Assembly: GCA_963700145.1 (NCBI GenBank)
Contig: OY969474.1
Coordinates: forward strand, 960,001-1,024,000
Reading direction: 5' to 3'
Source of the DNA: an uncultured Acidobacteriota bacterium
Lineage (GTDB): Bacteria; Acidobacteriota; Thermoanaerobaculia; Multivoradales; UBA5704
Length of the DNA stretch: 64,000 nt
Part shown: positions 1-64,000 of the stretch, in pieces
How positions within the stretch are numbered: the stretch's first letter is position 1
Layout of the letters: the number at the start of each line of letters is the position of its first letter
Made by a program: the position numbers and the translations under genes
The notes under the pieces: generated by a model
What the model was told of the DNA's origin: nothing
Seen by the model: the letters and a program-made list of their open reading frames with translations, nothing else
Database searches by the model: none

Positions 1-765
1 CACGAAGGGCAGCCGCCGGCCGACCAGCGGCAGCACGGCGTGCCGCCCGGCGAGGTGGCGGTAGCGCTCGTCGTCGGGGTGGAAGGCGACGGCGGTGTCG
101 CCGAGCATGGTCTCGGGGCGGGTGGTCGCCACCACCACCCGCTCGTCGCTCCCCTCGACCGGGTAGGCGACGTGCCAGAGGTGGCCGTGCACGGTGCGCG
201 ACTCGACCTCGAGGTCGGAGACCGCGGTCTCCAGGACCGGCGACCAGTTGACCAGGTACTCGCCGCGGTGGATCAGCCCTTCACGGTAGAGGCGGACGAA
301 GGCCTCGCGCACCGCGCGCGACAGCCCTTCGTCGAGCGTGAAGCGCTCGCGGCTCCAGTCGCAGGAGGCGCCCAGCAGGTCGAGCTGGCGGCGGATGCTG
401 CCGTGGTAGCGCCCCTTCCACTCCCACATCCGCTCGAGGAAGCGCTCGCGCCCCAGGCAGCGGCGCTGGATGCCCTCCTCGCGGAGCTGGCGCTCGACCA
501 TGAGCTGGGTGGCGATGCCGGCGTGGTCGGTGCCGGGGAGATAGAGGGCCTCGAACCCCTGCATGCGCTTCCAGCGCGTCAGCAGGTCCTGCAGCGTCGT
601 CTGCAGGGCGTGCCCCATGTGCAGCTTCCCCGTCACGTTGGGGGGCGGGATCATGAGGCAGAACGGGGGCTTCCCTGAGCGCGGGTCCGCCCGGAAGTAG
701 CCCCCCTCCGCCCAGCGCTGCTGCCAGGCGGCTTCGTAGCTCCGCGGATCGAAGCGCTTGTCCAT
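1..765 (-). CDS. valS: Valine--tRNA ligase, 5' part (runs off the window)
   Basis: Minus-strand frame from ATG at 765 reads [11 protein letters not shown]...[15 protein letters not shown]...[11 protein letters not shown], the ValRS HIGH-type motif. Absent from the ORF track because there is no stop in the window. Confidence 0.96.
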
Positions 766-785
766 CTCGGCGGGGGCGCGCCGCG

Positions 786-1679
786 CTACTCGACTTCGCT
801 CTCGAGCTCGCGCAGGCGCTCCTTGATGACGACCTCCGCGAGGTCCGGGACGACCTCCCAGGCGACGTCCCGGAGCACCCGTTCACTCACCAGCTCGGCC
901 ACCCGGCGGGCGATGCGCTCGACATCGCCGTCGGAGAGGCCGATCGGGAAGGGGATCTCGCCCTCGTCCACGGCCGACTCGACCGGCGCGGCGGACTCGC
1001 CCGCCGGGGCGCTGGCCGCGGCCTCGGGCGACGGCGATTCCGGCTGCGGCGCCCCGGCCCGCTCCTCCAGCGTGGTCTCGCCGAGCTGCCGGAAACCGAT
1101 CGCGGGGCGGGGCTCGGCCGGCGGGGCCGGCATCGGCATCGTCGGCGCGTCTCCCCAGCGGAAGGGCTCCTCCTCCGGCTCCTCCTCGAGGAACCGGTCG
1201 TCGGGAGGCTGCACCTCGGTCGGCGCCGGCTCCTCCGACTCGAGCGCCAGGCTGGACCACTCCGGCCCCTCGTCGAGCTCCGCTGCCTCCTCGACGGCCG
1301 CCGGCGCCGGGTTGGCGGCCGGGCCGACCAGCTCGCCGACGCGCTCGAGCAGGTCCTGCGAGTCGAACGGCTTCTTGAGGTAGGAATCGGCCCCCGCCTC
1401 GCGGGCTTTCGCCTCGTCGAACGGCTCGAAGGTGCCGACTAGGAGGAGCACCGGCACGTGCGGATGCAGCTCCTTGGCGCGGCGGCAGACCTCGTAGCCG
1501 TTGGCCCCCGGCATGTGGACGTCGGCGAGGACGATGTCCGGGGCTTCGCGGCCGAGCGCGCCGATGGCCTCGTCGCCGTTGCTGACCGCGGTGACCTCGT
1601 AGTCCTCGTCCATGAAGGTCAGCTCGATCACCTTCTGGATGGTGACGCTGTCGTCGGCCAGCAGGATCCTTCGGCTCAT
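786..1679 (-). CDS. RomR-like response regulator (receiver, acidic/Pro-rich linker, conserved C-terminal helix)
   Basis: N-terminal REC domain (ILLADDS...LADVHMP...KPF). The C-terminus [22 protein letters not shown] resembles the RomR C-terminal motif. Adjacent to valS. Confidence 0.8.
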
Positions 1680-1711
1680 GGTGCCCTCGGCTGGAGGCGG
1701 TCGCGCCGCGG

Positions 1712-2110
1712 CTAGGCCGCCAGGCGCCCGCGCAGGTAGTCGATGATCTGGCGCGTCGAAGTGCCGGGGAGGAAGAAGGCGTCGATGCCGGCGGTGCGCA
1801 GGCCCGGGATGTCCTGCTCGGGGATGATGCCACCGCAGAAGACGAGGACGTCGTCGGCCCCCTGCTCGCGCAGCAGGCGGGTGATCTCGGGGAGCAGGCT
1901 GTTGTGGGCGCCGGAGAGGATCGAGAGGCCCACGGCGTCCACGTCCTCCTGCACCGCGGCGGCGGCGATCTGCTCCGGCGTCTGGCGCAGGCCGGTGTAG
2001 ATCACCTCGTACCCCGCGTCGCGCAGCGCCCGCGCCACCACCTTCGCCCCCCGATCGTGCCCGTCGAGCCCCGGCTTGGCGATCAGGATGCGGTACCTCC
2101 GCTCGCTCAT
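1712..2110 (-). CDS. Methylmalonyl-CoA mutase, cobalamin-binding small subunit
   Basis: [23 protein letters not shown] contains the DxHxxG B12-binding motif; also SILSGAH and GGIIP. Confidence 0.93.
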
Positions 2111-2139
2111 CAGGCGAGGGATTGTATCAGGGCGGCGGC

Positions 2140-2565
2140 TCAGCTTTTGGTCACCTGGAGGACGGCGCGGTACTCGCCGCGGGTGACGCGCAGCCCCGAG
2201 GTCTGCTCGGGACGGAGCGCCACCAGCCGGACGGTGTAGCCGGCGTGCGTGGCCTCCTTGGGGCCGACGGTGGTGTTGAGCTCGACGGTCTGCGCGTCGC
2301 CGCCGGCGGCGAGGCGCAGGCGCGCCACGGCGTTGCCGGCGGTGATGCACTGGACATCGACCGGGCAGCGCGAGTCCTCGGGCACGCCGTCGAAGCGCAC
2401 CTCGAGCGCGCCGCCGTCGATCACCGTGCGCTGGCCGATGGCGAGCGTCACGTCCTCGCCGAGAGTGGCCTGCTGCACGCCGCCGTCGCCGCCCGACGGC
2501 GTGCCGGCGCAGGCGAGAAGGAGAAAAGGGATGAGGAAAGCCGGGAGATTGGAGAGGTTGGCCAT
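2140..2565 (-). CDS. Hypothetical lipoprotein
   Basis: [19 protein letters not shown] lipobox and an [15 protein letters not shown] motif. Confidence 0.75.
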
Positions 2566-2573
2566 GGCGGACC

Positions 2574-3077
2574 TCACGCGTGTTGAATGAAGTAGTACAC
2601 GAGGTCGGTCTTCGGCGGCGCGTAGCCCATCTGGCGCAGCATCGAGACGACCTGGCCGCGGTGGTAGCTGGTGTGGTTGACCAGGTGGACGACGGGCTCC
2701 CAGAGCGGCCGCGTGTAGGTGGTGCCCTCGGTCGTCGTCCAGGTGATCGGCGCGGCGAGCTGCTCGTCGGTCAGGGCGGCCAGGAAGGCGTTGACGCCGG
2801 CGGCGTTCTCCTCCCAGCCGGCGATCCAGGACGGCAGGTCGGGGTAGTCCTGCAGCGACGGCACGCGGGCGAGCGGCGGCTGGCCGGAGAAGCGCGACAT
2901 CCACATGCGCTGCGCGCCGAGCATGTGCGCCATGGTGCCGAGCAGCGAGCCGAAGCTGGTGCCGGTGTCGCGCGTCAGGTCCTCGGCGCTGACCGGCCGC
3001 ACCGCCGCCAGGGTGTGGCGGTCGGCCCAGAGCATGTAGAGGAGGAGGTCGCGGGCCGCGCCGGCGGAGATGCTCAT
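2574..3077 (-). CDS. DinB/YfiT family protein
   Basis: Y-x-x-[14 protein letters not shown] and [12 protein letters not shown] His-triad pattern. Confidence 0.9.
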
Positions 3078-3081
3078 GCGC

Positions 3082-4824
<1,743 letters not shown>

Positions 4825-4926
4825 GGGCGTCCTCCTGCGGCTCCCCAGTATAGAACGACGGTCGCAATAAACCCCGGGGCCGCAGCGGTTCTAGGCTCGA
4901 AGTCCCACGGAGAGAGGAACCTCGCC

Positions 4927-6009
4927 ATGAGCCATCCGTCGTCGCCCTTCGCCGCCGCTCTGCTCGCCGCCCTGCTCGCGGCCGGCGCGTCCGCCTTCGC
5001 CCAGACGCCGCCTCCGGCCCCCCCGGCCGAAACACCGCCGCCGCCCGCGGCCCAGCCGCCGCAGCCCGAGGCGCAGCCGCCGGCCGCCACGCCGGCGCCG
5101 GCGGCGCCCGCCCAGCCCGAGCCGCTCGCGCCCGAGAAGCTGCCCGCCGTGGTCGCCAAGGTCAACGGCCAGGAGATCAAGAAGGACGAGCTGCTCGCCC
5201 AGGTCAAGGGGGCGCCCGGCACGGTGGAAGGCGGGCTCAACGCCGCCTACGCGCGCCAGGTGCTCGACACCCTGATCGCCCGCACCCTGCTGCGCCAGGA
5301 GGCGCTCGCACAGGGGGTGACGGTGACCGACGAGGAGGTCAAGAAGGAGGTGGACTCCCTGCGCGGGCAGTTCCCCTCCCCCGAGGCCTTCGCGCAGGCG
5401 CTGGCGGCCGAGGGGATGAACGAGGAGCAGCTCCTCGCCCGCGCCCGCCAGGAGTTCCTGGTGCAGAAGTACGTCGAGAGCAAGGTCGCCCCCAAGGTGA
5501 CGGTGACCGACGAGTCAGCGAAGGCCTTCTACGACCAGAACCAGGACCGGATGAAGACCCCCGAGCGGCTCCACCTGCGGCACATCCTGGTCGGGTTCGA
5601 GCCCACCGCCACGCCCGAGGACAAGCAAAAGGCCAAGAGCGAGGCCGACGAGGTGCTTGCCAAGGTCAAGGCCGGCGGCGACTTCGCCGCGCTGGCCAAG
5701 GAGCACTCCGACGACCCGGGCTCGAAGGAGACCGGGGGCGACCTCGCCTGGATCGCCGCCGGGCAGACCGTCGAGCCTTTCGAGAAGGCCGCCTTCGCGC
5801 TCAAGGACCAGGAGGTGAGCGGCGTCGTCGAGACCCGCTTCGGCTACCACGTCATCCAGAGGCTCGAAACCCAGCCCGCCGGGGTGATGCCCTTCGACGA
5901 GGTCAAGGAGCGCATCCGCCAGTTCCTCAAGCAGCGCGACACCCAGCAGGCCCTGCAGGCCGAGATCCAGGCGCTGCGCGCCAAGGGGAAGGTCGAAACC
6001 TTTATCTAA
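4927..6009 (+). CDS. SurA/PrsA-like parvulin peptidyl-prolyl isomerase
   Basis: Signal peptide, Pro-rich linker, VAKVNGQEI, RHIL, FAALAKEHSDD-GS-GGDL, VETRFGYHVI. RBS GAGGA lies upstream of ATG 4927. Confidence 0.92.
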   Translation: MSHPSSPFAAALLAALLAAGASAFAQTPPPAPPAETPPPPAAQPPQPEAQPPAATPAPAAPAQPEPLAPEKLPAVVAKVNGQEIKKDELLAQVKGAPGTVEGGLNAAYARQVLDTLIARTLLRQEALAQGVTVTDEEVKKEVDSLRGQFPSPEAFAQALAAEGMNEEQLLARARQEFLVQKYVESKVAPKVTVTDESAKAFYDQNQDRMKTPERLHLRHILVGFEPTATPEDKQKAKSEADEVLAKVKAGGDFAALAKEHSDDPGSKETGGDLAWIAAGQTVEPFEKAAFALKDQEVSGVVETRFGYHVIQRLETQPAGVMPFDEVKERIRQFLKQRDTQQALQAEIQALRAKGKVETFI

Positions 6010-6085
6010 GCAACGGGGATACACTGGGGGAGGTGTCCGCGATGACGCGGCCCCGATCGGGCCCTCCCGGCCCAGGAGGTGCGGC

Positions 6086-6598
6086 ATGCAGCGATCCCTT
6101 CCCCTCGCAGTCCTCCTCACCCTGCTCGTCGCAACCGGCGCCGCGTCTGCCGCCGAGGTCCACCTGGCCACCACTCTCCGCGGCTTCGAAGAGGTGCCCG
6201 TCGTCTCCAGCGCCGCAGGCGGCACGTTCACGGCTACCCTGAGCGACGACCGCACGAGCATCGACTACGAGGTCAACTACACCCTCAGCGGCCACGTCAC
6301 GCAGGCCCACATCCACATCGGGCAGAAAGACGTCAACGGCGGCATCATGATCTGGCTCTGCTCGAACCTGGCGAGCCCGCCGACGCCGCCGGGGACGCAG
6401 GCCTGTCCCGACTCGCCCGGCACCATCCACGGCACGATCACGGCCGCCAACGTGGTCGGTCCCGGCGGCCAGGGAATCTCGCCCGGCGAGTTCTTCGAGG
6501 CCCAGCGCGCCATCCTGCGCGGCGTGGCCTACGCCAACGTCCACAGCGACCTCTTCCCAGGGGGCGAGATCCGGGGGCAGATCCAGGTAGTGCCCTAG
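6086..6598 (+). CDS. CHRD domain secreted protein
   Basis: Signal peptide, L-G-EEVP, AHIHIG, YANVHS-FPGGEIRGQI. Confidence 0.9.
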   Translation: MQRSLPLAVLLTLLVATGAASAAEVHLATTLRGFEEVPVVSSAAGGTFTATLSDDRTSIDYEVNYTLSGHVTQAHIHIGQKDVNGGIMIWLCSNLASPPTPPGTQACPDSPGTIHGTITAANVVGPGGQGISPGEFFEAQRAILRGVAYANVHSDLFPGGEIRGQIQVVP

Positions 6599-6606
6599 GC
6601 GCCCGG

Positions 6607-7896
6607 TCAGTCCTCGTCTGCGAAGTCTCCGATGGCCAGCTGGCGCGGCGTCGTGTCGAGCCCTTCCAGCAGCTCGATCTCCTCGCCGGTCGCCGCGCCC
6701 AGCTCCTTGAAGCGGCGGGCAGCGGGGAAGACGCGGGTCTCGAGCGACCCGACCGCCTGGTTGTAGCTCTCGACCGCCCGTTCTAGGCCGCGCTTCATGC
6801 CGACGAAGTGGCCGGCGAGGGTGCGCAGCCGCTCGTAGAGCTGGCGGCCGAGGTCGCTGATCGCCCGCGCGTTCTCCTCGACCTGCTCCTGCCGCCAGCC
6901 GTAGGCGACGGCGCGGAGCAGAGCGATGAGCGTCGTCGGAGTGGCGAGGATCACCTTCTGCTCGACCCCCACCTCGATGAGGCTCGGGTCCTGCTCGAGG
7001 GCGGCGCTGAAGAAGGTCTCGCCGGGTAGGAAGAGCACCACGAACTCCGGCGCCGGATCGAACTGGCTCCAATAGCTCTTCAAGGAGAGCTTGCCGAGGT
7101 GGGCGCGGATCTGGCGCGCGTGGTCGCGCAGCCGCGCCCGCCGCACCTCCTCGTCCGGCGCCTCGAGGGCGTCGAGGTAGGCCTCGAGCGGCGCCTTCGA
7201 GTCCACGACCACGTGCTTGCGATTCGGCAGGCGGATGAGCAGGTCGGGGCGGAGGCGCCCCTCCTCCGTCGTCACCGAGGGCTGCGGGGAGAAGTCGCAG
7301 TAGGCGATCATCCCCGCCATCTCCACCACCCGTTGGAGCTGGATCTCCCCCCAGCGGCCGCGCGTCGCCGGGGCGCGCAGCGCCGAGACCAGCCGGCCGG
7401 TCTCCCGCTGCAGGTCGGCCTGGCTGGCGGTCAGGGTCTGCAGGTGCTCGGCGAGGCCGCTGTAGGCCACCACCCGCGCCGTCTCGATCTCCTGCAGCCG
7501 CTGGTCCACCCGCTGCAGCGAGTCCTTGAGCGGCAGCACGAGCTGGTCGATCGCCTGCTGGCGCAGCTCGAGGTCGCCGCGCGCCTCCTGCTGGTAGGCC
7601 TCGAGCGCCGTCTTGGCGAGGCGGAGGAAGTCGTCGCCGCTGTTGCGGAGGGCCTCGGCCGAGAGCGCTTTGAAGGCGTCGGAGAGCTTGCGCTCGGCGT
7701 CGTCGAGGACGGCCAGCTTCTCCGCCGCGCCCTCGCGCTCCTTCTCGATCGTGGTCTCGAGCCGCGCGACGTCGGCCTGGAGGCGCCCGCGCTCCTCGCG
7801 CAGCCGGGCCAGAGCCCGCTCGCGGACGACCCACGCGGCGAGCGCGCCGAGGGCCGCCGCCGCGGCGACGGCGAGGAGGAGGGTCAGCGCGTCCAC
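6607..7896 (-). CDS. rmuC: DNA recombination protein RmuC
   Basis: N-terminal TM helix and coiled coil; RGRWGEIQL, RPDLLIRLP, VVDSKAP, FVVLFLPGE, ATPTTLIALL. GTG start inferred. Confidence 0.92.
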   Translation of the reverse strand: MDALTLLLAVAAAAALGALAAWVVRERALARLREERGRLQADVARLETTIEKEREGAAEKLAVLDDAERKLSDAFKALSAEALRNSGDDFLRLAKTALEAYQQEARGDLELRQQAIDQLVLPLKDSLQRVDQRLQEIETARVVAYSGLAEHLQTLTASQADLQRETGRLVSALRAPATRGRWGEIQLQRVVEMAGMIAYCDFSPQPSVTTEEGRLRPDLLIRLPNRKHVVVDSKAPLEAYLDALEAPDEEVRRARLRDHARQIRAHLGKLSLKSYWSQFDPAPEFVVLFLPGETFFSAALEQDPSLIEVGVEQKVILATPTTLIALLRAVAYGWRQEQVEENARAISDLGRQLYERLRTLAGHFVGMKRGLERAVESYNQAVGSLETRVFPAARRFKELGAATGEEIELLEGLDTTPRQLAIGDFADED

Positions 7897-7900
7897 TGCC

Positions 7901-9088
7901 TCAGCCCTTGAGGACCTGCCGGGCGATGACCAGCCGCTGCATCTCGCTGGTCCCTTCGTAGATCGTCGTGACGCGCACGTCGCGGTAGAGGCGGGAGATC
8001 TCGTAGTCGGCGTGGAAGCCGTTGCCGCCGTGGATCTGGAGGCTCTCGGCGCAGGCGCGGTTGGCCGCCTCGCTGGCGTAGAGCTTGGCCTGGGCGGCGA
8101 GGCGGCCGGCCTCCCGGGCGTGCTCGCGCGCGGCCGCCGAGTGGGTGAGGGCGCGGGCGGCGGCGAGCTCGGTCGCGGTCTGGGCGAGCTTGAACTGGAT
8201 CGCCTGGTGCTCGGCGATGGGACGGCCGAACTGCACCCGGTCGCGCGCGTACTCGGCGGCCAGCTCGAGGGCGCGGCGGTGGATGCCGACGGCCTGGGCG
8301 GCGATGCCGAGCCGCGAATGGTCGAGGGTGGCGAGGGCGATCTTGAACCCCTCGCCTTCGGCGCCCAGGAGGTTGCCGGCCGGGACGCGGCAGCCGGTGA
8401 AGACGAGCGGGGCGGTGCGCGAGGCGCGGAGCCCCAGCTTCTCCTCCGGCGCGCCGACCGCGAAGCCCGGCGCGTCCGCCGGTACGACGAACGCCGACAG
8501 CCCGCGCTTGCCGGCCGCCGGATCGGTCCGCGCCACGACGACGTAGTAGCGCGCGTATCCCGCGTTGGTGATCCAGGCCTTCTCACCGTCGAGCACCCAG
8601 GCGTCGCCGTCCCGCACCGCCTTGGTGCGCAGGCTCCCCGCGTCGCTTCCCGAGGAGGGCTCGGTCAAGCCGAAGCCGCCGAGGGCGCCGCCGGCCAGCT
8701 CCGGCAGCACCCGCCGCCGCAGCTCGTCGCCGCCGAAGTGCTGGATCGGCCAGCAGCAGACCGAGTTGGTGACGGAGACCGTCACCGCCGTCGCCGGGCA
8801 GACGCGCGCCAGCTCCTCGATCGCCAGGACGTAGGTCAGGGCGTCGAGCCCGGCGCCCCCCCACCGCTCCTCGACCAGCATGCCGAGCAGCCCCAGCTCC
8901 CCGAGCTCGGCGATCAGCTCCTCGGGGAAGCGGTGCTCGCGGTCGCGCTCGGCGGTGCCGGGGCGGATGCGCTCCTCGGCGAAACGGCGGACCTGCTCGA
9001 CCAGGAGCTCCTGGTCTTCCGTCAGCGCGAAGTCGAGGCCGGGGGCGGTGGGCGCGGGGGCTGGGGCGGTGGGGGCTGCGATGGCCAT
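7901..9088 (-). CDS. Acyl-CoA dehydrogenase
   Basis: FGLTEPSSGSDA, GEKAWITN, IHGGNG, IYEGTSEMQRLVIA. Confidence 0.94.
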   Translation of the reverse strand: MAIAAPTAPAPAPTAPGLDFALTEDQELLVEQVRRFAEERIRPGTAERDREHRFPEELIAELGELGLLGMLVEERWGGAGLDALTYVLAIEELARVCPATAVTVSVTNSVCCWPIQHFGGDELRRRVLPELAGGALGGFGLTEPSSGSDAGSLRTKAVRDGDAWVLDGEKAWITNAGYARYYVVVARTDPAAGKRGLSAFVVPADAPGFAVGAPEEKLGLRASRTAPLVFTGCRVPAGNLLGAEGEGFKIALATLDHSRLGIAAQAVGIHRRALELAAEYARDRVQFGRPIAEHQAIQFKLAQTATELAAARALTHSAAAREHAREAGRLAAQAKLYASEAANRACAESLQIHGGNGFHADYEISRLYRDVRVTTIYEGTSEMQRLVIARQVLKG

Positions 9089-9102
9089 CGGGGCCGGCGC
9101 CG

Positions 9103-10248
9103 TCAGGCGCGGTTCAAGACCCAATCGGCGATCACCATCTTCTGGATCTCGCTCGTGCCCTCGTAGATCTCGGTGATGCGGGCGTCGCGGAAGTAGCGCT
9201 CGACGTTGTACTCCTTGGTGTAGCCGTAGCCGCCGTGGATCTGGAGCGCCTTGTTGGTCACCCGCTGCGCCATCTCGGAGGCGAAGAGCTTGGCCTGCGC
9301 CGCCTCCAGGGTGAAGCGCTTGCCGGCGTCCTTGGCCCAAGCGGCCTTCCAGGTGAGGAGGCGGGCGGCGTCGAGCTCGGTCTGCATGTCGGCGAGATAG
9401 AACTGAATGGCCTGGAACTCGGCGAGCTTCTGGTTGAACTGCTCGCGCTGCTGGGCGTAAGCGAGCGCTTCCTCGAAGGCGCCCTGGGCGATCCCCACCG
9501 CCTGGGCCGCGATGCCGATGCGGCCGCCGTCGAGGGTGCTCATCGCCACCTTGAAGCCTTCGCCCTCGGCACCCAGCCGCTGCCGCGCCGGCACCCGCAT
9601 GTCGGTGAAGGCGAGCTCCGTGGTGCCCGAGGCGTTGACGCCGAGCTTGAACTCGTGGGTGCCGTGGGAGTAGCCGGGGGTGTCGGCGGGGACGATGAAG
9701 GCGGTGATCCCCTTGTGCCGCTTCGCCAGGTCGATGCTGGCGAAGACCAGGGCGACGTCGGCGTCGGTGCCGTTGGTGATGAAGACTTTGTTGCCGTTGA
9801 GGACGTAGTCGTCGCCGTCGCGGACGGCGGTCGAGCGGAGGCCGGCGGCGTCGCTCCCGGCGCCCGGCTCGGTGAGGGCGAAGCAGCCGAGCTTCTCGCC
9901 GCGCGCCAGCGGCGCCAGGAACTCCTGCTTCTGCTCCTCGCTGCCGAACTTGAGCAGCGGGTCGCAGACCAGCGAGTTGTTGACCGAGAGGATGACGCCG
10001 GAGGTGGCGCAGACCCGGCTCACCTCCTCGATCGCCAGGCAATAGGAGACGGTGTCCATGCCGGCGCCACCGTACTCCTCGGGGACGGTGACGCCGGCGA
10101 GCCCCAGCTCCCCCGCCTGGTCGTAGAAGGAGCGCGGGAACTCGCCCGTCTCGTCGATCTCCTTGGCGCGCGGCGCCACCACCTCTTCGGCGAAGCGGCG
10201 CACGTTCTCGCGCAGCAGCTTGTGCTCTTCGGTCAGCTCGATCTGCAT
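9103..10248 (-). CDS. Acyl-CoA dehydrogenase (short-chain type)
   Basis: [38 protein letters not shown]. Confidence 0.95.
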
Positions 10249-10302
10249 GCGGCGATGGTATGCGCCGGTCGCCGGGAGGGTCAAGGAACTAGAATCCTCG
10301 CC

Positions 10303-10551
10303 ATGCGACGCGACGAGCCGCTCGATTACACCGAGGTCGAGGTCCGCAGCTACCTCCCCACCGGCTGGGACCTGACGCGCGACGGACGCGGGAGCTGGGA
10401 CGCCAAGGAGCGCGCCTGGCGGCTCTCCGTCGTCGACAACGTGGAGTTCGACTGGCCGGTCGAGGTGGAGGCCGACGAGGCGGCCGAGCACGGCCGCCTC
10501 GAGGCGCTCCGCCAGGCGATGGACCGGGTCTACCGCGAGCGGCTGGGGTAG
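10303..10551 (+). CDS. Small hypothetical protein
   Basis: 82 aa ORF (MRRDEPLDYTEVEVRSYLPTGW...) with host-like GC3 codon usage. Confidence 0.7.
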   Translation: MRRDEPLDYTEVEVRSYLPTGWDLTRDGRGSWDAKERAWRLSVVDNVEFDWPVEVEADEAAEHGRLEALRQAMDRVYRERLG

Positions 10552-10558
10552 CGCCGCA

Positions 10559-10760
10559 TCACGGCGGGCACCTCCAGTAGACGACCTGCGCGTTGCAGTC
10601 GACGACGTACTTCAGCTCGGACCGGCAGGCCTGCGCGCCGTCGCCGCAGCTCGTGTCAAGCACGCCGTTGATGCGCTCCCATTTGACCAGGCCAGCCCCT
10701 TCCAGGCGTCGGTGCGCGGATGAGCCACTGCTCGTACCAGTAGTGCTCGGTGTACGGGCC
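10559..10760 (-). pseudogene. Frameshifted 3' gene remnant
   Basis: Reads GPYTEHYWYEQW, then after a frameshift GLVKWERINGVLDTSCGDG...VVYWRCPP-stop with GC3-rich codons. No 5' part is present. Confidence 0.35.
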
Positions 10761-10951
10761 CGACTGCCGGGTTTCTCGGGCGTGCCGCCGGCGGCGCATA
10801 GGGGAAGACGTCGGGCAGGTAGGCGGCAGCTCGATAGTCGTCAGCATGACGAGCGGCGCCGGGAAGCCGTGACGGCCGCCGCTGCGGTCGATCATCGGCC
10901 TAAGGCAACCGGCCGCGCGCCGTGCGCCTCTGCCACCGCGATCTTCTCGCG
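10760..10951 (-). pseudogene. Degenerate duplicate of the pyrE 3' end
   Basis: Aligns by eye with 12231-12426 (e.g. gggaagccgtgacggccgccgctgcggtcgatcatcg vs gggaagccgtggcggccgccgctgcggtcgatgatcg). Encodes IDRSGGRHGFPAPLV but carries indels. Confidence 0.85.
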
Positions 10952-11193
10952 TATCGGGCGCAGGCAAGAGGGGGCAGCAAGCGCCTCTCGCTCGCCAACC
11001 CGCGTGGGCAAGGGGAACTCGATTGGCCAGTCGAAGTGACCCGTGACGAGGCTGCGGTTGCTGGGCCGCATTGAAGCCCTCTTCCGGGCCGTGGACCAGG
11101 ACTATCAAGAACGGCTGGGGTAGGGAGCGGACCGGAAGTGGCTGGGGGTTCCTCGGCAACGTTACCTAGGAACCCCCAAGAGGTAGGCAGTGC

Positions 11194-11490
11194 CTATAGG
11201 GGTACGATTACTTCCTTAATGACGTCGCCGTTGGGCCGAACTACGACCAACCTGCAACCTGCTTCCAGGTCCGGCAGGACCGTCTCCAGAAGGGCGACGC
11301 CCGTCTTGACGAAGTTCGTCATCGAGGTGCTTGACTTCCTAGACTGGGCTCGAAGCCGACGATATCTAGATTCCGGGAGGTTCATGTTTAGCCTGCGGAC
11401 AGGTTCACCTGGAACTGCGTCTCCAGGCGGCTCTCCGCCTCCCGGGGTTTCGAGAAGGTCCTTCTCTGGGCTAGGCAGAGCTCTCGTCAT
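11194..11490 (-). CDS. Small ribbon-helix-helix (CopG-like) DNA-binding protein
   Basis: RRLNMNLPESRYRRLRAQS...SMTNFVKTGVALL strand-helix-helix pattern; RBS AAGGAGG upstream. Confidence 0.65.
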   Translation of the reverse strand: MTRALPSPEKDLLETPGGGEPPGDAVPGEPVRRLNMNLPESRYRRLRAQSRKSSTSMTNFVKTGVALLETVLPDLEAGCRLVVVRPNGDVIKEVIVPL

Positions 11491-11876
11491 GGTGCACGCC
11501 TCCTTCGGTTTTTATGTCAGTCCTTGGAACGCCTGAAACTCACCTTTGAGTACACATCTTGTGCCCCTTGTATGCCTTCCTCTCTATACATTATGACTGT
11601 AGAGAGACGCCAACTCATTGTCAAGTCTATGCTCTCCTAGGATTTCGCTCTTCGACACTGGCCTACCTCTAGTATTTGCCGAAGCTTCGAGAGGATCGTT
11701 CCTCAGGCCTTGCCCATGCCTTGCCCCCTCAGCCCTTGCACTGAGCAGGCCATGCTATTATGGCATTAGAAGCCCTGCGAACTCATATGTTGGGCGGGTT
11801 GACACGTAGGATTGACGTAGCATAGTCTCATGCGCAATGGAGTAGGTGTCCCCGAGACCAAGGGAGGGCCAGCGCA

Positions 11877-12221
11877 ATGAGACGGGTACCAGACCTGCCC
11901 CTTGAAGGAAGTGGTGAAGTCGGTGAACAACAGCCTCTTGTCACCGTCCAGGACTACTCTGATGATCCGCGCGAGCAAGTCGTGGCAAAGAGCTTGCTGC
12001 GTGAAGTTGGTGGTAACCAGGTGGCGCTTAGGGTTGTAACCATCGTGCTTGGTGGCGGTTACGCTATGGGGTTGCTTCTCATTGGCCTTCTTGGCTACAA
12101 CCTGCAATACCTCCCTCCGCAGCAGCGCATCGACATCCTGAACGGCCTGCTTTGGCCTCTGGTTGGTGGGGCAGGTGCAGCTGCCCTTGCCGCCATTCTT
12201 CGACACTACTTTCGCAGGTAA
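11877..12221 (+). CDS. Small two-TM membrane protein
   Basis: RBS GGGAGG, two hydrophobic segments, low-GC codons. Confidence 0.6.
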   Translation: MRRVPDLPLEGSGEVGEQQPLVTVQDYSDDPREQVVAKSLLREVGGNQVALRVVTIVLGGGYAMGLLLIGLLGYNLQYLPPQQRIDILNGLLWPLVGGAGAAALAAILRHYFRR

Positions 12222-12224
12222 ACA

Positions 12225-12789
12225 TCAGTTCCGACTGCCCGGCTTCTCGGGAGGAGTGCCGGCTCTACAGAGCGGACAGGCGTCGGACGAGTAGGTCGGG
12301 AGGTCGAGGGTCATCAGGGAGACGAGCGGCACCGGGAAGCCGTGGCGGCCGCCGCTGCGGTCGATGATCGCGCCCACCGCGACCGGCCGCGCGCCGCGCG
12401 CCTCCGCCACCGCGATCGTCTCGCGCGTGGAGCGACCCGTCGTGATGACGTCCTCCACCACCACGACCCGCTCCCCCGCCGCCAGCTCGAAGCCCCGCCG
12501 CAGCGCCATCGCCTCCCCCTGTCGCTCGGTGAAGCGGAAGGGGACGCCGAGCGCCGCCGCCGTCTCGTGGCCGACGATCAGCCCACCGAGCGCCGGCGAC
12601 AGCACCGAGTCGGGCCGGAAAGGCGCCAGGAGCGCCGCCAGCTCCTCCCCCACTCTTCGGGCCCGCGCCGGGACCTCGAGCAGCAGGGCGCACTGCACGT
12701 AGGCCGGCGAGTGGAGCCCCGAGGAGAGGAGGAAGTGGCCCCGCCGCAGCGCCCCGCTCTCTTCGAGCATCGCCCCGAGCGCAGCGACC

Positions 12790-12800
<11 letters not shown>
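12225..12800 (-). CDS. pyrE: Orotate phosphoribosyltransferase
   Basis: GHFLLSSGLHS, PRPP motif VVVVEDVITTGRS, IIDRS, CPLC tail. Confidence 0.95.
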
Positions 12801-14184
<1,384 letters not shown>

Positions 14185-14200
14185 GCGGCGAATCCTAACG

Positions 14201-14229
14201 AAAGAGGCCGGCCCTCGCGGACCGGCCTC
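14201..14229 (-). terminator. Probable intrinsic terminator after degP
   Basis: GAGGCCGG...CCGGCCTC stem followed by TTT on the minus strand. Confidence 0.55.
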
Positions 14230-14256
14230 CTGGTGAAGCGGGGTGGACGTGCCCGG

Positions 14257-15801
14257 TTACGGCACCCGCACCACCGCGAAGAACGGCTGCACGCGCCCGC
14301 CGCGCGGCGCGATGCGCAGGACGTAGAGCCGCAGGAAGGAGCCGGAGCGCGCCCCTTCGATGACCCGCTCGAAGTCGGCCACGCTCTTGACCTCCTGCCC
14401 GTTGACCTCGGCGATGACGTTGCCAGCGCGCACCCCTTCCTCGTAGAGCGGGCTGGTGGGGCCGACCTCGGTCACCCAGACGCCGTCCACCTCCTCGGGG
14501 ATGCCGTGGGTCTGGCGCAGCGGGTTGGAGAGGTCCTGGTACTCGAGCGCCAGCCAGTCGATCCGGCTGTCGCGCTCCTGCGGCCGCTCCTCCGCCGCCT
14601 GCTCGGCGCCCGGCCGCTCGCGCAGCTTGACGTCCTTCTGCAGGCGCTTGCCGTCGCGCAGCACCTCGAGCGTCACCGTCGCGTCCGGCCCCTTGGCCGA
14701 GACGTAGGTGATGAGGTCGCGGGTCGTCTTCACGGGCCGGCCGTCGACCCCGAGGATGATGTCGCCGTGGCGGATGCCGGCGTCGGCGGCGGGGGTGCCG
14801 TCCTCGACCCGCCCGACCAGGGCGCCTTCCGGCTTGTCGAGACCGAAGGCCTGGGCCGACTCGTAGTCGAGGTTGCCGATCTCGATGCCGAGGTAGCCGC
14901 GGCTCACCTTCCCCTTCTCGCGCAGCTGCGGCAGGATCTCCTTGAGGGTGTTGACCGGCACCGCGAAGCCGATGTTCTCGGCACCCCAGTTGATGGCGGT
15001 GGCGATGCCCACCACCTCGCCCTGCATGTTGACCAGCGGGCCGCCGGAGTTGCCGAAGTTGATCGCGGCGTCGGTCTGGATGAAGTTCTCGAAGGAGATG
15101 TCGCTGATGCCGAGCGACCGTCCCTTGGCACTGATGACGCCGGTGGTGACCGTCTTGTCCAGGTTGAGGGGGTTGCCGATCGCCATCACCCAGTCGCCCA
15201 CGCGCACGCCGTCGCTGTCGCCGAGCTCCAGGAAGCGGAGGCCGCGGCCGGCGTCGATCTTGAGCAGGGCGATGTCGGTGGCCGGGTCGGTGCCGCGGAC
15301 CGTCGCCGTGTAGTCGCGGTCGCCGAGGTGGACGCGCACCGAACTCGCCCCCTCGATGACGTGGTAGTTGGTGATCACCAGCCCGTCGGAGCTGATGACG
15401 AAGCCGCTGCCGCCGGCGTCGGAGCGGAACTCTCCGGGCCCGCCCTCTTCGCCTTCCTCCTCATCCTCCTCACCCGGAGACTGGGGGCCGCGGCGATCGC
15501 GGAAGAAGAAGTCGAAGGGGTCGAACTGCTGCGGCTGCTGCCGCCGGCCCCCCGGCGTGCGGGCGATGGTGGCGGCCTGGATCGAGACGATGGCCGGTTC
15601 GACGGCCTCCGCCAAGTCGGCGAAGCTCGGGAGGTTGCGCAACGGCGAGGCGGTGGCCGCCTGCGTGGCGGAGAGGGACATCTCGGGCGCGGTGATGCCG
15701 GGGGCGGTCATGTCCAGGCCGCCGGCGAGGACCATGCCGAAGGCAACCGCCCCCACGACAAGGAGGGCGGTGAGGAAGTTCCGACTGCGGGGGATGCTCA
15801 T
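14257..15801 (-). CDS. degP: Do/DegP family serine endoprotease with two PDZ domains
   Basis: GSGFVIS, TNYHV, TDIALLK, IQTDAAINFGNSGGPL, two PDZ domains. Confidence 0.94.
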   Translation of the reverse strand: MSIPRSRNFLTALLVVGAVAFGMVLAGGLDMTAPGITAPEMSLSATQAATASPLRNLPSFADLAEAVEPAIVSIQAATIARTPGGRRQQPQQFDPFDFFFRDRRGPQSPGEEDEEEGEEGGPGEFRSDAGGSGFVISSDGLVITNYHVIEGASSVRVHLGDRDYTATVRGTDPATDIALLKIDAGRGLRFLELGDSDGVRVGDWVMAIGNPLNLDKTVTTGVISAKGRSLGISDISFENFIQTDAAINFGNSGGPLVNMQGEVVGIATAINWGAENIGFAVPVNTLKEILPQLREKGKVSRGYLGIEIGNLDYESAQAFGLDKPEGALVGRVEDGTPAADAGIRHGDIILGVDGRPVKTTRDLITYVSAKGPDATVTLEVLRDGKRLQKDVKLRERPGAEQAAEERPQERDSRIDWLALEYQDLSNPLRQTHGIPEEVDGVWVTEVGPTSPLYEEGVRAGNVIAEVNGQEVKSVADFERVIEGARSGSFLRLYVLRIAPRGGRVQPFFAVVRVP

Positions 15802-15996
15802 GGCCGCTTGAATCTCCTTTCGGCGGTCGCCGATTCTGCTGCCGACTCTAAGGCCGGAAACCTCTTACGAAGCAAGTGCCTTGCCACCGCACGGACGGAG
15901 GAGAACGGAAGCTCCGCCGCGTCTTTTCATGCCGAATTGGCACCTGCTGCGAGCGCCGGCGGCAAGGGGGTGCCGTGGCTCCGCGCCCTGTGGCCC

Positions 15997-16025
15997 TTGA
16001 AGCGCGGCCCGCGCTCCGCTACACT
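15997..16025 (+). promoter_or_regulatory. Sigma-70 promoter of the rimP-nusA-infB operon
   Basis: TTGAAG-N17-TACACT. Confidence 0.7.
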
Positions 16026-16054
16026 ACCGCGGCCAGCTTGCCCGGACCGGGAAG

Positions 16055-16082
16055 AAAGTGGGCGTTGTTGCCCACTTTTTTT
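16055..16082 (+). promoter_or_regulatory. rimP leader terminator/attenuator hairpin
   Basis: AAAGTGGGC-GTTGTT-GCCCACTTTTTTT between the promoter and rimP, matching the widespread rimP leader. Confidence 0.8.
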
Positions 16083-16111
16083 GTTTGGGCCGGCGGGGTG
16101 CCGAAGAGACC

Positions 16112-16594
16112 GTGAACGAGGTCAAGGCGAAGAGCGCTCCAGGCCTGTCGCCGGAGCTGGTGGGCGAGTTCGAGCAGATCGCCGGCGGGGCCGGCTGCCA
16201 GCTCGAGCACGCCGAGTTCAAGGGGGGCGTGCTGCGGCTGATCCTGGACCGCCCCGAGGGAGGCGTCAACCTGAGCGATTGCGAGCAGGTCTCGAAGCAG
16301 GTCTCGGCCCTGCTCGACTTGGTGGACTTCGGAAAGGGCCGGTACACGCTGGAGGTCAGCTCGCCGGGCCTCGACCGCCCTCTCTACCGGCCGCGCGACT
16401 ACGCCCGGTTCACCGGGCGGCTGGCGCGGGTGAGCTACAGGGTGCCGGAGAGCGGCGCCAAACGGACGGTCGTCGGCCGCATCGAGGCCTTCGACCCGGA
16501 GCGCGAAGAGGTCGTGGTGGCCGCCGCCGGCGGCGAGCGCCTCCTCTTACACTTGCATGACATTCACGCGGCTCGACTGGAAGTCGAGCTCTAG
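16112..16594 (+). CDS. rimP: Ribosome maturation factor RimP
   Basis: LRLILD...DCEQVS...YTLEVSSPGLDRPL; GTG start inferred. Confidence 0.93.
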   Translation: MNEVKAKSAPGLSPELVGEFEQIAGGAGCQLEHAEFKGGVLRLILDRPEGGVNLSDCEQVSKQVSALLDLVDFGKGRYTLEVSSPGLDRPLYRPRDYARFTGRLARVSYRVPESGAKRTVVGRIEAFDPEREEVVVAAAGGERLLLHLHDIHAARLEVEL

Positions 16595-16605
16595 GAAGCG
16601 ACTTT

Positions 16606-18138
16606 ATGCCGACGGCAACGACAGCGGAGATCAACGTCAACGAGATCCTGCGCCAGGTAGCGCGGGAGAAGGACATCGACCTGGAGCGCTGGATAGCAGC
16701 GCTCGAGGACGCGATGGCCTCGGCGGCCAAGAAGCAGCACCGGATCAAGGAGCCGGTGCGGGCGCAGCTCGACCGCGACAGCGGCCACTTCGAGGCGTTC
16801 ATCGTCAAGAAGGTGGTCGAGACGGTCGAGGACCCGCTCGCCGAGTGGACGGTCGAAGAGGCGCGCGACCACAAGGAGGACGCCGAGGTCGGCGACGAGA
16901 TCCACCTCCCCATCTCCACCGAGGGCCTGGGGCGGATCGCCGCCCAGTCCGCCAAGCAGGTGCTCTACCAGCGGGTGCGCGAGGCCGAGCGCGAGAACAT
17001 CTACAACGAGTACATCGACCGTGTCGGCGAGGTGGTCAACGGCACCGTCAAGCGCTTCGAGCGCGGCGACATCATCGTCGACTTGGGCCGCACCGAGGCG
17101 GTGGTGCCGCGCAACGAGCAGGCCCGCCACGAGCGCTACAGCCAGGGCGAGCGCATCCGCGCCGTCATCGTCGAGGTGCACAAGCAGCCCAAGGGGCCGC
17201 AGGTCGTGCTCTCGCGCACCGACCCGCGCCTGCTGGCCAAGCTCTTCGAGATGGAGGTGCCCGAGATCTACGACGGCACGGTGATCATCAAGGCGGCGGT
17301 GCGCGCCCCCGGCGAGCGGGCCAAGGTGGCGGTCTACAGCCGCGAGCGGGACGTCGACCCGGTCGGCGCCTGCGTCGGCATGAAGGGGTCCCGCGTGCAG
17401 TCGATCATCCGCGAGCTGCGCGGCGAGAAGATCGACATCATCGAGTTCAGCGACGACCTGGTGACCTTCGCGCAGAGCGCGCTGGCGCCGGCCAAGATCA
17501 CCCGCGTCTCGGTGACCCACCAAGGCGAGGTCCCGCACCTCGACGTCATCGTCGAGGACGAGCAGCTCTCGCTGGCCATCGGCAAGCGCGGCCAGAACGT
17601 GCGCCTGGCCTCCGAGCTGATCGGCGCGCGGATCGACATCAAGAGCGAGACCGACGTCAAGGACGAAGTGGCCGACGCCCTGGCGCGCATGCTCCAGACC
17701 GCGCTCGGCGACCTCGGCGAAGGGCAGCCGGCGGCGGCCGAGCCGGACGTCTCCGGCTTCCCCGGCATCAGCGGCAAGACCGCCGAGAAGCTCAAGGAGG
17801 TCGGTCTCGGCACGATCGACGAGCTGCTCGCCGCCTCGGCCGAGCAGCTCACCGAGGTCGAGGGGGTGGGGCCCAAGACCGCGCAGTCGCTGCAGGCCTG
17901 GGCGCAAGAGCAGGGAGCCAAGCGGGAGCAGGGAGTGACGGAGACGTTCACCAAGCCGGAGCCGGAGCCGTCGATGGGCGACGACGCCTTCATGGCGGCG
18001 CTCTCGCGCGCCTTCCAGGAGAGCGAGCAGCAGCGCAGCACGCTCGCCGAGAAGACCGCGGAGGCGCAGGCGGATGCCGAGGCGCCGGCGGCCGACGAGC
18101 CGCAGGCCGAGACCGGAGAGGACCGGAGCGGCGAGTAG
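16606..18138 (+). CDS. nusA: Transcription termination factor NusA
   Basis: GRIAAQSAKQV, S1 domain, GACVGMKGSRV, AIGKRGQNVRLAS, C-terminal HhH. Confidence 0.97.
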   Translation: MPTATTAEINVNEILRQVAREKDIDLERWIAALEDAMASAAKKQHRIKEPVRAQLDRDSGHFEAFIVKKVVETVEDPLAEWTVEEARDHKEDAEVGDEIHLPISTEGLGRIAAQSAKQVLYQRVREAERENIYNEYIDRVGEVVNGTVKRFERGDIIVDLGRTEAVVPRNEQARHERYSQGERIRAVIVEVHKQPKGPQVVLSRTDPRLLAKLFEMEVPEIYDGTVIIKAAVRAPGERAKVAVYSRERDVDPVGACVGMKGSRVQSIIRELRGEKIDIIEFSDDLVTFAQSALAPAKITRVSVTHQGEVPHLDVIVEDEQLSLAIGKRGQNVRLASELIGARIDIKSETDVKDEVADALARMLQTALGDLGEGQPAAAEPDVSGFPGISGKTAEKLKEVGLGTIDELLAASAEQLTEVEGVGPKTAQSLQAWAQEQGAKREQGVTETFTKPEPEPSMGDDAFMAALSRAFQESEQQRSTLAEKTAEAQADAEAPAADEPQAETGEDRSGE

Positions 18139-18172
18139 CCGCTCCCGATTCACGGGGCGGTTCGAGGAGCTT

Positions 18173-20763
<2,591 letters not shown>

Positions 20764-20764
<1 letters not shown>

Positions 20765-21057
20765 TGGTCGTTGGCGTGGCCACCTTCGAGCTGCATATCC
20801 CGTCGGCGCGCAGCCTCAAGGACAAGCGGCGCGTGGTGAAGGCGCTCATCGAGCGGCTCCACCACCGCTACCGCTTGTCGATCGTCGAGAGCGACTACCA
20901 CGACCTCCACCAGCGGGCCGAGATCGGCCTGGCGGCGGTGGCGGTCTCCGCGGGGGAGCTGGAGCGGCTGCTCGAGGAGGTGCGCGGGATCGTGGACCAG
21001 GAAGTGGAGGCGTACGTCACGCGCTGGGACCCGCAGATCCTGGAGGCGACCGGATGA
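20764..21057 (+). CDS. DUF503 (YlxP) family protein
   Basis: SLKDKRRVVK motif, in its usual position between infB and rbfA. Confidence 0.88.
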
Positions 21058-21407
21058 GCCGGCGGACGCAGCGGGTGGCCGACGTCCTGCGCGGGGAGCT
21101 CTCGGACCTCCTCCTGCGGCAGGTGCACGACCCGCGGATCAAGCTGGTCTCGGTGACCGACGTGGACGTCTCGCCCGACCTCCGCCGCGCCGTGGTCAAG
21201 GTCTCGGTGCTGGGGGAGGACGAGGAGCGCACCGGCACGGTCGAGGCGCTGCAGCACGCCCGCGGCTTCCTGCGCCGCGAGCTGGCCCACCGCCTGCGGA
21301 TGCGCGTCACCCCCGAGCTCGTCTTCGAGCTCGACCGCGGCGCCGAGCACAGCCAGAAGATCGCCGAACTCTTGGAGAGCCTGCATGCCCGGGATGAAAG
21401 CTCCTGA
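21054..21407 (+). CDS. rbfA: Ribosome-binding factor A
   Basis: RTQRVAD...DPRI...VTDVDVSPDLR...RVTPELVF. Confidence 0.95.
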   Translation: MSRRTQRVADVLRGELSDLLLRQVHDPRIKLVSVTDVDVSPDLRRAVVKVSVLGEDEERTGTVEALQHARGFLRRELAHRLRMRVTPELVFELDRGAEHSQKIAELLESLHARDESS

Positions 21408-22362
21408 AGACCTGCTCCGCCGCATCCGGCAGGGCAACCGCTTCCTGCTGACCAGCCACGTCAACCCGGACGGCGACGCCATCGGCTCCGAGCTCGGGCT
21501 GGCGCGGGTGCTGCGCGGCCTGGGAAAGCTGGCCGTCGTCTGGAACCGCGACGTCTGCCCCACCGTCTACCACCCGCTCCCCGGCCGCGAGCGCATCCAC
21601 TGCGGCGAGGAGCCGCCGGCCGGTTTCCCCGAGAAGTTCGACGCCGTCATCGTCCTCGAGTGCCCGAGCCTCGACCGCACCGGCCTGGAGGCGCACCTCG
21701 GGACGCTGCCGCTGATCAACATCGACCACCACCTCGGCAACCAGCACTACGGCGCGGTCAACTGGGTGGACTCGGCGGCGCCGGCGGTGGGCGAGATGGT
21801 CTACCGGCTGGCGCAGGGGCTCAAGGCGGCGCTCGATCCGGAGACCGCGACCGCGCTCTACCTCACCCTGGTCACCGACACCGGCGGCTTCCGCTTCTCC
21901 AACGCCACCCCCGCCGCCTTCGAGGCGGCGGCGGCCCTGGTGCGCGAGGGCGCCCACCCCGAGCAGGTCTCGCAGTGGCTCTACGAGAGCCAGCCGCTGG
22001 CGGTGGTGCGCCTGCTCTGCCAGATGCTCAGCTCGCTCGAGCTGCACGAGGGCGGCCGGGTGGCCACCGCCACCTTGACCCCCGAGATGTTCGAGCGCGC
22101 CGGGGCGGCGGCGGGCGACGCCGAGGGGCTGATCGACGTGCCGCGCTCGATCGCCGGCGTCGAGGCGGTGGGCCTGGTGCGCCAGCGCCCCGACGGCACC
22201 CACAAGATCTCCCTGCGCAGCCGCGGCGAGGTCGACGTCGAGAAGATCGCCCGCCACCACGGCGGCGGCGGCCACCGCAACGCCGCCGGCTACACCCTCG
22301 AAGGCGACACCGACACGGTGCGCCGCGAGGTGGTCTCCGACTTGGTCGGCGCCCTCGCCTGA
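21394..22362 (+). CDS. nrnA: DHH/DHHA1 nanoRNase/pAp phosphatase
   Basis: HVNPDGDAIGS, IDHH, TDTGGF, SLRS, GGGGHRNAAG. Confidence 0.92.
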   Translation: MKAPEDLLRRIRQGNRFLLTSHVNPDGDAIGSELGLARVLRGLGKLAVVWNRDVCPTVYHPLPGRERIHCGEEPPAGFPEKFDAVIVLECPSLDRTGLEAHLGTLPLINIDHHLGNQHYGAVNWVDSAAPAVGEMVYRLAQGLKAALDPETATALYLTLVTDTGGFRFSNATPAAFEAAAALVREGAHPEQVSQWLYESQPLAVVRLLCQMLSSLELHEGGRVATATLTPEMFERAGAAAGDAEGLIDVPRSIAGVEAVGLVRQRPDGTHKISLRSRGEVDVEKIARHHGGGGHRNAAGYTLEGDTDTVRREVVSDLVGALA

Positions 22363-22376
22363 GCCCCCTCCCCTCC

Positions 22377-23303
22377 ATGCAGGACGGCCTCCTCCTCGTC
22401 GACAAGGACCCCGGCGGCACCTCGCACGACGTGGTGCAGCGGGTGCGCCGCCTGCTCAAGCAGAAGAAGGTCGGCCATTGCGGCACCCTCGACCCGGACG
22501 CGACCGGCCTCCTGCTGCTGACCCTCGGCTCCGCGACCCGGCTGACCCGCTTCCTGATCCGCGCCCCCAAGGTCTACGAAGGGACGCTCAAGCTGGGGGT
22601 CACGACCGACACCTACGACGCCACCGGCCGGGTGGTCGCCGAGGGACCGACCGAAGGCCTGACGACCGCGGCGGTGGCGGCGGCGATGGCCGGCTTCGAG
22701 GGCACCTCGGAGCAGCAGCCGCCCCCCTACTCGGCGAAGAAGGTGGGCGGGGTCAAGTACTACGAGCTGGCGCGGCGCGGGGAGGAGGTGCCGCAGGAGA
22801 CCAAGGAGGTCACGGTCTTCGACTTCAAGTCGCTGGGCGAGCTGTCCGAGGCGGACGCCGGCGGCGCCCGCAGCCTCCGCTTCCTCCTCTCCTGCTCCTC
22901 GGGGACCTACGCCCGCTCGCTGGCGCACGACGTCGGGCAGGCGCTGGGCTGCGGCGCCCACCTCGCCGCCCTCCGCCGCACCCAGATCGGCCCCTTCACG
23001 GTCGGCAGCGCGCTGTCGCACGCCGCCCTGGAGGCGCGGCTGAGCGCCGGCGAGGGGCCGGGGGAGGCCTGGGTGCCGTTCGACCAGATCCCGCTCCCCT
23101 TCGGCGAGGTGACCGCCGACCCGCAGCAGGAGCAGCGCATCCACCACGGCCAGACCGTCCTGGTGCGCGAGCTGGCCGGCGAGGAGGGGGACTGGGTGAA
23201 GCTCCTCAACCGCCGGCGGGAGCTGATCGCGGTCGGCACGGTCGTCGAGCGGATCGGCGCCGGCGGGGTCGGCGTCGTGCAGCCGAAAGTGGTGTTCCGC
23301 TAA
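22377..23303 (+). CDS. truB: tRNA pseudouridine(55) synthase
   Basis: LLVDK, TSHDVV, KVGHCGTLDP, PPYSAKK, CSSGTYARSL. Confidence 0.96.
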   Translation: MQDGLLLVDKDPGGTSHDVVQRVRRLLKQKKVGHCGTLDPDATGLLLLTLGSATRLTRFLIRAPKVYEGTLKLGVTTDTYDATGRVVAEGPTEGLTTAAVAAAMAGFEGTSEQQPPPYSAKKVGGVKYYELARRGEEVPQETKEVTVFDFKSLGELSEADAGGARSLRFLLSCSSGTYARSLAHDVGQALGCGAHLAALRRTQIGPFTVGSALSHAALEARLSAGEGPGEAWVPFDQIPLPFGEVTADPQQEQRIHHGQTVLVRELAGEEGDWVKLLNRRRELIAVGTVVERIGAGGVGVVQPKVVFR

Positions 23304-23329
23304 GGACTAAACAATCCCCCCGGGGCCTG

Positions 23330-23338
23330 TGCTACAAT
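23330..23338 (+). promoter_or_regulatory. Extended -10 promoter for rpsO
   Basis: TG-c-TACAAT about 50 nt upstream of rpsO. Confidence 0.55.
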
Positions 23339-23390
23339 CGGCCCGGGAAAAAAAGCGAAGAGAACGCGTAAAGCACAAGGAGAGAGCGTT

Positions 23391-23657
23391 TTGCAAGAGC
23401 GACAGAGCCGAGAGGGAGTGATCCAGGGCTACCGTGTCCACGACACCGACACGGGGTCCCCGGAGGTGCAGGTGGCCCTGCTCACCCACCGCATCACCGA
23501 GCTGACCGAGCACTTCAAGACCCACACCAAAGACCATCACAGCCGCCGCGGCCTGCTCAAGCTGGTCGGCCGCCGCCGCCGCTTGCTCGACTACCTGAAG
23601 GGGCAGGACCTCGAGCGCTACCGCACGACCATTGAGCGACTCGGGCTCCGCAAGTAG
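23391..23657 (+). CDS. rpsO: 30S ribosomal protein S15
   Basis: [31 protein letters not shown]; TTG start after AAGGAG. Confidence 0.96.
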
Positions 23658-23711
23658 TCCGGACCCCCACCTCAGGACGAACCGCCGCATCGCGGCCCGG
23701 TCCTAGACCCG

Positions 23712-23732
23712 GCGCGCCCGCTCGGGGCGCGC
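23712..23732 (+). promoter_or_regulatory. Hairpin in the rpsO-pnp spacer
   Basis: GCGCGCCC-GCTCG-GGGCGCGC stem. Role unverified; no U-tract. Confidence 0.35.
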
Positions 23733-23754
23733 AACAGAGAGAGAAACCACAACC

Positions 23755-26022
<2,268 letters not shown>

Positions 26023-26116
26023 GCCGTATTTCCGCAGTCTAGGGAATCCCCTAGGCGTCGAGCCTCACGAGGTTGTTCAGTTGGGAGGCTGGGGGTAGTC
26101 CTCCGAGAGCGGACGA

Positions 26117-26132
26117 TTTCTCCGCCCTTGCG
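26117..26132 (-). promoter_or_regulatory. Cluster box, divergent copy upstream of the SARP gene
   Basis: Reverse complement CGCAAGGGCGGAGAAA matches the repeated 16-bp motif. Confidence 0.45.
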
Positions 26133-26243
26133 CATTTGAGTCAAGGGGGTTGCGTCGCTCTTCAAAGTGCGTAAACTAGCAGCCTCTGTTTCGACGTGGG
26201 GCGAAGTGGGCCAGTCGGTGCTGGCCGGCTCGGAGGAATCTCC

Positions 26244-27224
26244 GTGCAGTTGCGAATCAGCCTCTTCAGCGGCGTCGAGGTCTCGCTCGGGTCGGTCGTG
26301 CAGCCGCGGTTCCCAACGCACAAATCGGCCGGCCTCTTCGCATTCCTGATCCTCCAGCGCGGCCGTTACCACCGCCGTGAGGCGCTGGCGGGGCGCTTCT
26401 GGAGCGAGCACCCCGAGGCCGACGCGCGCAAGGCCCTGCGCACCGAGCTCTGGCGCGTGCGCCAGGTCGTCGAGCCCGCCGGCGTCGCGCCGGGCACCTT
26501 CCTGCAGGGCGACGCCGCGCGCGTTGCCTTCAACGTCGGCTCCGACTACTGGCTCGACATCGAGGAGTTCGAGCGCAAGCTGACGCCGTTCGCGGCCGGG
26601 CGCGGCGAGAGCACCGCGTCGATGCCACTCGACGAGGTGCATGCCGCGCTCGACCTCTACCGCGGCGACCTCCTCGAGGGCCTCCACGAGGAATGGTGCC
26701 TCTACGAGCGGCAGCGGCTTTCGAGCCTGTACGTCAGCGCCACTCAGCGCCTTGTCGACCTACTGATCCAGCACGCCGAATGGGGGCGCGCGGTGGCCGA
26801 GGCGCAGCGCCTGCTCGCCTACGACCCGCTGATCGAGCGCGTGCACCGGCACGCCATGCGCAGCTACGCCGAGCTCGACAACCGCGCCGCGTTCGTCCGG
26901 CAGTACCACCTCTGCGCCGAGGTGCTGGGGCGGGAGCTGGGGGTGGAGCCGTCCGACGAGACGCGGACGCTCTACGAGAAGTTCCAGCGCCAGCGGCACT
27001 GGAACTCGAGAGGCGTCAGCGCGCCCGCGCAGTTCGCTGCCCCGACCGAGCGCAAGGACCCCGAGATGTCGAACGCGCTCAACGAGCTGCAAGACGCCAA
27101 GCGGCGTCTCGCCGGCGCCACGGCGCTGCTTCAGCACGCCATCGACACTGTCGAGCGTCTCACCGCGGTGAAGGTGTCGCCGCCGCCGCGCGCGCTTCCG
27201 GAGACGGTCTTGAGGCGCCGCTGA
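26244..27224 (+). CDS. SARP/AfsR-type activator (winged HTH + BTAD)
   Basis: LFAFL...REALAGRFW...ARKALRTELWRVR; BTAD: LDLYRGDLLEG...EEW...ERQRL, DPLIERVHR. RBS GGAGGA precedes GTG 26244. Confidence 0.9.
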   Translation: MQLRISLFSGVEVSLGSVVQPRFPTHKSAGLFAFLILQRGRYHRREALAGRFWSEHPEADARKALRTELWRVRQVVEPAGVAPGTFLQGDAARVAFNVGSDYWLDIEEFERKLTPFAAGRGESTASMPLDEVHAALDLYRGDLLEGLHEEWCLYERQRLSSLYVSATQRLVDLLIQHAEWGRAVAEAQRLLAYDPLIERVHRHAMRSYAELDNRAAFVRQYHLCAEVLGRELGVEPSDETRTLYEKFQRQRHWNSRGVSAPAQFAAPTERKDPEMSNALNELQDAKRRLAGATALLQHAIDTVERLTAVKVSPPPRALPETVLRRR

Positions 27225-27254
27225 GGCACTCTTGAGACTGCGGCGTTCTACAGT
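27199..27254 (+). promoter_or_regulatory. SARP-type heptamer repeats and -10 of the E3-E4-E5-PKSE operon
   Basis: CGGAGAC (27199), TTGAGGC (27210), CTGAGGC (27221), TTGAGAC (27232) at exact 11-bp period, then TACAGT at 27249. Confidence 0.7.
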
Positions 27255-27325
27255 CCTCACAGCAGCAGCGGCAGTACGAGAGAGGCAGCCACTCCGGGCT
27301 TCGCAGCGGCTGGGCGGCGGTAGGT

Positions 27326-28297
27326 ATGGGACGCTTGACTCGAGTGCTATTTGCGATCGCGCCCGCCGAGGTGACCTTCACGCGGCGCGGCTTCCACCGC
27401 GGCGACGGGGCGGCGGTGGAGCGGCTCGAGCTCGTCTCGCGCACCTTCCTCACCGGCTACCACGCGGCGCTCGGTGAGCCGCGCGCAGCGGCACTCGAGC
27501 TCCGGCTGCCGCGCTTCGACGAGGAGCTGGCCGGCTTCGCCTTCGAAGGCGCGGCAATGGGTCTGGGCATCCTCGACGCGCTGAGCCCCTGGCCGGGAGG
27601 GCGCGTCGGACGGTATCTGGCGGGGCCGGCGGCACCGCACGTCTACGTCGCGCACGTCGGCGTCGGCTGGGCGCTGGCGCGGCTGCCTTTCGCGACGCGC
27701 CGGCTGCTCGCCCCGCTCGATCCTCTCCTCCGCTGGCTCACCTTCGACGGCCACGGCTTCCACGACGGCTTCTTCGACCCGGCGCGAGCCGTCCACCGGC
27801 AGGTGGCGCCCGAGCGACTGCGCGGCTACGCCCGCCGGGTGTACGACCAGGGCCTAGGGCGGAGCCTCTGGTTCTCCGCGGGCGCCGACCCGCGGCGGAT
27901 CGCAGCGGCAATCGGCGCGTTCGCCGCCGCGCGGCGCGCCGACCTCTGGTCCGGCGTTGGCCTCGCCTGTGCTTATGCGGGCGGCGTCGACGCCGGGGCT
28001 CTCGACTGCCTGCGCACCTTGGCCGGCTGGTACCTGCCGCACGTCGCGCAGGGAGCCGCCTTCGGCGCCAAAGCCCGCCACCGCGCCGGGAACCTGACCC
28101 CGAGCACCGACCGCGCCTGCCGCTCGCTCTGCGGCATCGCCGCCGAGGAAGCCGCGGCGGTGACCGACGCCGCGGCGGCGGCGCTGCCCACCCACCCTGC
28201 CGGCGGCCCGTCCGGACACGACGCGGAGCCGCTCTGGGAGAGCTGGCGCAGCTTGACACGGCGGCGTTTCGCCGCCCTGGAGGCGATTCCCGGATGA
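27326..28297 (+). CDS. Enediyne biosynthesis protein E3 (UnbL, DUF1702)
   Basis: FLTGY, GFAFEGAAM, HVYVAHVGVGWA, DGHGFHDGFF, DQGLGRSLWF, DLWSGVGLACAYAGG, QGAAF. Confidence 0.92.
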   Translation: MGRLTRVLFAIAPAEVTFTRRGFHRGDGAAVERLELVSRTFLTGYHAALGEPRAAALELRLPRFDEELAGFAFEGAAMGLGILDALSPWPGGRVGRYLAGPAAPHVYVAHVGVGWALARLPFATRRLLAPLDPLLRWLTFDGHGFHDGFFDPARAVHRQVAPERLRGYARRVYDQGLGRSLWFSAGADPRRIAAAIGAFAAARRADLWSGVGLACAYAGGVDAGALDCLRTLAGWYLPHVAQGAAFGAKARHRAGNLTPSTDRACRSLCGIAAEEAAAVTDAAAAALPTHPAGGPSGHDAEPLWESWRSLTRRRFAALEAIPG

Positions 28298-30258
28298 GCG
28301 CCGGCCGCCCGCTCCGCCGCCACGCCCCCAAGCTCGTCGCGCTCGGCCTGATAGGAGCGCTCTACGGCTTCGCCCGCGAGCCCGTGCCCTCGCCCGCCGC
28401 GGCGGCGGCGCTCGCCGCGCGCTTCCGCTTCGACGCCGCGGCACTGCCCGAGCCTCCCGGCCGGTCCGCCGCCGGCGTGCGGCGGGTGCACCCGACCCTC
28501 GAGCGGATCGCCGGCTGGATCTCCTCGGTCGGCGCGGCGATCGCCCTCGGGGACCTCGACGGTGACGGACTGCCGAACGACGCCTGTCACGTCGACCCGC
28601 GCTTCGACGCCGTGATCGTCGCCCCGCTACCGGGAACCGGCGGCCGTTTCGACCTCTTTACTCTCGACCCACCCGCGCTCCCCGACCGCAACTGGGCGGC
28701 GGCGGCGATGGGCTGCGTCCTCGCCGACCTCAACGAGGACGGGCTCGCCGATCTCCTCGTCTACTACTGGGGGCGGACGCCGGTGGCGTTCCTGCGCCGG
28801 CAAGGGGCGGGCCTCGCCGCCGCGCGCTTCCGAGCGCTCGAGATCGTGCCGGGACGCGAGCGCTGGTACACCAACGCTGCGACCCGCGCCGACCTCGACG
28901 GCGACGGCCACCCGGACCTCGTCTTCGGCAACTACTTCCCCGACGGCTCCCGCATCCTCGACGCCCGAGCGCCGGGGCGCGAGGCGATGCCGGACAGCAT
29001 GTCGCGCGCCGCCAACGGCGGGCGCAACCGGTTGCTCTTGTGGGCAGGGGGCCGGGGCGGCGCCGAGCCGGCGGTCCGCTTCGCCGACGCCTCCACCGCG
29101 CTCGAGCCGGCGCTCGCCACCGCCTGGACGCTGGCGGTGGGCGCCGCCGACCTCGACCACGACCTCCTTGCCGAGCTGTACTTCGCCAACGACTTCGGCC
29201 CCGACCAACTGCTCCACAACCGCAGCCGCCCGGGCCGGCCGGCGTTCGCGCCCCTCGCCGGCGAGCGCGGCTGGACCACCCCCGCCTCGAAGGTCCTGGG
29301 CGGCGACTCGTTCAAGGGCATGGGCGTCGACTTCGCCGACCTCTCGGGCGACGGCCTGCTCGACATCTACGTCAGCAACATCGCCCAGGAGTTCGCGCTC
29401 GAGGAGAGCCACTTCGCCTACGTCTCGACCGGTGCCACGGCGCGGATGCGCGACGGCGTCGCTCCCTACGTCGACCGCAGCGAGCCGCTCGGCTTGGCGC
29501 GCAGCGGTTGGGCGTGGGAGTCGCGACTCGCCGACTTCGACAACGACGGCGTGCTCGAGGCGGTCCAGGCCACCGGCTTCATCCGCGGGGCGGTCAACCG
29601 CTGGCCGGAGCTGCACGAGCTGGCGATGGGCAACGACCGGCTGCTCCACCGGCCCGGGGCGTGGCCCCGTCTCCGCGCCGGCGACGCGCTGTCGGGCGAC
29701 CTCGCGAACGCCTTCTTCGTGCGGGCAGCGGACGGGCGCTACGTCGACGTCGCGCTGCGCGTCGGCCTCGGGCGGAGGCAGGTGTCGCGCGGCGTCGCCA
29801 CCGCCGACGTCGACGCCGACGGCGCGCTCGACCTGGCGGTGGCGAACCAGTGGGAGCCTTCCTATCTCTATAGGAACCGCGGGCGCGGAGCCGCGGCGGC
29901 GCCGTACCTCGGGCTGCGCCTGCTCCTGCCTCTCCGCCCCGCGGCGGGCGCCCACCTGCCCGGCCTAGCGGCGCCGTCGCTGCCGGCGCGCGCCGCCGTC
30001 GGCGCCGCCGCGGAGGTGCGCCTGCCGGACGGCCGCCTTCTCGCTGCCGAGGTCGACGGCGGCAACGGCCACTCGGGCGACCGCAGCCCGGAGCTGCACT
30101 TCGGGCTCGGCGGGCTGCCCCCGGGCGGCCGCGTCGCCGTGGCGCTGCGCTGGCGCGATCCGGTGGGACGCTCACACGGCGCGCGCCTCACCTTGACCCC
30201 CGGCTGGCACACGCTGCTGCTGGGCTGGACCCCTCGCGAGAAGAGGGCTGAGGCATGA
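28294..30258 (+). CDS. Enediyne biosynthesis protein E4 (UnbV; FG-GAP/ASPIC)
   Basis: WISSVGAAIALGDLDGDGLPND, SMSRAANGG, SKVLGGDSFKGMG, NRWPELHELAMGND, VDGGNGHSG...LHFGLG; N-terminal hydrophobic anchor. Confidence 0.93.
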   Translation: MSAGRPLRRHAPKLVALGLIGALYGFAREPVPSPAAAAALAARFRFDAAALPEPPGRSAAGVRRVHPTLERIAGWISSVGAAIALGDLDGDGLPNDACHVDPRFDAVIVAPLPGTGGRFDLFTLDPPALPDRNWAAAAMGCVLADLNEDGLADLLVYYWGRTPVAFLRRQGAGLAAARFRALEIVPGRERWYTNAATRADLDGDGHPDLVFGNYFPDGSRILDARAPGREAMPDSMSRAANGGRNRLLLWAGGRGGAEPAVRFADASTALEPALATAWTLAVGAADLDHDLLAELYFANDFGPDQLLHNRSRPGRPAFAPLAGERGWTTPASKVLGGDSFKGMGVDFADLSGDGLLDIYVSNIAQEFALEESHFAYVSTGATARMRDGVAPYVDRSEPLGLARSGWAWESRLADFDNDGVLEAVQATGFIRGAVNRWPELHELAMGNDRLLHRPGAWPRLRAGDALSGDLANAFFVRAADGRYVDVALRVGLGRRQVSRGVATADVDADGALDLAVANQWEPSYLYRNRGRGAAAAPYLGLRLLLPLRPAAGAHLPGLAAPSLPARAAVGAAAEVRLPDGRLLAAEVDGGNGHSGDRSPELHFGLGGLPPGGRVAVALRWRDPVGRSHGARLTLTPGWHTLLLGWTPREKRAEA

Positions 30259-31187
30259 CGAGCCCAGGGGATCTGCGCCTGCCGGCGCTGCGCCGCTTCG
30301 CCGTCGCCATCACGCTGCTCAACCTGGCCGGCCACGCCGTGCTCGGGTTCGAGCAGTCGTGGGCGCAGCCTCTGGTGGCGCTCGTCGCCGCCTACGTGAC
30401 CGAGCTGCTCCTCGCCGCCGTCGAGGCGCGCGCCGAGGGGCGGCCGGTGCCCTGGACCCGCGGCGGGCCACGCGGGCTCGTCGACGCGCTGCTCGCTCCG
30501 CACATCACCGGGCTCGCCGTCGCCATGCTCACCTACGCCAACGAGCGGCTGGCGCCGGTCGCCTTCGCCAGCGCCGCCGCCATCGCCTCGAAGTTCGTGC
30601 TGCGCGTGCCGATGGGAGCACGGCGCCGCCACTTCCTGAACCCGTCGAACGCCGGCATCACGCTCACCCTGCTCCTCTTCCCGTGGGTTGGCATCGCCCA
30701 ACCGTACATGTTCACCGAGGACCTGGGGCCGGTCGGCGACGTGCTGCTGCCGGCGCTCATCGTCTGCACCGGCAGCTTCCTCAACACCCGCTTCACCCGC
30801 CGCATCGTGCTGGCCGGTGCCTGGCTCGGCGGCTTCGCCGCGCAGGCGCTGCTGCGCGCCTTCCTCTTCGGCACGCCGCCTGCGGCGGGACTGGTGCCGA
30901 TGACCGGCGTCGCCTTCCTCCTCTTCACCTTCTACATGGTCACCGACCCCGCGACGACGCCCGACGACCGGCGCGGGCAGGTGCTCTTCGGTCTCTCGGT
31001 CGCCGCCACCTACGGCATGCTGATGCGCCTGCACGTCGTCTTCGGCCTGTTCTTCGCCCTCTCGATCGTCAGCCTGCTGCGCGGCACGCTGTTCGCCGCC
31101 CGCGCGCTGGCGCTGCGGCGCGCCGCGGCGGCGCGGCGGGTCGAGGGCGTGCTGCCACTGCCCGTGACCGTCGTGCCGCCGCGATGA
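30255..31187 (+). CDS. Enediyne biosynthesis protein E5 (UnbU), membrane protein
   Basis: ALRRFAVAIT-LN-GH-LGFEQS, HITGLAV, RHFLNPSN, FTFYMVTDPATTP. Confidence 0.92.
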   Translation: MTSPGDLRLPALRRFAVAITLLNLAGHAVLGFEQSWAQPLVALVAAYVTELLLAAVEARAEGRPVPWTRGGPRGLVDALLAPHITGLAVAMLTYANERLAPVAFASAAAIASKFVLRVPMGARRRHFLNPSNAGITLTLLLFPWVGIAQPYMFTEDLGPVGDVLLPALIVCTGSFLNTRFTRRIVLAGAWLGGFAAQALLRAFLFGTPPAAGLVPMTGVAFLLFTFYMVTDPATTPDDRRGQVLFGLSVAATYGMLMRLHVVFGLFFALSIVSLLRGTLFAARALALRRAAAARRVEGVLPLPVTVVPPR

Positions 31188-34100
31188 AGGGCGCCGTCGC
31201 CATTGTCGGCATGGCCTGCCGCTACCCGGACGCGCGGAGCCCGCGCGAGCTATGGGAGAACGCGCTCGCCGGCCGGCGGGCGTTCCGCCGCATCCCGGCC
31301 GAGCGGCTGCGGCTGGCCGACTACTACGCCGCCGACCGCGCCGCCGCCGACAGCATCTACTCGACCGAGGCGGCGGTGCTCGAGGGCTACGAGTTCGACC
31401 GCGTCCGCTTCCGCGTCGCAGGCCCTTCCTACCGCGCCGCGGACCTCGTCCACTGGCTGGCTCTCGACGTCGCGGCCGCCGCGCTCGCCGACGCCGGCTT
31501 TGCCGACGGCGCGGGGCTGCCGCGTGAGGCGACCGGCGTCCTCCTCGGCAACACCCTGACCGGCGAGCAGTCGCGCGCCAACCTCTTGCGGCTGCGCTGG
31601 CCCTACGTCCGGCGGGTGACGGCGGCGGCCCTCGCCGAGGCCGGGGTGGAGGAGCGCGGCGCGTTGCTCGCGCGGCTCGAGGCGCTCTACAAGGAACCGT
31701 TCCCGGAAGAGACCGAGGAGAGCTTGGCCGGCGGGCTCTCCAACACCATCGCCGGACGCATCTGCAACCACTTCGACCTCGGCGGCGGCGGCTACACCGT
31801 GGACGGCGCCTGCGCCTCGTCGCTGCTGGCGGTGGCGCAGGCCTGCGGCGCGCTCGCCGCCGGCGACCTCGAGGTGGCGCTGGCCGGCGGCGTCGACCTC
31901 TCGCTCGACCCCTTCGAGCTGGTCGGCTTCGCCCGCACCGGGGCGCTGGCGGCAGGCGCGATGCGGGTCTACGACGCCGGCTCGCGGGGCTTCATTCCCG
32001 GCGAGGGCTGCGGCGTCGTGGTGCTAATGCGGCTCGACGCGGCGCGCGCCGCCGGGCGCCGGGTGCGCGCGGTGATCCGCGGCTGGGGCGTGTCCTCGGA
32101 CGGCCGCGGCGGGCTGACGCGGCCGGAGGTGGAAGGGCAGATGCGGGCGCTCGCCCGCGCCTACGCGTGCGCCGGGCTGGCGATCGGCGAGGTCGCCTAC
32201 TTCGAAGGGCACGGCACCGGCACCGCGGTGGGCGACGCAGCCGAGCTCGAGGCGCTGTCGCGGGCGCGCCGGCAGGACCGCGGCGACGAATGCGATGACC
32301 GGGGAGGGCGGGCGCTCCCCGCCATCGGCTCGATCAAGGCGGTCATAGGACACACCAAGGCCGCGGCCGGGGTCGCCGGTCTGATCAAGGCGACGCTGGC
32401 GCTCGAGGCGCAAGTGCTGCCGCCGACGATCGGCTGCGACGACCCGCACCCGCTCCTCGCCGGACCGGACGCCGCTCTGCGCGCGCCGGCGGCGGCGGAG
32501 CCGTGGCCGGCGGCGGCACCGCTCCTCGCCGGCGTGAGCGCCATGGGGTTCGGCGGCATCAACGCGCACCTCGTGCTCGAGGGCGTGGCGGGCGAGCGGC
32601 GGCGGCGGCTCGCCCCGGCCGAGCAGCTCCTCGCGGCATCGCCGCAGGACGCCGAGCTACTGCTGCTCGCGGCCGACGACGCGGCGGCGTTGGCACAGGA
32701 GGTCGCGCGACTGGCGCGGCTCGCGCCCCGTCTTTCTCGGGCCGAGCTGGGGGACCTCACCGCGCGCCTCGCGGCCGACCTGCGGCCGGGGCGGCTGCGG
32801 GCGGCGGTCGTGGCCGGCTCGCCCGCGGGTCTCGCGCGGCGCCTCGAGAAGCTCGCCGACTGGCTCGCCCTCCTGCCGCCGTCTGACGCCGATGACGTGG
32901 GCTGCTGGCGGCAGCTCGACGCCGCGGACGGTGTCTTCCTGGGGCTCGGCGGACAGGCGCCACGGCTCGGCTTCCTCTTCCCCGGCCAAGGAGCGCCCGT
33001 TCCCGCCGCCGGCGGCGCACTGGCGCGGCGCTTCGCCGCCGCGGCCGAGGTCTACGCCGGGCTTGACCTGCCGTCCGTAGAGGACCGCATCGCCACCGCC
33101 GTCGCCCAGCCGGCCATCGCCGCCGCCACGCTCGCCGCGCTGAGGGTGCTCGAGCTGCTGCGGATCGAGGCCGCGGTCGCGGTCGGGCACAGCCTGGGGG
33201 AGCTTGCGGCGCTAACCTGGGCGGGAGCACTCGACGCCGCCGCGCTGGTGCGGGTGGCGGCGGCGCGCGGCCGGGCGATGGCGGAGGTCGACGCCCCGCC
33301 GGGAGCGATGGCCAGCCTGGCGGCGGCGCCGGAGGCGGTCGCGAGCTTCCTCGCCGGCGGCGAACTGGTGGTGGCCGCGTACAACACGCCGGCCGACACC
33401 GTGGTCTCCGGTCCGGCGGCCGCCGTCGAGCGCCTGATCGAGCGCGCCCGTGCCGCCGGTCTGCCGGCCTCGCGCCTCGCCGTCTCGCACGCCTTCCACG
33501 CGCCGGCCATGGCGGCGGCGGCACCGCGCCTGGCGGCGGCGCTGGCGGCGGAGGCTCTGCGGCCGCCGGTCCGCCGGGTCGTCTCGACGGTCACCGGCCG
33601 GCCGCTGCCGCCAGAGGTGGACCTCGTCCGCCTGCTCCTCGACCAGCTCACGCATCCGGTGCGCTTCGTCGCGGCGCTGGCCGCCGCCGGACCGGTGGAC
33701 CTCTGGATCGAGGTCGGCCCCGGCCGGGTGACGAGCGGCCTCGCCGCCTCCTGCGGCGCGGCGCCGGCGGTGCCGCTCGACGCCGGCGGGCCGTCGCTCC
33801 GCGGGCCGCTGCAGGCCGCGGGCGCCGCCTTCGCTCTCGGCGCGCCGGTTGCGGCGGCGGCGCTGTTCGCCGGGCGCTTCACACGGCCGTTCGATCCCGA
33901 GCGCCCGCTGCGCTTCCTCGCCAACCCCTGCGAGCGGGCGCCGGTAGCGCCTAACGATCTCGGCGCCGAGCCGAGCGTGAGGCAAAGAGAAGAAAGGAGT
34001 CCGATGGGGGCAGAACAAGCGCACGCTGCCGCCGACCCGCTGGCGGTCGTGCGCGGGCTCGTCGCCGAGCGCGCCGAGCTGCCGCTCGCGGCCGTGGACG

Positions 34101-37057
34101 AGACGAGCCGCCTGCTCGGCGATCTCCACCTGAGCTCGATCGCCGTCGGCCAGCTCGTCGTCGAGGCGGCGCGGCGGCTCGGGCGCGCGGCGCCGGCCGC
34201 GATCATCGAGTACGCCGGCGCCACCGTCGGCGAGGTGGCGCGTGCGCTCGCCGAGCAGCCGCAGCGCGACGAGGCGGCGGCCGAGCCCGAGCGCTGGCCG
34301 GCCGGAGTGGACGCCTGGCTGCGCGCCTTCATCCTCGCTTGGGTGGAGAGGCCGGCGGCGCCGCCGCGCCCGCTCCCCGTCGGCGGCGCCTGCGGCTGGC
34401 GCGTGATGGCGCCGGCCGGGCACCCGCTGGCCGAGCCGCTGCGCCGTGAGCTGGCGCGGGCCACGGGCGGGGGCGTCGCCGTGTGCCTGCCGGCGGAGCC
34501 CGGCGCCGCCACTCCCGGTCTCCTCCTCGCCGCCGCGCACGCGGTCATGGCGCTACCGCGGCCGGCCTGCTTCGTGGCGGTGCAGGCCGCGGGATGGGGA
34601 GGTGGGTTCGCGCGCACTCTCCATTTGGAACGGCCGGATCTCGCCACCGCCGTCGTCGAGGTTCCCTTGGTGGCGCCGGACGGCCATCCGGCCAGCATCG
34701 CGGCTTGGGTGGCGCGCGAGGCCGCGGCGGCGCTCGCCGCCGGCGGCTATCACGAGGCGCGCTACGACGACGCCGGGCGGCGCAGCGAGCCGGTCCTCCG
34801 CCTGCTCGCCGAGCCGCCGCTCGACGTCGAGCCCGCCGCCCCCGCCGCGCTCCCTCTCGGTCCAGACGACGTCCTCCTGGTCACCGGCGGCGGCAAGGGG
34901 ATCGGCGCCGAGTGCGCGCTGGCGCTGGCTCGCGCGAGCGGCGCGCGGCTGGCCCTCCTCGGCCGCTCGCGGCCCGAAGAGGACGGCGCGCTGGCCGCGA
35001 ACCTCGAGCGCCTGCGCGCCGCCGGGGTGGCCTTCGCCTACCTGAACGCCGACGTCACCGATCCCGACGCGGTCGCGGCGGCGGTGCGCGCAGCGGAGCG
35101 CCGGCTCGGGCCGGTCACCGCCGTGCTCCACGCCGCGGGAAGCAACTCCCCGTGCCTCGTGGCGGCGCTCGACGAGGCGGCGTTCCGCCGCACCCTGGGG
35201 CCCAAGGTCGACGGCCTCGCGCACGTGCTCTGGGCGCTCGATCCGGCGCGCCTCCGCCTGCTGGTCGCCTTCGGCTCGATCATCGGCCGCACCGGTCTGC
35301 CCGGCGAGGCCGACTACGGCGTCGCCAACGAGTGGCTGGCGCGCCGCGTCGAGGCGTTCGCGGCGGCGTTCCCGGCCTGCCGCTGCCTCACCGTCGAGTG
35401 GTCGGTCTGGTCGGGGGTCGGCATGGGCGAGCGACTCGGCCGTGTGGAGGCGCTGCTGCGCGAGGGGATCACGCCGATCCCGCCCGACGGCGGAGTCGCG
35501 GCGCTCCTCGCGCTGCTGCGCCGGCCGCCGCCGGCGACCTCGGTCGTGGTCTGCGGCCGCTTCGGCGACCCGCCGACGCTGCGCCTTGAGCGCCGCGAGC
35601 TGCCGCTGCTCCGCTTTCTCGAGGTGCCGCGCGTCCACGTGCCGGGTGTGGAGCTGGTGGTGGAGAGCGATCTCTCGGCCGATTCCGACCCCTACTTCGC
35701 CGACCACCAGCTCGCGGGCGAGCGCCTGCTGCCGGCGGTGATCGGGCTCGAGGCGATGGCGCAGGCCGCGATGGCGGTCGCCGGTGCGACGGCGCTGCCG
35801 GTCTTCGAGGAGGTCGCGTTCCTGCGCCCGGTCGGGCTCCCGGCCGCCGGCCGGACGCGGCTGCGCATCGCGGCGCTCGGACGCGAGCCGGGGCGGGTGG
35901 AGGTGGTCCTCCGCTGCGCCGCGACCGGCTTCGCGGCCGACCACTTCCGCGCCACCTGCAGCTTCACGGCGGGGCGCCCCGAGGCGGCGACGCCGGCGGG
36001 CGCGGCGCCCGCCGACGAGCCGCCGGCGCGCCTCGCGCTCGACCCCCAGCGCGAGCTCTACGGCGACCTGCTGTTCCACGGCGCCCGCTTCCAGCGTCTG
36101 AGCGGTTACCGGCGGCTGCGCGCCACCGAGTGCCTCGCCGAGATCTCGCCTGACGGTCATACCGAGTGGTTCGGGAGCTACCTGCCCGCGACTCTGGTGT
36201 TGGGCGACCCCGGCGCCCGCGACGCCGCGCTGCACGGCGTGCAGGCCTGCGTGCCACACGCGACTCTCCTGCCGATCGGCGTCGAGCGGATCGAGACCGC
36301 GCCGCTCGCCACCGATCAGCCGTGCCGCGTCACTGCCCGCGAGCGGCGGCGCGACGGGAACACCTTCGTCTTCGACCTCGAGATCGCCGACGCCGGCGGC
36401 GCCCGCGAGCGCTGGCTGGGGCTCCGCCTGCGCGCCGTCGCCGCGCTGTCGCCGCGCGCCGCCTGGCCGCTGCCGCTCCTCGCTCCCTACGTCGAGCGCC
36501 GGCTCGAGGAGCTGCTGCCGGCGGGCCGGCTGGCGGTCGTCCTGGAGCGCGCCGCCCGGGGCGAGCGCCGCGCCGCCGCCGGCCGGGCGCTGGCCGCCGC
36601 GCTCGGGACCGCCGCCGTCGTTGCCCGCCGTCCCGACGGCCGGCCGGAGGGGCCCGGCGGCCGCGCCGTCTCGGTGGCGCACACGGTGGGCCTGGTGCTG
36701 GCGGTGACCGGCGCCGGTCCGCTCGGCTGCGACCTCGAGCCGGTCGCGGACCGCCCGCCGGAAGCCTGGCGCAGCCTCCTCGGGAGCGAGCGGTCGGCGC
36801 TCGCGGCGCTGCTCGGCCGCGAGCGCGGCGAGGACGCGGCGGCCGCGGCGACGCGCGTCTGGACCGCGGCCGAGTGCCTGAAGAAGGCCGGCGCCCCGGC
36901 CGCAGCGCCGCTGGTGCTGGCCGGCGGCACGGCCGACGGCTGGGTGCTGCTGCGCTCGGGACGGCTGCAGGTGGCGACGCTGGTGACCGGCATCGGCGCG
37001 GAGAGCGGGCGTCTGGCGCTGGCGGTGGCGGCGGAGGCGGTCGATGCCCTTCTTTGA
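31184..37057 (+). CDS. pksE: Enediyne iterative type I polyketide synthase PKSE (KS-AT-ACP-KR-DH-PPTase)
   Basis: KS: TVDGACASS, EGHGTGT, IGHTKAAAG. AT: GHSLG, HAFH. ACP: LGDLHLSSIAVGQL. KR: TGGGKGIG. DH: DHQLAGERLLPAV. PPTase: GCDLEPV...RVWTAAECLKK. The ATGA start overlaps the E5 stop; 1957 aa. Confidence 0.97.
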   Translation: MKGAVAIVGMACRYPDARSPRELWENALAGRRAFRRIPAERLRLADYYAADRAAADSIYSTEAAVLEGYEFDRVRFRVAGPSYRAADLVHWLALDVAAAALADAGFADGAGLPREATGVLLGNTLTGEQSRANLLRLRWPYVRRVTAAALAEAGVEERGALLARLEALYKEPFPEETEESLAGGLSNTIAGRICNHFDLGGGGYTVDGACASSLLAVAQACGALAAGDLEVALAGGVDLSLDPFELVGFARTGALAAGAMRVYDAGSRGFIPGEGCGVVVLMRLDAARAAGRRVRAVIRGWGVSSDGRGGLTRPEVEGQMRALARAYACAGLAIGEVAYFEGHGTGTAVGDAAELEALSRARRQDRGDECDDRGGRALPAIGSIKAVIGHTKAAAGVAGLIKATLALEAQVLPPTIGCDDPHPLLAGPDAALRAPAAAEPWPAAAPLLAGVSAMGFGGINAHLVLEGVAGERRRRLAPAEQLLAASPQDAELLLLAADDAAALAQEVARLARLAPRLSRAELGDLTARLAADLRPGRLRAAVVAGSPAGLARRLEKLADWLALLPPSDADDVGCWRQLDAADGVFLGLGGQAPRLGFLFPGQGAPVPAAGGALARRFAAAAEVYAGLDLPSVEDRIATAVAQPAIAAATLAALRVLELLRIEAAVAVGHSLGELAALTWAGALDAAALVRVAAARGRAMAEVDAPPGAMASLAAAPEAVASFLAGGELVVAAYNTPADTVVSGPAAAVERLIERARAAGLPASRLAVSHAFHAPAMAAAAPRLAAALAAEALRPPVRRVVSTVTGRPLPPEVDLVRLLLDQLTHPVRFVAALAAAGPVDLWIEVGPGRVTSGLAASCGAAPAVPLDAGGPSLRGPLQAAGAAFALGAPVAAAALFAGRFTRPFDPERPLRFLANPCERAPVAPNDLGAEPSVRQREERSPMGAEQAHAAADPLAVVRGLVAERAELPLAAVDETSRLLGDLHLSSIAVGQLVVEAARRLGRAAPAAIIEYAGATVGEVARALAEQPQRDEAAAEPERWPAGVDAWLRAFILAWVERPAAPPRPLPVGGACGWRVMAPAGHPLAEPLRRELARATGGGVAVCLPAEPGAATPGLLLAAAHAVMALPRPACFVAVQAAGWGGGFARTLHLERPDLATAVVEVPLVAPDGHPASIAAWVAREAAAALAAGGYHEARYDDAGRRSEPVLRLLAEPPLDVEPAAPAALPLGPDDVLLVTGGGKGIGAECALALARASGARLALLGRSRPEEDGALAANLERLRAAGVAFAYLNADVTDPDAVAAAVRAAERRLGPVTAVLHAAGSNSPCLVAALDEAAFRRTLGPKVDGLAHVLWALDPARLRLLVAFGSIIGRTGLPGEADYGVANEWLARRVEAFAAAFPACRCLTVEWSVWSGVGMGERLGRVEALLREGITPIPPDGGVAALLALLRRPPPATSVVVCGRFGDPPTLRLERRELPLLRFLEVPRVHVPGVELVVESDLSADSDPYFADHQLAGERLLPAVIGLEAMAQAAMAVAGATALPVFEEVAFLRPVGLPAAGRTRLRIAALGREPGRVEVVLRCAATGFAADHFRATCSFTAGRPEAATPAGAAPADEPPARLALDPQRELYGDLLFHGARFQRLSGYRRLRATECLAEISPDGHTEWFGSYLPATLVLGDPGARDAALHGVQACVPHATLLPIGVERIETAPLATDQPCRVTARERRRDGNTFVFDLEIADAGGARERWLGLRLRAVAALSPRAAWPLPLLAPYVERRLEELLPAGRLAVVLERAARGERRAAAGRALAAALGTAAVVARRPDGRPEGPGGRAVSVAHTVGLVLAVTGAGPLGCDLEPVADRPPEAWRSLLGSERSALAALLGRERGEDAAAAATRVWTAAECLKKAGAPAAAPLVLAGGTADGWVLLRSGRLQVATLVTGIGAESGRLALAVAAEAVDALL

Positions 37058-37469
37058 GCAGCGCCACGTGGTCGCCTTCGAGGACACGAACCTGGTGGGC
37101 AACGTCTATTACGTGAACTACCTGAGCTGGCAGGGACGGTGCCGCGAGATGTTCATCCGCGCCTACTGCCCGGAGCTGCTCGCCGAGCTGGCCGGCGGGC
37201 TGGCCCTGGTCACCACCCGCTGCTCGTGCGATTTCCTGCGCGAGCTCGCGGCGTTCGACGAGGTGGCGGTGCGCATGCGCCTGGGCGAGCTCGGGCAGAG
37301 CCGCGTGACCATGCTCTTCGACTATTGGCGGCTGGCCGCCGAGGGCGAGGAGCTGGTGGCGCGAGGCGAGCAGCAGGTGGCCTTCATGCGGCGCGAGGCG
37401 GACCGGCTGGTGCCGGCGCCGGTCGCGCCGCGCTTCCGGGAGGCCGTCCAGGCCTTCGTCACGCAGTGA
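37044..37469 (+). CDS. Enediyne hotdog thioesterase E10 (TEBC)
   Basis: FEDTNLVGNVYYVNYLSWQGRCREMF, the SgcE10/CalE7-type signature, directly after PKSE. Confidence 0.95.
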   Translation: MPFFEQRHVVAFEDTNLVGNVYYVNYLSWQGRCREMFIRAYCPELLAELAGGLALVTTRCSCDFLRELAAFDEVAVRMRLGELGQSRVTMLFDYWRLAAEGEELVARGEQQVAFMRREADRLVPAPVAPRFREAVQAFVTQ

Positions 37470-37498
37470 GCGCGGCGCGAGCCGCAGGAGGAGAGGCG

Positions 37499-46853: not shown

Positions 46854-48814
46854 TGCGGTAGCCCCTCGACCGTCGTGTCGCCCCAGACGTAGCGGTCGAG
46901 GAAGCGGTCCGTGGCCTCGTACGCCGCCAGGCGGTTGGCGTTCTTCGAGAACCCGTGCCCCTCGCCGGGGATGACCAGGTAGTGGACCGGCACCTGCCGC
47001 CCGCGCAGCGCCGCGACCAGCCGGTCGGACTGGTCGCGCGGGACGCGCGCGTCGTTTTCCCCCTGCACCACGAGCAGCGGCCGCGCGATGCGGTCGACGT
47101 GGTAGATCGGCGAGCGCTCGCGCTGGTAGCGGGCGTGATCGGGGTTCTTCGGGTCGCCGTACTTCCTGTAGGTGAACGGCGAGTAGGCCGCCCAGTAGGC
47201 GGGATAGGAGTCGAGGAGGGCCTTGAAGTCGGTGATGCCGAAGTGGTCGACGTGGGCGGTGAACTCGGTCGGGTGAAAGGCGGCGGCGGCGACCGCCATG
47301 TAGCCGCCGTAGGAGGCGCCCATGATCGCCACCCGCGCCTCGTCGACGCGCGCCTCGTCGACGAGCCAGCGCTTGCAGGCCAGAACGTCGCGCAGCGGCC
47401 CGCCGCCGAGGTCGAGGTCGTCGAGCGCCGTCCAGGTCTTGCCGTAGCCGGTCGAGCCGCGCACGTTCGGGACCAGCACCACGTACCCCTTCGACACCAG
47501 GTACTGCCGCAGCCCGACGAAGGCGCGCTTGGCCTGGGCGTTGGGGCCGCCGTGGACGTCGATGACCGCCGGGAACGGCCCGCGGCCGGGCGGCTCGTAG
47601 ACCAGCGCCGGCACCTCGCGGCCGTCGAAGGAGCGGATGCGCACGGCGCGGCCGGGCGTCATCCGGCGGCCGCGCAGCGCCTCGGGGAGCACGTCGGCCA
47701 GGCGGGTCGCGGTCTGCCGCGCGAGGTCGACGACGTAAAGGGTCTCGGGCGCCGTGTCGGTGACCAGGGTGGCCGCGAGGTAGCGGTCGCTCGGCGAGAA
47801 GGCGACCGGCACGAAGGCGCCGGGGTCGCCGGTCGGCGGCAGCGCGACGGCGGCGCCGCGCGCGAGGTCGCGCACCGCGACTGCGGGCGTGCCGTCGGCG
47901 TTGACGACGGTGACCAGGTAGCTGCCGCCGGCCGAGACCTCGCCCTTCTCCACGTCCCAGGGCGCGGCGAGGACCGGCTTCGCGGTGCGCGTCGCGAGGT
48001 CCATCGCGTAGAGGGCGGTGAACTCCCCGGCCTCGGTCGAGGTGTAGTAGAGGGTCCTGCCGTCGGCCGAGAAGCTCTGGGCGGTATAGGCGACGGCGCC
48101 CTGGTGCGGCGTCAGCAGCACCGGCTCCGCGGCGCCGCGCTCGAGCAGGTAGAGGTTGAAGTCGGCGTCCGAGAGCACCTCGAGGAGCACGAAGCGGCGG
48201 AGGTCAGGGCTGGCGAGCGCGAACGAGAGGTGCTTGGGCGAGCGCCAGACGGGCTCGGAGGTCTTGCTCGCGAGGCGGTGCTCGCGCAGCTCGGTCGTCT
48301 CGCCGCCCGGCAGCACGACGACGTAGAGGAACGAGCGGCCGTCCCCGGCCCAGCGGATGAAGCCGATGCGCGAGCCGGCCGGCAGCTCGGGGAAGAGGTC
48401 CACCAGCGGCCGGCCGCGGCTGTCGGTGGCGTAGATCCGCGGCGCGTCGTTGCCCCCCTCGTCCACCTCGACCAGCAGCAGGTCCTCGACCGGCGAGAAG
48501 GCAAAGGAGTGGATGACGCCCGCGACCCGCGTCACCTGCCGCGCCTCGCCGCCGCCCACCGGCTGCACCCAGACGTCGAGCCGCCCGCCGGCGTCGCTGC
48601 GGTAGGCGACGAGCTTCTCGTCGTGCGAGAACGAGGCGCCGCGCACGCGGCGGATGTTCAGGTACTCGGCGAGCGGCACCGGCGGCTGCGGGGCGCGCGC
48701 GGCGGGTGGAGCGGCGGTGGCCGCCGGCGGCACGACCGAAGACGGCGCGGCGGCCGCCAGCGCGAGGGAGGCGGCGAGAGCGAGGAGGAGGGCAGACGGA
48801 GGTTTCGCGGCCAT
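46850..48814 (-). CDS. Secreted S9 (prolyl oligopeptidase/acylaminoacyl) peptidase
   Basis: Signal peptide, beta-propeller, VHGGP, NVRGSTGYG, GASYGG nucleophile, GENDARV, EGHG. Confidence 0.93.
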   Translation of the reverse strand: MAAKPPSALLLALAASLALAAAAPSSVVPPAATAAPPAARAPQPPVPLAEYLNIRRVRGASFSHDEKLVAYRSDAGGRLDVWVQPVGGGEARQVTRVAGVIHSFAFSPVEDLLLVEVDEGGNDAPRIYATDSRGRPLVDLFPELPAGSRIGFIRWAGDGRSFLYVVVLPGGETTELREHRLASKTSEPVWRSPKHLSFALASPDLRRFVLLEVLSDADFNLYLLERGAAEPVLLTPHQGAVAYTAQSFSADGRTLYYTSTEAGEFTALYAMDLATRTAKPVLAAPWDVEKGEVSAGGSYLVTVVNADGTPAVAVRDLARGAAVALPPTGDPGAFVPVAFSPSDRYLAATLVTDTAPETLYVVDLARQTATRLADVLPEALRGRRMTPGRAVRIRSFDGREVPALVYEPPGRGPFPAVIDVHGGPNAQAKRAFVGLRQYLVSKGYVVLVPNVRGSTGYGKTWTALDDLDLGGGPLRDVLACKRWLVDEARVDEARVAIMGASYGGYMAVAAAAFHPTEFTAHVDHFGITDFKALLDSYPAYWAAYSPFTYRKYGDPKNPDHARYQRERSPIYHVDRIARPLLVVQGENDARVPRDQSDRLVAALRGRQVPVHYLVIPGEGHGFSKNANRLAAYEATDRFLDRYVWGDTTVEGLPQ

Positions 48815-48823
48815 GTCGGCCGA

Positions 48824-48927
48824 TCTGTAGCATGGCCGCGCCACCCCGCCTTCTCCCAGCTTGCGCCCGGCCGCGCGCTCGCCGCGCAATCTCGGAGAAG
48901 AGCGGCGCCGCCCGCCCCGTCTAGCCT
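48824..48927. promoter_or_regulatory. Divergent promoter with two back-to-back cluster boxes
   Basis: Minus: CGCAAGCTGGGAGAAG (48850-48865)-N20-TACAGA. Plus: CGCAATCTCGGAGAAG (48885-48900)-N21-TAGCCT. Confidence 0.72.
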
Positions 48928-48959
48928 GCCCTGCGGACGCACCAGCAAGGGGGCCTGCC

Positions 48960-49655
48960 ATGATCGCCGCCGAGATCGACGTCGCCGGGCTCTTGACCGA
49001 GCTCCAGATCGGCTGGAGCGCGTCCGGCACGGCCGCGCTCGAGGCCGAGCTCGGGCCGTGGACGGACGCCATGTTCCGGCACCTGGGCGGGCATCGCATC
49101 GCCTCGCACATCCGCGGCGCGGGCGCCCTCGCCGCGCCGATCACCGACGTCACCGACCCGCACGAGCTCTACGCGACGGCGGTCGGCGACGTCAGCCAGG
49201 AGCGCTACGAGGTCGAGGAGCACGACGACTACTGGGTGACCACGCACCTGTCGACGGTGCCGGTCGTCATCCTGCTGCTCAAGCGGCGACAGGGGCCGCT
49301 GCCGGTGCTCGGCGACCTCTGCGCCCGCTGCGTCGGCGCTCTCGGCAGGCCGATGGGGCAAGCGCGCTACCTGCAGTGGAACCAGCCGGGATACGGCTGG
49401 CCGCTCCACACCGACGACGACTTCGACGGCGTGTTCACGCGCGTCCACGTGCCGATCGTCACCACGCCGCAGAACCGCTTCGCGTGGGCGGCGTCGCTCG
49501 ACGCCCCGCGCGCCGAGTGGCTGCTCGAGACCCACCTCGAGCGGGGCAAGGTCTACAGCACGCGGGTGGACGTGCCGCACACCGCGTTCAACGAGCACCC
49601 GACCGACGGGCGGCTGCACCTCATCCTCGACGTGGCCGGCGAGGGCGCGAGCTAG
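48960..49655 (+). CDS. 2OG-Fe(II)/aspartyl-asparaginyl beta-hydroxylase-like oxygenase
   Basis: PLHTD...RVHVPIVT...HLERGKVY...PHTAFN...RLHLILD, an HxD...H facial triad. Confidence 0.8.
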   Translation: MIAAEIDVAGLLTELQIGWSASGTAALEAELGPWTDAMFRHLGGHRIASHIRGAGALAAPITDVTDPHELYATAVGDVSQERYEVEEHDDYWVTTHLSTVPVVILLLKRRQGPLPVLGDLCARCVGALGRPMGQARYLQWNQPGYGWPLHTDDDFDGVFTRVHVPIVTTPQNRFAWAASLDAPRAEWLLETHLERGKVYSTRVDVPHTAFNEHPTDGRLHLILDVAGEGAS

Positions 49656-49705
49656 AGGCGCAGGGCGGTGTCGAGCGCGCAACACGCCCGGCGCGCGAGA
49701 GGCTC

Positions 49706-51001
49706 ATGATCGAGCCGTTGCCGGTCGTGGACGGGCCGCTGGGCCGCCGGCACGGAGATCTCCTCCCGGCGGCGGACGCGGCGGGCGGCGATGCCGCCCC
49801 GCGCTGGGACGTCTTCGCCCAGCCGTCGTTCCGCCGCCTGTGGGCGGCCGGGCTCGTGGCGACGGCCGGCGTGCAGGTCGGCCGCATCGGCCTGCTCCTC
49901 CACCTGCTGCAGCAGGGCTCGTCGGTCCTCGGGCTGGCGCTCCTGGTGGCGACGAAGACCCTGCCGGGCGCGCTCGCGGCCCCGGCGGCCGGGTTGCTGG
50001 TGGACCGGCTGAGCAAGCGGCGGGTGATGATCGCCGCCGACCTCGTGCGCGCGGCCTGCCTCGGGGCGGTGGTCCTGGCGCCGCGCCTCGAGGTCATCTA
50101 CCTCGCGGCGGCGGTCGAGTCGCTGGCGACCGCTCTGTTCGACCCGGCGCGCGCGGCGGCGCTGCCGCTCGTCGTGCGGCGCCGCGACGTGCCGCGCGCC
50201 AACGGCTTCGACCAGAGCGCGGCGACCGTGGCGATGGTGGCCGGGCCGCTCGCCGGCGCGGCGCTCTTCGCGCTCGGCGGCCTGGCGGCGGCGGCCGGCG
50301 TGAACGCGTGCGCCTTCGCGGCGAGCGCACTGCTGCTGGCGCGGGTGCGCGTGCGGCGCGCCGCCGCCGTGCCGGCGCTCGCGCTGCGGCAGCTCGGCAT
50401 GAGCGACCTGCGGGCGGGCTGGTCCTACCTGGCGCGGCACCGGGCGGTGCTGCAGCTCACCGTGCTCTTCTTCGTCAGCATGCTCTGCGGCGGCGTCTGG
50501 GTGCCGCTCGCGCCGAGCTTCATGCGCGAGGTGCTCGGCAGCCCCGACCGGCTGCTCGGGCTGCACCTCGGCGCCTTCGGGGTGGGGGGCATGGTGGGAT
50601 CGCTGCTGGCGCCGCGGCTCGGCGGGCTCGTCGACCGCGGCCTCGTGCTCTTCCTGGCGCTGCTCATCGAGGGCGGGCAGATCGCCGCCTATGCGCTGGT
50701 GCCCGACGCCGCGGCCTCGGCCGTCGTGCTGCTGCTCTGGGGCGGCACGGTGGCGGTCATCCGCGTCTCCTCCTACTCGATCCTCCAGCTCGAAGTCGCC
50801 GAGCCGTTCCTCGGCCGCGTCTTCGCGGTCGTCAAGCAGGCCGAGAACGCGGCGATCCTGCTGGCGACGACGCTCGCCGTCCTGCTCTCGCAGCGCCTCA
50901 CGAGCCAGGACATCCTGCTCGCCGCCGGCGTCACCTACTGCGGCATCGTCGTCGCGTCGAGCCTGACGGCCGGCGGGCGCACCCTGCTCGCAGCGCGGTG
51001 A
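49706..51001 (+). CDS. MFS transporter (H+ antiporter/efflux type)
   Basis: FRRLW, GLLVDRLSKRRVMIAADLVR motif A, about 12 hydrophobic segments, LGRVF. Confidence 0.9.
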   Translation: MIEPLPVVDGPLGRRHGDLLPAADAAGGDAAPRWDVFAQPSFRRLWAAGLVATAGVQVGRIGLLLHLLQQGSSVLGLALLVATKTLPGALAAPAAGLLVDRLSKRRVMIAADLVRAACLGAVVLAPRLEVIYLAAAVESLATALFDPARAAALPLVVRRRDVPRANGFDQSAATVAMVAGPLAGAALFALGGLAAAAGVNACAFAASALLLARVRVRRAAAVPALALRQLGMSDLRAGWSYLARHRAVLQLTVLFFVSMLCGGVWVPLAPSFMREVLGSPDRLLGLHLGAFGVGGMVGSLLAPRLGGLVDRGLVLFLALLIEGGQIAAYALVPDAAASAVVLLLWGGTVAVIRVSSYSILQLEVAEPFLGRVFAVVKQAENAAILLATTLAVLLSQRLTSQDILLAAGVTYCGIVVASSLTAGGRTLLAAR

Positions 51002-51007
51002 AGACGG

Positions 51008-52465
51008 TCAGTCGCCGGCGGCGACGGTGGCGTCGAAGGCACCGGTGAGCACCTGACCGCCGCTCTTGGCCTGGACCCAGATGCGGTAGCGGCCGGGCTC
51101 CGGAAAGGCGTAGGGGAAGGACAGGTCGGACGGGAGGGGGCGCGGGGAGACGGCGGCAGGCGCTGCGGTGTGGCCGGCATGCGCCGAGGCGGACGCTCGC
51201 TCGCGGCGGGCGAAGAGCTGGAGCGAGGCCATGGAGACGGTACCGGAGGGGTGGAGATGGACGAACACCTCGCCGTCGTCGCGGGCGATGACGGCGTGTC
51301 CGGGCATGCCCATGTACGGCTCGAGGGGGAGGGGCCGGCCCGCCGCGTCCTGGAGCGCGAAGCCGAGGGCCGTCTCGCGACCGGCGGTGAGCCGCTCGTG
51401 GCCCCGTAACCAGAGCATCTCGGCGCCGCAGTCGAGCTGAGCGGTCCGGGCCGCGTGCCAGGAGTCGTCCGGATCGGAGGCCAGGCCGGGCTCGCCTCCG
51501 GCCGCGGGATCGGGCGGCGGCGGCAGGTCCACGCTGCCGACGAGGGTGTGCGCGAAGCCGGTCTCCTCGGTGACGTCGGCGAAAAGACGATAGCGGCCGG
51601 CGGTGAGGGGAGGCAGGACGGCCTCGAAGCTGCGGTCGTCGACCGGCGTCGGGTGGAGATGGGCGAAGCCGCCGCGGTCTCCCTCGCCGAGCAGGAAGAG
51701 GTGAACGAGCTTGCCGTGGTCGGGGACGAGCGGGGCGGTGCGCGCCCAGCGCTCGTCGGCGACCGCGAGCGTGAGCAGGCGCTGCGGGCCTTCGACGGCG
51801 GCGCGCGCGTCGAGCCGGAAGGTTTGGTAGAGGCCGGCGCGGTGCGCGGCGTCGGCGCGGTCCCACCAGCCCTTGCCGAGCGCGAGGACGAGGGTGAGGA
51901 CGGCGGCGGCCAGGACGCCGGCGCGGCGGCCGCGCCGGCGTTCCCGCGCCTCCGGCCCGGCTCCCGGAGCGAGGGCGCTCTCGCGCGCCGCGGCGGCGGT
52001 GACCGCGACCGCGCCGGCGAAGAGCAGCGCCGCGAGCGCCGCCAGCAGTGCGCCGCGCCAGCGGGGCATCGGGCTGCGCTCCATGACGACCGGCGCGACC
52101 GGCACCGCCGCCGTGCCGTGGCCGCGGTCGCCGTCCACCTCGACCTGGAGGTAGTACGAGCTCACGGTCATCAGCCAGAGGTCCGCCCGGTAGAGACCCA
52201 CCGCGCCGCGCACGGGCGCGGCTGGCTCGGCGCCGGGCGCGCCAGCGAGGCCGGCGTCCCAGCGCACCGGACGCACCGCCACGCGCCGCGCCCGCCCGGC
52301 CTCGACGCGCACCGCCACCTCCGCCACCCCCGGCACCACGGCCGGCGGCCGCACGGTGACACGCACCGGGTAGGCTCCCGCCGCGCCGCGGAAGAAGACG
52401 TCCGGGCTGCCCACGTGCCCCATCGTCGCCAGCGCGAGCACGGCGAGCAGGAGGAGCCGGCTCAT
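51008..52465 (-). CDS. Conserved membrane-anchored His-rich hypothetical protein
   Basis: Signal peptide, HVGSPDVFF, two TM, PDHGKLVHLFL, FAHLHP, LEPYMGMPGH, FVHLHP, GRYRIWVQ. Confidence 0.75.
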   Translation of the reverse strand: MSRLLLLAVLALATMGHVGSPDVFFRGAAGAYPVRVTVRPPAVVPGVAEVAVRVEAGRARRVAVRPVRWDAGLAGAPGAEPAAPVRGAVGLYRADLWLMTVSSYYLQVEVDGDRGHGTAAVPVAPVVMERSPMPRWRGALLAALAALLFAGAVAVTAAAARESALAPGAGPEARERRRGRRAGVLAAAVLTLVLALGKGWWDRADAAHRAGLYQTFRLDARAAVEGPQRLLTLAVADERWARTAPLVPDHGKLVHLFLLGEGDRGGFAHLHPTPVDDRSFEAVLPPLTAGRYRLFADVTEETGFAHTLVGSVDLPPPPDPAAGGEPGLASDPDDSWHAARTAQLDCGAEMLWLRGHERLTAGRETALGFALQDAAGRPLPLEPYMGMPGHAVIARDDGEVFVHLHPSGTVSMASLQLFARRERASASAHAGHTAAPAAVSPRPLPSDLSFPYAFPEPGRYRIWVQAKSGGQVLTGAFDATVAAGD

Positions 52466-53682
52466 CGCTGCACCCGCCGCAGCCAGCGTCCGAGGACGAG
52501 CCCGAGCCCCGCCGACGCGGTCGCCGCGAGGAAGGTCCAGGCGATCGCCTCAGGCGCCAGCGCGTCGGTCTCCCAGAACTGGTAGCGCCACGCCCCGAGC
52601 CGCGGGTGGACGCCTTCCACGGTGGCGGTGACGCCGAAGTACCACTCGTCCCCGGCGAAGACAGGGTTGCGGGCCCGCGGCGAGAGGAGGAAGGCGGCGA
52701 GAGGCCACTGGACCGCCGCGAAGGCCACCACGAACAGCGCGCCCAGGAGCGGTGCCGCCAGCAGCCCCTGCAGGCGCATCCGGAGACCGCGGCGGAGGGC
52801 GTCTCCGGCCGCCCGCCGCCGCGTCACGAGATCGACGGCAACCGCGGGCGCCAGCAGCAGGAGCGGAAAGATCCCGGGCCACATGTGGTCGACGCGGTTG
52901 AAGACCGGCGCCAGCCCCGGCTCGGCGGGGAAGAGCGGCAGGATCCAGAGCGTCGCCAGCGAGAGCGCGGTATAGACGGCGGCGACCGTCGTCGCCGCCC
53001 ACCGCCGGCCCGTCCGCGCCACCGCCACCAGGAGCCACGGGTAGGCGAGGGCCGAGGCGCGGTAGAAGGCGGCGCCGTGCTGGCGGTTGGGGTAGTTGGA
53101 CTCGAGCAGGAGGGTCGCCAGGAGGAGCGCGGTGACGCCGGCGACGGCGAGCAGGCCTCCCTCGAGCCACCGGCGCGCGCCCCCGGCCGCGCGGTTGGCG
53201 AGCGCCGCGGCCTGGAGGAGCGTGCCGAGGTGCACGACGACCATCCCCGTGGCGAGCACGCTGTGCGCCGGCGTGACGATGCCGACGTCGAGGCCGTAGG
53301 TGCCGTGCCACCAGGCGTCGAAAGGGGCCGCCGTCAGCATGGCGGCGGCGCCCCAGAGCGACACCCAGGCGCCGATCGGCGCGCGGAAGCCCCAGACCCG
53401 CACGGCGGCGGCGCGCTCGTGCGCCGCGCCGGCGAAGGTGGTGCGCGCCACGAGCCACGCCGCCGCGAGACCGGCGAGGAGGCTCCCCAGGTAGATCGTG
53501 ACGTGGGCCGGCGTCCAGAAGCTGTCGCGGCCGACGCTGGCGTGCCAAGAGATGTCCCAGAGGAGGCCGAGAGTGATGGCGCCGCAGCCGGCGGTCGCGG
53601 CCGCCAGCGCCGCCCGCCGTACGTCGACCCGCGCGTCGATCTCGTGGACTGCGACGAGCCTCTCGCCGGCCAGACTCGTCAC
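52462..53682 (-). CDS. Polytopic membrane protein
   Basis: WDISWHASVGRDSFWTPAH and FDAWWHGTYGLD...TPAH repeated His motifs; many TM segments. Confidence 0.78.
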   Translation of the reverse strand: MTSLAGERLVAVHEIDARVDVRRAALAAATAGCGAITLGLLWDISWHASVGRDSFWTPAHVTIYLGSLLAGLAAAWLVARTTFAGAAHERAAAVRVWGFRAPIGAWVSLWGAAAMLTAAPFDAWWHGTYGLDVGIVTPAHSVLATGMVVVHLGTLLQAAALANRAAGGARRWLEGGLLAVAGVTALLLATLLLESNYPNRQHGAAFYRASALAYPWLLVAVARTGRRWAATTVAAVYTALSLATLWILPLFPAEPGLAPVFNRVDHMWPGIFPLLLLAPAVAVDLVTRRRAAGDALRRGLRMRLQGLLAAPLLGALFVVAFAAVQWPLAAFLLSPRARNPVFAGDEWYFGVTATVEGVHPRLGAWRYQFWETDALAPEAIAWTFLAATASAGLGLVLGRWLRRVQR

Positions 53683-56612
53683 GGCACAGGCTCGAGCAGC
53701 CGCCGCACCTCGCGCTCGAGGCCGTCGGCGGAGATCCCGCCGCTCACCACGCGCGCGATCGCGCCCGAGGCGTCGAGCACCACCGCCGCCGGCAGCGGCA
53801 CGGCGCCGTCGCCGAACGCGGCCTCGAGGAGGGGAGCCATCGCTTGCATGTCGGAGAGCCCCATGCGGTACTGGGGCCGGGTGCGTGCGATGAAGTCACG
53901 CGCGGCATTGGCATCGGGCTCGAAGGAGATTCCGACGACCTGCGCGTCGTCACCGAGCCGGCGCTGCAGCGCATCGAGCTCCGGCACCTCGGCCGCGCAA
54001 GGCAAGCACCAGGAAGCCCACAGGCTCACCACCGCCGGCCTGCCAGCGGAGAGCGTGAACGGCGTTCCTTCCGTGGTCCACGCACGCCAGACGGGACGTT
54101 GCGCGGCGGGCGTGCGGGCGGAGGCAGGCTCCGCCCCCAACCCTTCGGCGAACGCACGCAGCGCCGTCAGAGTCACCCGCCCTTCTCCCTCGACGATCCG
54201 TACCACGTTCCCCGCCGGCAGGTCGCGGAAGGTCTCGACGCTCCCTCCCGGCCAGCGCACCGTCAGCTCGTCCGCCCGCTGCGCGCCGCCCAGGCCGAAG
54301 TGCAGCGTCGCCTCCGACTGCGCCTGGAAGCCGCTCCCCGCCGAGCGCACCCGCACCTGCCGCAGGCCGCCGGCGGTGAGCCGCGCCACCGCCCCGACCG
54401 CGTCGCGGTTGCCGCGCGTCCCGACCAGCTCGACGCGGAGGGCGTTGCCGCGCCAGGCGGCGTCGTTGTGGAGGTAGGCGAGCTTCTGCCGCGCCACGCT
54501 CCGCACCACGAGGTCGAGGCCGCCGTCGCCGTCGAGGTCGCCGACGGCGACGCCGCGCCCCTCGAGGTCGAGGTCGATCCCGAGCGGGTAGCCGGCCTCG
54601 ACGAAGCGCCCGCCGCCGCCGTTGACGAAGAGGCAGTTGCGCTCGCGGGCGTTGAAGCTGAACCCCTTGAGCGCGCCGTCGCTCGCCAGGAGATCGAGGT
54701 CATCGGGCCCCAGGCGGGTCATCAGACGCGACACCGCCTCCTTCTTCTCCAGGGTCCTGCCGCTCGCTTCGGGCGTCAGCGCCAGGACCTGGCGCCAGTA
54801 GAGCGGTCAGGCATCGGCATCGCTGGTCCCCGCCCAGAAGCCGTTGGCGACGTGGAGGTCGAGCCGGCCATCGTTGTCGTAGTCGAGGAAGTTGCTCCCC
54901 CAGGCCCAGCCCGCGAGGTGCACGGCGGCGGTCGCGCCGCGCTCCTCGAAGCGGGTCTCGCCGGCGGCGTCGGGGCCGGCGTTGCGGTAGAGCGAGTTGC
55001 CGCGCGCGCTCCACAGCAGCTTCTGGCGCAGCACCGGATCGAGGTCGGGGACGAGCGGCACGAACTGGTTGCCGGTCTTCGAGTACATGTTGGCGACGTA
55101 GAGGTCGAGCCGGCCGTCGTTGTCGTAGTCGCCCCAGTCGGCGCCCATGCCGTTGGCGGGGTCGGCGACGCCGGCGCGCGCCGCCACCTCCTCGAAGCGC
55201 ACCTCGCCCGCGGCGTCGCGGCCGCGGTTGCGGAAGAGCTGGTCGTCGCCGAAGTCGTTGGCGACGAAGAGGTCGATCCGGCCGTCGTCGTCGTAGTCGG
55301 CCCAGGCCGAGGCGTAGGCCCAGCCCGCGCCGCGCACGCCGGTGCTCTCGCCGACCTCGGCGAAGCGGAAGCCGCCCAGGTTGCGGTAGAGGCGATTGCC
55401 GAAGCCGTCGCGCGCCTCGACGAAGTGATGGTAGGGGTGGAGCTTGGTGTCCTGGTAGTAGGTGACGAAGAGGTCAAGCAGGCCGTCGCCGTCGTAGTCG
55501 GCGGCGGAGGCGCCGCTCGCCGGCCCGACCGGCCCGAGCTCGCCGGGCAGGCGCGTGAAGCGCGTCGCGCCGCCGCGCGGGCCGTCGTTGCGGTAGAGGA
55601 CGTGCCCGCGCCGCGCGTGCTCGCCCTGGATCAACGTGTAAGCGGCATTGACGACGAAGAGGTCGAGGTCGCCGTCGTTGTCGAGGTCCACCCAGAGCGC
55701 CGCCTGGCCGTTGCCGGGATCGCCGACGCCGGCCGCCGCCGTCACGTCCACGAAGCCGCCGCGGCCGTCGTTGCGCAGCAGCGCGTTGGGGCCGGCGCGC
55801 ACGACGTAGAGGTCGGGCCGGCCGTCGCGGTCGTAGTCGCCGATGGCGACGCCGCCGTAGAGGATCTGGCCGTACGCGAAGTCGGTCGGGTCGTAGCCCT
55901 CGTCGCGCCAGTCGGCGGGGAGGCCGGCGCGCGCTGTCCGGTCGCTGAAGGCGGGGCCGGCGCTCTCGAAGCGCTCGCGCTCGCCCCAGACGAGGCGCGT
56001 CAGGCGCCAAGCGCCCTCGCCGTCCTCGGCCAGCTCGGCGGCGACGTCGCCCTTCTCGCCGACGCGGCTGCCGTCGGCGGTGACGCCGCCCAGCCAGAGG
56101 TGGAGGTCGACGGCGGCGCGCCGCGGGCCGTCGCCGCGCGGCGTCGCGAGCACCCGGTAGGGCTTGAAGAAGCAGCGCTCGACGCGCTGCCACGAGCCGG
56201 TCAGGAGCGCGAGGTCCGCCGCGAAGGCCGCCGGCCCGCCGAAGCAGCCGGCGTCGGCCGGCCGGAGGAGCGATCCGTGCGCGTGCGCGCCGGCGACGAC
56301 CGGCGTCTCGGCGCGCGGGAAGAGCCGCTGCACCCGCGCCTCGGGCGCGAGGTACGGGCGGACGGCGTCGACGTCGAACGCCGTCAGCACGCGGCAGACG
56401 CCGCCCATCGTCACTTCCTTGACCGCCGCCGCGATCGCCTCGACCTCGACCAGGTCGCGCTCGGGCTCGGCGATCGCGAGGGACGGCGGCGCGGCGGAGC
56501 AGGTATCCGCCGGCGGCGGCGACGGCGGGCTCGCGGCCGCGGCGGCGGACGCCGCGCCCGCGGCCGCGAGACAGAGCGGGGCGAGCGGCCGGAGCGCCGC
56601 GCGAAGCGTCAC
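53679..56612 (-). CDS. Secreted FG-GAP/ASPIC-UnbV protein fused to a TlpA thioredoxin domain, with in-frame UGA at 54807-54809 (candidate selenocysteine)
   Basis: ORFs 54807-56612 and 53679-54734 share one frame, separated only by TGA and 24 sense codons (GTSDADA-UGA-PLYWRQVL). Multiple DYDxDG repeats, SGFQAQS...LHFGLG, C-terminal WASWCLPC. Confidence 0.75.
54779..54795 (-). promoter_or_regulatory. Candidate bacterial SECIS hairpin
   Basis: GCGCCAG-GUC-CUGGCGC begins after an 11-nt spacer 3' of the UGA; the apical CAGGUC resembles E. coli fdhF SECIS (GCAGGUCUGC). Confidence 0.65.
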
Positions 56613-56654
56613 CTGAGCGCTGCCTCCTCGTCGCGCCGCATCGCCGCAGCCCGC

Positions 56655-56766
56655 ACGGTAGCCAAGCGCTCCGGCGCCAACTTCTCCCGGATTGCGCGGC
56701 TGCCGCCGCGCTGCCGCCCATCGCGCAATCTCGGATAAGCGCTCCTCCGGGCCGCCGCGATAGCAA
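56655..56766. promoter_or_regulatory. Divergent promoter with two back-to-back cluster boxes
   Basis: Minus: CGCAATCCGGGAGAAG (56681-56696)-N20-TACCGT. Plus: CGCAATCTCGGATAAG (56724-56739)-N21-TAGCAA. Confidence 0.72.
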
Positions 56767-56775
56767 AGCGTGCGG

Positions 56776-64000: not shown

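Follow-up and report, generated by a model that had tools for sequence, protein, structure and literature searches.

Bacterial selenoproteins made by way of SelB-type SECIS elements carry an in-frame UGA codon and, directly downstream within the coding region, a stem-loop. A 2026 review catalogue lists 119 prokaryotic selenoprotein families and subfamilies (its Table 1), and most characterized prokaryotic selenoproteins have a thioredoxin-like fold (PMC13188914). No FG-GAP, ASPIC, UnbV or CRTAC1 entry is found among the 119 families of that table (PMC13188914). The TlpA/ResA-type selenoproteins (UGC-containing TlpA family and ResA-like WAxxUGC) join extracytoplasmic thioredoxin-fold redox chemistry with selenium, and in them Sec takes the place of the first Cys in the thioredoxin motif.

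Proteins of the CRTAC1/ASPIC/UnbV type are composed of an FG-GAP propeller followed by a UnbV_ASPIC domain. Ordinary members are about 550-600 amino acids long, have neither Sec nor Cys at the column considered here, and carry the public names 'CRTAC1 family protein' or 'enediyne biosynthesis protein E4'. We know of no established biochemical activity for the family.

The gene described here lies in a 64,000-nucleotide stretch of DNA from an uncultured Acidobacteriota bacterium (the window) and encodes the same propeller and UnbV_ASPIC arrangement. Unlike CRTAC1 and its relatives, however, its product adds Sec, an N-terminal domain, a helical propeller insert and a fused TlpA-like domain. We assign a probability of roughly 0.88 to the reading that this is a genuine selenoprotein, that UGA-602 is decoded via the downstream hairpin, that Sec and a CxxC motif would act as a relay, and that the gene stands outside the neighbouring enediyne-type cassette. 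The conserved UGA, covariation in the SECIS-type element, the Sec machinery, the existence of Cys homologues and the protein architecture are shown by the sequences; export, the relay and its re-reduction are proposals.

Gene architecture and the in-frame UGA

The target frame runs from a GTG at 56612 to a stop at 53679-53681, and its sole internal stop is the TGA at 54807-54809 (GFWAGTSDADA-U-PLYWRQVL). The first-pass annotation had described a 977-codon frame with a single in-frame TGA and a perfect 7-bp hairpin 11 nt beyond it, and both elements are present exactly as described. The features of the gene are as follows.

53679..56612, minus strand: complete gene of 977 codons and a stop codon, containing a single in-frame UGA; putatively exported FG-GAP/UnbV_ASPIC propeller fused to a TlpA-like thioredoxin
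56529..56612, minus strand: probable signal peptide, residues 1-28, suggested by a hydrophobic, Ala-rich N-terminus (pLDDT <50 for residues 1-35)
55962..56453, minus strand: N-terminal alpha+beta domain, residues 54-217, with confident predicted secondary structure (pLDDT ~85-94)
54453..55850, minus strand: FG-GAP beta-propeller, residues 255-720 (six stretches of Pfam FG-GAP_3; predicted structure)
54807..54809, minus strand: UGA very probably read as selenocysteine, residue 602; the column is invariant, as is D600
54207..54401, minus strand: UnbV_ASPIC domain, residues 738-802 (Pfam PF07593, 65.1 bits against a cut-off of 23.4)
53748..54077, minus strand: TlpA/ResA/DsbE-like thioredoxin-fold domain, residues 846-955 (Pfam Redoxin/AhpC-TSA and structure matches)
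53997..54008, minus strand: CxxC motif C869-L-P-C872 (WCLPC, within WASWCLPC), from the sequence

Membership of the UnbV/ASPIC family and a C-terminal thioredoxin-like domain with CxxC, both proposed from the letters alone, are borne out by the FG-GAP and PF07593 matches, by the Redoxin/AhpC-TSA match over residues 846-955 with its WCLPC (C869/C872), and by a CRTAC1-like predicted fold. Among PDB structures, murine CRTAC1 matches best (9etn_A, E 1.6e-28, TM 0.72 over the target), and the C-terminal domain matches the structures of ResA, DsbF, TlpA and CcmG with E values of 3e-8 to 1e-6. No Pfam family matches the N-terminal domain (residues 54-217). The protein is probably exported, and many relatives appear to be lipid-anchored: several orthologue translations open with a lipoprotein-type ...G-C or ...S-C box when read by the familiar lipobox rule. 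In many relatives, CcmH/CycH-like TPR repeats come after the thioredoxin-like domain.

Like TlpA, ResA, DsbE (CcmG) and DsbF, the C-terminal domain has a WxxWCxxC motif and the same fold, but it forms part of a propeller fusion instead of being anchored alone. It is not assignable to any named TlpA/ResA-type equivalog of NCBIfam, since all scores fall far below the cut-offs (TlpA, 43 bits versus 230). The NCBIfam selenoprotein models likewise match the thioredoxin domain only, all below cut-off; NF041054, the ResA-like WAxxUGC model, gives a weak partial match of 34.5 bits against a cut-off of 300. In contrast to the TlpA/ResA-type selenoproteins, the target keeps both thioredoxin Cys residues, and its putative Sec is found in a different domain, 267 residues further upstream. 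Specifically, the predicted model places Sec602 at the N-terminal end of a helix (601-611) in a helical insert of the propeller (593-654), a region that is poorly modelled near Sec602 (pLDDT 41-66 for residues 593-654). Its location in a beta-propeller insert, and not in the UxxC/CxxU motif of a thioredoxin fold, sets the target apart from other bacterial selenoproteins.

After the TGA, the earliest in-frame start is a GTG 24 codons on (ORF 53679-54734), and the near-invariant WRQV lies only 4-7 codons 3' of the TGA. The region 3' of the TGA must therefore come from read-through. An assembly error does not account for the TGA: a 599-amino-acid public protein from another, near-identical assembly (P0005) terminates exactly before it, and a contig from soil-metagenome run X2, which may be the source sample, spans 54685-54866 of the target with zero differences. 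These two records also answer the concern raised in the first-pass annotation that the TGA might be a sequencing error.

Conservation of the UGA and of the downstream hairpin

Among the best 85 rows from 300 genomes of the order, each match contains one TGA (E 5.6e-234 to 1.4e-40). The TGA column is identical in all checkable loci of the order, which amount to 35 distinct DNA sites when the window's own is counted (38 HSPs, plus two from group B, a set with different residues here, whose tblastn placement was off by one column). Scanning named genomes for a DNA pattern yielded at least 120 stretches; among the matches listed, 76 of 80 loci encode a homologue with TGA at this column, and the titles of the records name Verrucomicrobiota, Planctomycetota, Acidobacteriota and Myxococcota. 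Metagenome loci supply further cases of TGA at the same column (7/80). Identity to the target upstream and downstream of the UGA is 71 and 67% in G288, the closest orthologue, 67 and 60% in G050, and approximately 44 and 37% in others. No variation is seen at column 602 or at D600, and W606-V609 are conserved to 90% or more, giving the family motif D-x-U-[SP]-x-[FY]-W-R-Q-V.

This distribution bears on the idea that a nonsense mutation or a miscalled base interrupts a decaying paralogue. A single internal stop does have the look of a fresh pseudogene, and the genome is rich in FG-GAP/UnbV paralogues from which one might decay. A stop in the same column at 35 sites of the order, at 76 of the 80 loci listed from other phyla and at seven metagenome loci, an intact and conserved frame 3' of the TGA, and the identical TGA in a second assembly and a metagenome contig refute this idea in practice.

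The genome of the target encodes the complete Sec machinery, as the first-pass annotation had anticipated by naming selA, selB, selC and selD as the genes to seek. The tRNA-Sec scores 70.3 bits, exceeding the Rfam cut-off, and has the anticodon tca (ARAGORN); SelA scores 354.7 bits, the SelB wing domain 69.8 bits, and SelD, which itself has an in-frame TGA and so would contain Sec, 339.5 bits. SelA is found in 275 of the 300 genomes of the order and in all five tested genomes of other phyla with the TGA form. No SelA match was obtained in the 84% complete genome of G288.

A second element of the gene lies immediately downstream of the UGA.

54779..54795, minus strand: SECIS-type apical hairpin GCGCCAG-GUC-CUGGCGC, separated from the UGA by an 11-nt spacer (54796-54806)

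The published bacterial SECIS model, with which we compared this hairpin, has a stem of 4-16 bp, a loop of 3-9 nt with G in the first two loop positions, a UGA-to-loop distance of 16-37 nt and an MFE of -7.5 kcal/mol or lower (PMC13188914). The target element falls within the model in all four respects, with a stem of 6-7 bp, a GGUCN or GUC loop, a loop that begins 17-18 nt after the UGA, and a folding energy of -11.3 kcal/mol when folded alone. Relatives form 6 bp with a GGUCN loop. Across the family, in keeping with SelB-type SECIS elements, the upper stem is 6-7 bp (4 bp in group B) with an MFE of -7.5 kcal/mol or lower, and the loop is 3-5 nt, starts with GG or GU and lies 17-20 nt after the UGA. 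Every one of the 23 sites of the order folds at -8.7 kcal/mol or below, and 71 of the 77 from other phyla reach -7.5 or below. By chance, a perfect hairpin of at least 6 bp starting 9-14 nt downstream follows 342 of 16,829 sampled genome TGA triplets (2.0%), and only 18 of these triplets (0.1%) when a GGTC apex is added.

Non-Sec forms also keep WRQV, so sequence conservation in the hairpin is partly a protein constraint, and support for RNA structure comes solely from the covarying and synonymous positions. These positions do argue for a helix. In 23 distinct sequences of the order it is paired in 99.3% of cells, compared with 60% or less for slid versions; pair 18-28 occurs as CG in 11, GC in five, GU in five and AU in two, and the covariation score of 0.313 (0.137 in shuffles) was reached in none of 500 shuffles. 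At 77 further distinct sites the same pair is GU in 32, AU in 27, GC in eight, CG in six, UA in one, UG in one and mispaired in two, and pairing is retained by the unconstrained partners 29-31 at 76, 73 and all 77 of these sites, respectively. Two loci with altered residues, L059 (WRRVAP) and L219 (WRRVAS), retain the hairpin by compensating changes, and group B, which has other residues here (LPYILxAVAH), still forms a hairpin with a GGUC loop at a distance of 16 nt from the UGA. The earlier proposal that the hairpin acts like a SECIS is thus strengthened by its agreement with the model and by its conserved, covarying helix; the suggested comparison of homologues likewise revealed TGA or Cys kept at the column.

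One other decoding route would dispense with selenium: termination at the UGA would mostly yield a 601-residue propeller fragment, with the hairpin aiding occasional insertion by a near-cognate tRNA (for example Trp or Cys) to give two isoforms. The truncated product is what public gene callers predict, and non-Sec homologues tolerate many residues at the column. Nevertheless, we consider this very improbable: the loop sequence and spacing agree with the SelB-type SECIS model, SelA occurs in every tested genome with the TGA form except one incomplete assembly, the fragment would be without the last propeller blade, and a UGA that stays invariant at hundreds of loci in several phyla is better explained by selected Sec than by a leaky stop. 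In sum, the locus has a conserved UGA with conserved flanks, a SECIS-type element, selA, selB, selC and selD in the genome, and Cys homologues, all of which are features of bacterial selenoproteins, and the UGA is very probably read as selenocysteine.

The gene represents a real selenoprotein family, apparently undescribed and widespread in bacteria. It would fill a gap in the catalogue even though the family is common: a single order contributes the 85 best rows among 300 genomes, and named genomes yield no fewer than 120 stretches. Because public gene calls end at the UGA in genes of this family, many genomes carry faulty annotations for the UnbV, thioredoxin and TPR parts at the C-terminus, and the selenoproteomes of Acidobacteriota, Planctomycetota and Verrucomicrobiota would be undercounted.

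Non-Sec relatives and a possible Sec-CxxC relay

Of the 24 non-Sec forms that were examined, two have Cys in the Sec column: P0003, with 62% identity across residues 560-720, and P0202. P0003 is placed inside the target's own clade (support 100/99). Unlike the pattern in other bacterial selenoproteins, most non-Sec relatives have no Cys here but Ser, Gln, Glu, Ala or Asp: the column in 23 full-length non-Sec representatives that share the motif holds S in seven, Q in four, E in three, A in two, D in two, and G, N, M, R and C in one each. Such a non-Cys majority is unusual for a catalytic Sec, although on the tree these non-Sec forms sit within the diversity of Sec forms.

Of 71 Sec forms with the thioredoxin-like domain, 69 retain the CxxC motif (it is degenerate in L131 and L164), versus three of 16 non-Sec forms, counts that are drawn from related sequences; the other 13 non-Sec forms have AxxS, SxxC, CxxS and similar. 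On the tree this pairing amounts to only two independent contrasts on well-supported branches, for which the sign test is underpowered (p 0.5-1). No thioredoxin-like domain was detectable in the group B Sec forms or in the two Cys forms, and in group A no Cys besides the CxxC is conserved.

In GPx/Prx-type cycles, a peroxidatic selenol or thiol is recycled by a thioredoxin-fold partner. We use this cycle as a working analogy only: the target similarly would have Sec at a helix start and a dedicated CxxC domain that tends to co-occur with it, whereas its Sec-bearing domain is unrelated to GPx/Prx in sequence and fold. According to the mechanism we propose, SelB and tRNA-Sec, recruited by the hairpin 11 nt downstream with its GGUC-type apical loop, would decode UGA-602 as selenocysteine. 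Sec602 would then serve as a redox-active residue toward a substrate held by the propeller, would be recycled after turnover by C869/C872 of the fused CxxC through a selenenylsulfide, and the CxxC may in turn be re-reduced by the same membrane reductant system on which periplasmic proteins of the TlpA type depend.

Whether this amounts to the first sighting of a phylum-spanning selenoenzyme family missing from the 119-entry catalogue, an extracytoplasmic CRTAC1/UnbV propeller whose catalytic insert Sec is recycled by its own TlpA-like CxxC, is a more tentative matter, to which we give slightly less than even odds. If true, it would give the function-unknown ASPIC/UnbV/CRTAC1 superfamily, enediyne E4 included, its first catalytic handle, and would be a case of Sec arising, and repeatedly disappearing, outside a thioredoxin-type motif, each loss being followed by decay of the partner CxxC. 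The conserved Sec and dedicated reductase domain point to redox chemistry and define precise residues for mutation.

The enediyne-type cassette in the window

PKSE cassettes are defined by conserved E3-E4-E5-E-E10 genes beside the enediyne PKS. The window does hold a PKSE-like cassette, which includes a SARP-type regulator, an E4-like FG-GAP/UnbV gene (28537-30141) directly before the PKS (KS-AT-KR-DH, 30197-37054), and a YbgC-type thioesterase that ends at 37466. Because the target and E4 (UnbV) belong to the same Pfam family, the first-pass annotation had cast the target as an E4 paralogue that uses Sec and CxxC on the polyketide of this cassette (26-37.5 kb) and takes part in core formation, activation or quenching. 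That role did not survive comparison and is improbable. The target adjoins no PKS: it starts about 16.6 kb past the thioesterase, on the opposite strand, with unrelated genes between, an S9 peptidase among them. No PKS match at E 1e-6 or better was found within about 9 kb in nine orthologous loci (20 kb or shorter), leaving the enediyne link unsupported, and none of the window's neighbours is shared with the same nine loci. Moreover, the Sec form occurs in at least four phyla, and the window's E4-like gene is only a distant paralogue of the target (E 5.5e-12, 35% identity; 25-32% identity to the orthologous loci).

The gene is accordingly not supported as a functional part of the cassette. The assignment of the target as the E4 (UnbV) of the cassette was also considered and rejected, since it is adjacent to a PKS neither here nor in the nine orthologous loci. 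For enediyne mining, this means that a UnbV-family gene close to a PKSE cassette may not belong to it. Many FG-GAP/UnbV paralogues are present in the target genome.

Three further features flank the target.

52462..53682, minus strand: downstream ORF, 406 amino acids, multi-pass membrane protein-like; its GTG overlaps the target stop; shared only with G288
51008..52465, minus strand: next downstream ORF, 485 amino acids, signal-like at its N-terminus and matching no family; shared only with G288
56681..56739, no strand assigned: 18-nt inverted repeat, 83% complementary, arms 23 nt apart, in the divergent promoter region; candidate operator

Four flanking ORFs in all are shared only with G288, a relative of the same family whose 7.4-kb contig is too short for a PKS. 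The first-pass annotation had also placed the target under a cluster box. The half-site of the inverted repeat shows no enrichment; the repeat itself is the one clear inverted repeat upstream of the target and is unique in the window.

An in-frame UGA in a genome with selenocysteine machinery

On comparative sequence data, the UGA at residue 602 of the propeller-thioredoxin protein very probably encodes selenocysteine (Sec602; probability about 0.88-0.9). The gene has the following features.

GTG at 56612 to stop at 53679-53681, minus strand: target gene frame, 977 residues, single internal stop
54807-54809, minus strand: internal TGA, residue 602 of 977
Six stretches, minus strand: FG-GAP_3 (Pfam)
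Residues 738-802, minus strand: UnbV_ASPIC (Pfam)
Residues 846-955, minus strand: Redoxin/AhpC-TSA (Pfam)

The first-pass annotation had proposed a selenoprotein with a SECIS element and a fused thioredoxin, and what it saw in the sequence is borne out. The UGA lies in the target frame within ...GFWAGTSDADA-U-PLYWRQVL..., the perfect hairpin claimed after an 11-nt spacer (GCGCCAG-GUC-CUGGCGC, 54779-54795) begins 11 nt past the TGA, and the Redoxin/AhpC-TSA match carries the CxxC motif C869-L-P-C872. Because there is no start codon between the UGA and WRQV, and the first start is 24 codons downstream, the WRQV residues can arise only by read-through. Among four runs consisting of contigs, X2 spans the TGA, and X1, X3 and X4 do not. 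Folded alone, the hairpin has a free energy of -11.3 kcal/mol. As a background rate for this genome of 73% G+C, perfect hairpins of at least 6 bp begin 9-14 nt past 342 of 16,829 sampled TGA triplets (2.0%), and hairpins that also have a GGTC apex occur past only 18 of the same 16,829 (0.1%).

The Sec machinery is encoded in the same genome (5.46 Mb, single contig), which yielded a tRNA-Sec (70.3 bits, exceeding the Rfam cut-off; anticodon tca by ARAGORN), SelA (354.7 bits), a SelB winged-helix domain (69.8 bits) and SelD:

G000:C1:3788741-3789661 (the window's own genome, locus L011), plus strand: selD, codon 11 of the match an in-frame TGA, SelD 339.5 bits

This selD is a selenoprotein gene itself (...ATTGG-U-AAKVGPG...), and a strong predicted fold follows its TGA. 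The triplet also retains its ordinary stop function in this genome, where FG-GAP/UnbV paralogues end on it. Paralogues scored with one TGA were considered as extra Sec sites and rejected, since those TGAs are terminal stops. Clusters of such non-Sec FG-GAP/UnbV paralogues lie at G000:C1:4949024-4958648 and 4213858-4229360, and the Sec column of ordinary paralogues is either gapped or occupied by Val, Ile or Glu. Because SelA is found in 275 of the 300 genomes of the order (a set that includes one unpublished genome, G148), its co-occurrence with TGA forms is not discriminating there. Among other phyla, SelA is present in 5/5 genomes with TGA forms, as opposed to only 2/14 control genomes.

Conservation of the UGA and covariation of its hairpin

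A six-frame search of the 300 genomes with residues 480-830 as the query gave matches in 186 of them. Each of the top 85 rows (E 5.6e-234 to 1.4e-40) contains one TGA, and one row has an additional TAG. At every order locus examined, the TGA falls at the residue-602 column (38 HSPs and, in addition, two group B HSPs that tblastn set one column off, together representing 35 distinct DNA sites, the window's included). The first-pass annotation proposed looking for TGA or Cys at this column in homologues; TGA is present at these 35 sites, and Cys in P0003, a protein from a large collection. Identity to the window protein before and after the UGA is 71/67% in genome G288, 67/60% in G050 and about 44/37% in the rest. 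An alignment of 23 sequences shows no variation at column 602 (Sec) or at D600, and conservation of 90% or more at W606, R607, Q608 and V609.

Two subfamilies of Sec forms can be distinguished. Group A, to which the target belongs, has the motif D-x-U-[SP]-x-[FY]-W-R-Q-V and the fused thioredoxin domain. Group B has the motif D-D-L-U-L-P-Y-I-L (DDL-U-LPYILxAVAH) in proteins of about 815 aa that have no thioredoxin domain, and is represented by loci L027, L029 (two copies), L032 and L040; in genome G036, both L029 copies reside inside one 5-kb locus.

We also scanned named genomes with a degenerate DNA pattern describing the UGA plus hairpin, which matched at least 120 stretches. Among the scan matches listed, 76 of 80 loci encode a TGA-column homologue; the remaining four comprise records of Clostridia, Endomicrobiales and Stutzerimonas, together with a Planctomycetales locus that has a stop shortly upstream. 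Because the pattern itself demands a TGA, these counts inform on spread and specificity rather than on frequency. Record titles include Verrucomicrobiota (Roseibacillus, Akkermansiaceae and others), Pirellulaceae, Planctomycetaceae, Phycisphaerae, Bryobacterales, Thermoanaerobaculia, Holophagales and Archangium. Seven further TGA forms are found among 80 metagenome loci.

The hairpin itself covaries. In 27 group A sequences from the order (23 distinct), columns 15-20 after the UGA pair with columns 26-31, and the stem is formed in 99.3% of cells, compared with at most 60% when the partner is slid. Pair 18-28 is CG in 11, GC in 5, GU in 5 and AU in 2 sequences, giving a covariation score of 0.313 versus 0.137 for shuffles (0/500 as high). 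An Arg codon has its synonymous third base in column 18; three codons on, the first base of a codon for Ala, Pro or Ser occupies column 28. At 77 more distinct sites from other phyla, the same pair is GU (32), AU (27), GC (8), CG (6), UA (1), UG (1) or mispaired (2). Opposite Ser UCG, the last base of the Arg codon is G (32), A (24) or U (1) and in no case C; opposite Ala GCG, it is C in 6/8 cases. Partners at columns 29-31, which the search pattern leaves free, are paired at 76/77, 73/77 and 77/77 sites. Furthermore, loci L059 and L219 encode altered residues and retain the hairpin via changes on both arms. The group B hairpin (4-bp stem, GGUC loop, 16 nt past the UGA) encodes unrelated residues, and one group B copy has a CG-to-UA exchange in its stem. 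With a covarying stem kept across the order and other phyla, the hairpin behaves as the SECIS-like element originally proposed. Its invariant part is not independent evidence, however, because non-Sec homologues conserve WRQV too.

As given in a 2026 review (PMC13188914), the consensus bacterial SECIS model comprises four constraints, and the target element conforms to all of them. Its stem is 6-7 bp, its loop GGUCN or GUC, and the distance from the UGA to the loop 17-18 nt (20 nt in group B). Minimum free energies are -8.7 kcal/mol or lower at 23/23 order sites and -7.5 kcal/mol or lower at 71/77 sites of other phyla. In columns 28-33 past the UGA (loci L089-L168), the codon following Val-Val is almost always xCG, and the next begins with C or U (Q, R, H, P or S); thus, the 3' arm of the hairpin apparently limits the amino acids permitted there.

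Domain architecture, the CxxC motif and non-Sec homologues

An AlphaFold2 model built from the 23-row alignment (pLDDT 80.2, pTM 0.78) divides the protein as follows.

Residues 1-35: disordered N-terminus
Residues 54-217: alpha+beta domain
Residues 255-720: propeller
Residues 723-817: UnbV
Residues 844-973: thioredoxin fold

Sec602 is predicted to sit at the N-terminal end of a helix (601-611), within a poorly modelled insert (593-654). Murine CRTAC1 ranks first in a Foldseek search with the model (9etn_A, E 1.6e-28), and the C-terminal domain matches structures of ResA, DsbF, TlpA and CcmG. Many orthologues carry CcmH/CycH-like TPR repeats C-terminal of the TlpA-like domain, as in a 1,401-aa form; such orthologues of 1,150-1,400 aa occur at L026, L046 and L085 (Pfam) and at L050, L051 and L058 (judged from the translation). 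Several orthologues have apparent lipoprotein-type boxes at the N-terminus, by the lipobox rule, and these boxes together with the TlpA-type domain suggest that the target protein is extracytoplasmic.

A thioredoxin-domain HMM derived from 20 Sec forms showed the CxxC motif to be kept in 69 of 73 Sec rows; two are degenerate, and two, both group B, have no thioredoxin match covering the motif. The 24 non-Sec rows comprise three with CxxC, 13 with degenerate motifs (AxxS, SxxC, CxxS, GxxC or none) and eight with no motif-covering match. Group A has no conserved Cys besides CxxC. On the basis of these counts and this absence, we propose a relay in which Sec602 would pass oxidation to C869/C872, which would then be re-reduced by a membrane reductant. 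This relay is our best mechanistic guess, at roughly even odds, and stays an inference because the supported contrasts number two, two Sec forms lack CxxC, and no Trx-like domain is detectable in group B or in either of the Cys forms. No separate thioredoxin gene lies beside the group B Sec forms within their 4-5 kb loci. On a FastTree phylogeny of 97 rows, there are two independent Sec-CxxC contrasts on starred branches and six across all branches (p 0.5-1), so that the apparent coupling remains a count rather than demonstrated co-evolution.

A search of 1.84 billion representative proteins gave 1,115 matches below 1e-30. The best 150 of these include 23 full-length x-SFFWRQV proteins in which x is encoded by a sense codon, namely S (7), Q (4), E (3), A (2) or D (2), or, in one protein each, G, C, N, M or R. 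Cys is therefore a minority replacement for Sec, an atypical pattern. The Cys form P0003 (806 aa, from a large protein collection) shares 62% identity across residues 560-720, and a metagenome scan with it as the query returned neither its own contig (best match 38% identity) nor any non-Sec WRQV form. The public N-terminal fragments P0005, P0009 and P0026, all from close relatives, stop exactly ahead of the TGA by sequence comparison, as do P0019, P0023 and P0095 judging from length and coverage, and therefore public gene calls truncate these genes.

In the tree, made from the propeller and UnbV part with the Trx domain left out, non-Sec forms are nested at several points in Sec-form diversity, requiring at least nine changes, and P0003 pairs with the G050 orthologue as its sister within the window's own clade. 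This nesting fits repeated loss of Sec, a direction that we infer, given that the tree is unrooted and quick.

Gene neighbourhood and novelty of the family

Literature searches combining selenoprotein with FG-GAP, ASPIC, CRTAC1 or enediyne returned nothing relevant. The names FG-GAP, ASPIC, UnbV and up to three further family names per paper do not occur in the main texts of the 2026 review (PMC13188914) and of the papers on the GOS selenoproteome and on deep-Sep (PMC2398784; PMC12013277), whose supplementary tables may list the family under another name. The review presents its Table 1, with 119 families or subfamilies, as the most comprehensive inventory, and that table has no entry for an FG-GAP/ASPIC/UnbV-type family. 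In NCBIfam release 20, only the thioredoxin domain is matched, and under every cut-off. Because these literature and catalogue sources, as far as they are accessible, give no match, we treat the family as undescribed.

The first-pass annotation also assigned the protein to an enediyne cluster, for which the nearby genes were considered.

26175-27221, plus strand: SARP-type regulator, first gene of a PKSE-like cassette (26175-37466)
Between the regulator and the E4-like gene, plus strand: ORF of unknown function in the cassette
28537-30141, plus strand: E4-like FG-GAP/UnbV gene of the cassette
30197-37054, plus strand: KS-AT-KR-DH PKS of about 2,000 aa, nearest NCBIfam likeness PfaA-type / type I PKS
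36987-37466, plus strand: YbgC-type thioesterase of the cassette
Within 51008-53682, minus strand: multi-pass membrane ORF, 406 aa, start overlapping the target stop (GTGA)
Within 51008-53682, minus strand: 485-aa ORF following it, with two H-L-H-P motifs, an N-terminal signal and a hydrophobic segment in the middle
56770-57765 and 57593-58870, plus strand: pair of ORFs resembling each other, family unknown, divergent from the target, with apparent signal peptides
58683-63998, plus strand, 2-7 kb from the target: DHOR-type di-haem oxidoreductase; PQQ-like propeller ORF; fusion of carbon-nitrogen hydrolase and MauG/CCP-type di-haem cytochrome c peroxidase

The target gene lies about 16.6 kb beyond the PKSE-like cassette, on the opposite strand. 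Neither the 406-aa nor the 485-aa ORF has a Pfam or NCBIfam family. The four unknown neighbours of the target are shared with G288 only (same family, 64% identity), and within up to 20 kb, nine other orthologous loci have no PKS and none of these four neighbours. Because of this gene context and the nine loci, the enediyne role is not supported, and we regard such a connection as very unlikely. As to the cluster box that the first-pass annotation named without giving its sequence, the divergent promoter region holds an 18-nt inverted repeat (56681-56739; 83% complementary, arms 23 nt apart); its half-sites are not enriched (15 matches versus 27 expected), and the repeat is unique in the window.
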